Of a stretch of DNA of 64,000 nucleotides, positions 1-64,000 are shown one piece after another. The translations under genes and the position numbers were made by a program. The notes beneath the pieces are model-generated. The model had not been told where the DNA came from. It made no database searches and saw only the letters and a program-made list of their open reading frames with translations. Positions within the stretch are counted from its first letter, which is position 1. The number at the start of each line of letters is the position of its first letter. Source of the DNA: an uncultured Syntrophobacterales bacterium (lineage in GTDB: Bacteria; Desulfobacterota; Syntrophia; Syntrophales; UBA5619); NCBI GenBank assembly GCA_903928915.1, contig CAIYSL010000018.1, positions 90,075-154,074 of the forward strand, given 5' to 3'.

Positions 1-803
1 AAGGCGGCCAGGGCCACGACCGTCGCCTCGGCTACGAGGGTCCCCTTGCCGCCGAACCCTCCCCCCGAGTAGGTGGACAGGACACGGACCTTGTTGACCG
101 GGAGCCCCAGGGCCTCGGCGAGCTCCTTGCTCCGGCGGTGCGGTCCGTCCGAGGAGGACCAGACCGTGTAGCCGCCGTCGGCGGGCGAGTGCTGGGCCAC
201 CGCGGCGTGGGTCTCCATCGGGGTGTGGGCCACGGCGTGGATGTAGAATTCGTCGTCGTACACCGCGTCGGCCTCGGCGAAGCCGGTCTGCACGTCCCCT
301 TTGGTAAAGGTCCGGATGGTGCAGACGTTCGTCCCGGGGATGTTCTCGTACAGCGGCGAGTGGGGGTAATCCGCCATTCCCTCGTGGAGGATGGGCGCGT
401 CCGCAGCCAGGGCCTCCTTCGGGTCGAACACGGCCGCAAGGTCTTCGTAGCGGACCCGGATCCGGGCCGCCGCCTCCTGGGCGATCGCTTCGGTCTCCGC
501 GGCCACCGCGGCCACCACCTCCCCGACGTACCGGACCCGGTCGAAGGCGATGAAGGGCTGGTCCTTGATCATCCCGCCGTGGGTGTAGGGGAAGTCCCTG
601 CCGGTGACGACCGCCTTGACGCCGGGAACTGACTGGGCGCCGGAGACGTCGAGATCGACGATCCGGGCGTGCGGCCGGGTGGAGCGCAGGACCGCCGCGT
701 GCAGCATGTTCGGAAGCTCCACGTCGACGGTGTAGACGGCCTGTCCGGTCACCTTCTCCCGGCCGTCCAGCCGGGGGACCGACCTTCCGATCCAGGTTTC
801 CAT
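1..803 (-). CDS. Molybdopterin-binding large subunit of a xanthine dehydrogenase / aldehyde oxidoreductase / CoxL-family enzyme (5' part only, gene leaves the window)
   Basis: Absent from the ORF track because it runs off the window. My minus-strand translation from ATG at 803 gives METWIGRSVPRLDGREKVTGQAVYTVDVELPNMLHAAVLRSTRPHARIVDLD...FIAFDRVRYVGEVVAAVAAE...YSGGGFGGKG, typical of this family's N-terminal region. The start lies 1 nt after the stop of the 2Fe-2S subunit gene. Confidence 0.85.
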   Translation of the reverse strand, partial: METWIGRSVPRLDGREKVTGQAVYTVDVELPNMLHAAVLRSTRPHARIVDLDVSGAQSVPGVKAVVTGRDFPYTHGGMIKDQPFIAFDRVRYVGEVVAAVAAETEAIAQEAAARIRVRYEDLAAVFDPKEALAADAPILHEGMADYPHSPLYENIPGTNVCTIRTFTKGDVQTGFAEADAVYDDEFYIHAVAHTPMETHAAVAQHSPADGGYTVWSSSDGPHRRSKELAEALGLPVNKVRVLSTYSGGGFGGKGTLVAEATVVALAA

Positions 804-804
804 A

Positions 805-1272
805 TCAGGACTCCTTCGGGGAGGCGGCCTGGACCGCCGCGATGATCTTTTTGTAGGAGCCGCAGCGGCAGAGCACCCCGGAGAGGGCCCGCTTGATCGT
901 CTCCTCCGTGGGGTGGGGATCTTCGTCGAGCAGGGCCTTGGCCGAGAGGATCATGGCCGGCGAGCAGAACCCGCACTGCACCGCCCCCTGATCGATGAAG
1001 CTCTGCTGGAGGGGGTGAAGCTCCGCCCCCTTGGCCAGCCCCTCGATGGTGGTGACGCTGCGGCCCCGGGCGTCGGCCGCCAGCATCAGGCAGGAGTTGA
1101 CGGGCTTTCCGTCCACCAGGACGATGCAGGTCCCGCAGTCCCCCATCCCGCATCCTTCCTTTGTCCCGGTCAGGTGCAATCCATCCCGGATCAGCTCCAG
1201 CAGGGTCGTCTGCGGCTCCACCTCCACCTGCATGAGTTCGTCGTTCACGGTCAGTTCTATGGGCTTCTTCAT
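805..1272 (-). CDS. [2Fe-2S]-binding small subunit of the molybdoenzyme (CoxS-like)
   Basis: 155-aa ORF with ferredoxin-type motif CGMGDCGTC and second cluster motif CGFCSPAM...CRCGSY. It lies between the FAD and Mo subunit genes. Confidence 0.9.
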   Translation of the reverse strand: MKKPIELTVNDELMQVEVEPQTTLLELIRDGLHLTGTKEGCGMGDCGTCIVLVDGKPVNSCLMLAADARGRSVTTIEGLAKGAELHPLQQSFIDQGAVQCGFCSPAMILSAKALLDEDPHPTEETIKRALSGVLCRCGSYKKIIAAVQAASPKES

Positions 1273-1321
1273 CGTCTCGTCCTGTTCGGATTCTATCCTT
1301 ATGCGCGGCTATGAGAACACA

Positions 1322-2206
1322 TCAGCGCGCCTTTCGGTCCGTCTGCACTGCGGCCGCGAGCGCCCGGTAGGCCAACACCTCCACCATCTCCCGGCGGTAA
1401 TCGGCGCAGGCCCGCATGTCCGAGATCGGCGACGTCTCCCCGGCGGCCAGGCGGGCCGCCTCCCGCAGGCGCTCCTCGGCGAGGCCCCCCCCGGAAAGGA
1501 ACGCCTCCGCACCCCTGGCCCGCAGCGGGACCGGGCCGCAGGAGGCCATGGCCAGCCGGGCCTCGGCAACCGAACCGGCGCCGTCGAGCGTCAGGCTCGC
1601 GGCCACGCCCACCAGGGCGCAGTCCATCCCCTCCCGGCGGCCGAGCCGCACATAGGCGGCGCCCGAGGACGGGGCCGCGTCGGGGACCACGATCGCCGTG
1701 ATGATCTCTGCCGGCGCCAGGGCGTTCTGGCCGGGACCCTTGAAGAAGGTGTCGAGGGGGATTTCCCGTTTCCCGGAAGCGCCTTCCGCGATGACGGAGG
1801 CCTTCAGCACGACCAGCGACGGGACCATGTCCGCCGCGGGGGAAGAGCGGCCCACGTTGCCGCCCAGCGTTGCCAGTTGGCGGATCGAGGGGGAGCCCAA
1901 GAAACCCGCAGCCTGCGCCAGCACGGGATAACGCTTTGCGACGAGCGCGGACCGTTCCAGCGCCGCGATCGTACTCAAGGTGCCGATACTGAGCCCCCCT
2001 GCCTTCGGTCGCTGGATGCGGTCGAGCCCCTTGATCCTTTTCAAATTCACCAGGAGCGACGGGGTGACGACCCCTTGCTTCATCCGCACCAGGAGGTCCG
2101 TGCCTCCGGCGAGCGTAGCGGCCCGGGGGCCCTCCCCGACGAGGATCCTGATCGCCTCCCGCAGGGTCTTCGGTTCACGGTATGCAAAGGGCTTCAATCG
2201 TTTCAT
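1322..2206 (-). CDS. FAD-binding medium subunit of the molybdoenzyme (CoxM-like)
   Basis: Lies inside track ORF 1322..2851. Family-like sequence begins at internal ATG 2206 (verified cat at 2204-2206): MKRLKPFAYREPKTLREAI...AGGTDLLVRMK...LATLGGNVG. The upstream 215 codons are low-complexity. Confidence 0.85.
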   Translation of the reverse strand: MKRLKPFAYREPKTLREAIRILVGEGPRAATLAGGTDLLVRMKQGVVTPSLLVNLKRIKGLDRIQRPKAGGLSIGTLSTIAALERSALVAKRYPVLAQAAGFLGSPSIRQLATLGGNVGRSSPAADMVPSLVVLKASVIAEGASGKREIPLDTFFKGPGQNALAPAEIITAIVVPDAAPSSGAAYVRLGRREGMDCALVGVAASLTLDGAGSVAEARLAMASCGPVPLRARGAEAFLSGGGLAEERLREAARLAAGETSPISDMRACADYRREMVEVLAYRALAAAVQTDRKAR

Positions 2207-2426
2207 GGCTCGTTCCTGTTTGAAGGCGTGGGGGGAAAAACGGCTTATGACATCGCAAAGGAAGCGGTATTTGTCAATGATAAAATATGCGGTTACCGCC
2301 CGGCGCCGGGGAAGGGCATGGCAATCCGCCTGTCGCTGTGCTATAGGATTTGCCCTTCCGGGAGAAGCGGGGCCTGCATTGCGCCAGGGTGCGTCCGGGC
2401 GGCGCGGGCAAAGCGAGGAGCACGAC

Positions 2427-3800
2427 ATGACGGATCGCGAGGGGAATATCGACCGGTTGCGGGAGGAATTGTCCGGGTTGATCGAACCGGAATGGGTGAG
2501 CCGGGTCGGCACGTCCGTGATCGTGAAGCCCCGGACGGCAGAGGAGATCGCCGCAGTCCTCCGGCTGGCGAACCGGACGGAGACGCCGGTCCGCCCCCGG
2601 GGAGGGGGGACGGGCTGGTGGTCCAGCACACTGCCGCCGGCGGAGGGAATCCTCCTCCAGATGACCCGGATGAACGAGGTCCTGGCCATCGACGAGGATG
2701 TGCTGACGGTCCGTGTCGAGGCCGGCATCACCTTTGCCAGGCTGGAGGAGGCGCTCGGCGCACAGGGATACCGGATCGCCGTCTTTCCGGAAAGCGGCCG
2801 GACTGCGACGATGGGCGGCCATATCCAGACCTGGGGGACCAGCCCCCACACCAGCAGCGTGTTCGAGGATCAGGCGACCCAGATCGTGGGGCTGAAGGTG
2901 GTCCTGCCCACCGGCGAGATCGTCCCCACCGGCAGCACCGCGGTGACCGCAGCAGCCAAGGATTTCAGCAGGCGGTTCTTCCCCGCCGACCTGACGGGGC
3001 TGTTCCTCGGGGCGGAGGGGGCGTTCGGGGTGATCGCCGAGGCCACGCTGAAAATCTTCCGGCAGCCCGAGGCCTCGCGGACGCGCGTAGCCGGATTTCC
3101 CGGCCTGCCGGAGGCCGTCGCCGCACTCCGCGCCTTCCAGGATGCACAGCGGGGCGGCGGGATCTCGACCCTCGTGGAGCAGCGGCTCGTGCCCCGGGAG
3201 ATGCTCCTGGCCACGATCCCCCGGCTCGGGGAATCCTTGCCCGCGGCGGTCCGGTTCCTGCTGGTCCTCAGGGTGGAGGGCGATGCGGCGGACGTGGAGC
3301 GGCACATGGCTGCGGCCTGCGCGCTCAGCAGGGAGAGGGGCGGGCGTATCGTCGAGGACGATCTCCCCGAGTGGTGGGCGGGCCGGTTCGGCTCCTTCCC
3401 GGCCGCAGGGCTGGGCAAGGGGCCGCGGATCATGATCGTGGCGATGGTCCCCTTCGCCGGGATGGAAGAGGCCTGTTCGATCGTCGATGCCTTCGGGGCA
3501 CAGCACGGCCTGAGCCTGAAGCTGCGCGGCTACCCCTTCGGCGGCCCGGTCTTCCTGGCCCACGCCAGCATCTCCTGGGAGGCGGGCCGGCCCGAGAGCC
3601 GGCTGGAGGCGTTGGCCCGGGCGCGGGAGCTGATGGCGGCGCTGATCGGGATCGGCGCCGTCCCCCACCGGGTGGGGACGGATTTTCTCCCCGTCCTGGT
3701 GGAGCGGCTCGACCCGGCGTACTACGGGTTTGTGAAGCGGGTGAAAGGGATGCTGGACCCGAAGGGGATCATGAACCCCGGGGTGGTCGTGTCCGGATGA
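2427..3800 (+). CDS. FAD-linked oxidase (GlcD / FAD_binding_4-type)
   Basis: Internal ATG at 2427 preceded by GAGGAG. MTDREGNIDRLREEL...RPRGGGTGWWSS...GAEGAFGVIAEATLKI, C-terminal ...KGMLDPKGIMNPGVVVSG is typical of the family. Confidence 0.8.
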   Translation: MTDREGNIDRLREELSGLIEPEWVSRVGTSVIVKPRTAEEIAAVLRLANRTETPVRPRGGGTGWWSSTLPPAEGILLQMTRMNEVLAIDEDVLTVRVEAGITFARLEEALGAQGYRIAVFPESGRTATMGGHIQTWGTSPHTSSVFEDQATQIVGLKVVLPTGEIVPTGSTAVTAAAKDFSRRFFPADLTGLFLGAEGAFGVIAEATLKIFRQPEASRTRVAGFPGLPEAVAALRAFQDAQRGGGISTLVEQRLVPREMLLATIPRLGESLPAAVRFLLVLRVEGDAADVERHMAAACALSRERGGRIVEDDLPEWWAGRFGSFPAAGLGKGPRIMIVAMVPFAGMEEACSIVDAFGAQHGLSLKLRGYPFGGPVFLAHASISWEAGRPESRLEALARARELMAALIGIGAVPHRVGTDFLPVLVERLDPAYYGFVKRVKGMLDPKGIMNPGVVVSG

Positions 3801-3985
3801 TACGACGGGGGCAACAACCCACGGTTGTCATCCCGGCAGAGCCGGAATCCAGGCATCGTCTCTGCGAAAGCCGGGAACCGGAAAGAATGACCGGATGCCG
3901 GATCTTGGCCCGGCAGGACATTCTCCCTGGCCTGGTTGCGGGTCATCCCCGGGAAATCGCAGCGGGAGAGGAAGGCGACATTCGG

Positions 3986-4939
3986 ATGCACAAGGGTCTC
4001 TTCGGTCTTCTCCTCTTTCTGCTGCTGATCGGCGCTCCGGTCGTTCTCGCCGCGGATTCGTGCCTGTTGGCAACCTACTACAGCCGCGGCCTGGCCCTGG
4101 ACAGGGCAGGCAAGCACGACCGGGCGATCGAGGAGTATTCCCTGGCCATCGCCGCGAACCCCGGCGACGCGGCAGCCTACTACCGGCGGGGGCTCGATTA
4201 CGGCCGGAAGGGCCACTTCGACCGGGAGACCGAGGACTACAGCAAGGCCGCGGCGCTGGATGCGGACGTGGGGCGGTCGGGGCGGGGCGCGGAGCGGTGG
4301 ACCGACGGCGAGGTCGAGGCGTTCACGAGGGCAATCCCGGATCGTCCCGGTGACGCCTGGGCTTACTACAGCCGGGGGATCGCCCTCCGCCTGAAGGGCC
4401 AGCCGGAGGAGGCAGCCGCAGATTTCCGGAAGGCGCTCAGCCTGGACCCGGGGCATACCGCGGCGATCTACCATCTCGGCGCCGCCCTCAGAACCCTGGG
4501 CCGGCTGGACGAGGCCCTCGCGGCGTACGACCGCGCGCTGTCACTCGACGCGGGCCTCGCTTGGGCCGTCTACAACCGCGGCCTGGTGCTGAGCAGGCAG
4601 GGCCGGTACGCCGAGGCGGTCGAGGCGTTCGGCAGGACCCTGGGGCTGGACCCGAACTACGCCACCCCTGCGGAGCAGAGTCCGAACTACGCCTGGGCGT
4701 ACTACGACCGCGGGTTTGCCCGTCTGCGGCAGGGACAGCATACCCCTGCCATCGCCGACTTCACCACGGCCGCGGTCATCGCCCCCGAATTTCCTCCGCT
4801 GTACTACTGGCGCGCAACGGCCTACGCGGAGATCGGCAACAGAGACGGGGCCCGCCGGGACATGCGCCGCGCAGCCCGGCTCGGAAGCGCGGCGGCGAAG
4901 AAATGGCTGGCCGGTCCCAGGGCCGCCCCGCGCAACTAG
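3986..4939 (+). CDS. Secreted TPR-repeat protein
   Basis: Only the last 317 codons of the 1302-aa track ORF look real. ATG 3986 is followed by signal peptide MHKGLFGLLLFLLLIGAPVVLA. Repeated AxAYYxRGxAxxxxGxxxEAxxDFxxAlxLDP units are present. Confidence 0.75.
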   Translation: MHKGLFGLLLFLLLIGAPVVLAADSCLLATYYSRGLALDRAGKHDRAIEEYSLAIAANPGDAAAYYRRGLDYGRKGHFDRETEDYSKAAALDADVGRSGRGAERWTDGEVEAFTRAIPDRPGDAWAYYSRGIALRLKGQPEEAAADFRKALSLDPGHTAAIYHLGAALRTLGRLDEALAAYDRALSLDAGLAWAVYNRGLVLSRQGRYAEAVEAFGRTLGLDPNYATPAEQSPNYAWAYYDRGFARLRQGQHTPAIADFTTAAVIAPEFPPLYYWRATAYAEIGNRDGARRDMRRAARLGSAAAKKWLAGPRAAPRN

Positions 4940-4961
4940 CGTCCGCCGATCTCCGCCGTCC

Positions 4962-5462
4962 TCAATTCACCCCTTCCCGGAGCCGCTTCATCTTGACGGG
5001 ATAGGATCCGTTTTTCCGGGCGAGGTGTCCTGCCATCAGATCCGGCCGGTCCGTGGCAACCTTCAGCGACATCATTCCCGTGGGGGTCATGAACCGCAGC
5101 GTCGTGTCTCCGCGGCCCTGGTCGATCGCCCCCGTTATCCTTCCCCAGCCAGGGGCACAGTGGCATTGGGCGGTCTTGGGCGGTCCGCCGACCCGCGGGT
5201 CGTTGTGATGTCCGCTGTGGGCATACACGATCCGGGCGGAGTTCCCGTTCAGACTCTCGACGATCATCCGGCTGTGCCAGGGGGTTACCGATTCCACCTC
5301 GCCGACCCACGTCCCCGATAACATCCTTACCTCCTCAGGCAACGCAGGGTCGGGAGGAAGAACGGTGACCGTGGCAGGCAGTGGAATGGCCGGAGGCACT
5401 GTGGCCGACAGGCAACCGCCCAGGAGGGCAATCACGACCAGCATAACGAACCGTTTTTTCAT
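4962..5462 (-). CDS. Hypothetical lipoprotein
   Basis: Internal ATG 5462 gives MKKRFVMLVVIALLGGC (lipobox LLGGC). No family recognised. Confidence 0.55.
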   Translation of the reverse strand: MKKRFVMLVVIALLGGCLSATVPPAIPLPATVTVLPPDPALPEEVRMLSGTWVGEVESVTPWHSRMIVESLNGNSARIVYAHSGHHNDPRVGGPPKTAQCHCAPGWGRITGAIDQGRGDTTLRFMTPTGMMSLKVATDRPDLMAGHLARKNGSYPVKMKRLREGVN

Positions 5463-5672
5463 CGGCGCGATGGGGGTCTGCATGGAGATAGCTATCGGCG
5501 GTTTCCCGGAAGAGTTTAATGTCGCGATGACGGGATGGCCGGGCGCGAAAAGCAGGAGTGCCGGGATGGGCAGCGAGGCGGGCAAGCGTACCTCCTATCG
5601 GGACGGCAGAGCGAGGCTAAAGTTTTGACGCAGGAGTGACGATGAACGGATACGGGTCGACAAGGTGTCGGA

Positions 5673-7007
5673 GTGAACATGGCTGCCCGGATTCAACGGA
5701 ATGAGAATTCGTCCGTCCCGCTGCGCAGAAGGATCTGCGGCGCAGCGCTGCGCACGGTGCTGCTCCTGCTGCTGGTGGCCTGCGGCGGCGGCGGAGGCGG
5801 CTCCGATGTCCCGGCCCCGCCACCGCCGACCTACCAGAAGGTGCTGCTGAGCCGCTTCCCCATCTCCCTGGACGTCCTGTTCCGTACCGACAATCCGGTT
5901 CAGCGGGAGCAGATCCTCGCCCAAATCCGCAGCGGCCGCCCCGAAGCGGCCATGCTGTTTTTGGTGCCCTATCCCTTCTACAACCACGCCGGCCACTTCC
6001 CGGCCACGCAGAAATGGTACCTCTACACCCAGGGGGCCACGCCCGTCTCCCTGCCGGCGGCGGGCTTTCTGGAGGTGCGCGGAGAGACGGGGGCGGAGAC
6101 GCAGGTGCTCAACGGCGTTCCCTGCGTGATGGACATCACGGCCACCATCCATCTGAGCTATTACATCCGGGTGGAGCTGGGTCACGTCTGCATCGATCGG
6201 CGGCTCGTCGACGCGTTCCATGCCGCCGCTCCCGTGGACGTGTTCGGCCGGCAGCGCCGCGCCATCCCGGTGGCCGCGGACGCGGTGCTCGGTTCGACCC
6301 TGCCGACCGCTGCCCTGGACTTCATCGTCGAGGATGACACCAACAGCAATTTCGACCCCAACGGCATCTTCTCCTACTACCAAAACAGGGTGAACCCATT
6401 TCTTTACCTGACGGCAGGGGTGCAGAATCAGGTCCGCAGCTTCTACCAGCCCCAACTGGACGCCATGAAGCTCAGCGGGCTGTACCCCGAATCCGCCCTG
6501 GATCGCACCTATGACATCAACGAGGCGGGCGCCTTCTTCGGCACCTGGTTCTACCACTCGGGCCCGTTGCAGCTGGGCCCGCAGGACCATCGCCTGGGGT
6601 GGTACAGCTTCAGCGGCAGCGTGATCAACCTGCTCGACGTGGCCCGCACCGACCGGGCGACCTTCTGGAAGGATGCCAACACCGGAGAGCCCTTCGGCGC
6701 CGACATGATCGGCGTCTTCTGCGACGCGCAGTACAGCGGCACCGTGCCTGCCTTCACCCCCCTCGGGGGGCGGTATATGGTTCGGATGGAGGGGGACAAC
6801 CGAAGCGGTATTCTCCGCTTGGATCCCTTCTTCTACAACTGGGCGGCCAGCCCCGTGTACCTGAAGGTGCAGTTCGCCGAGGGGAGCGCTGCCACCCCCT
6901 GGGACGACCAGCTCGCTGTGGAAGCATTCCCCACCCGGGATGCCGCCCGGGGTCCCTTTACCGCGGCAAAGTTCACCTATGTGCGGATGTACGAACGGAA
7001 CAACTAG
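5673..7007 (+). CDS. Hypothetical lipoprotein, 444 aa
   Basis: N-terminus ...LLLLLVACGGGGGG has a lipobox. The codon pattern is coding-like throughout. No family recognised. Confidence 0.6.
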   Translation: MNMAARIQRNENSSVPLRRRICGAALRTVLLLLLVACGGGGGGSDVPAPPPPTYQKVLLSRFPISLDVLFRTDNPVQREQILAQIRSGRPEAAMLFLVPYPFYNHAGHFPATQKWYLYTQGATPVSLPAAGFLEVRGETGAETQVLNGVPCVMDITATIHLSYYIRVELGHVCIDRRLVDAFHAAAPVDVFGRQRRAIPVAADAVLGSTLPTAALDFIVEDDTNSNFDPNGIFSYYQNRVNPFLYLTAGVQNQVRSFYQPQLDAMKLSGLYPESALDRTYDINEAGAFFGTWFYHSGPLQLGPQDHRLGWYSFSGSVINLLDVARTDRATFWKDANTGEPFGADMIGVFCDAQYSGTVPAFTPLGGRYMVRMEGDNRSGILRLDPFFYNWAASPVYLKVQFAEGSAATPWDDQLAVEAFPTRDAARGPFTAAKFTYVRMYERNN

Positions 7008-7219
7008 CAGTTCGCCGCGTCGCACCCCCGCTCCTTGACCTCGTTTCCCGCCCCCGCGCACCCTTCCTGCGGCGGCCGGAAGGACACGCCTCCCGGCGCT
7101 GACCGGGAGCCGGCGCCCTGCGACGCCGTCGGCGTCCGCGCGGAAGCCGCCGGGCGTCGGCCATACCGATGCGCGGGGATGTCATCCAGCGGGGGCGGAG
7201 ACTTTCGCTCAAAATCCCC

Positions 7220-7248
7220 TTGACATACCGGGGAGGGGCTCTTATCCT
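7220..7248 (+). promoter_or_regulatory. Sigma70-type promoter candidate for tctA
   Basis: TTGACA (7220-7225), 17-nt spacer, TATCCT (7243-7248), preceded by AAAATCCCC. Lies about 100 nt upstream of ATG 7345. Confidence 0.5.
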
Positions 7249-7344
7249 CAGTCGCGCAAACGCCAGGTGCCAGGGGGTAAGGCTCTTCTCTGCGCCCTTC
7301 CCGGGGGAGGCAGGTTCTCACGGAGCGCTCGAGCGAGTGTCACA

Positions 7345-8853
7345 ATGGAAACCATTCAGCAGCTCATATTCGGTTTCGGCGTCACCCTCCAGCCCATCAA
7401 CCTCCTGTGTGCCTTTCTGGGCGCGCTCATGGGGACATTGGTCGGCGTTCTTCCCGGATTGGGCCCCGTGGGCGCCATGTCGATGCTGCTGCCCGTGACC
7501 TATGGCATGTCCCCGACCGGGGCGATCATCATGCTGGCCGGGATGTATTACGGGGCCCAGTACGGAGGCTCCACCACGTCGATCCTGGTGAACATCCCCG
7601 GAGAGTCCGCCTCGGTGGTGACCTGTCTGGACGGGTACCAGATGGCCCGGAAGGGCAGGGCCGGCGCGGCCCTGGGCATTTCCGCCTTCGGCTCCTTCAT
7701 CGCCGGGACGCTGGGCGTCGTGGCCCTTTCCTTTCTCGCGCCGCCGCTGGTGGAGGCCGCCCTTTCCTTCGGCCCCCCGGAGTACTTCGCGCTGATGTGT
7801 CTGGGGCTTACGGTGTTGACCTTCCTAGGGCACGGTTCGATGCTCAAGGCCTTGATCATCGCGATCCTGGGGCTCTGCGTCGGGACCGTCGGCATGGACA
7901 TCACCACCGGCATGCAGCGGTTCACCTTCGGGCTACCCGAGCTCATGGAAGGGGTGGGGCTGGTCCAGATTGCCATGGGGATGTTCGGGATTGCCGAGAT
8001 CCTCTGCAACATCGAAAAGACGATGCAGGTCTCCGTGTTCAAGACCAAGCTGACGGGCTTCTTCCCCAACCGCGAGGACTTCAAGAGGAGCACCGGCGCC
8101 ATCCTGCGCGGAACCGTCGTGGGGTTCTTCCTCGGCATCCTGCCCGGCGGAAACGCGATCATCGCCTCCTTTGCCTCCTACGCGATCGAGAAGCGCATAT
8201 CCAAGCGGCCGGACCTGTTCGGCACGGGCGTCATCGAAGGGGTGGCCGCCCCGGAGTCGGCCAACAACGCGGCGTCCTCGGGGTGCTTCATCCCCCTGAT
8301 GACCCTGGGCATCCCCTCCAACGTGGTCATGGCGCTGCTGCTCGGGGCCCTGATGATCCACGGCCTGACGCCCGGACCGATGCTGATGATCAAGAAGCCC
8401 GACCTCTTCTGGGGCGTCATCTGCAGCATGTACATCGGCAACATCATGCTCCTGATCCTGAACCTCCCCCTGATTCCCCTGTGGGTGAAGGTGTTGAAAA
8501 TTCCCTACCGCATCCTGTTTCCGTTCATCCTCCTGTTCTGCATGATCGGGGTGTACAGCGTCAACAACAACGTCTTCGACATCTACTTGACGATCTTCTT
8601 CGGGGTTGTCGGGTATCTGATGCGGAAATTCGAATTCGAGGCCGCCCCATTCATCCTGGCGGTGGTCCTCGGGCCGATGATGGAGAAGTCCTTCCGCCAA
8701 TCCCTGATCATGTCCCGGGGCGACTTTTCGATCTTCGTGACCCGGCCGATTCCCGCGGTGATTTTTGCGATCGCCGCCTTCCTCCTGATCATGCCGATGT
8801 TCACCAAGACGCGGCAGCAAAAGATCGCAGTGTTGAAGGACGATGCAGTCTAA
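7345..8853 (+). CDS. tctA: Tripartite tricarboxylate transporter large permease TctA
   Basis: ATG 7345. METIQQLIFGFGVTLQPINLL...GVLPGLGPV...YGGSTTSILVNIPGE...APESANNAA is highly characteristic of TctA. Confidence 0.9.
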   Translation: METIQQLIFGFGVTLQPINLLCAFLGALMGTLVGVLPGLGPVGAMSMLLPVTYGMSPTGAIIMLAGMYYGAQYGGSTTSILVNIPGESASVVTCLDGYQMARKGRAGAALGISAFGSFIAGTLGVVALSFLAPPLVEAALSFGPPEYFALMCLGLTVLTFLGHGSMLKALIIAILGLCVGTVGMDITTGMQRFTFGLPELMEGVGLVQIAMGMFGIAEILCNIEKTMQVSVFKTKLTGFFPNREDFKRSTGAILRGTVVGFFLGILPGGNAIIASFASYAIEKRISKRPDLFGTGVIEGVAAPESANNAASSGCFIPLMTLGIPSNVVMALLLGALMIHGLTPGPMLMIKKPDLFWGVICSMYIGNIMLLILNLPLIPLWVKVLKIPYRILFPFILLFCMIGVYSVNNNVFDIYLTIFFGVVGYLMRKFEFEAAPFILAVVLGPMMEKSFRQSLIMSRGDFSIFVTRPIPAVIFAIAAFLLIMPMFTKTRQQKIAVLKDDAV

Positions 8854-8868
8854 CAAAGGATCGAACGC

Positions 8869-9330
8869 ATGAAGAAGGCTGACCAGTGGAGCGGACTCGC
8901 CCTATCGATTCTCAGCGCAGCGATGATCTGGGCAGCCCTCGCTCTTCCCTACGGGAACGTCCACAATCCCGGACCCGGCTTCTTCCCGCTCTGGCTGGGC
9001 TTGATCCTGGGCGGCATGTCGATCGCCCTTTTCGTGCAGACCACCACTGCCAAGGGAAGCGTGCAAACCATCAGCAGTATCCTGGAAGAGGACGTCCGCT
9101 GGGAGAAGGTCCTGCTGGTCCTCGTGGCTCTGATCCTCTACGCGCTCCTGATGGACACCATCGGGTTTCTCGGCGCGACGTTTCTGCTCATGGTCGTGCT
9201 GCTGCGCTTTATCGAGCCTCAGTCCTGGAAGGTCGCCCTCGCCTGGGCGCTGGCCGGGTCGGTGGGTTCCTACCTGATCTTCGACGTCTGGATGAGACTT
9301 CGGCTTCCGAAGGGATTCCTGGGGATTTGA
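8869..9330 (+). CDS. tctB: Tripartite tricarboxylate transporter small permease TctB
   Basis: 153-aa four-TM protein with the GPGFFPLWLG motif, immediately downstream of tctA. Confidence 0.8.
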   Translation: MKKADQWSGLALSILSAAMIWAALALPYGNVHNPGPGFFPLWLGLILGGMSIALFVQTTTAKGSVQTISSILEEDVRWEKVLLVLVALILYALLMDTIGFLGATFLLMVVLLRFIEPQSWKVALAWALAGSVGSYLIFDVWMRLRLPKGFLGI

Positions 9331-9363
9331 TGCATCAAACCGCTAAGGTGAAAGGAGGAGAGG

Positions 9364-10347
9364 GTGATGAGGAGAAAGGTGTTGTTTTTCCTGTTGGCGG
9401 CGGTCCTGGCGCTGGTCGCGATTCCGGGGACCGCGTTGTGCGCGGATTATCCCACCCGGGAGATCGAGTTCGTCTCCGGTTTCGGACCGGGGAGCAGCAA
9501 CGACAGCGTCGCGCGGCTGATCGGCAAGTTCTCGGAGAAGTATGTGGGCAAGCCCATCGTCGTGGTCAACAAGGCCGGCGGAGGGGGAACGCGGGGCTAC
9601 GCCTTCGTGGCGGCAGCGAAGCCGGACGGATACACCCTGGGGAATCTGAACGTGGCCGTGATCTTCACCCCCTATCTCGTCAAGGGGGTGACCTATAATT
9701 ACAAGAAGAATTTCCGGATCATCAGCAAGACCGCGATCATGCCCATCGGCCTGTACGTCAAGAAGGGGGGGCCCTACGACATCCCGCTGAAGGACTTGGT
9801 CAAGAAGTTCAAGGAGAAGCCCAACACGGTCAAGATCGGGGTCGGGGGGAACTGGGTCCCCGAGGACATCGCCCGCGCGGTATTCGAGGACGAGGCCGGA
9901 GTCCAGGGGATCCGGGTCCCCTTCACCGGCGGCGGCGGCGAAACCATCCCGGCGCTCCTGGGCGGGCATACGGACATCAACTTCGGCGGCGCCTCCCATT
10001 GGGCGGAGCTGTACCGGTCCGGGAAGGTCAACGTCCTGGCGACCACCCTGGACAAGCGGGACCCCGGGATGCCCAACATCCCCACCTTCAAGGAGAACGG
10101 GATTGATATGGCGGGCATCATGAACATCTACTGGGTGGGCGCCCCGGCGGGCACCCCGGATGCCGTGGTGAAGCACCTGGCGGAGGCCTTCAAGAAGGGG
10201 GTGGCCGAGCCGGGCTACGCCGCCGGGATGGCCAACCTGGGATGCACCGCGGCCTGGGACGGGCCTGAGGACTCGCTGAAGGAAATGGACAAGATCGAAC
10301 AGACGTTCCTGAAGCTGGTGAAGAAGTACAACCTGCAGCCGCAATGA
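9364..10347 (+). CDS. tctC: Tripartite tricarboxylate transporter substrate-binding protein TctC (Bug family)
   Basis: Signal peptide, then ADYPTREIEFVSGFGPGSSNDSVARL...VVNKAGGGGTRGY...KPDGYTL. AGGAGG lies upstream. The start may be GTG 9364 or ATG 9367. Confidence 0.9.
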   Translation: MMRRKVLFFLLAAVLALVAIPGTALCADYPTREIEFVSGFGPGSSNDSVARLIGKFSEKYVGKPIVVVNKAGGGGTRGYAFVAAAKPDGYTLGNLNVAVIFTPYLVKGVTYNYKKNFRIISKTAIMPIGLYVKKGGPYDIPLKDLVKKFKEKPNTVKIGVGGNWVPEDIARAVFEDEAGVQGIRVPFTGGGGETIPALLGGHTDINFGGASHWAELYRSGKVNVLATTLDKRDPGMPNIPTFKENGIDMAGIMNIYWVGAPAGTPDAVVKHLAEAFKKGVAEPGYAAGMANLGCTAAWDGPEDSLKEMDKIEQTFLKLVKKYNLQPQ

Positions 10348-10441
10348 ACGGCGCCCAACGCGGCGGCCCGCGGCCCGGTGAAGACTTCATTCACCAGGCC
10401 GGGCGCGCCGGAACGCGATCCTTTCGCGGATAGCGGAGAGA

Positions 10442-10480
10442 AACGCCCGGGAAAGGCCGATGCCTTCCCGGGCGTTTTTT
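10442..10480 (+). terminator. Rho-independent terminator after tctC
   Basis: aacgcccgggaaagg / ccttcccgggcgtt stem (one bulged A), loop ccgatg, followed by TTTTTT (10475-10480). Confidence 0.65.
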
Positions 10481-10554
10481 ATGCGGCAGATCGTCGTACC
10501 GCGGCGGTACGGTCCCTGCGGTCGGGTAAGCGCTCTCGACGGGCGGCGTTCATT

Positions 10555-11442
10555 CTATCTTTCCGTTCCGGTCCGGGGGAAGAAGTCCTCGGCGGCTCCC
10601 GGGGAGGCGCCCCTTGCGGGACAAACCAGAACCGGGAAGCCGTTCGGGTCGACGAGTTTCCAGGCGGAACCGCCCGCGGCAGCATAGTCGATGCCGAGCC
10701 TCCGGATCGTCCGCTCCGCCTCTGCGAGGTCGAAACCGGCGATGGAGACGGCGATGCGATCGATCACCGGCCCGTCGTCGCGCCGGGACAGGGCGATCGC
10801 ATCCCCCGGGGCGGCGCCGAAGCTCAGGACACAGGAGGCCCCGTTGTCAAAGGCGACCCGCATGCCGAAGAGGCTGGTATAGAAGTCGCGGGTCCGTCCG
10901 TAATCGGGGACCCCGTAGGAGACATGGTGGAGCGCGGTGGCCTGCCAGCCGGTCCTGCTGGGCCGCGCCGCCTTCTCGCCGGAGGGGATCTTGCCGTCGG
11001 TGTTCCAGCCGCGGGTAGCGGCGCCGGGAAAGACCCCGGCTTCGGCGCCGATCTGGGTCAGGAATCCGTTGTCGTCCCGGGCGTGCAGGGCGAAGTCCCC
11101 GTCCCAGTCCACGCCGTCGATCCCCCAGTTCACCAGGGTCCGCCGGATGCGCCCGGCCTCGAAAGCGGCGACGGAGAAGGCCCAGTGGTCGATGCAGGGC
11201 ACGGGCGGCTCCTCCCGCCTGCGGATGTACATCTCCCGCCGCGGCTTGCCGAAGGCGATCGAGGCCTGCCTGCCGTCGTCGTACACGCAGTCCATGCCGA
11301 AGATGTCCATGTACCAGTCGCGCGTCCCGGCGTACTCTCGCACGCCGTACGACAGATGGTTGATCGCCGTTGCCGTGAGGATGCCGCGAGGCGCAATCAT
11401 CCGGCCGCTGCCGTTTAGCTCCCGTTGAAAAGACTCGGTCAT
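10555..11442 (-). CDS. Two-domain VOC (glyoxalase / bleomycin-resistance / dioxygenase) family protein
   Basis: Internal ATG 11442. Two repeats of INHLSYGV..Y..TRDWY..IFGM and LHHVSYGVPDYGRTRDFYTSLFGM. Confidence 0.75.
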   Translation of the reverse strand: MTESFQRELNGSGRMIAPRGILTATAINHLSYGVREYAGTRDWYMDIFGMDCVYDDGRQASIAFGKPRREMYIRRREEPPVPCIDHWAFSVAAFEAGRIRRTLVNWGIDGVDWDGDFALHARDDNGFLTQIGAEAGVFPGAATRGWNTDGKIPSGEKAARPSRTGWQATALHHVSYGVPDYGRTRDFYTSLFGMRVAFDNGASCVLSFGAAPGDAIALSRRDDGPVIDRIAVSIAGFDLAEAERTIRRLGIDYAAAGGSAWKLVDPNGFPVLVCPARGASPGAAEDFFPRTGTER

Positions 11443-11499
11443 GTGGTGATCCCCCTTTACGGGGACGAGAGTACGGAAAGGAGCCCCGCGAGTCAAGGG

Positions 11500-11521
11500 G
11501 CATGTCACGGGCATGTCACGG
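11500..11521. repeat. Perfect tandem duplication of an 11-bp unit (gcatgtcacgg x2)
   Basis: Read directly from the sequence. Lies 58 nt upstream of the VOC gene start. Confidence 0.9.
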
Positions 11522-11866
11522 CTGCTCGCCCGGGGATCCTCGGGAGGAGCACGGCAGCTTTCCTACTCCTTCGGCAGCTCCGCAGAACGAGCCTGCGGCG
11601 AGCCTGGTCAGCCTTGACCTGCCGGTGCCGTTTCTTGGCCAATTTTCGACAGGCGGGCGGGACGCCGGGAGGGATCGCTGTCCGATCCGGAAGCGGGCGG
11701 GGGCCGGCTGTACCGCTGTCCTACAGGGACAGGCACGGCGCCCCCTGCGGGGCTCAGCCGGAGCCATGGGTGGTCCGAAAGTTGCATTTTTTATCGTAGG
11801 GACGAACGGTAATGAACGGTCGACCGTGAATGACGGCAGCAGGGTATGGCGACCCATTATTGCGAC

Positions 11867-12640
11867 ATAACCTACGGCAACGGCACCTTCGTGGCGGTGG
11901 GGAACGCGGGGGCGCTCCTCACCTCGCCGGACGGGGTAACCTGGATGTCCCGGGCCAGGGAAACGGCCTGTCACCTGAAAGGGATAACCTACCACGACGG
12001 CATCTTCGTGGCGGTGGGGAATGCGGGCACGCTCCTCACCTCGCATGACGGGATCGTCTGGACTCCCCGATACTCGGGAACAACCGTCACGCTGTACGGG
12101 GTGAGCTACGGCAACACTATCTTTGTGGTCGTGGGCGGCTACGGAACGGTCCTCACCTCGCCGAACGGTGTGACCTGGAGAGTCCAGCATGCGGGAACCC
12201 CCGCGTATCTGTACGGGGTGACCTTCGACAAGGGCATCTTCGTGGCCGTCGGAGATGCAGGCACCCTGATCACCTCGCGCGACGGGACGGCCTGGACGGC
12301 CAGGAGGTCGGGAACGGCCTACTACCTGAACAAGATTACCCACAGCAACGGCACCTTCGTGGCCGTGGGATACGCAGGCACGATCCTCACCTCGCATGAC
12401 GGTGCAACATGGACGATCAGAGACCTGGGAACAACAGCTCATTCTATGCAGTAACCTACGGCGGGGGCATGTTCGTTGCGGTGGGGAATGCGGGCACATT
12501 CCTCACCTCCCCCGACGGGGTGAACTGGACACCCCGGGAATCGGGGACCGGCCAGCCCCTGTTCGGCGTGACCTACGGCAACGGCACCTTCGTGGCGGTG
12601 GGGTACAACGGCACGATCGTCCAGTCGGCCCCGCAAAACG
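11867..12640 (+). repeat. About seven tandem 117-bp (39-codon) coding repeats
   Basis: The DNA core ggcaYcttcgtggcSgtgggNaaYgcRggcacNNtcctcacctcgc recurs at 117-bp spacing (e.g. near 11881, 11998, 12232, 12349, 12466, 12583). Confidence 0.75.
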
Positions 12641-12643
12641 CCC

Positions 12644-12672
12644 TTGACATGAAGGGATGTCCTTCCTATGCT
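12644..12672 (+). promoter_or_regulatory. Sigma70-type promoter candidate for the SDR gene, embedded in the propeller gene 3' end
   Basis: TTGACA (12644-12649), 17-nt spacer, TATGCT (12667-12672), preceded by AAAACGCCC. Confidence 0.45.
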
Positions 12673-12739
12673 CCTGAGGCGTAACGATCACATCCGGAAG
12701 CTTGTTTCGCGGTGAGCGTGCTCGTGCCGAAGGAGGGGG

Positions 12740-13510
12740 ATGGGAAGGTATCCTGATCTGGCGGGAAGGGCGGCGATCGTGACCGCGGGGGCGGTCGGAA
12801 TCGGCGGGGCGATCGCCGACGGGTTTGCCGACAACGGCGTGTCGGTCGCGGTGGTCGACAAGGACCCCGCCGCGGCCCACAGGAAGGCCGCGGAGCTGAC
12901 GGCTCGCGGGACTGGCGCCGTCGCCATCGCCTGCGACGTCACCCAGTCCGAGTCGGTCCAGCAGATGGTCGCGGAGGTGCTGCGGCGCTTCGGCAGGATC
13001 GACATCCTCGTCAACGCTACCGGCAACCGCTTCGGCGGGATGACCACCCTCACCGTCTCCCCCGAGGAGTGGGACACCACCTTCAGCCTCTGCCTCCGGT
13101 CCCACTACCTCTGCAGCCGGGCCGTCCTTCCCCGCATGATCGAGCAGGGCTGGGGCAGGATCATCAACATCTCCTCCGATGCGGGCCGCCTGCCGGTGCG
13201 CCTCACCAGCCCCGCCTATGCCGCGGCAAAGGCCGGGGTGATCGGGTTCACCAAACACCTTGCCCTGGAGGTGGCCCGTCAGGGGATCACGGTCAACGCC
13301 ACGGTCCCCGGGACCACCCTGACCCCCCGCACGCGGCAGAGCTTCGCGCTCCGCCCGGAGGGGCTCAAGGAGCGCGAGGAGCGCAACCCTCTGGGCCGGC
13401 TCGCCGTGCCCGAGGAGCAGGCGGGGATCGTGGTGTTCCTCGCCTCGGACGAGGCCCGCTACATCACCGGTGCGGTGATGGAGGTCACCGGCGGCCTGCT
13501 GATGACCTGA
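12740..13510 (+). CDS. Short-chain dehydrogenase/reductase (FabG-like)
   Basis: AGGAGG lies upstream. TAGAVGIGGAIA dinucleotide motif, NISS, catalytic YAAAKAG. Confidence 0.9.
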   Translation: MGRYPDLAGRAAIVTAGAVGIGGAIADGFADNGVSVAVVDKDPAAAHRKAAELTARGTGAVAIACDVTQSESVQQMVAEVLRRFGRIDILVNATGNRFGGMTTLTVSPEEWDTTFSLCLRSHYLCSRAVLPRMIEQGWGRIINISSDAGRLPVRLTSPAYAAAKAGVIGFTKHLALEVARQGITVNATVPGTTLTPRTRQSFALRPEGLKEREERNPLGRLAVPEEQAGIVVFLASDEARYITGAVMEVTGGLLMT

Positions 13511-13750
13511 GCGCCGTGCTTCCCCACCGGGGATCTCCCTGCCGTCGGAGGTACGGTCCCGGCTCCGACAGAAAGTCCGCTTCGGCCCGGTCCCGGGAGG
13601 ACTGATCATCCCCCGACAGCCTCGCGGCTTACCGATCAATTGACCGTGATCTTCGCCGCTCGGCATGGTAATACCTTGATTTCGCAGGGCAGGGTGGTAG
13701 AATTCAACAGGCTGCCCGGCAGGGAAGCGGTCCGCAGCGAGGAGGTTCCC

Positions 13751-15130
13751 ATGAAGGTAGCGGTACTCAACGGAAGCCCCAAGGGGGAGAAGAGCGTGAC
13801 CCTGCAGTACGCGCTGTACCTGCAGAAGAAATTCCCCGCGTTCGAAATGACGTTCCATCCGGTTGCCCGGCAGATCCAGAACCTGGAGCGGGACGAGGAG
13901 GCGTTCGGACAGGTCATCGAGGACGTCCGGGCGGCGGAGCTTGTCCTCTGGGCCTTTCCGCTGTACTTTCTGTCAGTCTCCTCCCAGTTCAAACGGTTCG
14001 TCGAGCTGATCTTCGCGCGGCGCGCGGAGGATGCCTTCCGCAACCGGTACGCGGCGGCCGTTTCCACCTCAATCCACTTCTTCGACCATACGGCCCACAA
14101 CTACGTGCACGCCCTCTGCGACGACCTCGGGATGCGGTACCTGGGCGGCTATTCCGCGGGGATGTATGACCTGCTGAGCAGCAAGGAGCGAAAGCGGTTT
14201 CTGCTTTTCGCCGAGAATTTCCAGGAGGCGGTGAGACGGGGCGCGCCGACCGCGATAGCGTACCCGCCGCTGAGCTGGGCGCCCTTTGCGTACCACCCCG
14301 GTCCGGGGCAGCCCCCCGTCGATCTCGGCGGAAAGCGGGTGCTGATCCTGACGGATGCCACGCCCGCAGACGCCAACCTGACCGCGATGGCGCAGACGCT
14401 CAGAGAGCGGTTCCCTCGGGAGGTCGACGCGGCGAATCTCCATGACGTATCGATCGCCGGCGGGTGCCTCGGCTGCATCTCCTGCGGGTACGACAACCGC
14501 TGCGTCTATTTCGGCAGGGACGGCTACCGGGAGTTCTTCGAGGCCCGGGTGAAGACCGCCGACGTGATCTTTCTGGCCGGCGCCATGAAGGACCGGGCCC
14601 TCTCCTCCCGCTGGAAGCTGTTCTTCGACCGCTCCTTCTACAACACCCACCAGCCGGTCCTGGAGGGGAAGCAGGTGGGGTTCCTGATCTCCGGTCCCCT
14701 GGGGCAGAACGCAAACCTCCGGGAGATGCTGACCGCCTACACGGAATGCATGGGGGGGAACCTCGTGGGGTTCGTGACCGACGAGCCCGGCGACTCGGCG
14801 CTGATCGACGCCCGGATCCATGAATTCGCCCGGACGGCGGTCCGCCTGGCCGGTCAGTCCTACCTCCGGCCGGCCACCTTTCTGAGCACCGCCGGGGCGA
14901 AGCTGATGCGGGACGCGATCTGGGGGCCGCTGCGCTTCGTCTTCCTGGCGGACCACCGCTATTACCAGAGGCACGGGGGGTACGATTTCCCCCAGCGGCA
15001 GTACAAGGTGCGGCTGCGGAACGCCCTGATGACGCTGCTGATGCGCATCCCCGCGACGCGCAAGGATGTCCAGAAGCGCACGATCGACGAGATGGTCAAG
15101 CCGCTCCGGCAGGTGGTGGAGAGCCGCTAG
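13751..15130 (+). CDS. Fused tandem flavodoxin-fold reductase. The C-terminal half is iron-sulfur-flavoprotein (Isf)-like with a compact 4-Cys motif
   Basis: ATG 13751 after GGAGG. N-terminal MKVAVLNGSPKGEKS... is of NADPH-dependent FMN-reductase type. The second domain KRVLILTD... contains CLGCISCGYDNRC (CxxCxxCx5C, 14465-14503). Confidence 0.7.
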   Translation: MKVAVLNGSPKGEKSVTLQYALYLQKKFPAFEMTFHPVARQIQNLERDEEAFGQVIEDVRAAELVLWAFPLYFLSVSSQFKRFVELIFARRAEDAFRNRYAAAVSTSIHFFDHTAHNYVHALCDDLGMRYLGGYSAGMYDLLSSKERKRFLLFAENFQEAVRRGAPTAIAYPPLSWAPFAYHPGPGQPPVDLGGKRVLILTDATPADANLTAMAQTLRERFPREVDAANLHDVSIAGGCLGCISCGYDNRCVYFGRDGYREFFEARVKTADVIFLAGAMKDRALSSRWKLFFDRSFYNTHQPVLEGKQVGFLISGPLGQNANLREMLTAYTECMGGNLVGFVTDEPGDSALIDARIHEFARTAVRLAGQSYLRPATFLSTAGAKLMRDAIWGPLRFVFLADHRYYQRHGGYDFPQRQYKVRLRNALMTLLMRIPATRKDVQKRTIDEMVKPLRQVVESR

Positions 15131-15166
15131 CCGCGACAGACTGGGAAGGGCGGTTAAGAAGAAGCC

Positions 15167-16132
15167 ATGTCCGACACCGTGCTGAGGACCATCGAACTGA
15201 CAAAGCTGTATAAGCGCCGCACAGCGGTGGATCGCCTCAGCATCGAGGTCAGGCGGGGCGACATCTTCGGGTTTCTGGGGCCCAACGGCGCGGGCAAGAG
15301 CACCACCATCCGGATGATCCTCCGGCTGGCCTTTCCCACCGCGGGGGACGTGGAGCTCTTCGGGATGTCGCTCAAAAAGGCGCGGCACCGGGCGCTGGCC
15401 AAGGTGGGCGCAGTGGTCGAGAAGCCGGCCTTCTACGGCCACCTTTCCGCCCGGCGGAACCTCGAGATCCTGGGGGGGCTCCAGCGGCCCGTCACCCGCC
15501 GCCGGATCATGGAGGAGCTGGAGCGGGTCGGGCTGGCCGACCGGGCCGAGGACCCCGTCCGGACCTATTCCCACGGGATGAACCAGCGTCTCGGCCTGGC
15601 GCTGATCCTGCTGGGCGAACCGGAGTTCGCGATCCTCGACGAGCCGACCACCGGGCTCGACCCGCAGGGGATGAAGGAGGTGCGGGAGCTGATCCGGGAC
15701 CTCGCCCGGGAGCGGGGGGTGACTATCCTGCTCTCCTCCCACCTGCTGTACGAGGTGGAGCTGATCGCGACCCGGATGGCGATCATCCACCAGGGGCGGC
15801 TCTGCGTCGCGGGGGGCGTCCGGGAGCTGCTGGGCACGGGGCCGGCGGAGGTGCTGGTGAAGACCGACCGCCCCGAGGAACTCCTCGGGTTTCTCCGGAC
15901 CCGGGAGCCAGCGCAGGCTGCCTCCCTCCAGGGCGACGGGGTCCTGGTCGCACTCAGCCCGGAGCGGATCCCGGAGCTCAACCGGCAGCTGGTCGGGGCG
16001 GGGTTTAGCGTGCACGCCCTCGTGCCCCGGCGGTCGCTGGAGACCTACTTTCTCAACCTGATCGAGGGGCGCGAGGCACCCCCCACCCACCCCTCCCCCC
16101 GCGGGGGAGGGGTGGGTGGGGGCAGCGGATGA
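15167..16132 (+). CDS. ABC transporter ATP-binding protein
   Basis: Walker A GPNGAGKST, signature YSHGMNQRL, Walker B ILDEPTTGLD. The atypical C-terminal tail PPTHPSPRGGGVGGGSG is encoded by the palindrome at 16080-16122. Confidence 0.9.
   Translation: MSDTVLRTIELTKLYKRRTAVDRLSIEVRRGDIFGFLGPNGAGKSTTIRMILRLAFPTAGDVELFGMSLKKARHRALAKVGAVVEKPAFYGHLSARRNLEILGGLQRPVTRRRIMEELERVGLADRAEDPVRTYSHGMNQRLGLALILLGEPEFAILDEPTTGLDPQGMKEVRELIRDLARERGVTILLSSHLLYEVELIATRMAIIHQGRLCVAGGVRELLGTGPAEVLVKTDRPEELLGFLRTREPAQAASLQGDGVLVALSPERIPELNRQLVGAGFSVHALVPRRSLETYFLNLIEGREAPPTHPSPRGGGVGGGSG
16080..16122. repeat. Perfect 20-bp inverted repeat (C-tract arm / G-tract arm, 3-nt loop). The G arm is a G-quadruplex-type motif
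   Basis: cccccacccacccctccccc cgc gggggaggggtgggtggggg. Arms are at 16080-16099 and 16103-16122. The repeat ends 6 nt before the ATG (16129) of the permease gene. Confidence 0.95.
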
Positions 16133-16995
16133 GTGAACGGGGTACAGGGAAGATGATGACGCGTCTGGTTTGGTTCGAGCTGATCAAGACATTCACCCGC
16201 TGGCGCACCTACATCGGGTTTGTCGCCTTCTGTCTGATCGTGCCCTTGATCGTGGCGGGGCTCAAGCTGGGCGGGCAGCGCTCCTTCGAGCGCCGCCTCC
16301 TCAGCCTGCTCCAGAACGACTTCGTCATCGGCGGGAACGTCCTCAACGGCTGGTTCTTCGGGTTCTTCTTCATGGGCGCCCTCTGGGTGCACATCCCGGT
16401 CGTGCTGACCATCGTGGCCGGCGACCAGCTCGCCGGCGAGGGGAACGCCGGCACCTTCCGGTTCCTCCTGACCCACGCCGTCTCCCGGACGCGGATCGTT
16501 ACGGCCAAGTTCGTCGTCACCCTGATCTACACCGCGGCGATGGTCCTGTTCATCGGCGGCCTGACGCTCGGCCTCTCCCTGTGGGCCTTCGGGAGCGGAG
16601 ACCTGCTGGTCATCCGCCGGGGGATCCTCGTCATCCCCGAGCAGCAGTTGGCCTTCCATTTCCTGGCGGCGTACGGCCTGGCTACCCTGGCGATGTTCGT
16701 CGTCTCGGCGCTCTGCTTCTTCTTCTCGGCCTTGACCGACAACCCGATCGGACCGATCATCGCCACGATGGCGGTGATCATCGTGAGCATCCTGATCATT
16801 TCGCTCCCCTTCGAGCTGTTTCAGAAGATCCGCCCGCTTCTGTTCGTCAACTATTTCGACGCCTGGCAGAAGGTGTTCGACGACCCGATCCCCTGGGCGG
16901 CAATCCGGAGGAATGCGGCCATCCTGACCGGGTTCATCGCGGCATTCTTCCTGATGGCTCTGGCCGTGTTCACCCGAAAGGACATTCTTTCGTAG
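16129..16995 (+). CDS. ABC-2 type transporter permease
   Basis: ATGA start/stop overlap with the ATPase gene. Six predicted TM segments. An alternative start is MMTRL at 16153. Confidence 0.75.
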   Translation: MSERGTGKMMTRLVWFELIKTFTRWRTYIGFVAFCLIVPLIVAGLKLGGQRSFERRLLSLLQNDFVIGGNVLNGWFFGFFFMGALWVHIPVVLTIVAGDQLAGEGNAGTFRFLLTHAVSRTRIVTAKFVVTLIYTAAMVLFIGGLTLGLSLWAFGSGDLLVIRRGILVIPEQQLAFHFLAAYGLATLAMFVVSALCFFFSALTDNPIGPIIATMAVIIVSILIISLPFELFQKIRPLLFVNYFDAWQKVFDDPIPWAAIRRNAAILTGFIAAFFLMALAVFTRKDILS

Positions 16996-17748
16996 ATGAG
17001 ACCGATCCCCTTAGGAATCAGGGTGAATCTGCTTATGGCTGCTATCCTGCTGGCGGCGGCGCCGCTGATCGCCCAGGAACGGCCGGCCGCGGCTTCCCGG
17101 CCCGACCCGCGGCAGGTGTTCGCCGACCTGCTTAGGCCCTACCAGGGGCTGAACGACTACACCGTGAAGATCACGGCAAAGGTCGACATGCCGACCGTCC
17201 GGGTCCCGGATTTCACCGCCACCCTCTTCTTCAAGCGGCCGGACAAGTTCCATGTGGAGACCCGGCGCTTCGCGCCGATCCCCCGCAACAGCGGCGTCTT
17301 CAACCCCTTCCAGTTCGATCCCGCAAAGAACCGGCTCGAATTCCTCTGGACCCAGAACCTCGCCGGGGCGCCGGCGGACGTGTACCGCGTCGCGCCGCGC
17401 GACGCCAAGAGCCCGATCCGGCAGTATCATCTCTGGGTGGGGGGGACCCCGAAGCGGATCCTCCAGGTCGAAAGCCTCTCCTTACGGGGAACCCGGGCGA
17501 CGGTGAAGATCGACTACCGGCCGGTCGAGCAGAAGGACGGGGCATGGCTCCTGCCCGAGAAGGTCCACGTCCACCTCACCTTTCCGGAGGGGGTGCAGAC
17601 CCCCGAAGGGCTGACCTCGCCCGACAACCCCGTCACCGGGGGGATGCGCCGGCTCGACGAGATCTCCGGGGAGGGTGATATCACCATCGTCTACGAGGGG
17701 TGGCGGGTGAACACCGGCCTCGACAACAGCCTGTTCAAACAGCCGTAG
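16996..17748 (+). CDS. Secreted LolA-like / outer-membrane lipoprotein-sorting fold protein (tentative)
   Basis: Signal peptide LLMAAILLAAAPLIAQE. The pattern YQGLNDYTVKITAKVDM...TLFFKRPDKFHVE...YRVAPRD...YHLWV resembles LolA/LppX-fold proteins. The start abuts the permease stop. Confidence 0.5.
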   Translation: MRPIPLGIRVNLLMAAILLAAAPLIAQERPAAASRPDPRQVFADLLRPYQGLNDYTVKITAKVDMPTVRVPDFTATLFFKRPDKFHVETRRFAPIPRNSGVFNPFQFDPAKNRLEFLWTQNLAGAPADVYRVAPRDAKSPIRQYHLWVGGTPKRILQVESLSLRGTRATVKIDYRPVEQKDGAWLLPEKVHVHLTFPEGVQTPEGLTSPDNPVTGGMRRLDEISGEGDITIVYEGWRVNTGLDNSLFKQP

Positions 17749-17750
17749 GA

Positions 17751-18839
17751 TCAATAGACCCTGCCGAATTCGATCGGCTTCCTGTCCAGGTCCTCGACGA
17801 ACTTGACGAGCAAGCGGATTGCATGGGTTACGTCGTTCAGATGCCCCAGCTCCGCGGCGCTGTGCGAATACCGGCGGGGGATGCAGAGCGAACCGCCGGG
17901 GATGCCGCCGGCCGTGAGATGCGCGCCGGCGGAATCGAGATAGGTGCTCGCGAGCACATCGACCTGGAAGGGGATCCCGATCTCCTCGGCCGCCGCCAAG
18001 AGCCGCTCTTTGATGGCCGGGTGGGTGACCATGCCCATCTTTGTCGCGGGGTGCCAGTCGAACAGCCGGATGACCGGCCCCCGATTGATATCGGTGTCCC
18101 CGGGCGCGGTTTTATCCGGATTCTTTGTCGGGACGGTATCCAGGGTGATGGTCATCCGCGGCCGGGTATCGAAGGCCACCACCTGGGCCCCCTTGGCGCC
18201 GATCTCCTCCTGGCAGGTGAACATGCCGTACAGGGTGGTACCTTGCAGGCGCGGGCCGAGCGCCTTTATGGCCTCGATCAGGACTGCGCAGCCCACGCGG
18301 TTGTCCAGGGCCTTTCCGATGATTGCCCCGCTGGCCTGGCAGTGGAATTTCGTGGCAAACACGATCCCCGAACCGATGCGGATTCCCCGCTTTTCCACTT
18401 CCGCGAACGAACCGGCGCCGATGTCGATCCAGAGATTCCGGTGCGATATCCGTTCCTGCGCTTCTTCCCCGGTCTGCAGGTGGCGGCTCAGATGGCCGAT
18501 CACGCCGCGGATCAACTGCCCCTCCCGGCCGAGCAGATCGACTTCGCAGTTCAGCAGGGAGCGGCTATCGATATTTCCCATGAGTTCGAACCCGATCAGC
18601 CCGCGCTCCGAGATCCTGCTGACGATGAACCCAACCTCGTCCATGTGGGCCAGGACCCCCAGGCGGTAGCCGTCCTCAGCCCCGGCTTCGGCGATCAGGT
18701 TGCCCAGCGGGTCTTCCCGGAGGCGCCGGCAGAAGGGTTTCACCTCCCGGGCGATGAAATTCCGGACCGCCTGCTCCTGGCCCGGGGGACCCGGGAGTTC
18801 ACAGAGTTCCTGCACAAGCTGAGCGATATCGCGGGACAT
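17751..18839 (-). CDS. M42 family metallopeptidase (FrvX / glutamyl aminopeptidase-like)
   Basis: LCELPGPPGQEQAVRNFI...GVLAHMDEVGFIV...KALDNRVGCAVL...FTCQEEIGAKGA. Confidence 0.85.
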   Translation of the reverse strand: MSRDIAQLVQELCELPGPPGQEQAVRNFIAREVKPFCRRLREDPLGNLIAEAGAEDGYRLGVLAHMDEVGFIVSRISERGLIGFELMGNIDSRSLLNCEVDLLGREGQLIRGVIGHLSRHLQTGEEAQERISHRNLWIDIGAGSFAEVEKRGIRIGSGIVFATKFHCQASGAIIGKALDNRVGCAVLIEAIKALGPRLQGTTLYGMFTCQEEIGAKGAQVVAFDTRPRMTITLDTVPTKNPDKTAPGDTDINRGPVIRLFDWHPATKMGMVTHPAIKERLLAAAEEIGIPFQVDVLASTYLDSAGAHLTAGGIPGGSLCIPRRYSHSAAELGHLNDVTHAIRLLVKFVEDLDRKPIEFGRVY

Positions 18840-18865
18840 CCTTCACCCTCCTCTCTGCGCCCTGC

Positions 18866-19909
18866 CTACCCGTCCACCGGCTCGACCTGGACGGACCTGC
18901 CGGTGGACGCGGCGGCGATGATCGCCGAGGTGACCTGGACGATGCGGACGCCATCCTCGCCGGAGGCGTCAAACTCCTCCTCCTTCCGCACCGCGGCGTT
19001 GAACGCTTCCACCTGCCGCCGGTACAGGGTCAACAGGTTCCTTTCGTACGGCTCTTCGAGGTTTACGGTCGAGCTGGCCACCTCCAGTCGCCCGCCGAAG
19101 GCCTCCCGCACGGTGTCGCGGAGGGCAATCCTGCCGTCGGTCCCGTACAGCATGGCGTCGTTTTCGGAATCGGGCACCCGGCGTCCGCAGCAGGCGGTGC
19201 CGAGAGCGCCGTTTTGGAAACGCAACAGGATCGCGGCGATGTCGTCGAGCGGCCGGCTCGCCCTTTGCCCGTTGGTCAGCGCGGCAACCTCGACGATCGG
19301 ATCATCCAGAAGAAACTGGAGCAGGTCGACGATGTGGACCCCCATGCCCATAATGCTGTAGGACCCGCCGATCATCTCCGGGCTCTCCCACCATGCGGAC
19401 AGGTCGGGCCGCCTGGGCAGCTCGGCCATTCCCCGGGGATCCGGGTAGAAGAACTGCCCCTGGACCAGGGTCGTGCGGCCGAGGATCCCGGCCCGGATCA
19501 GCTCCCGGGCCTTCCGGTGCCCCGGGTGGTGGCGCAACTGGAACCCCACCCCCAAGGTGACGCCGTTTTGTCGGCAGACATTCACCATCTCCCGGGCCTC
19601 GTTCACGTTCAGGGCCATCGGCTTCTCCACCAGAACGTGCTTTCCCGCTCCGGCGGCCAGTTTGGTGTGGGCGGCATGGAGGAAATTCGGCGAGGAGATG
19701 TAGACCGCTTCGATCCTGCGGTCGGCCAGGAGGTCCGGCAGCGAATCATAGGCCGCCGGGATGCCGTGCCTGCGGGCAAAGGCCTCTGCCCGCTCCCGAT
19801 CGCGGCTGAATGCCGCGATCACTGCGGTGTCCGCGGCAGATTTCATCGCGGGCACGATCTTCGCATCCGTATGCCGGCCGATCCCGATTATGCCCCAGCC
19901 GATGGCCAT
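18866..19909 (-). CDS. Gfo/Idh/MocA family oxidoreductase
   Basis: Internal ATG 19909. MAIGWGIIGIGRHTDAKIVPAM...HVLVEKPMALN. The 91 upstream codons of the track ORF are low-complexity. Confidence 0.85.
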   Translation of the reverse strand: MAIGWGIIGIGRHTDAKIVPAMKSAADTAVIAAFSRDRERAEAFARRHGIPAAYDSLPDLLADRRIEAVYISSPNFLHAAHTKLAAGAGKHVLVEKPMALNVNEAREMVNVCRQNGVTLGVGFQLRHHPGHRKARELIRAGILGRTTLVQGQFFYPDPRGMAELPRRPDLSAWWESPEMIGGSYSIMGMGVHIVDLLQFLLDDPIVEVAALTNGQRASRPLDDIAAILLRFQNGALGTACCGRRVPDSENDAMLYGTDGRIALRDTVREAFGGRLEVASSTVNLEEPYERNLLTLYRRQVEAFNAAVRKEEEFDASGEDGVRIVQVTSAIIAAASTGRSVQVEPVDG

Positions 19910-20339
19910 CGCCCGGTCTCCTCTCGCTGTCCCGTTCGCCGCCGAGTCTGCCGGCGGATCATCACCCCCTGCGCCACTCGCCCGTTCAGGCGAATCCCCG
20001 CTCTCGTCGGGTACCGGCGCCGGAATCCAGACGTTGTCCCGGTGCGCCACCCGGCGAAGGCCGGGGCGGGAGCCGGACTGCCCGGCACGCGATAGGGGGC
20101 CGGGATGGCGCATCTCCCGGCTGACCACCGCAACAACGATCCGCGGCGGATGATATGAACAGGTCGCCCGGGATGTCAACAAAAAAGGCAGCTGTATCAG
20201 TGACTCAGGTTGGCGGGGAGCTGCCGTGCGCGGCGTGAATCCGCGCGATCCTTCTCATCAAGCCCCGGCAACTCTTGAAGCGATCCCCCGTGACGCCGAA
20301 CGCGTGCCCCGTTACCCTCACGAATGACCGGGAATTTCC

Positions 20340-20369
20340 TTGACATACCAACCCCCCGCCTCCTATAGT
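20340..20369 (+). promoter_or_regulatory. Sigma70-type promoter candidate
   Basis: TTGACA (20340-20345), 18-nt spacer, TATAGT (20364-20369). Lies 75 nt upstream of ATG 20445. Confidence 0.5.
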
Positions 20370-20444
20370 CGGCGCACAGCAGAGGCACGTCTTTACCCGT
20401 TCGGCGTCGAGTAACGGTGGCCGGAAGAAGCAGGGGAGGATAGC

Positions 20445-21212
20445 ATGAGCGCCTGTATACCCAGAACCGTGATCGGACTTCTTGCGGTGGCAATCCTTTG
20501 CCTCACCGGCTGCGGTGATTCTTCTGCCCCGCCGGCGACAACGATCACGGCAGACACGGCGATGTTCATCGGGAAGAGTTTTATCGTCGCTGATGAAGTC
20601 ATGACCTTTAACCTCGACGGCTCGTTGACGGTCGCGGGCACGAATCCGACCAATCAAACGTGGACGATAAATCCAACCGGTCAATTGATAATCTACAACA
20701 CGAACAAGGGCACTGCGCTATTCACCTTCACCGCAGGTGATGCCCGTACGGGGTTTACGGGAACGAGAGAATATTCAAACGGTGCGTCCGGTACGGTTAC
20801 GTTCGTCCCCGTGCCCGGCAATTTGCCGGGTCTCAGTTTCGTCAGGGCAATAAACATCACGGTCGTCAATTCGAGTAGTACCTTGCACACGTTAGTGTAC
20901 GCCACACTTACCGGTGGCGAGTGGGCAACGTACCCTGCCCCCGGTACTTCGCTCGGGGCGGGTCAAATGCTCGGACTGAACAATGGCGCCGACCGTCCGT
21001 TTGAATCTCTCGGCGGTTCGATCAGCCTGTCTCCCGCATCGGGAGGACAGATCGTCATCAATTGGAGTTGGCCGTACGGCTCCGCGGTCAGTGCCGGTGT
21101 CAATACCATGTCGTTGACCGGTCTTGCGGTGAGCTATCAGATGATCAACCAGCAAACAACGAACCCTACTCTCCAAGTGATGATCACTACCTCTTCTCCT
21201 TTCAGGGAATGA
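20445..21212 (+). CDS. Lipoprotein. The C-terminal half is possibly an aegerolysin-like beta-sandwich
   Basis: Lipobox ILCLTGC. C-terminal INITVVNSSSTLHTLVYATLTGGEWA...SLGGSISLSPASGGQIVINWSWPYGS resembles the aegerolysin pattern (V.N....L.....L..GKW ... G.F.L.....I....W.CPWGS), recalled from memory. The gene is visibly AT-richer than its neighbours. Confidence 0.6.
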   Translation: MSACIPRTVIGLLAVAILCLTGCGDSSAPPATTITADTAMFIGKSFIVADEVMTFNLDGSLTVAGTNPTNQTWTINPTGQLIIYNTNKGTALFTFTAGDARTGFTGTREYSNGASGTVTFVPVPGNLPGLSFVRAINITVVNSSSTLHTLVYATLTGGEWATYPAPGTSLGAGQMLGLNNGADRPFESLGGSISLSPASGGQIVINWSWPYGSAVSAGVNTMSLTGLAVSYQMINQQTTNPTLQVMITTSSPFRE

Positions 21213-21375
21213 AACGGATACCGCGTCCGGGCCAGGGACCGCCCGAGCGCTCCGCGGTGCCGAGTTCGCACCAGATCGTGTACGCCCGCAACAGTCGGCG
21301 GAGCATCGCCGACTGCCGGTGCGCGCAGGGGATCAAGAATCGCTGAGCCTGGATGCCGGAGCGGGCAAAATCTTC

Positions 21376-21404
21376 TTGACATGCCGGTCCGGCCTTCGTA
21401 GCAT
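21376..21404 (+). promoter_or_regulatory. Sigma70-type promoter candidate
   Basis: AAAATCTTC-TTGACA (21376-21381), 17-nt spacer, TAGCAT (21399-21404). Lies upstream of the nitroreductase gene. Confidence 0.45.
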
Positions 21405-21513
21405 ACCTCTCCGTTGCAGCGGGGCCTGGCCGGTCCCGGTGCGAGGCACATCCCGTCACCCGCGAGTACATGCTCGCCGTGTTTGGTCAATCGAGGCAAG
21501 GAGGATACGCACA

Positions 21514-22065
21514 ATGGAACTGTACCAGGCTATCGAAAAACGCAGGACGATCCGGAAATTCAAAGGCGCCGCCACGGAGGCGCAGTTGAAGAGGATCATC
21601 GCCGCCGGCACCCAGGCGCCCTCGGGCATGAACAAGCAGAACTGGGAATTCGTCCTGGTCGACGACCCGGCGACCATCGAAGCGATCGGCCAGATCAAGT
21701 ACGTGATGAACCGGGGCAAGGCGGCGGGTGAAGAGGTGCCTGAGGCGCAGGAGAAGGGGGCGCTCAGGCAGAAGGACTCCTTCAAGAACGCCACGCTCCT
21801 GGTCGTGTACTGCAACAAGGAGCTCGCCGATTCGGTCGGCCCCTGGCTGTGCATCGAAAACATCTCCCTCGCTGCGGTCGCCGAGGGGCTGGGATCGCGG
21901 ATCGCCCGGCTGGGCGGCGATGCGGCGGCCCAGGTGAACAAGCTGCTGAACGCACCCGCGGCGATGGAGCTGGTGGCTGCCCTCTCCATCGGCATCCCCG
22001 ACGAAGATGCCGCACCGCGCACCCTGCGGCCCGAAGGAAGCTGGCTGCACCAAAACCGGTTCTAG
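21514..22065 (+). CDS. Nitroreductase family protein
   Basis: ATG 21514 after AAGGAGGA. MELYQAIEKRRTIRKFKG...APSGMNKQNWEFVLV. Confidence 0.85.
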   Translation: MELYQAIEKRRTIRKFKGAATEAQLKRIIAAGTQAPSGMNKQNWEFVLVDDPATIEAIGQIKYVMNRGKAAGEEVPEAQEKGALRQKDSFKNATLLVVYCNKELADSVGPWLCIENISLAAVAEGLGSRIARLGGDAAAQVNKLLNAPAAMELVAALSIGIPDEDAAPRTLRPEGSWLHQNRF

Positions 22066-22172
22066 GGTTTTCCCGCCCCCGCCGGGCGGCTTCCCGGCCG
22101 GCGGGGGCGACTGCTGCGGGCGCGGCAACGCGGACGAGCCGTTGCGACGCCTCTGCGGCGAAAGGAGCAGGG

Positions 22173-22538
22173 ATGAAGGTATTCAAGGTCGGCGATTTTC
22201 TGCGGATGCAAAACCCCACCCCCGGCACGACCTACCGCCAGGACACCCTCACCGGGGAGATCGGCGCCAAGGAGCTGGGGGGCCTCTTCGGAATCATGGT
22301 CGCGGGGGCGCAGGGCGAGTACCACTACCACAACCAGCGCGAATCACTGCTGTTCATCATCTCCGGCGCGGCCACGGAACTGGTCGACGGGGTGGAACAC
22401 CCGATCACAGCCGGCGATATCCTCTTCATCCGGCCGGGGGAGAAGCACACCATCGTGAACAGAACGGACCAGGACCTCCGGTTTCTCGAGTTCTTCACCC
22501 ATCCTCCGGTGGCCGCGGACAAGATCGCGGTGACCTAG
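22173..22538 (+). CDS. Cupin domain protein
   Basis: ATG 22173 after AAAGGAG. GEYHYHNQRESLLFIISG...GDILFIRPGEKHTIVN carries the two cupin motifs. Confidence 0.75.
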   Translation: MKVFKVGDFLRMQNPTPGTTYRQDTLTGEIGAKELGGLFGIMVAGAQGEYHYHNQRESLLFIISGAATELVDGVEHPITAGDILFIRPGEKHTIVNRTDQDLRFLEFFTHPPVAADKIAVT

Positions 22539-22803
22539 CACCGGGGCGGTGCAGGCGGCTGCGGGCAAACGGGCGTTGCCGTCGGCCCCTCCCATGGTCG
22601 CTCTTTCCCGCAGCCCGCAAAAGAGCGTCGCCGGGCAACGAAAAGACCCCTGGACCGGCATCCGGGGCTGCGGGCGACCCAACAGTCGGGCTGAAAACCA
22701 TCCGGTCTTTTGAAAGAATAATCATTGGTTCGCCGATTCTCCACGGCCCGGTGGCAACTGTACCCGGGATCGTCTCTGTGCTCCTGCGTCTGTTAATAAT
22801 GTG

Positions 22804-22832
22804 TTGACAGGCTGCTATCAGAGTGCTAGAAG
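22804..22832 (+). promoter_or_regulatory. Weak sigma70-type promoter candidate for the GntR gene
   Basis: TTGACA (22804-22809), 17-nt spacer, TAGAAG (22827-22832). Confidence 0.35.
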
Positions 22833-22868
22833 CATGGCAAGCGTAGCGTTCATCCCACAACGTCAGGT

Positions 22869-23516
22869 GTGACTATGCTTCCCGCTGAAGCCCATCGCGT
22901 CTTCGAAGAAATCAAGGGTGACATCATAAACGGCACCTATTGCCAGGGTGAACCGCTGGCGGAAATCCCGCTGTCGAAAAAATTCGGGGTCAACCGGGCA
23001 CGCATCCACCAGGTGCTCGCCGAGCTGGAGAAGATGGCGCTCGTGGAGAAGGTCCCCGCAAAGGGCGCCTTCGTCAAGGTGATCACCTCGAAGGACCTCC
23101 AGGAGATCTTCGAATTGAAGGAGGCGATCGACGGGATGGCGACGCGGCTGGCGGCGCGCAGAAGGCACGACGGCGAGCTTGCCCGGATGATCGCCCTGTT
23201 TGAAGAGGCCAGACGATCCTTCAGTGAAACCGATTTCGAGCGGAAGATCCAGATCGGCTACCAGCTCCACCAATTCATCCTGAAGAGCTGCGACAACGCC
23301 CGGATCGTCAATACGATCAAGCCGCTGGAGTTTCAGATCATGCGGATCTGGAAGACGGGCATCCACTTCCCCGAGCGAATCAACAAGGCCTTCACCGAGC
23401 ACATCGATATCTTGATGGCGATCAAGGAGAAAGACGAGGAGCGGGCGGAATCGCGGATGAAGTTCCATATGTCGAGCGCCTTCAAGGATTACATATCGCT
23501 CCTGACCAGGCGTTAG
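22869..23516 (+). CDS. GntR family transcriptional regulator (FadR/FCD subfamily)
   Basis: Winged-helix region LSKKFGVNRARIHQVLAELEKMALVEKVPAKGAFV plus a C-terminal all-helical FCD-like domain. The start is GTG 22869 or ATG 22875. Confidence 0.85.
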   Translation: MTMLPAEAHRVFEEIKGDIINGTYCQGEPLAEIPLSKKFGVNRARIHQVLAELEKMALVEKVPAKGAFVKVITSKDLQEIFELKEAIDGMATRLAARRRHDGELARMIALFEEARRSFSETDFERKIQIGYQLHQFILKSCDNARIVNTIKPLEFQIMRIWKTGIHFPERINKAFTEHIDILMAIKEKDEERAESRMKFHMSSAFKDYISLLTRR

Positions 23517-23607
23517 GAAGCGGGCCGGCCCGAGGGCCGGCGAGGCAACGAGGGGCTGTTATGCCGGGCCCGCAAGAAGACAACTACGGTCACAGAAAGG
23601 ACAGGCA

Positions 23608-24822
23608 ATGGATCAAGGACGAGGATTAATCGGGGTTGATTGGGAAGAACGGGTCAATTTCGACCGCATGCGGAAGGACCGGATCGCCAAGGTGCGTAAG
23701 GCGGTCAAGGATTCGGGAGTCGACCTCCTGCTCTGCTTCCGGCTGGAGAACATCCGGTATTCCATGGCGCTTCGGACCCACGACTGGCCCCAGGCCCATT
23801 TCGGGATGGCGGCCCTGGCGGTCACCTCGCGCAGCCAGGAGTACCTGTACACCCTGGATTACTACCACGTGAAGGCGCGTTGCCCCTGGCTGTGGAGCTC
23901 CCTGGCTGAAGACAAGAAGGGGCTGCCCGTGACGTCGCGGGGGCTGGAGACGGAGACGGGCTCCATGGTCTGGGCGAAAGAGGTGCTGGAGCGCTGCAAG
24001 AAGCTGGACATCAAGGTGAAGCGGGTGGCCGTGGACATGTACTCCCCGGGGCTCGCCTGGGCCCTGCCGAAGGTCTTCACCGAGGCGGAGTTCGTCAACG
24101 GCCAGGACGTGATGATCAAGGCCCGGTCGATCAAGACCCCCGACGAGATCCTCTGCCTCAAGATCGCCTACGACATGACCATGTCGGGGATGTACGAGGC
24201 CCGGGAATTCCTCCGGCCCGGGGTGAAGGAGTGCGAGGTGCTGTCCGTAGCCTTCAAGCGGTTCTACGACCTGGGCGGCGAATGGACCCAGTGCGCCAAC
24301 ATCGTCTGTTCGGGCCCCTACACCGCCCCCTACCGGCGGTTTACCTCGGACAGGATCATCGCCGACGGCGACCCGGTGATCATCGACATCGGCAGCCGGT
24401 TCAACGGCTACTGGGGCGACTACACCCGGACGTGGATCTGCGGCGACAAGGCCCCGTCGAAGGAATTGATCAAGCTGCACCAGCGGGCCTACGAGGGGCT
24501 GAAACGGGCGCAGAAGGCGATCAAGCCGGGCGCCACCACCGAAGAGGTGGCGCTGGCCTGCGGAGAGGAGCAGATCCTGAACAGGAGCCTCGGCCACGGG
24601 ATCGGCGTGGGCGCCAACGACGTGCCGTTCATCGGCATCTACCCCGGCGTCACCGGCAAGGACGCCCGCAGGCTCGAGGTGGGGATGGTCTTTTCGATCG
24701 AACCCTACTGCGGCAAGCCCGGGGTCGGCGGGATCCGGCTGGAGGACAACTTCGTCGTAACCGAAGACGGGTGTGAATGCATCAGCGAAGGGACCCCCTT
24801 TGAGCCGCGACTGATGAAGTAG
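23608..24822 (+). CDS. M24 family metallohydrolase (creatinase / Xaa-Pro peptidase fold)
   Basis: N-terminal creatinase_N-like region plus pita-bread domain. GDPVIIDIGSRFNGYWGDYTRTW...HGIGV...GMVFSIEP...GGIRLEDNFVVTEDG. Confidence 0.85.
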   Translation: MDQGRGLIGVDWEERVNFDRMRKDRIAKVRKAVKDSGVDLLLCFRLENIRYSMALRTHDWPQAHFGMAALAVTSRSQEYLYTLDYYHVKARCPWLWSSLAEDKKGLPVTSRGLETETGSMVWAKEVLERCKKLDIKVKRVAVDMYSPGLAWALPKVFTEAEFVNGQDVMIKARSIKTPDEILCLKIAYDMTMSGMYEAREFLRPGVKECEVLSVAFKRFYDLGGEWTQCANIVCSGPYTAPYRRFTSDRIIADGDPVIIDIGSRFNGYWGDYTRTWICGDKAPSKELIKLHQRAYEGLKRAQKAIKPGATTEEVALACGEEQILNRSLGHGIGVGANDVPFIGIYPGVTGKDARRLEVGMVFSIEPYCGKPGVGGIRLEDNFVVTEDGCECISEGTPFEPRLMK

Positions 24823-24830
24823 CGGCTCAG

Positions 24831-24868
24831 GCAGCTCTCCGCAGGACTCCTGCGGAGAGCTGCATTTC
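24831..24868 (+). terminator. Stem-loop terminator candidate
   Basis: gcagctctccgcag / ctgcggagagctgc 14-bp stem (24831-24863) followed by ATTT. Lies 9 nt after the M24 stop codon. Confidence 0.45.
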
Positions 24869-24995
24869 GCCATAACGATCACTGCCGGCTCTGCACGCAA
24901 CGGGATCGGCGCAGACCGCAAATCTCGAAAACGCCGGCCGGATCGGATTTCCCGGGTGTCCGGCGACCGCACAGGGACACGCGTGAGGAGGGCGC

Positions 24996-25967
24996 ATGCT
25001 CAAGGTAAAGTCCACCTCCCTCGATTTCGGCAAGCTGGATCGCGCCCCGCTCGATCTGCTCGCGGCCAACGGGTGCGAGTTCGAATCGGTGCCGGTCGAT
25101 GCCAATTCGGAGGAGCAGGCAATCGCGGTGGTGAAGGACGCCGATGTCCTGGTGGTGGGGCTGCAGCGGATCACCGCGCCGGTGCTGGCCGCCGCCGGCC
25201 GGCTGAAGGTGATCGGCAGGTGCGGGGCCGGGCTCGACAACATCGACCTCAAGGCCGCCGGGGAGCGGGGGATCCCGGTGGTGTACACGCCGGGCGCCAA
25301 TGCCCAGGCCGTGGCGGACCTGACGCTGGGGCTGATGCTTGCCCTTTGCCGCAAGATCACCCAGGCCGACCGGATGACCCGCGAGAACCAGTGGAAGCGG
25401 ATCATGGGCAACGACCTGTGGAGCAAGACCCTCGGCATCTGCGGGCTGGGTCAGATCGGTGCCAACGTGGCCCGGCGGGCCAAGGGGTTCGATATGGAGG
25501 TCGTCGCCTACGACGTCGTCCAGAACGTCGCGCTGGCCCGCGAACTGGGTATTCAGTTCGTGAGCAAGGCCGACATCCTCGCCCGGGCGGATTTTCTCAC
25601 CCTCCATCTGCCGCTGACCCCCGAGACGCAGGGATTCATCGCCGACGGGGAACTCAAGGCCATGAAGAAGACCGCCTTCCTGGTCAACACCTCCCGCGGA
25701 GGGATTGTCGACGAGGCCGCCCTGCATCGTGCCCTGCGGGAGGGCGAGATCGCCGGCGCGGCCCTCGACGTGTTCGAACCGGAGCCACCGGGAAAAACCC
25801 CGCTCGTGGAGCTGGACAATTTCATCGGCTCCCCCCACGTCGGCGGGATAACCGTCGAGGCGCTCGGGCGGATCGGAATGACGGTCGCCCGGGATGTGGT
25901 CGCGGTGCTGAAGGGACAGGCGCCCGAGTTCCTGGCGAACGGGCAGTGGCTGGTCTCGAAGAAGTGA
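24996..25967 (+). CDS. D-isomer-specific 2-hydroxyacid dehydrogenase (phosphoglycerate dehydrogenase-like)
   Basis: GRCGAGLDNIDL..., NAD motif GICGLGQIGANVARRAKGFDMEVVAYD, NTSRGGIVDE, SPHVGG. Confidence 0.9.
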   Translation: MLKVKSTSLDFGKLDRAPLDLLAANGCEFESVPVDANSEEQAIAVVKDADVLVVGLQRITAPVLAAAGRLKVIGRCGAGLDNIDLKAAGERGIPVVYTPGANAQAVADLTLGLMLALCRKITQADRMTRENQWKRIMGNDLWSKTLGICGLGQIGANVARRAKGFDMEVVAYDVVQNVALARELGIQFVSKADILARADFLTLHLPLTPETQGFIADGELKAMKKTAFLVNTSRGGIVDEAALHRALREGEIAGAALDVFEPEPPGKTPLVELDNFIGSPHVGGITVEALGRIGMTVARDVVAVLKGQAPEFLANGQWLVSKK

Positions 25968-26043
25968 GGCGCCGGCAGGGCGCCCTGTTGCCGCGGCAGA
26001 GGGAGTTTCTTTCAACCGGTCGCTCGTCAGGCGGAGGTGACGC

Positions 26044-26949
26044 ATGCAGGCACTAGATCCGAAATCGACACCGATAGGGATTGTGGGGCTCGGGTTCATG
26101 GGGTCGGCAATTTCCGCCCATATCGTGGCGGCGGGATATGACCTGAGCGGGTTCGACATCGACCGGCAGCGCCTCGAGATCCTTCTCGCCAAGGGCGGCA
26201 GGGCCGCCTCGTCCGCGCGGGAGGTTGCCGAGCAGGCGGCGGTCGTGCTGACGTCGCTCCCCAGCCTGGCCGCCTTCGAGGACGTGATCCGGGGGCCCGC
26301 GGGGATCCTCTCCTCCCGGCGGGAGGGGCTGATCGTGATGGAGTGCAGCACCCTCGCCGTGGAGGACAAGAAGCGCGCCCACGACGATCTCGCCGCTGCC
26401 GGGATGTCGATGCTCGACTGCCCGATCAGCGGCGGGATCCGGGCGAGCGAGAAGGACCTCGTCCTGTACGGCAGCGGCGAGCAGGCAACCTATGACCGGT
26501 GCCTTCCCCTGATCGAGAGCTTCTCCCGGGCGAACTACTACCTCGGCGAATTCGGCAACGGGATGAAGATGAAGGTCCTGGCCAACCTGCTGGTGGCCGT
26601 CCACAACGTCTCCGCGGCGGAGGTGATGGTGCTGGGGATGAAGGCCGGCCTGGATGCGGAGCTGATCTATCAGGTGATGAACAACTCCTCCGGCCGTTCG
26701 CGTATGCTCGAAGTCCGCGGGCTGCGCATGGTCAAGGACGATTACGACAACCCCACCATGAAGGTGAAGATCTTCCAGAAGGACCTGAAGATCATCGAAA
26801 GTTTCGCCGCGAGCCTGAATTGCCCTACCCCGCTGTTTACGAGCACCAATCAGGTCTATCTCAGCGCCCTGGCCATGGGGCTCGGCGACAAGGATACCGC
26901 GTCGGTGTGCGCCGTTTTGGAGCAGTGGGCGCAGCTGAAGCGGAAGTAG
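26044..26949 (+). CDS. NAD(P)-dependent beta-hydroxyacid dehydrogenase (3-hydroxyisobutyrate dehydrogenase family)
   Basis: IGIVGLGFMGSAISAHI..., LDCPISGG..., LGEFGNGMKMKVLANLL. ATG 26044 follows GGAGGTGA. Confidence 0.85.
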   Translation: MQALDPKSTPIGIVGLGFMGSAISAHIVAAGYDLSGFDIDRQRLEILLAKGGRAASSAREVAEQAAVVLTSLPSLAAFEDVIRGPAGILSSRREGLIVMECSTLAVEDKKRAHDDLAAAGMSMLDCPISGGIRASEKDLVLYGSGEQATYDRCLPLIESFSRANYYLGEFGNGMKMKVLANLLVAVHNVSAAEVMVLGMKAGLDAELIYQVMNNSSGRSRMLEVRGLRMVKDDYDNPTMKVKIFQKDLKIIESFAASLNCPTPLFTSTNQVYLSALAMGLGDKDTASVCAVLEQWAQLKRK

Positions 26950-27074
26950 CTGCGCTTCGCGCAGGGCAGAGCTGCCCAGAATGCCGCACCGGCGAGGGAG
27001 CTTGGCAAACATCCGTCGCTGCGGTCAACGCGGGAACCACCCGGGAAAAGGCTACAACACCAAAGGAGGAACCA

Positions 27075-28619
27075 ATGAACGGAAGCAAGTCGATCAAAGG
27101 CAAATGGATGCGGATCCTCGCTGCCGTGGCGGTTGCGGGGATACTGCTCGTACCGGCCGGACCCGGCTGGGCGGCGCCCCAGGGGGTGCTCAAGCAGGTG
27201 ATCCACTGGTCGTTCTCGGCCGACTGGTTCGACCCGTCGATGGGGAGTTTTCCGATGCCGGCCTACCACCCGCTGTACCTGTTCCATGACGCCCTGCTCA
27301 AGCCCATGGCCGGGGGGCTGTTCACCCCGTCCTTGGCGGAATCCTGGACGGTCAGCGAAGATTCCCGCACGTACGAGTTCAAGATCCGCAAGGGGGTCAA
27401 ATTTCACAACGGCGACGACCTGACTGCCGACGACGTGGTGTTCAGCATCAAGCGGTACAAGGGGGCAAACTCCAAAGTGATCCAGGGTAAACTCGACAAG
27501 GTGGAGGCCCTGAACCCGAACCTGGTCCGCGTTCATTTCAAGGAGCCGTTCCCCGATTTCCTCGAGTACATGCTGCCCGGCGCCACGACGATTGCCTGGA
27601 TCGTACCGAAGAAGTACATCGAGAAGGTGGGGGATGCGGAATTCAAGAAGCGCCCCGTCGGCGCCGGTCCGTACAAGTACGTGGAGTACGCCCCCGGGGT
27701 AAAGCTGGTGGCCGAGGCCTTCGAAGGGTACTGGCGGAAGGTCCCGAACATCAAGCGGATGGAGTTCACCAACGTGCCCGAGCCCGCGACCCGTCTGGCC
27801 ATGGTCAAGCGGGGCGAGGCCGACATCGCCACGCTGATGCAGGGGGTCTATTTTGAAGACCTGAAAAAGACTCCGTCCTTGCGCATGCTGGCCCCCTTGA
27901 GTCCGGTCAACTGGATGGTCTACATCGGGGCCCAGTGGGAGCCCAAGTCGCCCTGGGCCGACATCCGGGTGCGCAAGGCCGCCAGCCTCGCTATCGACCG
28001 GCAGACCCTGGCGGACATCCACATGCCCGGCTGCGGTCCCGTGGGCACGCTGGCCATGTCGAACGACCCGACGGCGGTCTCGTTCCCGGCGGATCCCTAC
28101 GACCCGGCGGCCGCGAAGAAACTCCTGGCCGAGGCCGGCTACCCCAACGGGTTCCCGGGAGGGAAATTCTACCCCTACGAGGGGGGGTACTGGCCCTACG
28201 GCGAGCAGGTAGCCACCTACTGGAAGGCCGTGGGCATCACCGTGGAAACGGTCCTCTTGGACAAGCCGGCGCTCCTGGCCCAGCGGGCAGGCGGGCGGAT
28301 GAAGGATGCCCTCTGGATCGACAACCCCACGGCCCCCTCGGTGGGGTTGCGCCTGAGCACCCTGTTCAGCGGCGGTTCCTACCGGAACTATCCCGACATC
28401 GCGGAGCTCTGGAACAAGTACCAGAAGGAGCCCTCGCAGAAGGTGCGCAAGACCCTGAGCGAGAAGATCCAGACCCTCGTTCACGAGCGGAGGATGTGGC
28501 TGCCCTTGACCGACACCAACTCGCCGGCGGCGATCGGACCGAAGGTGAAGGGGAACCCCTACAAGATCCAGCCGATGATCTGGTATACGGCCCCCTTCGA
28601 AGACATTGAGTTGAACTAG
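27075..28619 (+). CDS. ABC-type substrate-binding protein, family 5 (peptide/nickel/opine type), orphan
   Basis: ATG 27075 after AAAGGAGGA. Signal peptide. LAESWTVSEDSRTYEFKIRKGVKFHNGDDLTADDVVFS is typical of SBP_bac_5. No cognate permease or ATPase genes lie nearby. Confidence 0.85.
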   Translation: MNGSKSIKGKWMRILAAVAVAGILLVPAGPGWAAPQGVLKQVIHWSFSADWFDPSMGSFPMPAYHPLYLFHDALLKPMAGGLFTPSLAESWTVSEDSRTYEFKIRKGVKFHNGDDLTADDVVFSIKRYKGANSKVIQGKLDKVEALNPNLVRVHFKEPFPDFLEYMLPGATTIAWIVPKKYIEKVGDAEFKKRPVGAGPYKYVEYAPGVKLVAEAFEGYWRKVPNIKRMEFTNVPEPATRLAMVKRGEADIATLMQGVYFEDLKKTPSLRMLAPLSPVNWMVYIGAQWEPKSPWADIRVRKAASLAIDRQTLADIHMPGCGPVGTLAMSNDPTAVSFPADPYDPAAAKKLLAEAGYPNGFPGGKFYPYEGGYWPYGEQVATYWKAVGITVETVLLDKPALLAQRAGGRMKDALWIDNPTAPSVGLRLSTLFSGGSYRNYPDIAELWNKYQKEPSQKVRKTLSEKIQTLVHERRMWLPLTDTNSPAAIGPKVKGNPYKIQPMIWYTAPFEDIELN

Positions 28620-28628
28620 GCGCGCCAG

Positions 28629-28658
28629 GGTGCGGCAGACCCTGGGGTCTGCCGCACC
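28629..28658. other. GC-rich 13-bp stem-loop without U-tract
   Basis: ggtgcggcagacc ctgg ggtctgccgcacc. Lies 10 nt after the binding-protein stop codon. Confidence 0.35.
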
Positions 28659-28685
28659 GGCGGGCCATTATCCCCGGTACGTTCC

Positions 28686-29915
28686 ATGAATTACCCGAAA
28701 TGGATCTCGGTCCGGCAGAACCTCGACCGGAAGCGGGTCGGCGATCCCTACGGCGCCGCCGCCGGCCAGCTCTCCCTGCTGCCCGCGGGGCTCGTTCGCC
28801 GGGGTGCGCGAATCGCCGTCACCGCCGGCAGCCGCTGCATCGCCAACGTCGTCCCGATCACCCGGGCCGTGATCGATTACATCGCGGCGCAGGGGGGGGA
28901 GCCCTTCCTGGTCCCCGCCATGGGGAGCCACGGCGGGGCGACCAGCCGGGGACAGACGCAGGTCCTGGCCGAATTCGGCCTGACCGCCGAGGCGCTGGGT
29001 GTTCCGCTGCGCTCCTCGATGGAGGTCGTGCAGCTCGGCGTGGTCGAGAACATCCCGGTCTACATCGACCGGTATGCCCATGAGGCCGACGGGATCGTCA
29101 TCGTCAACCGGGTCAAGGCCCACCAGGTATTCAAGGGGGCGATCCAGAGCGGCCTGAACAAGATGCTCGTCATCGGGCTGGGCAAGCAGAAGGGGGCCGA
29201 TGCCGTCCACGCCTCCGGAAGGACCGATGTGCTCGGCCCGCTGGGGGATTTCCTCCGCGCTGCGGCGCCGGTCCTGTTCGGCGTGGCCATCCTGGAGAAT
29301 TCTTACGACGAGACCCGGGACGTGGCGGCGCTCTTGCCCGAGAGCTTCACCGAGTACGACGCGGCCTGGGCAAAGCTGTCCCGTTCGCTCATGCCGAAGA
29401 TCCCGGTCCGGCGGCTGGACCTCGTCGTGGTCGAGCGGATGGGCAAGGACGTGAGCGGCTCGGGGATGGATACGAACGTAATCGGGTTCACCCGGCGCCT
29501 GCTCGCCACCGGACAGACCGCAGTTCCGCTGGCAGTGCTGGCCCTGACGGAGAAGACCGAGGGCAACGCCATGGGGATCGGCCTTGCCGACCTGACCACG
29601 CGGCGGCTGGCGGAGGGGATCGACCGGCAGAAGACCTACACCAACGTCCTGGCCACGGGGATCTATTCCACGGGCCGCATCCCCGTGACGCTCGACGACG
29701 AGCGGGCGATCTTCGACACGGTCATCGGCAAGCTGGACGACCCGGAGCGGGCGCGGATCGTCCGGATCAAAAGCACCCTCGAGCTTGACCGGTTCTGGGC
29801 CACCGAGGCGCTGCGGGAAGAGCTCCGCGGCCAGCCGGAGCTGGAGGTCACCGCCGAGGCGGTGGAGACCCGTTTTGACGAGCAGGGGACCCTGGCCATC
29901 GACGCCGCGGGATGA
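28686..29915 (+). CDS. Uncharacterised protein, possibly lactate-racemase-N-terminal-like (DUF2088-type) domain
   Basis: 409 aa. Motifs IAVTAGSRCIANV, PAMGSHGGAT, MGKDVSGSGMDTNVIG recalled from proteins annotated as lactate racemase domain-containing. The assignment is tentative. Confidence 0.45.
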   Translation: MNYPKWISVRQNLDRKRVGDPYGAAAGQLSLLPAGLVRRGARIAVTAGSRCIANVVPITRAVIDYIAAQGGEPFLVPAMGSHGGATSRGQTQVLAEFGLTAEALGVPLRSSMEVVQLGVVENIPVYIDRYAHEADGIVIVNRVKAHQVFKGAIQSGLNKMLVIGLGKQKGADAVHASGRTDVLGPLGDFLRAAAPVLFGVAILENSYDETRDVAALLPESFTEYDAAWAKLSRSLMPKIPVRRLDLVVVERMGKDVSGSGMDTNVIGFTRRLLATGQTAVPLAVLALTEKTEGNAMGIGLADLTTRRLAEGIDRQKTYTNVLATGIYSTGRIPVTLDDERAIFDTVIGKLDDPERARIVRIKSTLELDRFWATEALREELRGQPELEVTAEAVETRFDEQGTLAIDAAG

Positions 29916-29982
29916 ACCCCCGCCGCGGTGAGCTAATTCCGGCGGGCCGGTAAACGGCGACGCCGCGCTGGAGAGGAGAGCC

Positions 29983-30984
29983 ATGCCAACGATGAAGGCG
30001 ATAGTGATGGAACGGCCCGGCGGGCCCGAGGTGCTGCGGTACGTGGATGTGCCCCTGCCGGAGCCGGCGGCGGGGCAGGTGCTCGTCCGGGCCCATGCCA
30101 TCGGCGTCGGGATGCCCGAGGTGCTGGTCCGGCGCGGCCAGTACGGCTGGATGCCGCCGCTGCCGGCCATCCCGGGGATCGAGATGAGCGGCGTGGTCGA
30201 GAAGCTAGGCGCGGGGGTGGCGACGCTGAAAGTTGGCCAGCCGGTCTTCGTTTCGGCGCGCGAGCTTGCCGTCCGCGGCGGCTGTTACGCCGAGTACATC
30301 GCCGCGGAGGCGGAGGCCCTGTACCCCCTGCCCGCGGGTATCGACCTCGACGCGGCAGCGGCCCTGTCCAACTACCAGGTCGCCTGGCATCTGCTCCACA
30401 GCGCCCCCAACGGGATGCGGTACGAATCCTTTGCGGTGACCGCGGCGGCCGGCGGGGTGGGTTCCGCGCTGGTCCAGTTGGGAAAGCTCGCGGGCAAGCG
30501 GGTGATCGGGATGGTCGACACGGACGAACGGGCCGCCTTCGTCCTTGCACTCGGGGCCGACGGAGCGGTCAACTGCGTCAGCGAGAACGTGACCGACCGC
30601 GTCCGCAGCCTCACGCAGGGCCGCGGGGTGGACATGATTTTCGACTCGCTCGGGGGGCCGCAGTTCGCCGACCAGTTCGAGCGGCTGGCCCCCTTCGGGA
30701 TGGCGGTCTCCTTCGGATTTCTCGCCGGCCCGCCGGGCGGCGACGTGATCGGGGCCATCCGCAGGCGGATCACCGACTGCCTGGGGATGCGGATCTTTTC
30801 GATGCACGCCTTCGACCAGGACCGCGCGAAACGGCGGGGGGTGACGGAAGAGCTGTTTCGCCTGGCAGCGGCGGGGAGGATCAAACCGCCGATCTTTGCG
30901 CGCCTTCCCCTGGCGGAGGCGGGCCGGGCCCAGGCCCTGATCGAGGCGGGCAAGGTGCAGGGCAAAGTCATCCTCAAGCCCTGA
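29983..30984 (+). CDS. Quinone oxidoreductase / zeta-crystallin-type MDR
   Basis: MKAIVMERPGGPEVL...GQVLVRAHAIGV...AAAGGVGSALVQLGK...GKVQGKVILKP. No catalytic-zinc motif. Confidence 0.85.
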   Translation: MPTMKAIVMERPGGPEVLRYVDVPLPEPAAGQVLVRAHAIGVGMPEVLVRRGQYGWMPPLPAIPGIEMSGVVEKLGAGVATLKVGQPVFVSARELAVRGGCYAEYIAAEAEALYPLPAGIDLDAAAALSNYQVAWHLLHSAPNGMRYESFAVTAAAGGVGSALVQLGKLAGKRVIGMVDTDERAAFVLALGADGAVNCVSENVTDRVRSLTQGRGVDMIFDSLGGPQFADQFERLAPFGMAVSFGFLAGPPGGDVIGAIRRRITDCLGMRIFSMHAFDQDRAKRRGVTEELFRLAAAGRIKPPIFARLPLAEAGRAQALIEAGKVQGKVILKP

Positions 30985-31234
30985 TGCGGATCTTTAGAAA
31001 TCGCATCCCTCCGCGCGCTGGATCTTTTCCGACCCTGCGGCTCCTCGCTGCGCTGCAAAGACGAAAGTCGCGCTCGCGCGCTCAGACAATCGTCTTTGCT
31101 CCCGCTCCGCTGCGGAGGCAGGATGCCCCGGAAGATCTCCAATGCGCGCATCCGGGATACGATTCCCAAGGGGCGGAGGTTTTTTCCGGACGGTATCGGA
31201 CGGGTGTTTGTGGGAAAAGAAAGGCGGGAGTGCT

Positions 31235-32218
31235 ATGAAGAAGCTCTGGCTGTCCATCGTCGTTTTCGCGTTTTGTGTGTGCGGGGTCGGTGCGGACTGT
31301 GCGGCCGCCGCGGCGGAGTACCCGAACAAGCCGATCACCTGCATCATTCCCATGGAGCCCGGGGCCGACGGCGACATCAACATGCGCACGATCATGAAGA
31401 AGGCCTCGGAGTTCCTGGGCCAGCCCATCATGGTGGTGAACAAACCCGGCGCCGGCCAGACCATGGGGTACCGGGAGCTGTACAAGGCGAAACCCGACGG
31501 GTACACGATCGGGACCTGTGCCGCCTCGCTGATCATGGCCAAGATGCAGGGGATCTATCCGCAGAACCATCGCGATTTCTCGCTCGTCGCCTTCGGGTAT
31601 CATGCCCTGCCGATCGTCCTGGCCTCGACCGCGTCGAAGCATTCCTTCCAGTCAATCGAGGAGGTCGTCGCCTTCGCCAAGGCAAATCCGAACGCAGTCT
31701 CGATGGCCACGACGTCGGTGGGCGGGGCCTACTGGATCGCCGCCCAGATGGTCGAGATGGCCCTGAAGGTGGATCTCAACCTGATCCCCCAGGAGGGTTC
31801 GGCGGGGTTTGTCGTGACCGCGGTGGCGGGGGGGCACGCGGATTTGGGGGTGACCAGCTTTTCCGCCGCCAAGGGGCAGATCGAGGCGGGAAAGATCCGG
31901 TTCCTCGGGGTGGCCGGCCCCCAGCGCTACCCGGGGAAATTCAATCACGTCAAGACCCTCAAGGAGATGGGGTACGACGCCAGCATGAGTTCTTTCGCGG
32001 CCGTCATGGGGCCGCCCCGGATGCCGAAAGAGATCGTGAACAAGCTCTCCGCGGCGATCGAGAAGGCGATCAAGGACCCCGAAGTGGAAAGGACGATCGT
32101 CAGCCGCAACATGATTCCCGAGTACATGCCCCCCGAGGCGTTCCTGAAATTCTGCAACGAGCAGGAGGTTGGCTACCGGACAGTCCTCGAAAAACTGAAC
32201 ATGCTGAAGACCAAATAG
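31235..32218 (+). CDS. tctC: TctC/Bug family substrate-binding protein (second copy)
   Basis: ATG 31235. Signal peptide, then AEYPNKPITCIIPMEPGADGDINMR...VVNKPGAGQTMGY...KPDGYTIG. Confidence 0.85.
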   Translation: MKKLWLSIVVFAFCVCGVGADCAAAAAEYPNKPITCIIPMEPGADGDINMRTIMKKASEFLGQPIMVVNKPGAGQTMGYRELYKAKPDGYTIGTCAASLIMAKMQGIYPQNHRDFSLVAFGYHALPIVLASTASKHSFQSIEEVVAFAKANPNAVSMATTSVGGAYWIAAQMVEMALKVDLNLIPQEGSAGFVVTAVAGGHADLGVTSFSAAKGQIEAGKIRFLGVAGPQRYPGKFNHVKTLKEMGYDASMSSFAAVMGPPRMPKEIVNKLSAAIEKAIKDPEVERTIVSRNMIPEYMPPEAFLKFCNEQEVGYRTVLEKLNMLKTK

Positions 32219-32336
32219 GGTCCCGGCAACCGCCCGGGAGGTTGGTTCCGCAGGCGCGGCCCTCCGGGCGGGATAGGATCGCAGCAGGAAAACGGGTATC
32301 TTCCATAGCAGGGAGCTTTGCGTGGGGAGGAAGCAG

Positions 32337-32801
32337 ATGCGCAGGGTGGCGGCGTCGACCGGTGCGTGGGTGTGGTGCATTCTGTTGTTCGGCCTCGGTC
32401 TGACGATCATGATCTCGTCGCTGCAGATCGGATTCGGCAGATTCACCAAACCGGGGCCCGGGCTTTTCCCGTTTATCTGCGGGCTGATCCTCGCCGTGCA
32501 GAGCATCGTCCTGTGCCTGGCCGGCGATGCGGGATCCGTCAAGAACGACGAGACCCTGCGCCACCCCGGAGCCGCGCCGAAATTCCTCGCCCTGATGGCG
32601 GTGCTTGTCCTCTGGATCCTGGCGATGCCACTTTTCGGCTGGGTCGCCCTGACCTTTCTGGCGACCCTCGCGATCGCGAAGATCATGGCTGCGGAAGGCT
32701 GGGTGAAGCCGCTCATCCTGGCCGCCGTCAATTGCGGGTTCTCGTACCTGCTGTTCGGATACCTGCTGGCGATCGACTTGCCGACGGGGTTTTGGGGATA
32801 G
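32337..32801 (+). CDS. tctB: TctB family small permease (second copy)
   Basis: GPGLFPFICGL motif, four TM segments. ATG 32337 has GGGGAGG 6 nt upstream. The track ORF starts at GTG 32322. Confidence 0.7.
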   Translation: MRRVAASTGAWVWCILLFGLGLTIMISSLQIGFGRFTKPGPGLFPFICGLILAVQSIVLCLAGDAGSVKNDETLRHPGAAPKFLALMAVLVLWILAMPLFGWVALTFLATLAIAKIMAAEGWVKPLILAAVNCGFSYLLFGYLLAIDLPTGFWG

Positions 32802-32824
32802 GGCCGTACAGGGGGGCAGCCTGC

Positions 32825-34318
32825 ATGGAATTCGACGCCTTGTTCAACGGATTCGCCACCTTCCTGTCGGTCAAGTACATCCTGGCCTGTCTGATCGGGG
32901 CGCTTCTCGGCACGGTCATCGGCGTTCTGCCGGGACTGGGTCCCACGACGACGATGAGTCTGATGCTCCCCTTCACGGCCTCGCTGGACGCCACCTTCGG
33001 CATCATCATGCTGACGGGGATTCTGGTCGGCTCTCAGTACGGGGGATCCACCACCTCGGTCCTCGTCAACATCCCGGGGGAGGCAGCCAGCGTCGTGAGC
33101 TGCCTCGACGGCTACCAGATGGCCAAGAAGGGTCGGGGTGGGGCCGCCCTGGCGCTGGTTGCCGTCGGTTCCTTCATCGCGGGCACGGTGGCGATCGTGG
33201 GCACGCAGGTCTTCGCCCCGCTCCTGGGTTCGGCGGCCCTTTCCTTCGGCCCCCCCGAATTCCTCGCCCTGATGGTCCTCTGCTTCATCCTCTTGTCCAA
33301 CCTCAGCGGCGATTCCCCGGTCAAGGGGTCCTGTATGTTCGCCCTGGGGCTCTGGCTCAGCGCCATCGGCGTCGGTCCCCTGGACGGTGTGGCGCGTTTT
33401 TCCTTCGGGGTCGACGACCTGATGCTCGGGATCGAATTCCTGCCCGTGGCCGTGGGGCTCTTCGGCATCAGCGAGATCCTCATCACCGCCGTTGTCCCCT
33501 ATGTCCCGCCGGTGCTCGAGAAGATCCGCTTCAGGGACCTCTACCCGAACGGGGAGGAGGTGCGACGCTCCGCAGGCCCGGTGGCGCGGGGGTCGATCCT
33601 CGGTTTCTTCGTCGGCCTGGTGCCCGGTCCCGCCACGGTCATCGCCACCTTCGTCTCCTACGCCCTGGAAAAGCGGGTCGCGCGGCGGCCGGAGGAATTC
33701 GGCCGGGGCGCGGTGGAGGGGCTGGTCGGTCCCGAGTCGGCCAACAACAGCGCCTGCGTGGGGTCGATGATCCCGCTGCTCACCCTGGGGATCCCCTTCA
33801 ACGCCCCCTCGGCGGTCCTGCTGGCGGGGCTCCTGATGCATAACGTGGAGCCGGGGCCGCTCTTGTTCCAGAACGCCCCCCAGGTGTTCTGGACCTACAT
33901 CGCGGCGCTCTACATCGGCAACGTGGTCCTGCTCTTCTTGAACCTCCCGCTCGTCGGGATCTTCGCCCGTGTGGCCACGATCCGCCCGGTGATCCTGATG
34001 CCCGTGGTGAGCACCATCTGCCTGCTGGGCGTGTACTGTTCGCGAAACAACCTGTTCGATGTCTGGGTGATGGTGGCCGCCGGGATCGCCGGCGTGTTCT
34101 TCCGGATCTGGCGGTACCCCGTTGCCCCGCTGGTCGTGGGGCTGATCCTGGGCCCCATGGCGGAGAACAGCTTTCGGAAGACGCTGCTGATGTTCCACGG
34201 GAGCCTGATGCCCATGGCGGAGCGGCCGATCGCCGTGGCCATCCTGCTTGCGGCAGCCGCCTTCATCGTGGTGAAGGTCGTCTATTACGCGCTGCGGCGC
34301 AGGCGGGCTGCGGTGTAA
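32825..34318 (+). CDS. tctA: TctA family large permease (second copy)
   Basis: ATG 32825. GVLPGLGPTTTMSLMLP...YGGSTTSVLVNIPGE...GPESANNSA. Clearly paralogous to 7345..8853. Confidence 0.9.
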   Translation: MEFDALFNGFATFLSVKYILACLIGALLGTVIGVLPGLGPTTTMSLMLPFTASLDATFGIIMLTGILVGSQYGGSTTSVLVNIPGEAASVVSCLDGYQMAKKGRGGAALALVAVGSFIAGTVAIVGTQVFAPLLGSAALSFGPPEFLALMVLCFILLSNLSGDSPVKGSCMFALGLWLSAIGVGPLDGVARFSFGVDDLMLGIEFLPVAVGLFGISEILITAVVPYVPPVLEKIRFRDLYPNGEEVRRSAGPVARGSILGFFVGLVPGPATVIATFVSYALEKRVARRPEEFGRGAVEGLVGPESANNSACVGSMIPLLTLGIPFNAPSAVLLAGLLMHNVEPGPLLFQNAPQVFWTYIAALYIGNVVLLFLNLPLVGIFARVATIRPVILMPVVSTICLLGVYCSRNNLFDVWVMVAAGIAGVFFRIWRYPVAPLVVGLILGPMAENSFRKTLLMFHGSLMPMAERPIAVAILLAAAAFIVVKVVYYALRRRRAAV

Positions 34319-34381
34319 AGGACAGGTGTCGTTCGGACGGCCGCGCAGGCCGGGAGAGGACAAGGAAAGGAGGATACGCGT

Positions 34382-35194
34382 ATGCGACTCGTCGACATTC
34401 CGCCCTATCGCGGGGCAGGGTATGAATACAACCCCAAGGAGGGGCCGTGGATCCGGGAGCTGATCGACAACCTGCGGCAGCGGGGACAGCTGGAGGGCGT
34501 CGAGGTGGAGATCGACGAGGGGCACTTCACCGATCATACCTATGAGACCCGCAACGAGGAGGTCTGGGCGAACCTGGCGCCGGGGTTCCTGCGGCGGGTC
34601 CGGGAGTGTTCGGAGAGCGGCCGGTACGACGCCATCATCTGTCACGTCCCGATCGACGAGGGGGCGATCGCCGCGCAATTCGTCTCCAAGATACCCGTGG
34701 CGCTGGCGCTCCACTCGGCTGTCCATTTCGCCTCCTTCATCGGCGATAAGTTCTCGATCATCGACATCAGCGACCAGCACGGCCCCCGGCAGCGGCATCT
34801 CGTCCAGAATTACGGCCTCAACCACAAGCTGATGAGCATCCGGACGATCAACCGCACCTCGACGCAGGTGATGCGGCTGGTGCGGCAGTTCCCTAAAGGG
34901 GAGCGGGCGCGGGCGCCCGAGATCCAGGGGATCGTCCTCGACGCCGTGGCGCAGGGGATCAACGCCATCGAGAAGGAGCGGGTGGACACGCTGATCCTGG
35001 GCTTCCCCGGGCTGGAGCTGCTCCAGCGGGAGATCAGGCAGGGCCTCGACGATAAGGGCTACGACGAAATCCCGATGGTCTGCATGTTCACCGCCTCGGT
35101 GGAGATGGCAAAGGCGATGGTCAACATGGGGCTGAAACAGGCGGCCCGGGCTTACCCGGGGGACGGCCTGCGGGCGAAGCCGGAGTACCGGTAG
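34382..35194 (+). CDS. Asp/Glu/hydantoin racemase-like protein (tentative)
   Basis: 270 aa. YDAIICHVPIDEG and VDTLILGFPGLELL resemble the two half-site motifs of this superfamily, but the second lacks the Cys I recall from two-thiol racemases. Confidence 0.45.
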   Translation: MRLVDIPPYRGAGYEYNPKEGPWIRELIDNLRQRGQLEGVEVEIDEGHFTDHTYETRNEEVWANLAPGFLRRVRECSESGRYDAIICHVPIDEGAIAAQFVSKIPVALALHSAVHFASFIGDKFSIIDISDQHGPRQRHLVQNYGLNHKLMSIRTINRTSTQVMRLVRQFPKGERARAPEIQGIVLDAVAQGINAIEKERVDTLILGFPGLELLQREIRQGLDDKGYDEIPMVCMFTASVEMAKAMVNMGLKQAARAYPGDGLRAKPEYR

Positions 35195-35367
35195 CCGAGG
35201 GCGACATTCACAAATCGATATCAGATATTAAGAGGGCCGTCATGCGGAAGGGCTATGGAGGCGCATTGGGGATGCTGGCGCCGGCTTGTCTGGTCATCGC
35301 CCCGTTTCCTGCGGCGGCGGCCGACAACGTGAGCGTGGGGCCATGCCGCCGGGCATTGGATGAGTAA

Positions 35368-36300
35368 ATGAATATACCGACTCGTACCGGTGAGCCCTCG
35401 ATGCAGAAAATCCCCCGCATATCCTTTCAAAAAAAACAGAATGCGCAACTGGAATTCGAAATTGTTACGCTGCAGAGTCTTTTCCGCCGGCAGACGGAAC
35501 TGAGCTTCGCGCTTGATAAGCCGCACCGGGTCGATTTTTATTCCATTATGTACATCACTCGGGGCACCGGGATCCATGAAATCGACTTTGTCCCCTATGT
35601 GTATAGGGCCGGCAGCGTGCTTTTCATTTCCCAAGGGCAGGTGCACGCCTTTGATGCAGGCCCGGGCCGGGACGGATACCTGCTGCTGTTCACCGAACAT
35701 TTTCTTGCAAAGAACTTGATCCATTCCGACCTGCTCTCTCTTTACCGGCTGTACAATTACCACCTGCACGTACCCATCCTGCAACCGGAGGAGCTCGGCA
35801 GGGAAGATTTCCGCGGCCTCGTTTCCGAGCTCTATCGGGAGTATCGGGCGGAGGAGAATTTTGCCCGGGAGGACCTTCTGCGGCTGTGGCTGAAGCTTCT
35901 GTTGTTGAAGGCGGAGCGAATCAAGCGCACCCTGATCGCGGATCAGAAGAATGCCGGGTGGCCGACCCTGTTCGGAGCCTTCCGCAATCATCTGGAAAGG
36001 AGTTTCAGCGAAACCCGGAACGCAGCAGATTACGCAGGGAGACTGAATATCTCCTATAACCATTTGAATAGAATCTGCAAATCCATGGCCGGCGCCACGG
36101 CCAAGGAGTTCATCGACCGCTTCGTGGTTCTGGAAATCAAACGACGTCTTGCCATGGCCGATATCTCGGTAAAAGAGCTGACGTACGCAATGGGGTTCGA
36201 CGAACCGACCAATCTGGTCAAGTATTTCAAGAAGCACACCGGCCAATCCCCGACCCAGTTCAAACATTCCCTGCAATCCGTACCGCAACGCCCCCAATAG
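35368..36300 (+). CDS. AraC family transcriptional regulator
   Basis: N-terminal cupin-like sensor (HRVDFYSIMYITRGTGIHEIDF) and C-terminal double HTH (AADYAGRLNISYNHLNRICK...VKELTYAMGFDEPTNLVKYFKKHTGQSP). GC is lower than in flanking genes. Confidence 0.85.
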   Translation: MNIPTRTGEPSMQKIPRISFQKKQNAQLEFEIVTLQSLFRRQTELSFALDKPHRVDFYSIMYITRGTGIHEIDFVPYVYRAGSVLFISQGQVHAFDAGPGRDGYLLLFTEHFLAKNLIHSDLLSLYRLYNYHLHVPILQPEELGREDFRGLVSELYREYRAEENFAREDLLRLWLKLLLLKAERIKRTLIADQKNAGWPTLFGAFRNHLERSFSETRNAADYAGRLNISYNHLNRICKSMAGATAKEFIDRFVVLEIKRRLAMADISVKELTYAMGFDEPTNLVKYFKKHTGQSPTQFKHSLQSVPQRPQ

Positions 36301-36412
36301 GGCTCTCATCACCGCCCGGTTCGATATTTACCATAAAGAGGTTGAAGTCAACCTTTCCCCGGTCCGGCCCGGGGGGTATGCTTGCCTCACATTTCAGTCC
36401 AGGAGGCAGGGT

Positions 36413-37258
36413 ATGAAAAAGGGAATGATCATCTTGGTGGCGATTGCTGTATTCGCGGCCTGCGCCACCGCGCAGACAAAACAGGAGGGAGGCATGAAGT
36501 TGACCGAAAAGGAAAAAGCAGTCGCATTGATAACGAGCCTCGAAACAGGCGATCCAGGGCCGGTCCAGTACATCGATCCCAATCGATACATCCAGCACAA
36601 CCTTATGGCAGCCGACGGGCTGGAGGGTTTTGCCGAACTGATGAAGCAGGTGCCGAAGGGAAGCGTCAAGGCCAAGGTCATGCGGGCCTTCCAGGATGGC
36701 GCGTATGTATTCCTGCATACCCAGTATGATTTTTTCGGCCCGAAAATCGGGTTCGACATCTTCCGGTTTGAAAACGGCCTGATCGTGGAGCACTGGGACA
36801 ACCTCCAGCCCCTGGCTCGGGAAACCGCTTCGGGCCGGAGCCAGTTCGACGGTCCGACCCGGGCCGTGGATTTGGAGAAGACCGAGGCCAACAAGCTCCT
36901 GGTGAAGGGGTTCGTTGCCGACGTCCTGCAGGGCGGGGCTCCCGGACGGATCACGGAATATATCGCCCCGGACCACTACCTACAGCACAATCCTGCCGTG
37001 GGGGACGGATTGGCGGCCCTGGGCAAGGCTCTTGAGGATATGGCCAGACAAGGTGTACCTATGACTTACAGGAGGAACCACATGATCCTGGGCGAAGGTG
37101 ATTTTGTGCTGACAGTTTCCGAAGGCCAGTTCCTGGGGAGACCCGCCTGCTTTTACGATCTGTTCCGGGTTGAAAATGGAAGGATCGTAGAACATTGGGA
37201 CACGATAGAAGAAATACCGCCGAGGAAGGACTGGAAGAACGGTAACGGCAAATTTTGA
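36413..37258 (+). CDS. Secreted tandem SnoaL-like / NTF2-fold protein
   Basis: Signal peptide MKKGMIILVAIAVFAACATA. Two internal repeats: YIDPNRYIQHN...DIFRFENGLIVEHWDNLQ and YIAPDHYLQHN...DLFRVENGRIVEHWDTIE. Confidence 0.7.
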   Translation: MKKGMIILVAIAVFAACATAQTKQEGGMKLTEKEKAVALITSLETGDPGPVQYIDPNRYIQHNLMAADGLEGFAELMKQVPKGSVKAKVMRAFQDGAYVFLHTQYDFFGPKIGFDIFRFENGLIVEHWDNLQPLARETASGRSQFDGPTRAVDLEKTEANKLLVKGFVADVLQGGAPGRITEYIAPDHYLQHNPAVGDGLAALGKALEDMARQGVPMTYRRNHMILGEGDFVLTVSEGQFLGRPACFYDLFRVENGRIVEHWDTIEEIPPRKDWKNGNGKF

Positions 37259-37295
37259 CATTCAGATCCCTCTGAAACCGGGTGATACGAAGATG

Positions 37296-37326
37296 AACGC
37301 CATGCCTGGATAGGGGCATGGCGTTT
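37296..37326 (+). terminator. Rho-independent terminator candidate after the SnoaL-like gene
   Basis: aacgccatgcc / ggcatggcgtt 11-bp stem, 8-nt loop, then T-containing tail ttcgtcgtt. Confidence 0.5.
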
Positions 37327-37443
37327 CGTCGTTCCTGGCTCACGAGCCCGAGAACAGACGACTAGGCCACCCGCCCCAAAATGCTTCCCATTTTCTATTG
37401 ACAAATCAAATAACCATCTCATTAACCGAAAAACTCCTATTAA

Positions 37444-37617
37444 ACCGGGCGCGACAAGCTCATCAAGAATGACCTGAAGACCCTTGGGGACGATCGTGTC
37501 CTGAATCGTGCCTATGCCATCTTCGGCGGCACGCCGAACGTGGACATTCATGCCGCCAATGGGATGTTGCCCGAGGAGTTGAAAAGGACCCTGCGTGAGA
37601 TGACCGCGGTGACCTAG
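37444..37617 (+). pseudogene. Possible 3' gene remnant (57 codons, no start codon)
   Basis: The open frame begins right after TAA (37441-37443) and reads TGRDKLIKNDLKTLGDDRVLNRAYAIFGGTPNVDIHAANGMLPEELKRTLREMTAVT. It has native-like high GC, unlike the AT-rich spacer before it. No family recognised. Confidence 0.25.
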
Positions 37618-37621
37618 CCGC

Positions 37622-38446
37622 TTAGATCCGCTGGAACCACTCCCGCACCGCCGCGACGAAGGCCGGCTCGACACCGTTGTAGAAGTGATCGCCGCCGTCG
37701 ATCAGGCAGAGCCGGGCGCGCTCCCCGGCCGCCGCGGCCACGGCTTCGGCGGGATAGACCTCCTCCGGCTCCAGGCTTCCGCGGAGCACCAGGATCTCTC
37801 CGGGATAGCGGCGCGCGTTGTCCACGGTCAGCGGAACATTCTCGGCCAGGTCCACCCAGCTGGCGGCGGTGATGGCGTACCACCAGCCGGGAAGCGCGAT
37901 CATCCGGTCGCCCTGGCCCTCCGCCACCAGGCGCCGTGCCCGCGCATCCACCTCGGCGTGCTGCTCTGCCGCCAGCATCCCCCGCTGGGAGCACTGCGGC
38001 AGGTATTCCTTTCCGCCGCTCCCGGCCGAACAGAGGACCAGCCCCGCCACGGAAGCGGGGTGGGAGGCGGCATAGGCGGCCGCGCCGATGCCGCCGAAGC
38101 TGTGGCCCGCCAGGACGATCTTCCGGAAACCGCGTCTCCGTAGCTCCGCCATGGCCCCGGCGATGTCCGACTGGCTGTCGGCGAATGTCTCCCAGGCCCC
38201 GCCGTAGGAGTCCCGGCCGTTGCGAATACCTCCCAGGTCGTGGCCGCGGCGGTTCATGGCCAGGCAGCTCCACCCCAGCGCGACCAGATGGGGCGGCAGG
38301 ATCCGGCAGGGGCCGGTGTAGAAGTTCATCACCTTGCCGTGGACCAGAAGAACCGCGCGCTCTCCCGGGCCGTCCGCGGGGGTGAAGACCAGACCGTCCA
38401 GGTGATATCCGTCGACGGCTGAAAAACTGATCAGTTCGGTCCTCAT
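37622..38446 (-). CDS. Alpha/beta hydrolase
   Basis: Internal ATG 38446. Nucleophile elbow LAGHSFGG. VLLVHGKVMNFY... is typical of the fold. Confidence 0.8.
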   Translation of the reverse strand: MRTELISFSAVDGYHLDGLVFTPADGPGERAVLLVHGKVMNFYTGPCRILPPHLVALGWSCLAMNRRGHDLGGIRNGRDSYGGAWETFADSQSDIAGAMAELRRRGFRKIVLAGHSFGGIGAAAYAASHPASVAGLVLCSAGSGGKEYLPQCSQRGMLAAEQHAEVDARARRLVAEGQGDRMIALPGWWYAITAASWVDLAENVPLTVDNARRYPGEILVLRGSLEPEEVYPAEAVAAAAGERARLCLIDGGDHFYNGVEPAFVAAVREWFQRI

Positions 38447-38594
38447 CGTGTCATTCTCCTTCGCTGTGCCTCTCCCCTGACTGCTAGCGCTCAGCCGGGC
38501 GCGCCGGTGCGCAATTCGTTTTCCCCGGAGCACCGGGCGTTCTGCCCGGCGGCGCCGGCGCGTCGGCAGGGGATCCCTTCCCCCGTTGCCGGCC

Positions 38595-39476
38595 TCACCG
38601 GGTGTCGCCGAGCAGGGCTTCGAGCTCCCGCAGGCGCTCGTCGGTCTGGGTCAGCAGGGCCGGACCTTCCCTGTCCAGGAAATCGTATTTGATCTCCCCC
38701 AGGCGGTTGTACGGGAGGAGGTCGATTGCCGGCCCCCCCAATTCGTTCCGGGCAAAAGCGGCGATGGCGCCGATTGCGGCCGCGTCGTCGTTGAACCCGG
38801 GGATCAGCGGGATGCGCAGGCGCAGCGGCTTGAGCTTTGCGATCCGTTTCGCGTTTGCCAGGATCAGCCGGTTGTCCCGGCCGGTGGCTGCGGCGTGCTT
38901 GGCAGGGTCCAGGTGCTTGATGTCGAGAAGGACGAAGTCCGCCTGTTCCAGTACCCCCCTGAGCCGCGCCCAGGGGGCCGCGCCGCAGGTGTCGAGGGTC
39001 GTGTGCAGCCCCTCCTGCCGGCACCGCCCGAGGAGTTCCCGGCTGAACCGGGGCTGACTCATGGGTTCGCCCCCCGACAGGGTGACGCCGCCCCCCGACC
39101 GGCGGTAGAATTTCACATCCCTGCGCACTTCAGCCAGTACCTCGTCCGCGCTCATCGTCTTGCCGGAGAGGGACCGGGCCTCGTTCGGGCAGACAGGGCA
39201 GCAGCGACCGCAGCCGCGGCAGAGGGTTCGGTCATACGTCGGCTTGCCCTGTACGAGCCGGACGGCCCCGTGCGGGCATGCGGACCGGCAGGCGCCGCAG
39301 AGGGTGCATTTGCGCCGGTCGTAAAGCAGCTCCGCACTCGTTGCCTGCGATTCCGGGTTCTGACACCAGAAGCAGCCAAGCGGGCACCCCTTCAGGAAGA
39401 CGGTCGTCCGGATCCCCGGACCGTCGTGGAGGGAGCAGCGCTGGATGTTGAAGACCACACCGCGTATGGGGTTCAT
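38595..39476 (-). CDS. Glycyl-radical enzyme activating enzyme (radical SAM, two auxiliary 4Fe-4S motifs)
   Basis: Internal ATG 39476. CPLGCFWC (CxxxCxxC), CTLCGACRSACP and CRGCGRCCPVCP ferredoxin motifs, GGVTLSGGEP SAM motif. The start is 8 nt after the GRE stop. Confidence 0.9.
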   Translation of the reverse strand: MNPIRGVVFNIQRCSLHDGPGIRTTVFLKGCPLGCFWCQNPESQATSAELLYDRRKCTLCGACRSACPHGAVRLVQGKPTYDRTLCRGCGRCCPVCPNEARSLSGKTMSADEVLAEVRRDVKFYRRSGGGVTLSGGEPMSQPRFSRELLGRCRQEGLHTTLDTCGAAPWARLRGVLEQADFVLLDIKHLDPAKHAAATGRDNRLILANAKRIAKLKPLRLRIPLIPGFNDDAAAIGAIAAFARNELGGPAIDLLPYNRLGEIKYDFLDREGPALLTQTDERLRELEALLGDTR

Positions 39477-39484
39477 GGCGACCG

Positions 39485-41878
39485 TCAAGCGGAGGCGAAT
39501 TCCGTGCGCTGGATGATCTCGTCCTGCACGTTGGTGCCCAGTTCGGTGAAGTAGGCGCTGTAGCCCGCCACCCGCACCATCAGGCTCTTGTGCCGCTCGG
39601 GGTGCCGCTGCGCCTCCCGGAGGGTCTTCGCGTCGACCACGTTGAACTGGGCGTGCTTGCCGCCCTCGGCGAAATAGGCCTCGATCAGGGTGTAGATCTT
39701 GGCCAGGTCCTCCTGCGACTTCATGGCCGAGGGGTGGAACTTCATGTTCAAGAGGGTTCCGAACAGCGGGACCTGGTCGATCTTCGCCGCGGAGTTGATC
39801 ACCGCGGTCGGCCCCTTCACGTCCATCCCCTGGCAGGGCGATACGGAACCGTCCGCCAGGGGGTGCCCCGCGAGCCGGCCGCTGGGGAGCGCGCCGGTGC
39901 GCTTGCCCGCTGCGCCGTGCACCGAGATGGAGTACGGGGCGGGCAGCTGCCGGGTGCCGTAGGGGCCTTCGATCGCGGAGACCATGCGCCACCACCAGCC
40001 GTACAGCTCGGCGGCGATCCCGTCGGCGAAATCGTCGTCGTTGCCGTACTTCGGCGCCCTGAGGAGCCTTTTCCGCAGCGCCTCGCGGTTGTCGAAGTTC
40101 ATTGCCAGGGCCTCCAGGAGTTCGCTGCGGCCGACGGCGCCCTCCGCGAAGACGCACCTGCGGACGGCCGCCAGGGAATCGACGGCATCGATCATCCCGA
40201 CGGCGGACTGGATGATGATGTTGTACCGGGCCCCGTCGGCCAGAGCGGTCTTCCCCCTGCGGATGCAGTCGTCGGTGAAGGCGGAAGAGAGCAGGGCCGG
40301 TATCCGCTGCGAGCGGTATACCCGCTGCCTGCCGATCAGCACCCCACCCTCGCGGGAGAAGTGTTCCACCTGGGCCGTGAAGGCCGCCCACAGGTCGTCG
40401 TAGCCCTTCATCCTAGCGAATTCACCGGTCCGCGGCCCGAGCTGCTTTTTCGTCCGCGGATCGAAGCCGTTGTGCAGCGCCAGCTCAAGGCATTTGGCGA
40501 TGCTGATGAACAGAACGTCGAAGGGCGAGGTCCGGCCCGGGACGATGGCGTGAACGCAGCCGCTGATGCAGTGGGTCCTCGCCTCCGCGAGCGGCGCCCC
40601 GGTCGCGAGCAGCCAGGGGATGTCGCTGGCGTCGTTGAAAAAGGCGGGAAACCCGAGCCCCGCCCGGACGAGCTCCAGCCCCCGGAGGGCGAGCTGGCGC
40701 GGCATCCTGTCGTGGCAGCGGATGGAGAGGGTCGGATGGGGCGTCCGCGTCCGCTCGGCCGCCCGCAGGAACAGGTAGGAGAGCTCGTTGGTGGCGTCCC
40801 GGCCGTCCGCGGTCTGACCGCCCAGGGTCACGTTGTGGTACTGGGCCTCGCCGGAGACGATCTCGTTGTACTTGATGCTGCTGAACAGGCGCAGCGTGCT
40901 GAGTTTGACCCGGTAGCACTCCAGCAGTTCCAAGGCCTGCTCCGGGGTGATCTTCCCTTCGCGGAGGTCCTGCGCGTAGCAGGGGTACAGGAACTGGTCC
41001 ATCCTCCCGGGCGACTCCTGGGCGCGCGACTCCAGGTGGATCAGGATATGGAGGAACAGGGATGACTGGATCGCCTCCGGAAAGGTGCGCGCCGGGTGGG
41101 CCGGGACCCGGTCGCAGACCGCGGCGATCCGCTCCAGCTCCTCCCTGCGGCGGCCCGTCGCCTTCTTTGCCAGCGCCCGGGCGAGGTCGGCGTACCGCTC
41201 GGCATAGCGGATCCCGGCCTTCAGGACGATGGCCAGGGCCTGGAGAAAATCGACCTTCCGGAGGGAATCGTCGTCGACGACCGCGGTAGCGGCCAGTTCG
41301 GCCTCCACCTCCGCCAGCACCCCGAGGAACCCCTTCCGCAGGGCCTTCTCGTGGTCCACCGCATGGTAGCCCCGGTCGATGTCGAGCGTCGTCTTGGCGC
41401 GGTACACCCAGGCGCCGTCCTCGCAGGTCTCGGCGATGTGCGCCTTCTGGGCCTCGTCCATGAGGGCGAAGAAACTGCCCTGCAGACAGCCGGCCTGGAA
41501 ATAGTCGATTACCCTGGCCACGTCCTTCTGCGTGTACGGCTCCGCGAGCATCCCATCGAGGTCCTGGGAGAGGATGGCCTGGTCGACTGCGTACTCCGGG
41601 TACCATTCGAAGTACATCGGCCGGCTGGAGAAGGCGCCCACCAGGAGCTCCTCGGGTTCGATGAAGATCGGGATCCCCTCTGCGATCCGCTCCAGAGCCC
41701 TGGCCCGGCGTATCGGCGTGGGCAGCCCCTCGGTCTGCCGGCAGCTTTCCAGAAGCAGCAGGGCGCGCGCCAGGGACAGCTTTGCCCCTTCCCGGTGTTT
41801 CAGCGCCTGTTTCCACAGCCGTTCACCCCGGGACTTCCCGGCGTATTCCGCAAGCGGCGTTACCTTCGGGGCCGCCAT
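39485..41878 (-). CDS. Glycyl-radical enzyme, PFL2/dehydratase-like architecture, substrate unknown
   Basis: Internal ATG 41878 after GGGGAGG, 797 aa. C-terminal glycyl motif MVRVAGYSAYF (Gly codon 39563-39565). Putative thiyl loop THCISGCVHAIVPG (Cys codon 40556-40558). Confidence 0.9.
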   Translation of the reverse strand: MAAPKVTPLAEYAGKSRGERLWKQALKHREGAKLSLARALLLLESCRQTEGLPTPIRRARALERIAEGIPIFIEPEELLVGAFSSRPMYFEWYPEYAVDQAILSQDLDGMLAEPYTQKDVARVIDYFQAGCLQGSFFALMDEAQKAHIAETCEDGAWVYRAKTTLDIDRGYHAVDHEKALRKGFLGVLAEVEAELAATAVVDDDSLRKVDFLQALAIVLKAGIRYAERYADLARALAKKATGRRREELERIAAVCDRVPAHPARTFPEAIQSSLFLHILIHLESRAQESPGRMDQFLYPCYAQDLREGKITPEQALELLECYRVKLSTLRLFSSIKYNEIVSGEAQYHNVTLGGQTADGRDATNELSYLFLRAAERTRTPHPTLSIRCHDRMPRQLALRGLELVRAGLGFPAFFNDASDIPWLLATGAPLAEARTHCISGCVHAIVPGRTSPFDVLFISIAKCLELALHNGFDPRTKKQLGPRTGEFARMKGYDDLWAAFTAQVEHFSREGGVLIGRQRVYRSQRIPALLSSAFTDDCIRRGKTALADGARYNIIIQSAVGMIDAVDSLAAVRRCVFAEGAVGRSELLEALAMNFDNREALRKRLLRAPKYGNDDDFADGIAAELYGWWWRMVSAIEGPYGTRQLPAPYSISVHGAAGKRTGALPSGRLAGHPLADGSVSPCQGMDVKGPTAVINSAAKIDQVPLFGTLLNMKFHPSAMKSQEDLAKIYTLIEAYFAEGGKHAQFNVVDAKTLREAQRHPERHKSLMVRVAGYSAYFTELGTNVQDEIIQRTEFASA

Positions 41879-41898
41879 CACGTCCTCCCCGGCCCCTG

Positions 41899-42924
41899 TC
41901 AGGGCCGTACGTCGATGACGATTCTGAGTGCGTCGGCCACCTTGTCCGCGAACACCTGGAAGGCCTTCGCCGTCTCCGCCAGCGGAAACCGATGGGTGAT
42001 CATCGGCAGGATCTGGAGCTTTTTCTCCTCCAAGAGGCGGATCGCCTCCGGAAAGGCCCCGGCCGCGCCCTTGGAACCGTAGATGATCGGTTCTTTCAGG
42101 TACAGGAAGGAGGGGTCGAACTCCTGCATCTTTTCGGTGATGATGCTGAACACCACCACCGACCCGTTCGACCTGACCACGTCGAAGGCGCTCTGGAGCC
42201 CACCCGTGGTGCCCGAGGACTCGCAGACCGCGTCGACGCCATGGGGAAACCACCCCCTGATCCTCTTCACCGGGTCCTCCCTGCGGATGTTCACCACCTC
42301 GTCGGCGCCGAACCGCCGGGCCATCTCGAGGCGGAAATCCCGCGTCCCCGCCATCACGACCCGCTCCACGCCCCCCATCTTCAGGAGCTGGAGGATCATC
42401 AGCCCGGCGTTGCCCGGCCCGATGACCGCGGCCGTCTTGATCTTCGCGAGGTCGAGCTTGCGCACGGCCCGGACGGAGCAGCCGATGTTGACGATGTTCT
42501 GGGCCTCGTCCAGCGAAATGGCGGGGGGCAGTTTGCTCACGGACCGGTAGTCCACCTTGATGTACTCGGCCATGCAGCCGTCCACGTTCCGGCCGAGGGA
42601 GCGGCGATTTGTGCAGTAGAGGTCCATGCCCTGGCGGCAGAGTTCGCATTCCCCGCAGCCCCACCCGCCGCTGGAGACGACGGGATCCCCCTCCTTCAGG
42701 TGCGGCGTGAGCCTGGGGCTGCCCAGCTTGGCGACGACCCCCGAATACTCGTGTCCGAGGGTCACGGGGTACGTGGCCGACACATGGCCGCCCACGACGC
42801 CCACGTCGGTTCCGCAGATGCCCACCCGGTGTACGGCGATCAGGACCTCCTTCTCGCCCACCTCCGGGACCGGCACCTCCTCGATCACGATCTTGCCCCG
42901 CTCATGGACCCGTGCTGCCTTCAT
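41899..42924 (-). CDS. Zinc-dependent alcohol dehydrogenase (threonine/sorbitol dehydrogenase-like MDR)
   Basis: Internal ATG 42924 after GGGGAGGG. GICGTD...GHEYSG catalytic-zinc motifs, structural zinc CGECELCRQGMDLYC, NAD motif VIGPGNAG. Confidence 0.85.
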   Translation of the reverse strand: MKAARVHERGKIVIEEVPVPEVGEKEVLIAVHRVGICGTDVGVVGGHVSATYPVTLGHEYSGVVAKLGSPRLTPHLKEGDPVVSSGGWGCGECELCRQGMDLYCTNRRSLGRNVDGCMAEYIKVDYRSVSKLPPAISLDEAQNIVNIGCSVRAVRKLDLAKIKTAAVIGPGNAGLMILQLLKMGGVERVVMAGTRDFRLEMARRFGADEVVNIRREDPVKRIRGWFPHGVDAVCESSGTTGGLQSAFDVVRSNGSVVVFSIITEKMQEFDPSFLYLKEPIIYGSKGAAGAFPEAIRLLEEKKLQILPMITHRFPLAETAKAFQVFADKVADALRIVIDVRP

Positions 42925-43152
42925 CGTAACGACCCTCCCCGAGAAATTGAATAGTTGCAATGCGCTACAATCCTCTAACATACCGGCCGGGGATGTCAAC
43001 AGTTTCGTGCGCATGGTGCGCGGTGCGCCGGCGGATACATAAAAAGATTCAGCTTGCGGGGGAAATGTGCTATTTTTCTCCCATCCGCAGGATCCCCGGC
43101 ACGGGGCTGTTTATCCGTCTTCGAATCTGTTCTGACAGGGAGGTCAAGACCG

Positions 43153-43644
43153 ATGATTCCGCCTATCAAGAAGATTCTGTACACGACCGATCTCAGCAAG
43201 AATTCCGTTTACACCTTCTACCACGCGGTGGATATGGCCGAAAAGTATGACGCCCGGATCGTCATCTTGAACGTCCTGGAACCGATCTCGGCCAAGGCCT
43301 ACGGCAGCGGCAAGGAAAAACTGGAGCTCGAACAGCATAAGGTGTCCCTGGAGGTGATCAAGAACCGGATCCAGGCGTTCTGCAAGAAAGTGGAGCAGCG
43401 CAACGCCACCTGCGCCCTCGTGGTCTCCGAGATCCTCGTGCGGGTGGGCGATCCGGCCGAAGAGATCCTGAAAGCGGCCGAAGAAACGGCGTACGATCTG
43501 ATCGTCCTGGGAACGCATGGCAAGGGGTTCCTCGCCAAGACGCTCCTGGGGAGCGTTTCGCGGGCAGTGATGGACCGGGCCCGGAAGCCCGTCTTTCTCG
43601 TCCCCATCCCTTCGGAAGAGTCGACCGCCTGGGACGAACTGTAA
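43153..43644 (+). CDS. Universal stress protein (UspA family)
   Basis: ATG 43153 after GGGAGG. KKILYTTDLS...LIVLGTHGKGFLAKTLLGSVSRAVMDRARKPVFLV. Confidence 0.85.
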   Translation: MIPPIKKILYTTDLSKNSVYTFYHAVDMAEKYDARIVILNVLEPISAKAYGSGKEKLELEQHKVSLEVIKNRIQAFCKKVEQRNATCALVVSEILVRVGDPAEEILKAAEETAYDLIVLGTHGKGFLAKTLLGSVSRAVMDRARKPVFLVPIPSEESTAWDEL

Positions 43645-43715
43645 CGGGGACCAGGCGCAGCACAGGCTCGCACAGCGCGCAGCCGGGCGTGCGGGGTCGG
43701 CATGCGGGCGGCGTG

Positions 43716-43740
43716 CGGCATCCCCGCGCGGGGATGCCCG
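43716..43740. other. GC-rich stem-loop between convergent genes
   Basis: gcatcccc gcgc ggggatgc (43718-43737), between the USP and MFS gene ends. No U-tract. Confidence 0.3.
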
Positions 43741-43753
43741 GCGCTGCCCCTGC

Positions 43754-45052
43754 CTAGGCCGGACCGTCCGTCCTCTGCCGGCAGTGGGTCTCGGTGGTCA
43801 GGGCGGCCGCGAGAACCGAGAGTGCGGCGAGGACAACGATGAGGGTGAATCCGGTGCGGTAGGCGGCCAGGTCGTAGATCCGGACCCCTCCCGCCAGGCC
43901 GCCCTGCCAGTTGCGGTCGAGCAGCCAGCCGATGGCCGGCTGGAGGATGATCGTCCCGAAGGTCGACCCCATATTGTAGATCCCGCTGGCCGTGCCGGCA
44001 AGCCGCGGCGGGACGGACTCCTTTCCGAAGGCGAACCCCAGGATCACCGAACCGTTCGCGAGACCCGCGACGATCACCAGCAGGATCAAGAGCCAGAGCG
44101 GAATCCCCGGAATAAACAGAATCGGGACCCAGGCGATGGTGGCCACGAGCGCTCCGGCGATGAGGAGGGGTTTGCGCAGCCCCAGCCGGTCGGAGAGCAT
44201 CCCCAGCGCGATGGACCCCAGGGCGTAGCAGATCAGCAGCGTCGAGGTGACGGCCGAGCTCGCCGCGGCCGAGATCCCGTGGTGGGTCGTGAGAAAGGGC
44301 ACCCCCCAGAGACCGGCGAAGGCCAGGACCGGTCCGGTCAGGCCGCAGCCGGCAAGGGCGAGCCACCGGACGTTGCGCTCCCTGAGGACCGTCACCAGGT
44401 CGGCCAGGAGCGTCGCCGGGGAGAGGGCGGTTTCCGGCCGGGAGGGGGCGAAGCTCCGGTACCCTTTCCGGCTGGGGTCGTCGCTCACGATCCGCCAGAT
44501 CGCCGCTCCCAGCAGGACCAGTGCCGCTGCCACGGCGAACATCACCGGCCGCCAGCCGAACCGCTCGACGAGAAACCGGAGCGGGGGGCCGGCGGAGACG
44601 GCGCCGGCGACGCCGCAGAAGAGGGCGACGCCGCTGAGCGTGGCGAAGAATCGGACCGGGAACCAGCGCGTGGCAAGGGTGAGCACCGCCACGTAGCCGA
44701 TCCCCGCCGCCCCGCCGATCAGGAACCGGCCCAGGTTTGCCGGGGCCAGCGACGAGGCCGAGGCGAACAGGACCGTCCCGACGGCGGCGACGAATGCCCC
44801 GGCGGTCAGGAGTTTCCGGGGGCCCCAGTGGTCGGCGAGCAGCCCGGTCGGTATCTGCATCAGGGAGTAGCTGTAGAAGTAGAAGGCGGTGAAATTGCCC
44901 AGCGCCGCCGCCCCGATCCGGAAATCGGCCATCAGCTGGTCGGTCATGACGGCGGGGGCGACCCGGTGGTAGAACCCGCTGAAGTAGAAGGCCGCGCCCA
45001 GACCCCAGACGACCCAGGCGAGCGACGCCGGCGGATGGTGTGTATGCTCCAT
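43754..45052 (-). CDS. MFS transporter
   Basis: 432 aa, 12 TM-like segments. MQIPTGLLADHWGPRKLL is a typical MFS loop 2-3 motif. Confidence 0.85.
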   Translation of the reverse strand: MEHTHHPPASLAWVVWGLGAAFYFSGFYHRVAPAVMTDQLMADFRIGAAALGNFTAFYFYSYSLMQIPTGLLADHWGPRKLLTAGAFVAAVGTVLFASASSLAPANLGRFLIGGAAGIGYVAVLTLATRWFPVRFFATLSGVALFCGVAGAVSAGPPLRFLVERFGWRPVMFAVAAALVLLGAAIWRIVSDDPSRKGYRSFAPSRPETALSPATLLADLVTVLRERNVRWLALAGCGLTGPVLAFAGLWGVPFLTTHHGISAAASSAVTSTLLICYALGSIALGMLSDRLGLRKPLLIAGALVATIAWVPILFIPGIPLWLLILLVIVAGLANGSVILGFAFGKESVPPRLAGTASGIYNMGSTFGTIILQPAIGWLLDRNWQGGLAGGVRIYDLAAYRTGFTLIVVLAALSVLAAALTTETHCRQRTDGPA

Positions 45053-45191
45053 AGAATCAGTTCCTGCCCGCGGACGGCGTTCGGCCCCGGGTTTGCCCGT
45101 CCCGGCTTAGCAAATCGGTGTCCCGAGGGCAAGGGGAATTTGGGGAGTACATAAAAATTGACAAAATTCGGTATCTTAGAGCGCAAATAGC

Positions 45192-45220
45192 TTGACAAAC
45201 GGATCGTTCGCGCATATGGT
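45192..45220 (+). promoter_or_regulatory. Sigma70-type promoter candidate for the DEAD-box helicase gene
   Basis: TTGACA (45192-45197), 17-nt spacer, TATGGT (45215-45220). Implies a leader of about 100 nt. Confidence 0.5.
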
Positions 45221-45327
45221 AGGCACAAACGTACGGGAACCAGTCGCATTCCACCGGCCGGCGTGCACACCCCCGGCCGTTTCGGAGGATCACCCCCTGT
45301 CAACAGAACGGAGCAGAGAGAGAACGT

Positions 45328-46926
45328 ATGGAAGAGGATCGAATCGATAAAGGCGGACCGGCGGCGCCGGAAATGCTGCCCGTGACCGGGGAGGGCGGGG
45401 CAGCGAGCGAGGACGGGGAGCGCCTGATCGAACCGGAGAACGCCCTGCCGGAGACAACCCTCGAGGGGTTGCCCGCATCGCTGCGGGCGGCCTGCGCACG
45501 GGCCGGCTGGACAAAGCTCCTGCCGGTCCAGGCACGGGCAATTCCCTATGTGCTGGCCGGACGGAATGTGATGGTCCAGTCACGGACGGGAAGCGGCAAG
45601 ACCGGCGCCTTCATCCTGCCGATCCTCGAGCGGATCGACGCGGCCAAGGCCGCCTGCCAGGCCCTGGTCCTGGTTCCCACCCGGGAACTGGCGCAGCAGG
45701 TGGCCCGCGAGGCGGAACTCCTCCGAGGGGACCGCGGGGTGCGGACGGCCGTGGTGTACGGTGGCGTGAAGTACGGCCCCCAGCTCGACGCCTTCCGCGC
45801 CGGGGCGCAGATCGTCGTGGGAACGCCGGGGCGGATCCTCGACCACCTCCTCAAGGGGACGCTCAACCTCGACGCCCTGCGGATCCTGGTGTTCGACGAG
45901 GCGGACCGGATGCTGTCGATGGGGTTCTACCCCGACATGAAGCGGGTCCAGCAGTTCCTGCCCCGCCGGCCGATCAACGGCTACATGTTCTCCGCCACCT
46001 TTCCCTCCTTCGTGCTGCGCCTGGCCGGCGAATTCCTCCGCAACCCGGAGTTCCTGAGCCTGAGCAAGGACCAGGTCCACGTGGCCGGGACCGACCACAT
46101 CTTCTACCTCGTCCCGGGGATGCAGCGGGAGCGCTCGCTGGTGCGGATCATCGAGATGGAAAACCCCGTCTCGGCGATCATCTTCTGCAACATGAAATCG
46201 ACCGTGCACTTCGTGACGGTGGTCCTCAAACGGTTCGGATACGACGCCGACGAGCTCAGCTCAGACCTTGCCCAGGGGGCGCGGGAGCGGGTGATGGGGC
46301 GGGTCCGCAAGGGGGCGCTCCGCTTCCTCGTGGCGACCGATGTGGCGGCCCGCGGGATCGACATCCCGGATTTGACCCACGTGATCCAGTACGAGCCGCC
46401 CGAGGACCCCGAGCTGTACATCCATCGGGCCGGGCGCACCGGACGCGTCGGGGCGAGCGGAACGGCCATCACCCTCGTGGCCGGGATGGAGCAGTTCAAC
46501 CTCCGGTCGATCGCCCGGAACTACAACATCAACCTCCAGGAGCGGACCCTTCCCTCCGACGAGGACATCGAGGCGATCGTCGCGCAGCGGGTCATCGCCT
46601 CGCTGGAGGCGCACCTCCGGTCGCGCGACGGCCTGGAGAACGAGCGGATGCGGCGGTTCATCCCGCTGGGCCGGAGCCTGGCCGAGGCGGAGGAGGAATC
46701 GCCGCTGATCGCCATGCTCCTGGACGACTACTACCAGCGGACCCTGCAGGCCCCGCCCCAGTCCCCGACCGGGGAGGCGCCGGAAGAACTCCCCGAGGAG
46801 CCGGAGTACGAGCCGCGCGAGATATCGGGCAGCGACAAGGGGGTGAAGCGGAAGCGCCCCCGGAAGCGGGGTCCCCGCCGCCGCGGCGAGGGGGGGTCCG
46901 GCGGCCCGCCGCCCGCGGAAGCGTAA
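45328..46926 (+). CDS. DEAD-box ATP-dependent RNA helicase
   Basis: Motifs SRTGSGKT, PTRELA, FDEAD, SAT, ARGIDI, HRAGRTGR. Basic Arg/Gly-rich C-terminal tail. Confidence 0.9.
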   Translation: MEEDRIDKGGPAAPEMLPVTGEGGAASEDGERLIEPENALPETTLEGLPASLRAACARAGWTKLLPVQARAIPYVLAGRNVMVQSRTGSGKTGAFILPILERIDAAKAACQALVLVPTRELAQQVAREAELLRGDRGVRTAVVYGGVKYGPQLDAFRAGAQIVVGTPGRILDHLLKGTLNLDALRILVFDEADRMLSMGFYPDMKRVQQFLPRRPINGYMFSATFPSFVLRLAGEFLRNPEFLSLSKDQVHVAGTDHIFYLVPGMQRERSLVRIIEMENPVSAIIFCNMKSTVHFVTVVLKRFGYDADELSSDLAQGARERVMGRVRKGALRFLVATDVAARGIDIPDLTHVIQYEPPEDPELYIHRAGRTGRVGASGTAITLVAGMEQFNLRSIARNYNINLQERTLPSDEDIEAIVAQRVIASLEAHLRSRDGLENERMRRFIPLGRSLAEAEEESPLIAMLLDDYYQRTLQAPPQSPTGEAPEELPEEPEYEPREISGSDKGVKRKRPRKRGPRRRGEGGSGGPPPAEA

Positions 46927-46957
46927 ACGAATAGGATCATTTTCACGCCCCACGCCG

Positions 46958-46979
46958 CCGCCCCTCCGGGGGCGGTTTT
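46958..46979 (+). terminator. Rho-independent terminator after the helicase gene
   Basis: ccgcccc tccg ggggcgg followed by TTTT (46976-46979). Confidence 0.6.
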
Positions 46980-47018
46980 CCGTGGAGGAATCCAACGATA
47001 AGGACAGGTCGAATACCT

Positions 47019-48842
47019 ATGCGCAAGAACAACATCCGCAACATCGCCATCATTTCCCACGTCGACCACGGCAAGACCACGCTCGTCGACGGGATGCTCA
47101 GACAGACGGGGACCTTCAGCGACCACCAGGTCCTGGAGGACCGCGTGATGGACTCCCTCGACCTGGAGCGGGAGCGGGGCATCACGATCATGGCCAAGAA
47201 CACCGCCGTCTTCTACCAGGGGACGAAGATCAACATCGTCGATACCCCCGGCCATGCCGATTTCGGCGGAGAGGTGGAGCGGAGCCTGAACATGGTGGAC
47301 GGGGCGATGCTCCTGGTCGACGCGAGCGAGGGGCCGCTCCCCCAGACCCGTTTCGTCCTGAAGAAGGCGCTCGCCCGGCGGATACCCATCGTCCTGGTGA
47401 TCAACAAGATCGACCGCCCCGACGCCCGGATCGAAGAGGTGATCAACGAGGTGTACGACCTGTTCATCGACCTCGAAGCGACGGAGGAGCAGATCGAGTT
47501 CCCGATCCTGTACACGAACGCCAAGCTCGGCGTCGCCCACCGCAAGCCCGGGGACGGATCGACGGACTTCAAGCCGCTGTTCGAGACGATCCTCGCCACG
47601 ATCCCCGGGCCGGAGGGTGATGACGCGGCAGCGCCGCAGTTTCTGGTGACGAACCTCGACTACGATTCCTACGTAGGGCAGATCGCCATCGGCCGCCTGA
47701 TGAACGGCGTCCTGGAGATGCGCCAGGCCTACAGCCTCTGCGGCGAGCACGCCGTCGTCCCGGGGATCAAGTTCTCGGCCATCTACACCTTCGCGGGCCT
47801 CAGGAAGCTCCCGGTGGAGCGGGTCGAGGCGGGAGACATCGTCGCCTTCGCGGGCGTCTCGAACCTCAGCATCGGCGATACGGTCTCCTCCCTGGAGAAC
47901 CCGCAGCCCCTGCCCCGGATCCGCGTGGACGAACCGACCGTGTCGATGCTCTTCTTCGTCAACAGCGGCCCGATGGCCGGCCGGGAGGGGCGCTTTCTCA
48001 CCTCCCGCCATCTCAAGGACCGGCTGGAGCGGGAGATCCTCCGCAACGTGGCGCTCCGGGTGAAGCCCACGGACCGGGCGGACTCCTTCGAGGTGTGCGG
48101 CCGGGGCGAGCTGCAGATGGCGATCCTGATCGAGACGATGCGCCGCGAAGGGTACGAGTTCATGGTCTCCAAGCCCCAGGTGATCACCAGGACGGAGGGC
48201 GAGAAGGTCCTCGAACCGGTGGAGCGCCTGTTTCTGGACATCCCCGAGGAGTTCGTGGGGGTCCTCACGGAGAAGCTCGCCCTGCGCAAGGGGCGGATGG
48301 TGAACCTGGTCAACAAGGGGAGCGGCCGGGTGAACATGGAATTCGTCATCCCGGCGCGCGGCCTGATCGGGTTTCGGAGCCACTTCCTCACGGACACGAA
48401 GGGGGCCGGCGTGATGAACACCCTGTTCGAGGGGTATGAACCCTGGGCCGGCCCGATCCCGCAGCGGGTGACCGGGGCGCTCGTTGCAGACCGACCGGGC
48501 CGGGTCACCGCCTATGCGGCCCACGCCATGGCCGATCGGGGCGAGCTGATGGTGACGCCGGGGACCGAGGTCTACAGCGGGATGGTCGTGGGGGAGCGGA
48601 ACCGGTCGGTCGACATGAACGTCAACATCGTCAAGGAGAAGAAGCTCACGAACATGCGGAGCTCCACCTCGGACCAGACGGTGATCCTCAGGCCGGCGCG
48701 GCCCATGTCGCTCGATCAGTGCATCGAGTTCATCGCCGAGGACGAGCTCGTCGAGGTGACCCCCGAGAGCATCCGTCTCCGGAAGCGGGACCTGGACCCG
48801 AATGTCCGCATGGCCCGCTACCGCGAGGAGAAGTACGCCTGA
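47019..48842 (+). CDS. typA: Translational GTPase TypA/BipA
   Basis: [24 protein letters not shown]..., [21 protein letters not shown]. Length 607 aa. Confidence 0.95.
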
Positions 48843-48849
48843 GGGTTCG

Positions 48850-49314
48850 ATGGAGCAGTTCTTCGCCTCCCCCGGTTACCCCGGCCTGTTCGTCCTGAGC
48901 TTCCTCGCCTCGACCCTTCTGCCGGTGGGTTCGGAGTGGCTCGTGGCGGCGATGCTCCTGAATCGCCACGAGCCGGTCGCGGTCACGGCCGTGGCCGCCG
49001 TCGGCAACACCCTCGGGGCGTGCACCACCTGGGCCGTGGGCATCGCCGGAGGACCCTTCCTGATCGACCGGGTTTTGCGCATCGACCCGGCCGCCCGGGA
49101 ACGGGCCGGGCGCTTCTACCGGCGCTACGGGGTCTGGTCGCTGCTGCTCTCCTGGCTGCCGATCGTCGGCGATCCCTTGTGTCTCGCGGCGGGAATCCTC
49201 AGGGTCGGGTTCGGCCGCTTTCTTCTGTTCGTCTTCGCCGGGAAGCTCGCCCGTTACGCTGCGGTGGCTTGGCTGACGCTGGGGGGGATGGGGCTCTTCG
49301 GGGTCGGGGGGTAG
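48850..49314 (+). CDS. YqaA/DedA-type small membrane protein
   Basis: ATG 48850. LPVGSEWLVAAML...AVGNTLGACTTW...WLPIVGDPLCLAAG. Confidence 0.7.
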   Translation: MEQFFASPGYPGLFVLSFLASTLLPVGSEWLVAAMLLNRHEPVAVTAVAAVGNTLGACTTWAVGIAGGPFLIDRVLRIDPAARERAGRFYRRYGVWSLLLSWLPIVGDPLCLAAGILRVGFGRFLLFVFAGKLARYAAVAWLTLGGMGLFGVGG

Positions 49315-49436
49315 CCGCCCCGGGGCAGCGGAATCTCTGCGGATCAAGGTACCCGGAAGGGGCGCGCAGGCACGACCCCGATGAAGCGGATGCGGGCGCC
49401 GAACGCCCCGGCCAAAGCGGAAGCAGCGGTCGCTTG

Positions 49437-49952
49437 TCAACCGATGATTTTCCCGCGGTCGAGGCTCTCGACGGGGTGGCCTGCCGGCGGCCGGTCGGGA
49501 ACGCCGACGGCGACGATGGCCAGGACCCTGAGCGGCGGGCTGATCCCGAGTACGCCGCGCACGTACTCCTCGGAGGTCGTCTGCGCGTCGTGCATCCGCT
49601 TTCGGACCTGGACCCAGCAGCCGCCCAGCCCCAGGCTTACGGCGGTCAGGTGCACGATGAGCGCGGCGATGGCGCAGTCCTCGACCCAGACGTCGGAGAG
49701 GGACTCGTCGCCGCAGACGACCACCGCGAGCGGGGCCCCCTCCAGAAAGGACGATCCGTGCTCCTTGCAGTGGGCGAGCTTCGCGATCAGTCCGGCGTCC
49801 TGTACGAAGGTAAATCTCCAGGGCTGAATCGCCCGCGACGAGGGGGAGCGCAACACCGCTTCCTTGAGTGCGTCGATCTGCTCCTGCACGAGCGGTTGTT
49901 GCTTGAAGCGACGGACGCTCCTGCGTTTTCGTAAGGTCTCCAGCATAGGCAT
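49437..49952 (-). CDS. Nitroreductase family protein
   Basis: Start at 49952 or 49946. LETLRKRRSVRRFK...SSRAIQPWRFTFV. Confidence 0.8.
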   Translation of the reverse strand: MPMLETLRKRRSVRRFKQQPLVQEQIDALKEAVLRSPSSRAIQPWRFTFVQDAGLIAKLAHCKEHGSSFLEGAPLAVVVCGDESLSDVWVEDCAIAALIVHLTAVSLGLGGCWVQVRKRMHDAQTTSEEYVRGVLGISPPLRVLAIVAVGVPDRPPAGHPVESLDRGKIIG

Positions 49953-50025
49953 CCTTTTCGGGAGCCATCCGGGGCGATTGCCCGCGGCGCCCCCTGCGGG
50001 GCGGGGCGTGTGCCCGCCGGACGGT

Positions 50026-50499
50026 TCAGTTATCGGTGAGGAACTTGGCCTCGTACAGGTCTTCGATCGCCCGGATGTGGCGGCGCTCATCCGCCAGGAG
50101 TCTCTCGAACATGCCGGCCATCGGCGCCCCGGCGCACCCCTCGGTCATCCGCCGGTAGAACTCGACGGCCTCCTTCTCCAGGTGGATCGCATAGGCCATC
50201 ACCTCCCGGATGTCGGAAGCGGGGCTGAGCGCCTTTCGCGCCAGGACGTAATCGAGGCCCATCGTGGTGACGGGGCGGTTCATCTCGCCCGCATCGCCCA
50301 TCCGCCCTTCCAGGAGCGCCCGCTCGATCGTGTGTTTGTGCTCCAGTTCATCCAGGGCGAACCCCCGGAGGACCTCCCGGGCGTTTCTGTTCTGCACGAT
50401 CCGGAGCGCTTCGATGTAATGCCGAAACGCCTGCTCCTCCATCGTGATCGCCAGTTCGATGGCCGCATCGAAGGTATAGCAGCTGTTGCCTTCCGCCAT
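50026..50499 (-). CDS. Rubrerythrin-like ferritin-fold diiron protein (no rubredoxin domain)
   Basis: Internal ATG 50499 after GGAGGGAAG. Two E...ExxH pairs (MEEQA...DELEH, LEKEA...DERRH). Confidence 0.7.
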   Translation of the reverse strand: MAEGNSCYTFDAAIELAITMEEQAFRHYIEALRIVQNRNAREVLRGFALDELEHKHTIERALLEGRMGDAGEMNRPVTTMGLDYVLARKALSPASDIREVMAYAIHLEKEAVEFYRRMTEGCAGAPMAGMFERLLADERRHIRAIEDLYEAKFLTDN

Positions 50500-50640
50500 G
50501 TTCTTCCCTCCTCTGGTCGTTACCTCTGGGACAACGATAGAAAAGGCGCCCCGCTGTGTCAAGCGGATTTCTGCGCGGACGGCGTGGCGCCCGCGCAGAG
50601 GACCGCAGGCAGGCCGCGCCTGCCTGCGCCGCGGGATCGG

Positions 50641-51990
50641 TCATGCCGCGGCGGAAGGGGATTTGCCCGTACCCCGCGTTTCGGCGGTGAACCCGTACAG
50701 AACGGCGGTCAGCGCCAGGCAGGCCGCGCAGAACAGAAAGGCCGCCCGAAAGGCGGGCGCGCCCAGCGATGCGCCTCCGTACAGGCCGTGCATCAGGCTG
50801 CCCAGCCCCTGGAGGAACACGGCGACCCCCGCCATGGTGAAGAAATTGACCCCGGTCATCGCCGTCCCGGCTTGTTCGAGCGGCATCCGCTCCTTGATGT
50901 GCGCGTACATCACCTGGCCGGAGCTGGTGAAGAAACCGAAGGCGAAAAAGAGGATCGATACCAGGGGCGCGCCGGCCCCCGGGGGGAGGAGGGCAAGGAC
51001 GACCAGCACCGCGAGCATACCGGCCAGCCCAGCCATGATCACCCCCTTGCGCGTCTTGATGAGCGAGTCGGAACACCAGCCGCAGACCGGGCTGCCTATG
51101 ATCAGGCCGATTCCCATCAGGAGCAGCACGTTGCCCGCGGCGAGCGGGGTCAGGCCGATCACCGTCATCAGATAGGGGGCCCCCCAGAGGGCCTGCACCG
51201 CGGCGAAGATGCCGTACCGGCAAAAGGTCCCCAGGGAGATGATCCAGTAGTCCCGCTCCCGGAGCAGGGCGCGGAGGTGTGCGCCACCCGCGCGCAGGCC
51301 GGCCGCACCGGGCTCCCAAGGCGGCTTCTCGGGCTCCGGGTGCGCGGGCCGGTCCCGGACCACGGCAAAGAACAGGAGCGCCAGCAGGACGTTCAGTCCG
51401 GCGAAGAGCGCAAAGCTCATCCGCCAGCCCACACGCTGCACCAGCAGCACCAGCGGGGTTGCCGCCATCATGCTCCCCAGGGTCCCGAAGGAAAGCACCA
51501 GGGCCGCCAGGGTGGCGAACCGCAGCGGCGGGAACCAGAGGGTGAGCAGCTTCAGGGTCCCCATCAGGTTGCAGGCCATGCCGGCGCCGATCAGGAGCCT
51601 CCCGGTTACCAGCGCGGCGGTAGAATCTCCGGCGGCGAACACCAGGGCCCCGGCCGCCCCCAGGATGGACAGCGCCGTCATGGCGATCCGCGCCCCGATC
51701 ACGTCGAGGTACATCCCGATCGGGATCTGCATCAGGGCGAAGGTGTAGAAGAACGATGCCGAGACGAGGCCGAGGCTGCGGGTGTCCAGGCCGAGTTCCC
51801 GGATCAGGTCGGGAGCGATCACCGCGATCGACGCCCGGTAGAACTGGGAAAGGACGAACAGCGCGCAGGCCATGCAGAGGATCGCCCAGCGCCGGGCCGG
51901 TGCGGACTTCTCGCCCCGCTCCGGCAAGGCGGGAGAAATCGGCGGTGAAGAGTACGGCCGGTGCGGAGTTTCGGGGGCGTTTGCGCTCAT
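50641..51990 (-). CDS. MFS transporter
   Basis: Internal ATG 51990. FALMQIPIGMYLDVIGAR..., 12 TM-like segments. Confidence 0.85.
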   Translation of the reverse strand: MSANAPETPHRPYSSPPISPALPERGEKSAPARRWAILCMACALFVLSQFYRASIAVIAPDLIRELGLDTRSLGLVSASFFYTFALMQIPIGMYLDVIGARIAMTALSILGAAGALVFAAGDSTAALVTGRLLIGAGMACNLMGTLKLLTLWFPPLRFATLAALVLSFGTLGSMMAATPLVLLVQRVGWRMSFALFAGLNVLLALLFFAVVRDRPAHPEPEKPPWEPGAAGLRAGGAHLRALLRERDYWIISLGTFCRYGIFAAVQALWGAPYLMTVIGLTPLAAGNVLLLMGIGLIIGSPVCGWCSDSLIKTRKGVIMAGLAGMLAVLVVLALLPPGAGAPLVSILFFAFGFFTSSGQVMYAHIKERMPLEQAGTAMTGVNFFTMAGVAVFLQGLGSLMHGLYGGASLGAPAFRAAFLFCAACLALTAVLYGFTAETRGTGKSPSAAA

Positions 51991-52328
51991 GAACCCCTTT
52001 CGTCTGTCGCGGAAATGGCGCCCCTCTGCGTAGCCGCCCGGGACTTCGTCCGCTCCCGGAGAAATGACGGCCCCGGCAGGTGCCGGCGCTGCCGCGGCAC
52101 GGAGAGCACGGTGCGGGAGGGAACCCATCCCCTATAGGCAAAATCCGCCCTCCTGTCAACGGTACCGTCCCGAGGGCCGCGGCCCTTGACAGGAAGAACG
52201 GATTGAATTAAGTAACGCCCACGCCGGGCGCATGAATCCGCCGGCACGTCCATTCCCCGCGCCGTGCCGCGGAGGGGGCAATTTTCAGGAAGGGAGGGCG
52301 AAGGCGCCCTCGTGTTGATACTCAAGCA

Positions 52329-52910
52329 ATGATCGAGATGTTCAAGCGCATCCGGGATGCGGTCGTTCTGCCCCTGGTCCCGGTCTTTGCCATAAGCCTG
52401 ATGGTTCTCTTGGCCGGCACGCTCTTCTTCGATGCCGCGGTGCGGGCCATCGAGGTCGATATCACCCGTGTCCCGCCGCTGGAGGTCTACTTCAGCCCCC
52501 GCGACGGCGCCACTGCGGCGATCGTGCGGGAGATCGGCCAGGCCCGTTCCGAGATCCGCGTTCAGGCCTACTCCTTCACCTCCGCGCCGATCGCCGAGGC
52601 CCTGCTCAAGGCGCACCGGCGGGGGATCAACGTTGCCGTGATCCTCGACAAGAGCCAGCGTACGCAGAAGTATTCGTCGTCGACCTTCCTGGCGAACGCC
52701 CGGATCCCCACCTACATCGACGCCGAACACGCGATCGCCCACAACAAGATCATCATCGTCGACCGGTCGGTCGTGATCACGGGCTCCTTCAACTTTACGA
52801 AGGCGGCCGAGGAGAGAAACGCCGAGAACCTCCTCGTCATCCGGTCGAAGGAACTCGCCAAGCTGTATCTCGACAACTGGCAGCACCACCGCGACCATTC
52901 CACGTCATAG
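52329..52910 (+). CDS. Phospholipase D superfamily endonuclease (Nuc-like), membrane anchored
   Basis: N-terminal TM segment VVLPLVPVFAISLMVLLAGTLFF. Single HKD motif HNKIIIVDRSVVITGSFNFT. Confidence 0.8.
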   Translation: MIEMFKRIRDAVVLPLVPVFAISLMVLLAGTLFFDAAVRAIEVDITRVPPLEVYFSPRDGATAAIVREIGQARSEIRVQAYSFTSAPIAEALLKAHRRGINVAVILDKSQRTQKYSSSTFLANARIPTYIDAEHAIAHNKIIIVDRSVVITGSFNFTKAAEERNAENLLVIRSKELAKLYLDNWQHHRDHSTS

Positions 52911-53203
52911 GACCGCCGGCCCTCCGGAGGGGCTGTCCGAAAAGGCACCGTTTCCCGCAACCTGCAAACGAGGAACCATCGCCGAACACGCCCCCGCTCT
53001 CTTTCGCCGTATCACCTCCAAGATGAGACACTGCCGTTGACAAGTCTCCGCAGCCTCCGGGACGGATGAGGCGCCGTCCGTTGGCGACCGGAAGCGCAGC
53101 GCCGGAACAATTATGTGCCGGCCCTGCGCAATACAGACAATTCTGTATGATCCACAGGGGGCTCGAATAAGTTAACATCCTGTATTAAATGGAGAACCGG
53201 CAC

Positions 53204-53219
53204 TGGCAGAGTAATTGCT
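53204..53219 (+). promoter_or_regulatory. Sigma54 (-24/-12) promoter for the amt / P-II operon
   Basis: TGGCAgagtaaTTGCT. GG at 53205-53206 and GC at 53217-53218 have the canonical spacing. Lies about 37 nt upstream of ATG 53256. Confidence 0.65.
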
Positions 53220-53255
53220 AGGGGGAGAGGAACTACCTGAAGAGAGGGGGAAATC

Positions 53256-54482
53256 ATGGTCAGTCCGATCAACGCGGGCGATACCGCCTGGATCCTGGTC
53301 TGCTGTTCTCTGGTGCTGCTGATGACGCCGGCCCTGGCGCTGTTCTACGGAGGGATGGTGCGGCGCAAGAATGTCCTTTCCACGCTCACCCTGAGTTACG
53401 TCTTCATGGCCCTGATCGGCGTCCAGTGGGTGGTCTACGGGTATTCCCTCGCCTTCGGACCGGACATCCAGGGGCTGATCGGGGGGCTGGACTTCGTCGG
53501 GTTCGCCGGGGTGGACGCGCTGCCCTACGGGGCCTACAGCAAGACCATCCCCCACGGGCTCTTCGCCGCATTCCAGATGATGTTCGCGGTCATCACGCCG
53601 GCATTGATCACCGGCGCCTTTGTGGAGCGGGTGAAGTTCAAGAGCTTTCTGCTGTTCAGCCTGCTCTGGGCCACCCTGGTGTACGATCCGCTCTGCCACT
53701 GGGTATGGGGGCAGGGGGGATGGCTGAAGGAGCTGGGCGTGCTCGACTTCGCCGGCGGGACGGTGGTCCACATTGCCGCCGGGTTTTCGGCCCTCGCCTT
53801 CGCGCTGGTGATCGGCCCCCGCAAAGGGTTCGGCAAGTTCCCGATCGAGGCGCACAACATCCCGCTGACGGTCCTGGGGGCGGGACTCCTCTGGGTGGGA
53901 TGGTTCGGGTTCAATGCCGGCAGTGCGCTGGCCGCCAACGGCGTGGCCGTCAACGCGCTTCTGACCACCAACACCTCCGCGGCGACCGCCGGGCTCGTCT
54001 GGATGCTCCTGTCCTGGCTGGACGGCCGGCCCAGCACCCTGGGGATCGCCACGGGGATGGTCGTGGGGCTGGCGGCGGTGACGCCGGCCTCGGGGTACGT
54101 GACGCCGCTGGCCGCGATGGTGATCGGGGCGGTCGCGGCGCCGCTGTCCTACTACACGATGCGGTTTCGGGACCGGCGCAAGCTCGACGAGAGTCTCGAC
54201 GTATGGGCATGCCACGGCGTGTCGAGCACCTGGGGTACGCTCGCCGCGGGGCTGTTCGCCACGACGGCGGTCAACGCCGACGGCGCCAACGGGCTGTTCT
54301 TCGGCAATCCCGGGCAGTTGGGCGTCCAGGCGCTCGCGGTGATCGTCACGATCCTCTTCTCCTTCGGCGCGACCTACCTGATGGCCAAGCTGCTCAACGC
54401 CAGCATCGGGCTCAGGGTGACGGTCATGGAGGAGGAGGTCGGCCTGGACATCAGCTCCCACGGGGAGCGCTCCTATTCATGA
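53256..54482 (+). CDS. amtB: Ammonium transporter (Amt family)
   Basis: DTAWILVCCSLVLLMTPALALFYGGMVRRKN...DFAGGTVVHIAAG...GWFGFNAGS. Confidence 0.95.
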   Translation: MVSPINAGDTAWILVCCSLVLLMTPALALFYGGMVRRKNVLSTLTLSYVFMALIGVQWVVYGYSLAFGPDIQGLIGGLDFVGFAGVDALPYGAYSKTIPHGLFAAFQMMFAVITPALITGAFVERVKFKSFLLFSLLWATLVYDPLCHWVWGQGGWLKELGVLDFAGGTVVHIAAGFSALAFALVIGPRKGFGKFPIEAHNIPLTVLGAGLLWVGWFGFNAGSALAANGVAVNALLTTNTSAATAGLVWMLLSWLDGRPSTLGIATGMVVGLAAVTPASGYVTPLAAMVIGAVAAPLSYYTMRFRDRRKLDESLDVWACHGVSSTWGTLAAGLFATTAVNADGANGLFFGNPGQLGVQALAVIVTILFSFGATYLMAKLLNASIGLRVTVMEEEVGLDISSHGERSYS

Positions 54483-54545
54483 TCCGCCTCCGCGCGAGGC
54501 GATTCCGTCTGAGGGAAACCACCAGACTATCGGGGAGATTCTGTC

Positions 54546-54938
54546 ATGCTCAAGAAGATCGAAGCCATCATCCGCGAGGACAAGGCCAACGACGTCAAGG
54601 AGGCCCTGGAGAAGATCGGTATCGTGGGGTTGAACATGTTCGAGATCCGCGGGCACGGCCGCCAGGGGGGCATCCAGCTGTTGGGACGCGCAGGGAGCTA
54701 CCAGGTGGACATGCTGACCAAGATCCAGATCAACATTGTCCTGAGCGACCGCAACCTGGATGAGACGATCGATACCATCGTCAAAGCCGCGTACACGGGG
54801 GAACCCGGGGACGGGCTCCTTTTCGTCACTCCCGTGGATGAGGTGATCCGTGTCCGGACCGGCGAACGGGGCCAGGACGCGGTGATGTATCCCGGCGACA
54901 TCGATGAGAAACGGGGCCGGAAGAAGGTCGTCTGCTGA
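54546..54938 (+). CDS. glnK: P-II nitrogen regulatory protein (GlnK-like) with C-terminal extension
   Basis: MLKKIEAIIREDKANDVKEAL...RGHGRQGG...GDGLLFVTPVDEVIRVRTGE. Lies directly downstream of amt. Confidence 0.9.
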   Translation: MLKKIEAIIREDKANDVKEALEKIGIVGLNMFEIRGHGRQGGIQLLGRAGSYQVDMLTKIQINIVLSDRNLDETIDTIVKAAYTGEPGDGLLFVTPVDEVIRVRTGERGQDAVMYPGDIDEKRGRKKVVC

Positions 54939-54997
54939 CGTTCCCGCCGGAGATGCACGGGGAGGCCGCCGTCACCGGCCGGCAGCAACCGCAGTCG

Positions 54998-55023
54998 CGC
55001 CGACCGATCGGAAGCGGTCGGCG
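54998..55023. other. 9-bp GC-rich stem-loop after the P-II gene
   Basis: cgccgaccg atcggaag cggtcggcg. No U-tract. Confidence 0.3.
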
Positions 55024-55045
55024 ATCATCCCGGTAACCGGCGGGA

Positions 55046-55249
55046 TCATTTCTTCGGCAGCGGTCTTTCGGGCGGCGCCACCCAGAGCTGCTCCGGGCCG
55101 GTCCAGCGGAGACGCCCCGTGTATCTGTCGCTGATCCGTATCTGCGGGATGAACGCCGGCTCCGGGACGCCGGCCGTATCTCCCTCCTGTGCCCCGTCGC
55201 CCTGCCCTTCACCGGTGGTGAATCCCCACCAATAGTACATGTCCCTCAT
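55046..55249 (-). CDS. Hypothetical small protein (67 aa)
   Basis: Internal ATG 55249 with GGGGGAG 6 nt upstream. MRDMYYWWGFTTGEGQGDGAQEGD.... GC3-rich codons. No homology recognised. Confidence 0.3.
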   Translation of the reverse strand: MRDMYYWWGFTTGEGQGDGAQEGDTAGVPEPAFIPQIRISDRYTGRLRWTGPEQLWVAPPERPLPKK

Positions 55250-55481
55250 TGCCCACTCCCCCTGCCGTCTTCGGCTGGGTCTGCCGCAGCGGGGCGATTT
55301 CGTACCTCGGCGGCGACCGATGCCGTTTAAAACTATTGTCGGCACGTTGCGGGAAAAACTTGAAGCCGCTTCCGGGGAGCGACAGGGGGGCGACGAGTAA
55401 GCGGCAGGGCGCTGCGCCGAGGGAACCCGGCGGAACGGGGGCGCGGCCGGAGGCGAGCCGTCATGGGGTGGGTGCGGGATC

Positions 55482-58091
55482 TCAGGCGCCGATTCTGCCG
55501 CGGGTCTGGCGGCCGATGAGTTCGTAGATCGTCATTTCGCCGACGGTGCCGCCCGCGTCGTAGGTGCCCACGTCGTTGAGGGCAAGGATCGAATTCATCG
55601 CCGCCTGGCGGGCCTTTTCGCTCAGGAGGATCGCGTTCGGCCGGGATTTCGTCAGCTCCTGCAGGCGGAAGACCACGTTGACCGAATCGCCGATCACGGT
55701 GTAATCCATCTTCTTTTCGAACCCGATGTTGCCCACGACCGCCTCGCCGGTGTGGATGCTGATCCCCATCGCCAGCGGCCGGTCGAATTCCCCGGCGAAG
55801 TAGTCGTTGACCGCGGGAAGGGCGGCCTGCATCTCCAGGGCCGCGGTGATGGCGTTGTCCGCGTCGGTGGCGCTGGAGACGGGGGCGCCGAAGATGGCCA
55901 GGAATCCGTCGCCCAGGTACTTGTCGACGATCCCCTGGTGCTTGAACACGATTTCCCCCATCACCATGAAGAAATGGTTCAGCATCGCCACGGTACGCTG
56001 GGGACCGATCTTCTTGGACAGGGCGGAGAAGCCGCGGATGTCGATGTTCAGGAAGGTGAGGATCTTCAGCTCTTCCAGGAGGGGCTTTTCCGCCGCGGCG
56101 TTATGGACGATCTTGTCGATGATCTCGCGGGGGACGAACTTCTGGAACATGTTGCGGAGGCCCCGCTCGTGCTCGGCCATCGAGAGGGTCTCCTGGTAGA
56201 GCTGGGAATTCTCCAGGGCGATGCTGACCGAGGTGGCGATCGATTGGAGGAGGTGGAGGTCGTCGTCGTTGAAGTCGCCGGCGATCTTGTTGAGGACCTC
56301 GATGACGCCCAGGACCTTGCCCCGGGAGATGAGCGGGACGCACAGGGCGGAGCGGGTCTGAAAACCGGTCTGCCGGTCGAAGTCGGGAGCGAACTGCCGT
56401 GAATCGCGCGTGGTGCGCACGACGACCGGCTCGCCGCGGGCCGCCGAATAGCCGGACACCCCCTGGCCGAGTTTGATGCGCAGCGATTGCAGGGGGGAAA
56501 GGTCGGCGGCGGGATCGCTGTTGAAGGCAATCTTGAAGGCCAGTTCATCCTTCTCGAGCAGGAGGAGCGATCCCGCTTCGACGTTCATGATCGTCCGGAG
56601 CATGTCCATGGTGCTCTTGAGCACCTCGGCCCGTTCGAAGGTCGATGCGGCGAGGATGCTTCCGATCTGTTTTATCGACTCCATCTCGCGGTCCCGCTTG
56701 GTGACCGAAGCGAAGAGGCTGTTCTTTTCCATCGCCAGCGCCAGGGTGGGGGCGATCTCTTCCACCTTCTCGGTAAGCCCGGCGAGCCCCCCCGGCCGCT
56801 GGACTCCCACGAGGAGGATCCCCGAAACCGAGCCCCCCATCTTCAGCGGGACGAGTAGCGCCGATTGCAGCCCCGGCTCGATGAGCAGCGTGCGGTCGAG
56901 CGGGTGGTCCATCTCGCCGGGATGGGTGACCAGGAGGCTGCTCCCCTGCCTGACGACCCCCTCCAGGACCGATCCGGCGTACGCACAGGTGTCGTTGTGG
57001 CCGAGGCTGAGCGGGAGACCGGAGAGGACGTCGAGCACGACCAGCGAGTGGTCCGGCAGGTCCTTCTGCAGGCCCAGGATCACCGCGACATCGAAGGGGA
57101 CGTCGCCCCGCAGCTGCTGGAGGATGACGTGGAGCAGTTCCGTGTCCCGCAGGCTCGAACCGAGGGTCTTGCAGATGCCGGTGATCGTCTCCAACTGGCG
57201 GCGGTGCCCCCGGTTCTGCTGCGCCAGGGTCAGGTTGTCGTAGGTGAAGGCGGCGTTGCTCAGAAGCGGCGTCAGCACATCGACATCTTCCGGGGTAAAG
57301 GGCATGTCCGCCTCTTTGCGCGACAGGGTGAGGACCCCGAAGACGTCGACGCTCCCCTTGAGCGGCATGCAGAGGAACGCCTTGGTCGCGTAGTGGGAGC
57401 GGTTTCCCCGTCCGAACCGCTTGTCCCGCTCGATATCATCGATCAGGATGGGGGATTTGTTGATCACGGCAAATTTTGCGATGCTCGTCCCGAAATCGAC
57501 GCGGTCCCCCTTCTTGACGAGATCGCCGAGACCATAGGTGGCGTTGACGACGAAGGTGTTACGCTCCTGACCCTCGAGGAGCATGACGGAGCCCACGTCG
57601 GCGTTGATCAGCTTCAGGGCCCTCTCGAGGGTGATCGCGAAGAGGTCGTCGTTGTCGAAGGTGACGTAGCAGAGGTCGGAAAGCTCCTTCAACGTTGTCA
57701 GCTGCAGGGAGTGCCTCTCCCGGGTGGTGATGTTCGTCTTGAGCTCTTCCTTGAGGGCGTTGAACGCCTGGACGATCCCCTGCAGCTCGTCGGAGCCCAC
57801 GGAGTGGCTGATCCCCGCGAACTCCCGGTTCAGCGAATCGGAGGCCATCGTCGCGATGGCGCGGATGCTGTCGAAGGTTTTCCGGATCAGCATGTAACCC
57901 GCGAGCGAGCAGGCCAGCAGCGCGAGGATGTACAGGGGAAGGTATTCGTCGTCCAGGATGTCGTACTGCAGGCCGAAGTAGAGCAGCCCGAGCAGCGGCG
58001 CGAAGAAGAACAGGGAAAAGATGATGGAAAGACGGTAGTAGAGCCCCTTGCTGTCCAGGGAGAGCTCCTGCATCGTTTTCCTGAGGTCCAT
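55482..58091 (-). CDS. Membrane-anchored HAMP-like linker, three GAF-like regions and a class III adenylate/guanylate cyclase
   Basis: Two N-terminal TM segments and three GAF-like regions. C-terminal cyclase motifs FLNIDIRGFS, KYLGDGFLAIFGAP, GIHTGEAVVGNIG, DYTVIGDSVNVVFRLQ. Confidence 0.85.
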   Translation of the reverse strand: MDLRKTMQELSLDSKGLYYRLSIIFSLFFFAPLLGLLYFGLQYDILDDEYLPLYILALLACSLAGYMLIRKTFDSIRAIATMASDSLNREFAGISHSVGSDELQGIVQAFNALKEELKTNITTRERHSLQLTTLKELSDLCYVTFDNDDLFAITLERALKLINADVGSVMLLEGQERNTFVVNATYGLGDLVKKGDRVDFGTSIAKFAVINKSPILIDDIERDKRFGRGNRSHYATKAFLCMPLKGSVDVFGVLTLSRKEADMPFTPEDVDVLTPLLSNAAFTYDNLTLAQQNRGHRRQLETITGICKTLGSSLRDTELLHVILQQLRGDVPFDVAVILGLQKDLPDHSLVVLDVLSGLPLSLGHNDTCAYAGSVLEGVVRQGSSLLVTHPGEMDHPLDRTLLIEPGLQSALLVPLKMGGSVSGILLVGVQRPGGLAGLTEKVEEIAPTLALAMEKNSLFASVTKRDREMESIKQIGSILAASTFERAEVLKSTMDMLRTIMNVEAGSLLLLEKDELAFKIAFNSDPAADLSPLQSLRIKLGQGVSGYSAARGEPVVVRTTRDSRQFAPDFDRQTGFQTRSALCVPLISRGKVLGVIEVLNKIAGDFNDDDLHLLQSIATSVSIALENSQLYQETLSMAEHERGLRNMFQKFVPREIIDKIVHNAAAEKPLLEELKILTFLNIDIRGFSALSKKIGPQRTVAMLNHFFMVMGEIVFKHQGIVDKYLGDGFLAIFGAPVSSATDADNAITAALEMQAALPAVNDYFAGEFDRPLAMGISIHTGEAVVGNIGFEKKMDYTVIGDSVNVVFRLQELTKSRPNAILLSEKARQAAMNSILALNDVGTYDAGGTVGEMTIYELIGRQTRGRIGA

Positions 58092-58252
58092 CTACCCCTC
58101 CTCCCGGCCCGTTCCGCAGACCGGTGGCGCGATGATAGCAGATCACCCGGCAGAAGGACAGAAAATTCAGAAGCGGGGCGCGGGTCCGCGCGCGCCCCTG
58201 CGCGATCGCGCTTCGGGACGCCGCCGGGCGACGGGACACCCGGTAAAATCTC

Positions 58253-58281
58253 CTTGACATGCCCGGCCGCTTTTCCTACGC
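58253..58281 (+). promoter_or_regulatory. Sigma70-type promoter candidate
   Basis: AAAATCTCC-TTGACA (58253-58258), 17-nt spacer, TACGCT (58276-58281). Confidence 0.45.
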
Positions 58282-58329
58282 TCCTGTCGCACTGATCACG
58301 CTGCTCACCACCGGGACGAGGGGAAGAAG

Positions 58330-58599
58330 ATGGAACAACTCACAGCGGAAGAACGGGGAATGCTCCGGAAGATCATGGACAACCGGTACACCGGGGGCGG
58401 TTACCGGCGGGCTACCTGGATCGACATGATCTGCCGCACCGCGGCGGACAAGACGGTGCTGGCCGCACTCTGTAATAAGGGCCTGGTCGAAACGGGATTG
58501 GGCGGGACCGTGGCGGGCGACCCCTACGATGCATGCTGGCTGACGCCGAAAGGACAAACGGCATACGACGGCCCCTCCGCGCCGAACGATCGGCTGTGA
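58330..58599 (+). CDS. Hypothetical small protein (89 aa)
   Basis: GAGGGGAAG upstream. Coding-like codon usage. MEQLTAEERGMLRKIMDNRYTGGGYRRATW.... No family recognised. Confidence 0.45.
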   Translation: MEQLTAEERGMLRKIMDNRYTGGGYRRATWIDMICRTAADKTVLAALCNKGLVETGLGGTVAGDPYDACWLTPKGQTAYDGPSAPNDRL

Positions 58600-58653
58600 T
58601 CCGCAGGGGGCCGCAGCGGCCGCGGATGGAACCAAGCTCACGAGGGAGGAACG

Positions 58654-59499
58654 ATGAAGATCACTGACCGGGTTCATGCCATTCGCCACACCTTCCGGCT
58701 GTCGTTGGGAGAGGGGAAGTTCGCCGAGCGGTTCGTCTACTCCTACCTGATCGTCGGCAAGACGATCTGCCTGGTCGACACGGGCGTCGCCGCCACGGCG
58801 CCCCTGATCCTCGACGCGATCAGGGAGATGGGGCGGTCGCCGCAGGAGGTCTCCCTGATCCTGCTGACCCATGCCCATCCCGACCATATCGGGGGATGCG
58901 CCCCGATCAAGAAGCTCGCCCCTGCCCCGATCGCCGTCCACGCGGCGGAAAAGCGCTGGGTGGAGGATGTGGAACTCCAGTACCGGGAACGCCCGGTCCC
59001 CAATCTGTTCGAGCTGGTGCCGGTGGGGGCGCCGGTGGACCGCCTGCTGACCGACGGGGAAACCATCTCCTGGGAGGAGGGAGCGACGATCCGGGTCATC
59101 GCGACGCCGGGGCATTCCCCCGGTTCCGTGTCATTCCTGTTCGCGGAGGAAGGGGCACTTTTCTCGGGTGATTCCCTCCCTGCCGCGGGCCACATCCCGA
59201 TCTATGCCGATCCCGTGGCGCTGCGGGCTTCCGTCGAAACGCTGAAGCGGCTTGCGGGTGTCAAGGTCCTCTTTTCGTCCTGGCATGAGCCGATCGTCGG
59301 GGAGCGGATCGCGGCGACGATGGAGGAAGCAGGCCGGTACATCGGACAGGTTGACGCCCTCGTCCGGGAGATCGACGCGCAGGAGCCGAACCTCTCCGGA
59401 GAAGAGCTCAGCCGGCGGGCCCTGGAGCGGCTGGGGATCGGCATGCACCGGATACTCCCGATGGTGGAGGCGTCATTCAAGAGTCACCTGCGTCGCTGA
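58654..59499 (+). CDS. MBL-fold metallo-hydrolase
   Basis: LILLTHAHPDHIGG (HxHxDH), TPGHSPGS. Confidence 0.85.
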   Translation: MKITDRVHAIRHTFRLSLGEGKFAERFVYSYLIVGKTICLVDTGVAATAPLILDAIREMGRSPQEVSLILLTHAHPDHIGGCAPIKKLAPAPIAVHAAEKRWVEDVELQYRERPVPNLFELVPVGAPVDRLLTDGETISWEEGATIRVIATPGHSPGSVSFLFAEEGALFSGDSLPAAGHIPIYADPVALRASVETLKRLAGVKVLFSSWHEPIVGERIAATMEEAGRYIGQVDALVREIDAQEPNLSGEELSRRALERLGIGMHRILPMVEASFKSHLRR

Positions 59500-59586
59500 C
59501 CGGCGCACCGGGCGATCCCGGGCTCAAGCGTTGGGCCGGCGTGCGGATCGGGGTTCATTAAACCAGAGCGGAGAAGGGATACGGGG

Positions 59587-60504
59587 ATGTCTGCACAGGA
59601 GAACGGGACTGCGGCACACGGTCCGGTCGGCGTGATCGGGCTGGGAAACATGGGGGCGGCGATGGCCGCGAACCTGGTCAAAGCGGGGTTTGCGGTGTAC
59701 GGTACGGATCTCCTCTTCGAGTACCGCGACGCGCTCGCCCGGGCAGGCGGGACTGCCGTCGAAGACGCGGCCGCCGTGGGGAGGCGCTGCCGCGCCATCA
59801 TCCTGTCGCTCCCCTCCGAGGCGGCGCTTCTGGCGGTCGCCGCCGATCTCGCCGCAAGCGCGGCGCCGGGGACCATCGTGATCGAGACGGGGACGCTCCC
59901 GGTGGCGGGCAAGCTGAAGGCGCGCGACGTCCTCGCGGAGAAGGGGATCACGCTCCTCGACTGCCCCCTGTCGGGGACCGGTTCGCAGGCGAAGGAGCGG
60001 GACCTGGCGGTGTACGCGAGCGGCGATCCGCAGGCGATCCGGGAGGTCGGTCCGGTCATCGCGGGCTTCTCCCGGGTCTGCTACGACCTGGGGGAGTTCG
60101 GCAACGGGATGAAGATGAAATTCGTCGCCAACCTCCTGGTTGCGGTCCACAACGTGGCCGCGGCCGAGGGGGTCCTGCTCGGGGTGCGCTCCGGACTGGA
60201 CCCCGCGACGGTGGTCAAGGTGATCGGCGACAGCGCGGGCAGCTCGCGTATGTTCCAGGTCCGCGCCCCGTCGATGGTGAACCGGACCTGGGATCAGCCG
60301 ATGATCAAGAACACGGTCTGGCAGAAGGACCTGCGGCTGATCGGCGAGGCGCTCTTGGCCAGCGGCAGCCCGGCGCCGCTCTTCGCCGCCACGATCCCGC
60401 TGTACACCGCTGCCCTGGCCACGGGCCATGCAGACCACGACACCGCCGCGGTGTACGAGGTGCTGGAGCGGATGGCGGGGATGTTCCCCCCGGCGGAGGG
60501 GTAA
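59587..60504 (+). CDS. NAD(P)-dependent beta-hydroxyacid dehydrogenase (3-hydroxyisobutyrate dehydrogenase family), paralog of 26044..26949
   Basis: VGVIGLGNMGAAMAANL, LDCPLSGTG, LGEFGNGMKMKFVANLLVAVHNVAAAE. Confidence 0.85.
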   Translation: MSAQENGTAAHGPVGVIGLGNMGAAMAANLVKAGFAVYGTDLLFEYRDALARAGGTAVEDAAAVGRRCRAIILSLPSEAALLAVAADLAASAAPGTIVIETGTLPVAGKLKARDVLAEKGITLLDCPLSGTGSQAKERDLAVYASGDPQAIREVGPVIAGFSRVCYDLGEFGNGMKMKFVANLLVAVHNVAAAEGVLLGVRSGLDPATVVKVIGDSAGSSRMFQVRAPSMVNRTWDQPMIKNTVWQKDLRLIGEALLASGSPAPLFAATIPLYTAALATGHADHDTAAVYEVLERMAGMFPPAEG

Positions 60505-60514
60505 ACGGGTCCGA

Positions 60515-60904
60515 TCAGTCCACCGTTCGCACGACAAGCCAGGCGACGAGCGCCGCACTCAGAATCCAGAGGGCGACGATGATCGCGGCGGCGACCTTCG
60601 CCAGCCGCGTGGATTTTCCGACGATCCCCTCCGATTGAGCACGGCACTCCGCGAGAACGTCCGCGGGGATCATGCGGATGACGAGCATGATCCCCAGCGG
60701 CACGACCACCAGCTCATCCAGGTACCCAATCAGGGGGATGAAATCGGGGATCGGGTCGATCGGAGAGAGTACGTACCCCACGATCAGCATGGCCAGCCCC
60801 TTCGCATACCAGGGGACGCGGGGGTGGCGGCAGGCCAGGTAGAGCGCGAGGGTCTCCCGCTTCAAGCCCCGCACGCGCTCTTTCCAGCCACCGAACGCCG
60901 CCAT
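60515..60904 (-). CDS. DUF1232 (YkvA-like) membrane protein
   Basis: LSPIDPIPDFIPLIGYLDE motif plus a C-terminal TM segment. Confidence 0.7.
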   Translation of the reverse strand: MAAFGGWKERVRGLKRETLALYLACRHPRVPWYAKGLAMLIVGYVLSPIDPIPDFIPLIGYLDELVVVPLGIMLVIRMIPADVLAECRAQSEGIVGKSTRLAKVAAAIIVALWILSAALVAWLVVRTVD

Positions 60905-60938
60905 GCCCGTTTCTCCCGCCCCGCTGTTCCGCCTCCGC

Positions 60939-62612
60939 TCAGCGGGCGGCCGCTCGATCCGCCAGGGCTTTCTTCAGGAGCGCGATCCCCTTCTGCGTCT
61001 CGTCGATCGATTTGGTCAGCGACTCCCGGGCCAGTTCGGGGTTGTGGAACCCGTCGGAGTTCTCGGCGGTCCAGAACTCCCAGAGGATGTGACCCTTCAG
61101 GTGCTGCTCCTGCGCCTCCCGGATGGTTGCCGGGCTGACACCCGCCTTCTGCGCCGCGCCGATGGCGTCGATCAGCTCGGCGAGCCAGAACTCCGCCTTC
61201 CGCATCCTGCCGCGGGTGTACGCCTTGACCGAATCGATCGAATACCGCGCCTGCTCCTCGGTCCACTTCTTGTGGCAGGCGAGGCAGGTCTCCTTCAGCA
61301 TCACCCGGGGGGTGACGGCAAAGTGCGAGGTGAACCGTTTTCCGCTGCTGCTTTTCACCTTCGGAAGGTGGCACCCGTCGCAGCCGACCCCCGCCTTGGC
61401 ATGTTTCGATTCGTAGTAGGTCTCCGCCTCGGGATGCTGTGCCTTCCACAGAAGGCCGCCGGTGAGGCCGTGTTTGAAGTCGAGGAAGCTGACCTTGTTC
61501 ACGTAGTGGTCGTACAGCTGCAGCACGTCCTTGAACGGGAAGTGGTTGGTCCGGCGGTCGTCCATCGTGACCGACACCCTGGACAGGTCGGCGCTCCTGG
61601 GGTCGTAGCCCGGGTTGCAGTTGTACTCCACGTGGCACTGGCCGCACTGGAGCTTCGTGTCGTATTTCTCGAGGATGGCGATCTTCCGGACAAATCCCCG
61701 CTGTCCCATCTCGATCACCTTGAAGTTCGTCCGCTTCGGGTCCTTGTGCCAGAGGGTGTCGCCGTCCGGCCGGGTGAGCGCGTCGATCAGCCCGTCGCGG
61801 ACGATGCGCGGCTTTGCGGAGTGGGGGTCGTGACAGTAAAAGCAGTTGAGGCCGTACTGGGTGGAGCGGGCGAGCTCGACCACGTTCGACTTCCGGGACC
61901 AGTCGGCCCCGGGGACCGGGTCCCCCATGTAGGCCCAGCCGAGGATGTGGTCCTGGGTCTTGCACTGGAGGCAGACGGGGTTGGCGGCGGCGGCGCTCTG
62001 GCGGACGAAGGGCTTGTGCTCCTTCGTCGCGGGATAGCGGTCCTCCAGGACGTCCCAGGCCTTTCCCCGCTCCAGGATGTAGTTCCAGCCCCGCTTGCCC
62101 TGGAACCTCCCGCCGTAGGCCCGATCGACCACGAGATGGTCGATCAGCATCCAGTTATGGCTCCGGGTCAGCCCGTGCTCCTTGGTGAACCCGTGCCCCA
62201 TCATCAGCTTGTCCCAGAAGGGGTTCGGCGCCCGGCTGGTCAGCTGGGACTTCTCGTCGCGGGCGGGCCGGTGGTAGGCCTCCTTCATGAAGCTCGCGTA
62301 CTGCTCCTTGTGGCACTTGCCGCAGGCCTCCCAGGAGACGTCGGTCGCGGGCCTGGTCTCCGGTCCCGGTCCGGCCATGTGCTTCGCCAGACCGCTGTGG
62401 CAGTTGGCGCAGCCCACCGTGGCGTGCCTGCCCTTTTCGTGCAATCCCTGGACCACGTCGTGGCACTGGTAGCACTCTGCGGCCGCGACCTGCTTTTCCT
62501 GTTTCTGTTTCGGTGTGACCTGCTTTTCGTAGCGCCCCTGCGCACCCCACGCCAGCGTACCGCAGGCAAAACAGACGAGGACACCCACGACCAAGGCATT
62601 TCGCTTCCCCAT
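60939..62612 (-). CDS. Octaheme cytochrome c with a CxxCK fourth heme motif (octaheme nitrite reductase / NrfA-related)
   Basis: Signal peptide. Heme motifs in order: CYQCH, CANCH, CGKCH, CLQCK, CFYCH, CGQCH, CDGCH, CLACH. Confidence 0.8.
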   Translation of the reverse strand: MGKRNALVVGVLVCFACGTLAWGAQGRYEKQVTPKQKQEKQVAAAECYQCHDVVQGLHEKGRHATVGCANCHSGLAKHMAGPGPETRPATDVSWEACGKCHKEQYASFMKEAYHRPARDEKSQLTSRAPNPFWDKLMMGHGFTKEHGLTRSHNWMLIDHLVVDRAYGGRFQGKRGWNYILERGKAWDVLEDRYPATKEHKPFVRQSAAAANPVCLQCKTQDHILGWAYMGDPVPGADWSRKSNVVELARSTQYGLNCFYCHDPHSAKPRIVRDGLIDALTRPDGDTLWHKDPKRTNFKVIEMGQRGFVRKIAILEKYDTKLQCGQCHVEYNCNPGYDPRSADLSRVSVTMDDRRTNHFPFKDVLQLYDHYVNKVSFLDFKHGLTGGLLWKAQHPEAETYYESKHAKAGVGCDGCHLPKVKSSSGKRFTSHFAVTPRVMLKETCLACHKKWTEEQARYSIDSVKAYTRGRMRKAEFWLAELIDAIGAAQKAGVSPATIREAQEQHLKGHILWEFWTAENSDGFHNPELARESLTKSIDETQKGIALLKKALADRAAAR

Positions 62613-62750
62613 ACCTCATCCCTCCTCCTGGTTAAGGTTCGATCGGCAGCGGTTCTTTTCGGCGGCAGGAGTTGCCCGCAGGTCCGATTTTAATAGCGTA
62701 ATGGCTGGCCGTGCGTGAGTCAAGGGCATTTGCACGTCTGCAAGTTTCGG

Positions 62751-62780
62751 TTGACACCCTTTTGGCGTTCTGCGTATACT
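62751..62780 (+). promoter_or_regulatory. Sigma70-type promoter candidate for the cupin gene
   Basis: TTGACA (62751-62756), 18-nt spacer, TATACT (62775-62780). Confidence 0.5.
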
Positions 62781-62830
62781 TTTTTCGCTCACTACATCAC
62801 TATCGCAACCCAATCACCGGAGGAGGACCC

Positions 62831-63199
62831 ATGGGCGCATTTTTCAAATGGACGGATCTCGAAGCGGACCTCATCACCCCGAAGTATTCCACAGCCTTTG
62901 GCCCCAATCTGAAGGTCGAAACCATGGAGGTGGGGTTGTTCACCTATCCTGCCAACACCCAGGCCAAGGAGCACGCCCATCCCAACGAGCAGGTCATGGT
63001 GGTCCTCAAGGGCCGGGGAAAATGGAAGATCGGCGACGAGGAAAAGATCCTCGGGCCGGGTGAGCTCGTGTACATGAAGCCCGGTGTGCCCCACAGTCTC
63101 CAGGCGTTGGACGAAGAGCTGCAGATCATCAACTGCAAGTCCGTCGTGCCCGGCTGGAGCGTCAAGTTCGCCTGCTGGGAAAAGGATCTGCAGAAGTAA
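62831..63199 (+). CDS. Cupin domain protein
   Basis: ATG 62831 after AGGAGG. EHAHPNEQVMVVLKGRG...GELVYMKPGVPHSL. Confidence 0.75.
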   Translation: MGAFFKWTDLEADLITPKYSTAFGPNLKVETMEVGLFTYPANTQAKEHAHPNEQVMVVLKGRGKWKIGDEEKILGPGELVYMKPGVPHSLQALDEELQIINCKSVVPGWSVKFACWEKDLQK

Positions 63200-63236
63200 C
63201 CGCGCGCGCCAGCACGATCATCTCGGGGAGGTTTGT

Positions 63237-64000
63237 ATGCGGCGGATCCGGAGGGCCCTGTTCTGTCTGCTGGGCGCCCTTGTGCTTTCGGCCTGCTCTG
63301 GCGACGGCGGCGCCCTGTCGAACCGAACCGTCTACACCCTGGACGCCAACGCCTCCGGGATGATCGAAACCATCAACAACATCCTGAACATGACGGTGGT
63401 GTCGCGGGACGCGAACGACCTGAAGGCCGAGTACCGGGCCGGGTTCGTCCAGGGGAAGCTCCAGGGAAAGACCATCCTGTCGGCCCGGGACAACAACTGG
63501 GACATCGCCTACCTGACGGATCCATCCCACTCCTTTCCCCGGCAGCCCGGCCCGACCCTCGCGGAACTGCGGAAGATGGCGGCGATCCTGAACGGCAACT
63601 ACAACGGGTTCATCGCCCATCTGCGGAATCCCGCGAACGACGCCGAGGTGGCGCACCGGCTGAAGCGGCTCCTCTTCCGGATGCTGGGGATCTACCACGG
63701 GGCGATCCTCGGCCAGCCGGCGGCCCTCGATTTTTCCGGGGCCTGGCTGCCCGACGGGAGTTTCTTCCGGCCGGAGGAGCTGGATGTGGGCTACGAGACC
63801 GCCGGCCTTACCTTCATGGATGTCTATCTCCTGAACGCCTTCAGCGACGTGATGGACGTGATCTCCTTCTCGGAAGAGCTGGCGCCCGGCGGGATCACGA
63901 CGGTGGATTATCCGGACAAGTGCTCCGCCTTCCTGAAGCGGACCGGAGGCGAGGTGATCCTGACCCACAACACCTGGGACGGGTTCCTCTCCCAGACCAT
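63237..64000 (+). CDS. Lipoprotein, phospholipase-B-like (Ntn-hydrolase) family, 5' part only
   Basis: Absent from the ORF track because it leaves the window. ATG 63237 follows GGGGAGG. Lipobox LVLSAC. My translation ends ...DYPDKCSAFLKRTGGEVILTHNTWDGFLSQT, resembling the autoprocessing site (xCSALIK...AHNTW) I recall for PLBD-type proteins. Confidence 0.55.
   Translation, partial: MRRIRRALFCLLGALVLSACSGDGGALSNRTVYTLDANASGMIETINNILNMTVVSRDANDLKAEYRAGFVQGKLQGKTILSARDNNWDIAYLTDPSHSFPRQPGPTLAELRKMAAILNGNYNGFIAHLRNPANDAEVAHRLKRLLFRMLGIYHGAILGQPAALDFSGAWLPDGSFFRPEELDVGYETAGLTFMDVYLLNAFSDVMDVISFSEELAPGGITTVDYPDKCSAFLKRTGGEVILTHNTWDGFLSQT

Follow-up and report, generated by a model that had tools for sequence, protein, structure and literature searches.

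The window, i.e. the whole 64,000-nt stretch of DNA analysed here, carries at nt 22869–35194 a run of eleven plus-strand genes that we read as a GntR/FCD-controlled catabolic cluster for a carboxylate, in which LarAH22, a group 22 LarA homologue, inverts C2 of a 2-hydroxy acid for a D-specific dehydrogenase. We put the probability of this reading at roughly 55%. The role of the cluster is most likely the breakdown of a hydroxy-acid compound. Comparison with relatives shows a conserved core of GntR regulator, M24 hydrolase, D-2-hydroxyacid dehydrogenase (D-2HADH), beta-hydroxyacid dehydrogenase, family-5 binding protein, LarAH22 and a quinone-oxidoreductase (QOR) type reductase, together with (nitroreductase, cupin) genes. 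Every part of the cluster belongs to a known family, and Pfam placed each gene in the family named in an earlier note on this DNA. That note did not recognize the combination as a described pathway, and a literature search on it likewise found no description. The source is an anaerobic freshwater bacterium. Among sequencing runs, strong matches came from two lake-water DNA runs of the same study, and none of the listed runs matching the stretch was an RNA run.

Gene organization and regulator

The run is headed by a GntR regulator with an FCD effector domain (nt 22869–23516). Its winged helix (PF00392, E 1e-9; 38.3 bits, cut-off 27) and FCD domain (PF07729, E 9.8e-21; 74.9 bits, cut-off 24.3) place it in the FadR/FCD subfamily, and it reaches the cut-off of no NCBIfam equivalog. 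Eleven genes had been said to follow it; the number is right if the regulator is included, only ten coming after it. The 12-kb same-strand run described earlier is real, yet it extends further on both sides, with a nitroreductase-family gene (nt 21514–22065; PF00881, E 3.1e-18) and a small cupin of 121 aa (nt 22173–22538; PF07883, E 5.8e-14) upstream of gntR, and an AraC gene (nt 35368–36300) and a SnoaL-like gene (nt 36413–37258) downstream, all on the plus strand. The term "island" finds no compositional support, as the G+C content across the gene run (0.62–0.68) is about that of the remainder of the window. A scan of nt 21200–36500 gave 2 promoter-like sites (2.2 expected) and 14 terminator-like sites (10.9 expected); these counts are at chance level and uninformative on operon structure. 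Internal promoters may be present, and would fit in gaps of 173 bp and 250 bp.

Upstream of gntR the window and locus L096, where a GntR orthologue (86% identity) heads an identical gene order, have diverged except for one well-conserved block, the element TTGACAGGCTGCTATCAG (nt 22804–22821, plus strand), 48 bp before the gene. The window has one copy of it (0 expected by chance) and the 196 loci searched have one, in L096; it is a putative promoter or operator element. A search for an inverted-repeat operator near gntR gave two weak pairs, both inside the coding region, and no operator.

Conservation of the core

In the metagenome relative L096 the order gntR-M24-2HADH-3HIBDH-SBP5-LarAH22-QOR is the same as in the window, at 73–93% identity, and is followed by TRAP genes (dctPQM). 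The core recurs in part in four further relatives, with portions of it in L098, L101 and L016. The M24 gene is present in four of the five close loci with enough upstream DNA (17 close loci in total). Locus L116 has the order XDH-QOR-SDR-nitroreductase-cupin-M24-2HADH-3HIBDH-SBP5, and since no LarAH22 gene lies within 6.5 kb of this core, the isomerase is dispensable for it. In L098 and L116 cupin-M24 is immediately preceded by a nitroreductase orthologue (73–78% identity), the cupins found just upstream of M24 in these loci are 68–71% identical to that of the window, and the M24 locus of an acidobacterium (L139) likewise holds a cupin. QOR follows LarAH22 in L096 and L109, and in P0104 QOR is read through from LarAH22. 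Gene order common to relatives at 70–90% identity may reflect simple descent.

The genes of the tripartite tricarboxylate transporter (TTT) and the racemase-fold gene occur in none of the 17 close LarAH22 loci, and the eleven genes are therefore a conserved core plus a swapped-in module. Of the neighbourhood whose conservation the earlier note proposed to examine, the M24 and LarAH22 core recurs in relatives, and the TTT and racemase-like genes are not among the 17 close loci. Most of the linked transporters found belong to TTT and TRAP, which are carboxylate-importing families, and one relative has a Dpp-type ABC system. The uptake module is thus exchangeable, being TTT in the window and either TRAP or Dpp-type ABC in relatives. 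The recurring core order and the prevalence of these importers agree with the previous proposal of a catabolic unit for a carboxylate.

Beyond the close relatives, M24 and D-2HADH genes were found together in 12 of 25 loci with an M24 protein at least 40% identical, versus 5 of 54 more distant ones, counts that are not independent as several loci share contigs or MAGs (L016=L115, L110=L129, L015/L114). The pair spans Thermodesulfobacteriota, Acidobacteriota, Actinomycetota, Bacillota and Betaproteobacteria, and the scanned loci also hold GntR/FCD regulators, Zn-ADH or QOR-like enzymes and a transporter; in L112 (Acidimicrobiaceae) 2HADH, FCD, M24 and racemase-fold genes are together. An HMGL-like synthase-type gene in some M24/2HADH loci could indicate biosynthesis. 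Close LarAH22 homologues (65–70% identity) are also found in another context, with GntR, HpaB/AbfD-like, CoA-transferase III and carboxyltransferase genes (L014, L104, L105). Among 150 same-order genomes besides G000, LarAH22 had matches in 15 (at most 43% identity), the racemase-fold protein in 2 (30% identity) and M24 in none at E 1e-60; with matches so few, weak or absent, the searched genomes offer no orthologous clusters for comparison.

The group 22 LarA homologue

LarAH22 (nt 28686–29915, plus strand; 409 aa) scores 428.8 bits against NF052515 ('nickel pincer cofactor-dependent isomerase, group 22'; cut-off 400) over profile positions 2–390 of 392, and is the sole match to this model in the genome. 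This profile search places the protein, previously called LarA-N-like, firmly within the LarA superfamily, group 22, with a predicted isomerase role. The motifs PAMGSHGGAT and GSGMDTNVIG, quoted earlier, are both present in its translation. The Pfam Lar_N score is below cut-off (18 vs 23.3 bits), a sequence search of the PDB gave no significant match, and identity to family members outside its own clade is at most 48%. Its AlphaFold model (pLDDT 83, pTM 0.81) retrieved LarA-family structures from the PDB at all of Foldseek ranks 1–18 (E 3.5e-11 to 7.7e-8, TM 0.47–0.57), with matches beyond rank 18 at TM 0.2 or less. A homologue with 91% identity (P0002) lies on a 309-kb contig.

Residues R50, H82, H146, K159 and H175 are invariant in an alignment of 17 sequences (A1). 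In the Group 22 sequences of Desguin et al. 2020 (Sci Rep 10:18123, PMC7583248), R75, H108, H174, K184 and H200 (LarA numbering) are kept in 20/20, and the LarAH22 residues would correspond to LarA R75, both catalytic histidines, the cofactor-tethering lysine and the nickel-binding histidine, a mapping made through motifs common with the Group 22 rows and not by residue-level structural alignment. Key-residue spacing is 64/13/16 in LarAH22 vs 66/10/16, and the motifs PxMGSHGG, NR[IV]KxH, SGLxKM, GLGKxxGA...H and GKxxSGxGMDxN are as in that paper's Group 22. The cofactor genes larB, larC and larE, a search for which had been suggested, are all over cut-off and contiguous on contig C87 (38430–40704; LarC 216.6 vs 90 bits, LarE 315 vs 150, LarB 287.4 vs 175). 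Family score, matching fold, kept key residues and the presence of these genes all favor the proposed stereoinversion by a LarA-type enzyme.

The system resembles Lactiplantibacillus plantarum LarA with LarB/C/E in its two-domain fold, its cofactor site of two histidines plus Lys/His and the presence of cofactor genes in the genome, and a partner dehydrogenase for one enantiomer fits the logic of the other isomer feeding metabolism. It differs in that the cofactor genes are unlinked to LarAH22, the equivalents of D72 and K298 are not conserved in Group 22, and sequence similarity is so low that a sequence search finds no solved LarA. LarAH22 is like the published Group 22 in cut-off score, motifs and key residues, but not in gene context. 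Group 22, listed as of 'unknown function', is found for the most part near sugar-acid genes, with SDR in 45%, dihydroxyacid dehydratase, TRAP and LarE in 30% each, and sugar kinase in 25% (PMC7583248), whereas here M24, D-2HADH, a 3HIBDH-like protein, a family-5 binder and QOR are found instead. The name 'Group 22' is absent from the main text of PMC11770544. Characterised enzymes of the family include racemases of malate, 2-hydroxyglutarate and glycerate as well as gluconate 2-epimerases (PMC7583248; PMC11770544). In the wider group 22 family a D-2HADH gene was nearby in 13 of 82 loci, further neighbors being subunits of 2-oxoacid:ferredoxin oxidoreductase and Ldh_2, and clustering the neighbors of 79 distant LarAH22 loci gave a largest cluster of 8 loci, with no dominant partner.

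M24 hydrolase and dehydrogenases

The M24 'pita-bread' metallohydrolase (nt 23608–24822, plus strand) has a catalytic domain (PF00557, E 1.9e-41; 142.6 bits, cut-off 23) and a creatinase/prolidase N-domain (PF01321, Creatinase_N; 31.6 bits, cut-off 22). The metal ligand pattern of M24 enzymes is Asp-Asp-His-Glu-Glu, and D260, D271, H330, E365 and E379 are invariant in alignment A2 (five sequences, down to 37% identity). Matches in the ESM Atlas were generic 'M24 family' clusters and nothing more specific. Named equivalogs of NCBIfam were rejected, scores being below the cut-offs for DddP (111.9/600 bits), PepQ (90/630) and aminopeptidase P (55.6/465), and the same applies to the ectoine hydrolases DoeA/EutD (59/575 and 35.4/613), so that an ectoine-type reading of the cluster is rejected too. 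In the catabolic genes for ectoine and hydroxyectoine (eutABCDE/doeAB) an M24 ectoine hydrolase, EutD/DoeA, is found with the racemase-fold EutA. The present genes have in common with them an M24 hydrolase, in the ectoine genes one that acts on a non-peptide C-N bond, an Asp/Glu-racemase-fold protein, a GntR-superfamily regulator and a carboxylate importer with a periplasmic receptor, but EutB/C/E-type genes are absent from the cluster and the window.

The D-isomer-specific 2-hydroxyacid dehydrogenase (nt 24996–25967, plus strand; PF02826, E 1e-61) is of the short PGDH/glyoxylate-reductase type, its best solved relatives being phosphoglycerate dehydrogenases and glyoxylate reductases. The adjacent beta-hydroxyacid dehydrogenase of the 3-hydroxyisobutyrate dehydrogenase family (nt 26044–26949, plus strand; NAD_binding_2/11, PF03446 and PF14833) is under every NCBIfam equivalog cut-off (L-threonate DH 208.9/350), and among solved structures it is most similar to 2-(hydroxymethyl)glutarate dehydrogenase (3CKY, E 1.6e-40). 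The QOR (PIG3) type medium-chain dehydrogenase/reductase (nt 29983–30984, plus strand; PF00107, PF08240, PF13602) scores 204.8 bits against TIGR02824, which has a cut-off of 296.8.

Uptake systems

The periplasmic family-5 solute-binding protein (SBP_bac_5; nt 27075–28619, plus strand; PF00496, E 2.1e-75) has a signal peptide and shares 81–88% identity with its counterpart immediately upstream of LarAH22 in relatives. It had been called an orphan. No Dpp/Opp-type ABC permease or ATPase is indeed found within the window, but the genome has dppBCDF on contig C72, the sole Dpp-type ABC transporter found in it, adjoining a 68%-identical paralogue of the family-5 protein. The DppB-type match on C72, likewise the only one in the genome, is 86% identical to the permease of L016, where the ABC genes lie beside the cluster.

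The TTT system has its three subunits adjacent, in the usual C-B-A order and over the Pfam cut-offs: the periplasmic receptor TctC (nt 31235–32218; PF03401, E 5.4e-39; 134.8/27 bits), the small membrane subunit TctB (nt 32322–32801; PF07331, E 5.1e-17; 62.8/29.1) and the large membrane subunit TctA (nt 32825–34318; PF01970, E 1.9e-143; 478.6/28.9), all on the plus strand. The best solved relatives of TctC are Bug/TctC proteins, which are distant (118.6 bits at best full length, E 3e-33). A second TTT set, in A-B-C order, lies at nt 7267–10347 of the window.

The racemase-fold protein

The last gene of the run (nt 34382–35194, plus strand) encodes an Asp/Glu/hydantoin-racemase-fold protein. Profile searches bear out the fold, with 41.8 bits against PF01177 (cut-off 31), and a profile from six homologues finds hydantoin and allantoin racemases (E 5e-14 to 5e-8); no NCBIfam model matched at E 0.01 or better. 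The two catalytic cysteines are missing. At the Cys positions of hydantoin racemase 3QVJ (S in the mutant 3QVK) the residues are V and F in the protein and A/G and S/G/T in five homologues, and there is no invariant cysteine in the subfamily. Because both catalytic cysteines are missing, it is probably not a racemase, and a second stereoinversion, as formerly proposed, gains no evidence from it. A TctC gene follows in three of four loci of homologues with 43–51% identity, and M24 is near in two of the four. A paralogue on C105 lies at the contig end, in an uninformative context.

Alternative explanations

It is possible, if rather unlikely, that two unrelated units are adjacent, i.e. the core from gntR to QOR and a separately acquired TTT/racemase-fold module, which would also include AraC, SnoaL and an alpha/beta hydrolase, for another substrate, the common strand being accidental. 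The absence of TTT and the racemase-fold gene from all 17 close loci speaks for this, and in L096 the TRAP genes occupy the same slot, between QOR and an activase-GRE-ADH operon with genes 71–84% identical to those of the window. A 250-bp gap upstream of tctC, a G+C content down to 0.58–0.62 at 34–38 kb, and the betaproteobacterial affiliation (about 50% identity) of the nearest relatives found of the racemase-fold gene point the same way. However, in every relative whose sequence extends far enough the slot is filled by some transporter, consistent with like-for-like replacement. The stretch from QOR to tctC has no terminator-like site, and in other phyla M24, 2HADH and FCD genes are accompanied by homologues of the racemase-fold gene (adjacent in L112, 8 kb apart in L110).

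Two further explanations involve the family-5 protein. We consider it improbable that the genes serve peptide use, with this protein binding di- or oligopeptides, M24 a true Xaa-Pro dipeptidase, and the dehydrogenases and LarAH22 acting on 2-oxo and 2-hydroxy acids from the freed amino acids. In its favor, M24 has proline dipeptidases as its closest solved relatives (E 8e-33) and keeps its five metal ligands, the family-5 protein is similar to peptide, glutathione and dipeptide binders, and the partner ABC transporter belongs to the Dpp/Opp type and includes an oligo_HPY domain; but M24 is far under every peptidase equivalog cut-off and has an equally good full-length match to DddP, a lyase, the cluster contains no aminotransferase or amino-acid dehydrogenase, and M24 homologues adjoin MFS, TRAP or TTT carboxylate carriers where the peptide binder is absent. 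Very unlikely, in our view, is a NikA-like role in which the family-5 protein is no substrate receptor but a nickel or metallophore receptor supplying nickel for the LarAH22 cofactor. Its gene is directly upstream of LarAH22 in the window and in 6 of 17 close loci, NikA-type models (107–111 bits) and NikA structures (E 1e-24 to 1e-26) are among its matches, and the Lactiplantibacillus lar operon includes a nickel transporter. Against this, the NikA scores are far under their cut-offs (393–600) and also under the glutathione-binder score, L116 has the binding protein without LarAH22 and L098 the reverse, and larEBC lie on a different contig, where no transporter of this kind adjoins them.

Proposed pathway and significance

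Under the preferred reading, a hydroxy-acid catabolic cluster, the compound would be taken up through the TTT system, and a conjugated form may be taken up by the family-5 binding protein with the dppBCDF permease. M24 would cut a C-N bond (amide, peptide-like or amidine), releasing a hydroxy acid. LarAH22, with a nickel-pincer cofactor made by LarB/C/E, would invert C2 of the 2-hydroxy acid by hydride transfer, and the D-specific dehydrogenase would convert the product to a 2-oxo acid. A second position may be oxidised or reduced by the 3HIBDH-like and QOR-type enzymes, and the FCD domain of the regulator may respond to the acid or to an intermediate. The cysteine-less racemase-fold protein would have arrived with the TTT module, and may act on the imported carboxylate other than by thiol-based racemisation. 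Candidate substrates are C3–C6 hydroxy (di)carboxylates (glycerate, malate, tartrate, 2-hydroxyglutarate, 2,4-dihydroxybutyrate, pantoate, tetronates) and their amide conjugates. A bolder version, which we regard as speculative and unlikely, is an undescribed anaerobic pathway in which a 2-hydroxy acid arises by opening or cleavage of a non-peptide C-N bond by M24 and is then inverted at C2 by the group 22 LarA. The TctC-paired, cysteine-less racemase-fold protein would in this case be a novel type of enzyme for carboxylates imported by TTT, one that does not use the two-thiol mechanism.

Nothing known is overturned by the cluster. About half of the LarA superfamily is without an assigned substrate (PMC11770544), and the bolder version, if true, would give LarA group 22 its first physiological substrate. 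Two elements are flagged beyond the present genome, namely an M24/D-2HADH module in several phyla and a cysteine-less branch of the racemase fold linked to TctC receptors. For the LarAH22 clade, a short and testable set of ligands and partner enzymes follows from the conserved context, which comprises M24, the D-specific 2-hydroxyacid dehydrogenase, uptake systems of three interchangeable kinds, and an FCD regulator preceded by a conserved element.

Gene content and regulation

The ORF listing and translation confirmed that all eleven genes of the cluster (nt 22869–35194) lie on the plus strand as the earlier note had placed them, with plausible ribosome-binding sites, except that ten rather than eleven genes follow the regulator. 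Pfam placed each gene in the family that had been named: a GntR/FCD regulator, an M24 hydrolase with a creatinase/prolidase N-terminal domain, a D-2-hydroxyacid dehydrogenase (D-2HADH), a 3-hydroxyisobutyrate-dehydrogenase family protein (3HIBDH-like), a family-5 solute-binding protein (SBP5), a medium-chain reductase of the quinone-oxidoreductase type (QOR), TctC, TctB and TctA, and, as the last of the eleven, a member of the Asp/Glu/hydantoin racemase family. The same-strand run extends beyond these genes, to nitroreductase and cupin genes on the upstream side and to AraC and SnoaL-like genes on the downstream side, and base composition does not distinguish the stretch from the rest of the window. 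Another complete set of TTT genes, arranged tctA-tctB-tctC, is found at nt 7267–10347.

The only sequence-level clue to regulation is an 18-base block, TTGACAGGCTGCTATCAG, located 48 bp upstream of gntR. It occurs only once in the window and is conserved in a 19-kb metagenome contig carrying a related locus (L096) amid otherwise diverged DNA. A hexamer resembling a -35 box and an imperfect inverted repeat lie within it. The block is a candidate promoter with operator. Generic promoter and terminator scans performed at chance level.

A group 22 LarA homologue

Against Pfam, the 409-aa protein (nt 28686–29915) gave sub-threshold matches to Lar_N and DUF362 and nothing else, and a sequence search for solved structures found none. 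It matched NCBIfam NF052515, 'nickel pincer cofactor-dependent isomerase, group 22', almost from end to end (428.8 bits, cut-off 400), and is referred to here as LarAH22. When an AlphaFold model built from 17 homologues (pLDDT 83, pTM 0.81) was submitted to Foldseek, ranks 1–18 were all LarA-family structures, in full-length alignments, including malate racemase Mar2, LarA of Isosphaera, Thermoanaerobacterium and Lactiplantibacillus, and single-histidine LarA-like enzymes; beyond rank 18, TM-scores were 0.2 or lower.

Dataset S2 of Desguin et al. 2020 (PMC7583248) contains 20 'Group 22' sequences that have motifs in common with LarAH22. All 20 carry Arg, His, His, Lys and His where LarA has R75, H108, H174, K184 and H200, while LarA D72 and K298 are replaced (PMC7583248). 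Residues R50, H82, H146, K159 and H175 are invariant in the LarAH22 alignment and, judging from motifs and spacing, would correspond one by one to those of LarA. The agreement with Dataset S2 confirms the NCBIfam group as the published Group 22, which is listed in the paper with 'unknown function' and with mostly sugar-acid genes as neighbours (PMC7583248); it is absent from the main text of a 2024 follow-up paper. In the source genome, larE, larB and larC are clustered on one contig (C87), each scoring above cut-off, so the nickel-pincer cofactor can be made. Two canonical LarA genes are present elsewhere in the genome.

Conservation of the gene neighbourhood

Seventeen loci with LarAH22 at 64–90% identity were compared. 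One of them, L096, has gntR-M24-2HADH-3HIBDH-SBP5-LarAH22-QOR in the order of the window, at 73–93% protein identity. An M24 gene is present in four of the five loci with enough upstream DNA (L016, L096, L098 and L101; absent from L014), in six of the 17 a family-5 gene immediately precedes LarAH22, and QOR follows LarAH22 in two. QOR is also read through from LarAH22 in P0104, a 637-aa protein of the metagenome collection, in which the final 276 LarAH22 residues (82% identical) are joined by a short linker to a complete QOR (92% identical); this is either a natural fusion or an artefact of gene calling or assembly.

None of the 17 loci yielded TTT genes or the racemase-fold gene. In L096 the slot after QOR is occupied by TRAP genes dctPQM, followed by a convergent operon for an activase, a glycyl-radical enzyme and a Zn-dependent alcohol dehydrogenase (Zn-ADH), which are 71–84% identical to products of nt 38595–43014 of the window. 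In L098 a DctP gene fills this slot, and in L016 a dppBCDF-type ABC system adjoins M24 divergently. Within flanks that are conserved, the window block from tctC to an alpha/beta-hydrolase gene (nt 31235–38533) thus substitutes for a different carboxylate importer. The window copy of the activase/glycyl-radical enzyme/Zn-ADH operon (minus strand), syntenic with the cluster in L096, scores below every NCBIfam equivalog cut-off.

Upstream, SDR, nitroreductase and cupin genes are part of the conserved set in L098 and L116. L116 additionally has a xanthine-dehydrogenase-family enzyme and a QOR on the upstream side, and LarAH22 was not found within 6.5 kb there. Xanthine-dehydrogenase-family subunits at nt 1–1272 (minus strand) and an SDR at nt 12740–13510 (plus strand) of the window are orthologues, at 72–82% identity, of genes directly beside the M24 core in L116, and in the window lie 10–20 kb from that core. 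LarAH22 homologues of 65–70% identity also occur in a different context (L014:7295–16820, L104 and L105), with GntR/FCD, HpaB/AbfD-like, CoA-transferase III and carboxyltransferase genes and a TAXI-TRAP system.

Relatives of the M24 protein were surveyed at 79 loci. Among the 25 loci whose M24 is at least 40% identical, 12 have a D-2HADH no more than about 10 kb away, compared with 5 of the 54 more distant ones. These counts are not independent, as several loci come from the same contig or MAG (L016 and L115, L110 and L129, L015 and L114). Pfam scans revealed a recurrent module in three Acidobacteriota loci (L128:7856–15106, L132:2686–9083, L139:6823–15055) and a Bacillota MAG (L123:13581–18087), consisting of GntR/FCD, an HMGL-like protein (homocitrate/citramalate-synthase type), M24, an MFS carrier, Zn-ADH and D-2HADH, with a cupin in one case; a Solirubrobacterales locus (L133) has GntR/FCD, M24, D-2HADH, SDR, Zn-ADHs and CoA-transferases. 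Of 82 loci from the group 22 family as a whole, 13 have a D-2HADH in the neighbourhood, and each of the other window genes occurs in 0–4. Clustering of group 22 neighbours recovered Fe-ADH, SDR, D-2HADH, TAXI-TRAP permeases, 2-oxoacid:ferredoxin oxidoreductase subunits, Ldh_2 and canonical LarA, the most frequent cluster occurring at no more than 8 of 79 loci. The neighbours of both families fit a hydroxy-acid/oxo-acid theme. M24 and D-2HADH look like the older pair, and LarAH22 like a later addition in the clade of the window.

At about 26 of the 79 loci, more distant M24 homologues (30–34% identity; Binatia, Chloroflexota, Acidobacteriota) are encoded roughly 3 kb downstream from a 3HIBDH-like gene. 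In the two that were scanned (L175:6885–12547 and L152:6828–12631), M24 is flanked by the E1-beta gene and the E2 gene of a 2-oxoacid dehydrogenase complex, with the 3HIBDH-like gene upstream of it, so that the hydrolase is embedded in the operon for this complex; the full order in L175 is LysR, 3HIBDH, E1-alpha, E1-beta, M24, E2.

The binding protein and the racemase-fold protein

The earlier note regarded SBP5 (nt 27075–28619) as an orphan, which does not hold at the level of the genome. There are two family-5 binding proteins and a single DppB-type permease match, and on contig C72 the paralogue, 68% identical to SBP5, heads the order binding protein, dppB, dppC, dppD, dppF. The C72 transporter components are 78–90% identical to the ABC genes flanking the cluster in L016. 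SBP5 would most simply be read as a second receptor for the C72 permease; a role in nickel supply is less likely, judging from the profile scores. In order, the C72 region (L195:85–14616) carries three 2-oxoacid:ferredoxin oxidoreductase subunits, a cupin like that upstream of gntR, an FAA-hydrolase-family protein, an acyl-CoA dehydrogenase, an AMP-forming ligase, the family-5 binder, dppBCDF and an amidohydrolase. This gene set is possibly the downstream half of the pathway of the cluster.

The racemase-like protein does not argue for a second stereoinversion. It scores above the Pfam cut-off, and a profile of six homologues matches hydantoin and allantoin racemases, but Val and Phe occupy both catalytic-cysteine positions of hydantoin racemase 3QVJ and the subfamily alignment has no invariant cysteine, so the protein is better not classed as a racemase. 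Candidates for what stands in for the thiols are an invariant HSAxHxAS motif and residues E197, D202 and K244. Four relatives (43–51% identity) were found in species-representative genomes; a TctC gene directly follows in three and an M24 gene is near in two, and in an Acidimicrobiaceae MAG (L112) D-2HADH, an FCD regulator, M24 and the racemase-fold gene lie within 5 kb. The gene therefore has a link to TTT receptors as well as to the M24/2HADH pair, although the closest relatives of the window lack it. Paralogues in the source genome are located at C105:9665–10456 (41% identity; at the contig end), C69:1719–2477 (28%) and C53:47253–47960 (31%).

Distribution and overall interpretation

No account of this gene combination was found in the literature that was searched. 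The closest collection proteins have names pointing to Syntrophales MAGs. A search of 150 further genomes from the same order gave no M24 match at E 1e-60, and LarAH22 relatives reached 43% identity at most; within the set searched, the cluster is thus an accessory trait of a few lineages. The original interpretation holds in outline, that of a catabolic unit for a carboxylate with nickel-dependent stereoinversion, subject to three corrections: a second inversion gains no support from the racemase-fold protein, the binder is no orphan once the whole genome is considered, and the eleven genes are a conserved core joined to an exchangeable uptake module.

Follow-up and report, generated by a model that had tools for sequence, protein, structure and literature searches.

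The operon for a zinc-dependent alcohol dehydrogenase (ADH), a glycyl-radical enzyme (GRE) and its activase is intact in the 64,000-nucleotide stretch of DNA analysed here (the window), which derives from an uncultured Syntrophobacterales bacterium. The GRE, an oxygen-sensitive radical enzyme, belongs to an uncharacterised family without the catalytic glutamate found in those relatives that have been studied, and the best explanation of its function, put forward tentatively and with less than even confidence, is a carbonyl-forming elimination, closely followed by a decarboxylation. Its reaction is worth testing, and the family is a good, not exceptional, target; orphan GRE families of this kind are common.

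Operon structure and genomic context

The three genes lie on the minus strand in the order ADH, GRE, activase, with gaps of 20 and then 8 nt, and their translations are 341, 797 and 293 aa long (Table 1). This is the tight packing described in the initial annotation. Independent gene calls on six metagenome contigs carrying an identical GRE gave the same lengths (ADH 341, GRE 797, activase 293, hydrolase 274, universal stress protein (USP) 163 and MFS transporter 432 aa). As the reading frames are long and the profile matches very strong, chance is not an issue. Shine-Dalgarno-like sequences were found 5' of the GRE start (GGGGAGGA) and 5' of the ADH start (GGGGAGGG). The region between the operon and the divergent USP gene contains a candidate promoter-like stretch with TTGACA on the minus strand, read from the sequence; a consensus promoter scan reported no site in this region.

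Table 1 Features of the operon and its surroundings, in window positions
Feature	Position	Strand	Basis or equivalent
Alpha/beta hydrolase, 274 aa	37622..38446	-	Pfam Abhydrolase_1, Hydrolase_4
GRE-activating radical-SAM enzyme, 293 aa, two-ferredoxin-motif insert	38595..39476	-	NCBIfam, Pfam
GRE, 797 aa, GC[VLI]H Cys-loop family	39485..41878	-	Pfam, NCBIfam, PDB, AlphaFold
Gly772 codon, glycyl-radical site in RVAGYS	39563..39565	-	Invariant (116 homologs)
Tyr649 codon	39932..39934	-	GD Tyr640; PhdB Tyr691 by residue offset only
Asp454 codon	40517..40519	-	GD Asp447 (alignment); PhdB Trp495 (residue offset); IAD His514
His443 codon (Cys+2), site of the CXE Glu in eliminases/isomerases	40550..40552	-	Alignment
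Cys441 codon, thiyl-radical cysteine	40556..40558	-	Aligns with catalytic Cys of solved GREs
Gln287 and Glu288 codons, loop of GD His281/Ser282	41015..41020	-	HMMER and MAFFT alignments
Tyr171 and His172 codons	41363..41368	-	Tyr171 aligns with GD His164; both family-invariant
Zn-dependent medium-chain ADH, 341 aa, first operon gene	41899..42924	-	Pfam ADH_N, ADH_zinc_N
Intergenic region, ADH operon/divergent USP gene	42925..43152		Contains ADH Shine-Dalgarno
Divergent USP, 163 aa	43153..43644	+	Pfam Usp, E 8.4e-31
MFS transporter, anion:cation-symporter (ACS) type, 432 aa	43754..45052	-	Pfam MFS_1

The GRE matched the Pfam PFL-like (E 2.5e-163) and Gly_radical (E 1.5e-32) domains and reached the cut-off of no curated NCBIfam equivalog model, the best being TIGR01774 (574 against a cut-off of 678), so the function stays unassigned, as first described. 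The activase exceeded the cut-off of NCBIfam TIGR02494 (338 against 174), matched Pfam Radical_SAM and Fer4, and contains in translation the CxxxCxxC motif (C31-x3-C35-x2-C38) and the two CxxCxxCxxxCP motifs (C56/59/62/66 and C85/88/91/95) already recognised; its gene is 3' of the GRE gene in most family loci with downstream DNA present. The best NCBIfam matches of the ADH, L-threonine 3-dehydrogenase (182 bits against a cut-off of 458) and IolM, fell far short of cut-off, and its best PDB matches were sorbitol and threonine dehydrogenases. Twelve distinct ADH orthologs, 57-89 % identical, retain C37, H58/E59, the structural-zinc motif CxxCxxCx7C and GPGNAG. All 13 ADH sequences have G-[TK]-R where beta2 ends, in place of the NAD-specifying Asp, which makes NADP(H) the probable cofactor. 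Each of the 18 loci in the window's subclade has an ADH ortholog immediately upstream of the GRE, which upholds the proposed coupling of the two; in locus L010 the ortholog is convergent and downstream.

Pfam confirmed the neighbours named in the initial annotation as USP (Usp), MFS transporter (MFS_1) and alpha/beta hydrolase (Abhydrolase), a possible accessory esterase. Conservation of this neighbourhood, in contrast, was found in close relatives only, and elsewhere the family adjoins TRAP or TTT transporters. A hydrolase ortholog (89 % identical) adjoins the ADH in L004 in another position and is lacking from the remaining loci, and tblastn with the USP gave no match in related loci, this protein being confined to contigs of the window's own organism. 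The MFS transporter matched best the PgtP and D-galactonate transporter subfamilies of NCBIfam, below cut-off; homologs occur in L004 (77 % identical, approximately 8 kb from the ADH) and L033 (46 %), and in L035 the gene of a similar transporter lies immediately before the ADH gene, in the same orientation. TRAP genes (DctPQM) are immediately upstream in L011, L022 and L037/38, and TctCBA or TctB genes are divergent in L010, L016, L026 and L034. These nearby transporters point to an organic anion as the substrate, a pointer given by part of the family, since the Syntrophus-type loci have no transporter beside the operon. The best match of a neighbouring AraC regulator was HpaA, a weak one at 82 bits (cut-off 275), a galactonate-dehydratase-like enolase adjoins the paralog P0040, and genes for M24 creatinase/prolidase-like proteins and S15 hydrolases are found repeatedly around family members that have no ADH. 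In some loci the GRE gene shares a transcription unit with housekeeping genes (lgt and trxB-like). As reported earlier, no microcompartment shell protein, aldehyde dehydrogenase or phosphotransacylase was found among the approximately 56 window ORFs scanned (52 against Pfam and four against NCBIfam only, with small ORFs left out).

Radical site and predicted substrate pocket

Both GRE motifs, MVRVAGYSAYF and ARTHCISGCVHAIVPG, were found, and Cys441, His443 and Gly772 were verified at the positions first given. In HMMER alignments to five solved GREs, namely arylacetate decarboxylase (AAD), glycerol dehydratase (GD), propanediol dehydratase (PD), 9RCO and HypD, Cys441 is equivalent to Cys433 of GD and to the catalytic Cys of the others, and His443 aligns with Glu435 of GD and with the Leu of AAD. 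The AlphaFold model (pLDDT 92.7, pTM 0.93) places Cys441 at the tip of hairpin E437-439/E443-445 and Gly772 at the tip of hairpin E767-770/E773-776. Alignments and model hairpin thus concur with the earlier assignment of Cys441 as the thiyl-radical cysteine and of His443 to the position of the eliminase Glu. Cys441, like Gly772, is invariant in 116 homologs, and across 49 family members, with identity down to 58 %, neither of the two varies, nor do about twenty further residues of the pocket and loops.

Of the 49 family members, 42 have His at Cys+2, and the other seven have Ser, Asn or Gln there and His at Cys+3. Among the 140 GRE cluster representatives closest to the protein, seven also have Cys-x-His. 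GREs without Glu at Cys+2 are already known (PhdB C-x-Q, AAD C-V-L, PFL and BSS C-x-S), and a GRE review of 2026 has no Cys-x-His enzyme among those it covers. Because Cys+2 varies within the family and Cys-x-His recurs in other GREs, His443 is unlikely to be a dedicated general base, which weakens the initial proposal that GCVH signals a different proton relay; hydrogen bonding, as by Gln484 of PhdB, would fit at least as well.

Pocket positions were mapped via HMMER and MAFFT alignments, from which, rather than from coordinates, the geometry was inferred. Three of the seven positions mapped from GD are identical (Tyr347, Asp454 and Tyr649) and four are polar (Tyr171, Gln287, Glu288 and His443), and AAD differs at all seven (Trp, Tyr, Met, Phe, Leu, Trp and His). 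Gln287 is conserved in 48/49 and Glu288 in 46/49 family members (Val or Ile in the other three), and Glu288 is a candidate for a relocated acid/base. At position 454 members of the ADH-linked branch have Asp and all other family members Glu, so that the site is acidic throughout. Asp454 is predicted to touch the distal end of the substrate; on the basis of a homology model, Trp495 of PhdB, which matches this position by residue offset, has been suggested as the stacking partner of the aromatic ring, and His514 of IAD hydrogen-bonds the indole nitrogen. An acidic residue here would argue for a hydrogen-bond-donating or cationic distal group. At positions 171/172 AAD has Trp-Asn and GD has His-Val. 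Tyr649 is family-invariant, with His at that site in AAD and AAD-like proteins, and the Y691F variant of PhdB is inactive.

Candidate reactions

In the favoured elimination, the activase would install a radical on Gly772, which would pass it on to Cys441 at the Cys-loop tip. A small, polar, probably anionic substrate, for example a hydroxy- or amino-substituted carboxylic acid, would be taken up by the adjacent MFS transporter (by TRAP or TTT systems in relatives) and undergo 1,2-elimination or isomerisation to a carbonyl product. There being no Cys-x-Glu, acid/base chemistry would fall to Glu288 (at the position of GD Ser282), Asp454 (GD Asp447) and the His/Tyr pairs at 171/172 and 347/348, with His443 serving chiefly in hydrogen bonding or as a proton shuttle. 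The ADH, co-translated and probably dependent on NADPH, would then reduce the carbonyl, or would make the needed alcohol from a carbonyl precursor. Other GRE pathways show both orders, the dehydrogenase following the GRE (DhaT, PduQ and HpfD) or preceding it (SarD, before IslA). This reading is favoured by the ADH ortholog in all 18 subclade loci, by the likeness of the pocket to GD and not to AAD, by the acidic residue at 454 as against Trp495 of PhdB and His514 of IAD, by the anion transporters (ACS-type MFS in the window, L004, L033 and L035, TRAP and Tct), by the G-[TK]-R of the ADH, and by the dehydratases that head the Foldseek E-value ranking. Against it, all characterised GRE eliminases and isomerases keep Cys-x-Glu, Glu-to-Gln exchange abolished activity in both enzymes tested (HypD and CutC), and the candidate bases Glu288 and Cys+2 are not universal in the family.

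The elimination is also disfavoured by the best sequence match and by tree placement, which lend themselves to a radical decarboxylase of the AAD/PhdB type acting on a substituted acetic-acid-type carboxylate, a tentative alternative that is nearly as likely. The best PDB sequence matches were AAD (7E7L, 552 bits) and then GD (1R8W, 513 bits), each approximately 38 % identical to the GRE; no solved GRE compared exceeds 39 %. Identity reaches 48-49 % with metagenomic proteins that bear the AAD signature, against 38-39 % with the two solved dehydratases compared, GD and the propanediol dehydratase 9RCO. In a rough NJ tree the GRE falls outside the eliminases, within a Glu-less AAD-like superclade (Leu, Val, Gln or His at Cys+2) whose sole characterised member is AAD; the comparison set of the initial annotation was too narrow. 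Foldseek TM-scores of approximately 0.9 or above to solved GREs of every class make the structure non-discriminating between classes; glycerol and propanediol dehydratases are nearest by E-value and AAD has the lowest rmsd. As a decarboxylase, the thiyl radical would abstract an alpha-hydrogen or oxidise the carboxylate, CO2 would be lost with the aid of Tyr649, His348 and Glu344, and the product radical would regain hydrogen; a polar substituent (hydroxyl, amino or heteroaryl) would stand in place of a plain aryl ring, with the ADH working on the resulting alcohol/carbonyl or on a precursor. E344-x-Q/H-[YF]-H348-N349 and His654 are common to AAD and absent in GD, Tyr649 is equivalent by residue offset to the essential PhdB Tyr691, and the variable Cys+2 (His, Asn, Ser, Gln) suits hydrogen bonding, the PhdB residue likewise being neither Glu nor an acid/base. 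The associated transporters are all of carboxylate types, and the AraC match is to HpaA. The pocket, however, matches AAD at none of the seven positions, Tyr171 and Asp454 standing where AAD has Trp, as PhdB also has, by residue offset, at 454; a stabilised product radical would be needed, of which a small aliphatic hydroxy acid gives a poor one; and closeness to PhdB comes from residue-number offsets only. ADH or reductase partners are known from GRE eliminases and isomerases rather than decarboxylases, and no GRE decarboxylase is known to have or need an ADH partner.

An isomerase like YbiW, PflD or HplG is improbable. Such an enzyme would act on a sugar acid or cyclic amino acid by ring opening or by cleavage of a C-O or C-N bond, with no net elimination, and the ADH would adjust hydroxyl stereochemistry or oxidation state before or after. 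The polar pocket rich in His and Tyr, the sorbitol, threonine or idonate dehydrogenase type of the ADH, the galactonate-type MFS, the enolase beside P0040 and the M24 and S15 genes near ADH-less members agree with this, and in the HplG pathway dehydrogenases invert C4 of hydroxyproline. All three known isomerases nevertheless keep Cys-x-Glu, and the peptidase-like and sugar-acid-enzyme neighbours vary by locus, none being conserved with the ADH-linked branch. Orthology to a characterised GRE (GD, PD, HypD, CutC, IslA, HpsG/HpfG, AAD or PFL) with a tolerated Glu-to-His exchange would suit the typical fold and length and the Foldseek ranking of GD and PD, and is very improbable given the missed equivalog cut-offs, the low identity to solved GREs, the differences from GD in the Cys loop and at four of the seven pocket positions and from AAD at all seven, and the lack of adjacent Cys-Cys (PFL), of small subunits (BSS, HPAD) and of microcompartment genes. 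Least probable of all is a degenerate, non-catalytic GRE such as a radical-storage or regulatory protein, for which nothing specific speaks beyond the lgt and trxB-like co-transcription, and against which stand the invariant radical-site, pocket and loop residues and the retained cognate activase.

Comparison with known systems

AAD of Olsenella scatoligenes (E 1.6e-164, 38 % identity) resembles the GRE in lacking Glu at Cys+2, in being a single subunit of approximately 800 aa without the IAD/HPAD extensions, and in sharing E344, H348, N349, R285 and H654. It differs in GCVLH, Trp171-Asn172, Trp454 and His649, residues suited to an aromatic substrate, where the window GRE has GCVHA, Tyr171-His172, Asp454 and Tyr649; no ADH partner of AAD is known to us. 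GD (1R8W/1R9D) and the 1,2-propanediol dehydratases (5I2A, 9RCO) match at 513-477 bits, GD and 9RCO being 38-39 % identical to the GRE, and Tyr339, Asp447 and Tyr640 of GD are Tyr347, Asp454 and Tyr649 here. In the glycerol and propanediol dehydratase systems an alcohol-dehydrogenase partner handles the carbonyl product. The catalytic pair Glu435 and His164 of GD is replaced by His443 and Tyr171, and Ser282 by Glu288; the associated transporters favour an anion over a neutral diol, and microcompartment genes are lacking.

PhdB (phenylacetate decarboxylase, toluene synthase) shares a polar, non-Glu Cys+2 residue, Gln484, reported to be essential and judged not to be an acid/base, and an essential Tyr corresponding by offset to Tyr649. 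Offsets of 41-43 over approximately 330 residues (Cys482 to Gly815) point to a comparable architecture, in which, again by residue offset, PhdB differs in Trp495 against Asp454 and in Gln against His. A dehydrogenase is likewise paired with a GRE in SarD-IslA and HpfG-HpfD, which follow the logic proposed here of a GRE substrate that is a small hydroxylated organic anion taken up by TRAP/TTT-type systems; IslA and HpfG keep Cys-x-Glu, unlike the window GRE, together with an Arg/Gln/Arg sulfonate clamp, and the dehydrogenases of these pathways are from other families.

The operon and its radical machinery

The glycyl-radical enzyme (GRE), its activase and the Zn-dependent alcohol dehydrogenase (ADH) form an intact module in which all radical-relay elements are present. 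The genes are separated by gaps of 20 nt (ADH/GRE) and 8 nt (GRE/activase), and Shine-Dalgarno-like sequences lie ahead of the GRE start (GGGGAGGA) and the ADH start (GGGGAGGG). Independent gene calls on six metagenome contigs with an identical GRE gave the same lengths for all six genes, and these calls, the ORF translations and the Pfam matches bear out the three-gene minus-strand operon described in the initial annotation. The codon positions assigned there to Cys441, His443 and Gly772 agreed exactly. The activase scored 338 against NCBIfam TIGR02494 (cut-off 174), and its CxxxCxxC motif is formed by C31, C35 and C38. The neighbouring genes matched the Pfam families Usp, MFS_1 and alpha/beta-hydrolase. 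Microcompartment shell protein, aldehyde dehydrogenase and phosphotransacylase genes, already reported as absent, were not found among the approximately 56 larger window ORFs profile-scanned (Pfam for 52 of them, NCBIfam alone for four), and a promoter scan listed no site within the intergenic region between the ADH and universal stress protein (USP) genes.

Positions of the operon genes and of other features in the window
Feature	Position	Strand	Remarks
Tripartite tricarboxylate transporter (TTT) system	7267-10347
Cluster resembling a hydroxy-acid catabolic island	22869-35194	+	Order, first part: GntR/FCD regulator, M24 creatinase-like, D-2-hydroxyacid dehydrogenase, 3-hydroxyisobutyrate-DH-like, SBP_bac_5; rest: LarA-like isomerase, QOR-like MDR, TctC, 666-aa TctA, Asp/Glu/hydantoin racemase
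LarA-like nickel-pincer-cofactor isomerase 'group 22'	28686-29915	+	NCBIfam 428.8 (cut-off 400); no Pfam match
TTT system	31142-34318
AraC-family regulator	35368-36300		Best NCBIfam match HpaA (4-hydroxyphenylacetate regulator), weak (82 bits, cut-off 275)
Predicted lipoprotein, 281 aa	36413-37258		C-terminal SnoaL-like domain
GRE activase, 293 aa	38595-39476	-	Clean ORF translation; Pfam Radical_SAM and ferredoxin-type motifs
GRE, 797 aa	39485-41878	-	Clean ORF translation; Pfam PF02901 PFL-like (E 2.5e-163), PF01228 Gly_radical (E 1.5e-32)
GRE Cys loop, codons	40547-40552
GRE residue 436, codon	40571-40573
Zn-ADH, 341 aa	41899-42924	-	Clean ORF translation; Pfam ADH_N and ADH_zinc_N
GAF-GAF-adenylate/guanylate cyclase, large	55482-58091		Unrelated to the GRE operon
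Multihaem cytochrome c552 (NrfA-like)	60939-62612		Unrelated to the GRE operon

The RVAGYS motif with Gly772 is invariant in the homolog alignment and fits the GRE motif RVxG[FWY]. In HMMER alignments Cys441 coincides with the catalytic Cys of five solved GREs, namely arylacetate decarboxylase (AAD), glycerol dehydratase (GD, Cys433), two propanediol dehydratases (PDs) and HypD, and His443 aligns with GD Glu435, with the Glu of PD, 9RCO (a PD) and HypD, and with the Leu of AAD. In an AlphaFold model built from 116 homologs (pLDDT 92.7, pTM 0.93) Cys441 and Gly772 each sit at a beta-hairpin tip (440-442 and 771-772), the two hairpins being the canonical Cys and Gly loops; a first run with 19 close homologs (pLDDT 68, barrel core disordered) was discarded. 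Alignments and model thus agree with the earlier identification of Cys441 as the thiyl Cys, and the reported His at the position of the eliminase Glu was also recovered. Foldseek matched GREs only, with a TM of ~0.9 for every GRE class, so that a fold search cannot tell the reaction types apart. Residue 436, in the approach to the Cys loop, is His in the window and Asn in the database cluster representative (P0001), although the latter is listed as 100% identical.

Two separate TTT systems are present in the 64-kb window. Parts of the 22869-35194 cluster are syntenic with the GRE operon in two of the homologous loci compared (L004 and L035), and its TctA is long enough for a putative fused TctB-like N-terminus. 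The lipoprotein and AraC regulator genes are located in the interval that separates the GRE operon from the TTT transporter genes; neither was found in the related loci searched.

The GRE family and its gene neighbourhood

The window GRE belongs to a tight family (GC[VLI]H family) of approximately 50 cluster representatives at >=58% identity, whose sources are metagenomes of wetlands, lakes and sediments and MAGs of Syntrophus-like bacteria and Thermodesulfobacteriota. Its invariant or nearly invariant signature comprises Gly170-Tyr171-His172, Glu283, Arg285, Gln287-Glu288, Glu/Asp344, Gln346-Tyr347-His348-Asn349, Gly440-Cys441, Asp/Glu454, Tyr649-Ser650 and His654. At the second residue after the thiyl Cys (Cys+2), 42 of 49 members have His; the other seven have Ser, Asn or Gln with otherwise the same signature, and all seven carry His at the third residue (Cys+3), so that the whole family has His at +2 or +3, and some members at both. 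In ADH-linked members the Cys loop reads GCVH with Ala, Gly, Ser or Pro next, in ADH-less ones GCV[HSNQ]H, and His at Cys+3 also occurs in AAD-like and Chloroflexi relatives. On these alignments it looks as if the histidine moved from Cys+3 to Cys+2 in the ADH-linked branch.

The next relatives (47-54% identity) form three clades with the loops GCVQH (Chloroflexi), GCVVP (a large clade) and GCVLH, the last with the AAD signature (Trp171, Trp454, His649). No consistent gene context was seen in the GCVQH (one Chloroflexi contig) and GCVVP neighbourhoods. In a rough NJ tree, with two dehydratases as the only outgroup, the family and the three sister clades group with AAD, apart from the dehydratases. 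In a 50%-identity library of 1.84 billion representatives only six exceeded 690 bits, followed by a drop to 588, and among the 140 nearest representatives Cys+2 was Glu in 76, Asp in 14, Ser in 8, His in 7, Gln in 6 and Asn in 4. A non-Glu Cys loop, Cys-x-His included, therefore appears unusual only among characterised enzymes. The initial annotation had set the loop against eliminases and taken GCVH to suggest a different proton relay or substrate class: the replacement of Glu by His stands, but the right comparison is the Glu-less, decarboxylase-related clade and not eliminases only, and the wider reading was overstated, His443 being neither unique in sequence space nor, with the seven exceptions, invariant within its own family.

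In all 18 window-branch loci with upstream DNA, the gene directly preceding the GRE encodes an ADH ortholog (72-89% identity); the window branch is defined by Asp454 and by GC[VLI]H with Ala, Gly or Ser as the next residue. The ADH-linked loci, a list that includes duplicates of the same contig, are L001-L007, L012-L014, L019, L020, L025, L028-L033, L035 and L036. In L010 an ADH ortholog (57% identical) is convergent and downstream, and the activase is 3' of the GRE in most loci with downstream DNA. The ADH has the catalytic Zn ligands, GxGxxG motif and structural Zn site of medium-chain Zn-ADHs, with C37, H58/E59, C90/93/96/104 (structural Zn) and GPGNAG conserved in 13 sequences, and scored below every curated NCBIfam equivalog cut-off (tdh 182 against 458). 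At the end of beta2 Gly-Thr/Lys-Arg replaces the NAD-specifying Asp in 13/13 sequences, a replacement that predicts NADP(H) use in the MDR family, and the ADH is thus probably NADP(H)-dependent.

Conservation of the wider neighbourhood, a point raised with the operon's first description, holds robustly for the ADH; the USP, MFS and hydrolase genes are lineage-specific. The USP gene was absent from all related loci compared and present only on contigs of the window's own organism, the alpha/beta hydrolase recurs in L004 only, and an ACS-type MFS gene is nearby in the window, L004 (~8 kb from the ADH), L033 and L035, the last with the order MFS-ADH-GRE-activase on one strand. In loci of the Syntrophus sp. 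GWC2_56_31 type (L005-L007, L036) ADH-GRE-activase directly follows a trxB-like gene and lgt. In L036 the end of lgt and the start of the ADH gene overlap at the stop codon, and in L005-L007 the operon is followed by a dCache-HAMP-SpoIIE sensor phosphatase with partner-switching genes. No transporter was found at the operon in these Syntrophus-type loci, a hint that the substrate there may be endogenous or membrane-permeant.

Members grouped as ADH-less (GCV[HSNQ]H with Glu454, plus a GCVHP/Asp454 group) include loci with TRAP dctPQM directly followed by the GRE (L011, L022, L037/38) and loci with tctCBA or tctB opposite the GRE (L010, L016, L026, L034), often near M24 creatinase-like, CocE/NonD and SBP_bac_5 genes. 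The TRAP binding proteins matched generic DctP models only (NCBIfam), and no NCBIfam model matched the TctC proteins. The transporter types point to an organic-anion substrate for part of the family only. One MAG (GCA_040960625.1) contains two family paralogs, P0040 (L008) and P0032 (L010), each ~63% identical to the window GRE. The context of P0040 is SBP_bac_5, GRE, galactonate-dehydratase-like enolase and C45 hydrolase, and that of P0032 is tctCBA, then GRE and activase, then convergent ADH, SBP_bac_5, amidohydrolase and S15 hydrolase. The different contexts of two paralogs within one MAG suggest that substrates have diversified within the family.

The active site and characterised GRE families

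The barrel and glycyl-radical domains, the Cys loop at a hairpin tip and the adjacent radical-SAM activase place the enzyme in the PFL-like division of the GRE superfamily. Its NCBIfam scores were below the equivalog cut-offs for HpsG (504/1000), HypD (494/1100), HpfG (445/1000), CutC (437/1050), IAD (477/1100), HPAD (388/1150) and PFL (TIGR01255, 133/994), and below that of the broad PFL2/GD subfamily model (574/678). Among solved enzymes the closest are AAD (7E7L, 38% identity), GD (38%) and 9RCO (39%).

According to a review of GREs (June 2026), GD His164 is a proton donor, all 1,2-eliminases keep Cys-x-Glu with the Glu hydrogen-bonded to the substrate hydroxyl, and the isomerases (HplG, YbiW, PflD) likewise keep this motif. 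The window GRE carries His443 instead, which sets it outside the isomerases and, with no equivalog cut-off reached, outside the eliminases (GD, PD, HpfG, HypD, HpyG, HpzG, CutC, IslA/IseG and HpsG). The four decarboxylases in the review are HPAD and IAD (both with Glu), phenylacetate decarboxylase (PhdB, with Gln) and AAD. HPAD and IAD have Cys-x-Glu and insertions 1 and 2, and HPAD also has a small subunit; the window GRE has no Glu at Cys+2, scored below both cut-offs, and has no small-subunit ORF within the 8- and 20-nt gaps. The AAD signature, common to 7E7L and its metagenomic clade, is Trp171, Asn/Tyr172, GCVLH, Trp454 and His649, compared with Tyr171, His172, GCVHA, Asp454 and Tyr649 in the window. 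Pyruvate formate-lyase was rejected on the Gly440-Cys441 loop, which lacks the adjacent Cys-Cys, and on its model score, and the X-succinate synthases on the lack of small Fe-S subunit ORFs in the operon and the low rank of BssA and MasD among PDB matches. The GCVH loop was found in no PDB chain, even with the Cys-loop segment alone as query. A Cys-x-His enzyme is not mentioned in the June 2026 review and none was added by a listing of GRE papers from 2025-26, and no relevant report of a characterised GRE with Cys-x-His or with an ADH link emerged from literature searches; a limonene GRE paper describes a fumarate-adding enzyme. Whole GRE clades are still without assigned function (GRE review, 2026). 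The function of the window GRE is genuinely unassigned among characterised families, as first proposed, and the locus is a legitimate orphan whose facts had been given correctly.

Seven GD active-site positions were mapped by alignment onto the window GRE and AAD.

Residues of the window GRE and AAD at seven GD active-site positions
GD	Window GRE	AAD
His164	Tyr171 (His172 adjoining)	Trp
His281	Gln287	Tyr
Ser282	Glu288	Met
Tyr339	Tyr347	Phe
Glu435	His443	Leu
Asp447	Asp454	Trp
Tyr640	Tyr649	His

Three of the seven (Tyr347, Asp454, Tyr649) are identical to GD and none to AAD; the GD counterparts Tyr339, Asp447 and Tyr640 are taken here to be distal hydroxyl-binding residues. Glu344, His348, Arg285 and His654 are common to the family and AAD, but not GD. 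The pocket would thus be polar and GD-like at its distal end, with the Glu/His catalytic pair exchanged and a Glu present on the 287/288 loop. By published residue numbers only, the PhdB Cys-x-Gln corresponds to His443, Trp495 to Asp454 and Tyr691 to Tyr649, and PhdB His327 falls near Ala286 or Gln287. At the offset of residue 454, a homology model proposes stacking of PhdB Trp495 on the phenyl ring, and IAD His514 hydrogen-bonds the indole nitrogen; against these, the invariant acidic residue of the family argues for a polar or cationic distal substrate group.

Candidate reactions and significance

The substrate is inferred to be small, polar and probably anionic. First in rank, at rather low confidence, is an elimination or rearrangement adjacent to a hydroxyl that would yield a carbonyl. 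Acid/base catalysis would come from Glu288, Asp454 and His/Tyr residues, with His443 as a partner in hydrogen bonding or proton shuttling; the ADH would act either on the GRE product, by reducing it, or ahead of the GRE, by supplying the alcohol substrate. GRE eliminase and isomerase pathways as a rule include a dehydrogenase partner, but none is known for GRE decarboxylases. Elimination is favoured because the ADH fits such pathways and because the pocket resembles GD, not AAD. These same points weigh against the close second in the ranking, held at only slightly lower confidence, a radical decarboxylation of the AAD/PhdB type acting on a carboxylate with a polar substituent; global similarity and clade membership speak for it, as do the Glu344/His348/His654 motif in common with AAD, the match of Tyr649 to PhdB Tyr691, and the variable Cys+2, which behaves like the non-acid/base residue Gln484 at Cys+2 of PhdB. 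An isomerase would suit the ADH partner, but the window GRE lacks the Cys-x-Glu of that class, and this reading is improbable. That the protein is a trivial ortholog of a known enzyme, against which the equivalog scores speak, is very improbable, and a degenerate protein is hardly credible.

It is possible, at rather low confidence, that the reaction of the GC[VLI]H family is new to GREs and that the family forms a new reaction subclass. A non-aromatic hydroxy- or amino-carboxylate might, for example, undergo radical dehydration, deamination or decarboxylation, in which a His/Glu288/Asp454 constellation would replace the Cys-x-Glu glutamate and coupling to an NADPH-dependent Zn-ADH would be obligatory. 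Hydroxyproline isomers, carnitine, sugar acids and 2,3-butanediol were set aside as substrates for want of consistent evidence, as were ectoine/hydroxyectoine, creatine and DMSP, suggested by the M24 creatinase-like neighbours. Also set aside were 2-hydroxy acids, suggested by the LarA-like/D-2-hydroxyacid dehydrogenase cluster (22.8-35.2 kb), whose synteny was limited to close relatives.

GREs catalyse anaerobic reactions that are chemically demanding, and every family assigned so far has brought a new pathway to light, including TMA, H2S, p-cresol, toluene and skatole formation and the use of hydroxyproline and anhydro-sugars. A new reaction here, if true, would add a new GRE subclass and a new anaerobic route for a metabolite abundant in sediments or wetlands; the family's origin in Syntrophales-like and other Thermodesulfobacteriota from wetland, lake and sediment metagenomes makes an environmental rather than a gut metabolite likely. 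What is new is a GRE family, as yet uncharacterised, that combines a non-canonical Cys loop with an ADH of its own, probably NADPH-dependent. This would not greatly surprise a specialist, given the many unassigned GRE clades whose loops lack Glu. The locus is compact and tractable (three genes, no accessory subunits or microcompartment, a sharply defined active-site signature), the conserved ADH can report the carbonyl/alcohol partner by aerobic NAD(P)H assay ahead of anaerobic work, and the binding proteins of paralogs beside TRAP/TTT transporters could serve to fish for the ligand. The operon is an unusually clean entry point to a new GRE substrate and to the role of Cys+2, and the natural Cys+2/Cys+3 series (His, Ser, Asn, Gln) provides a probe of that position in Glu-less GREs, including PhdB and AAD.
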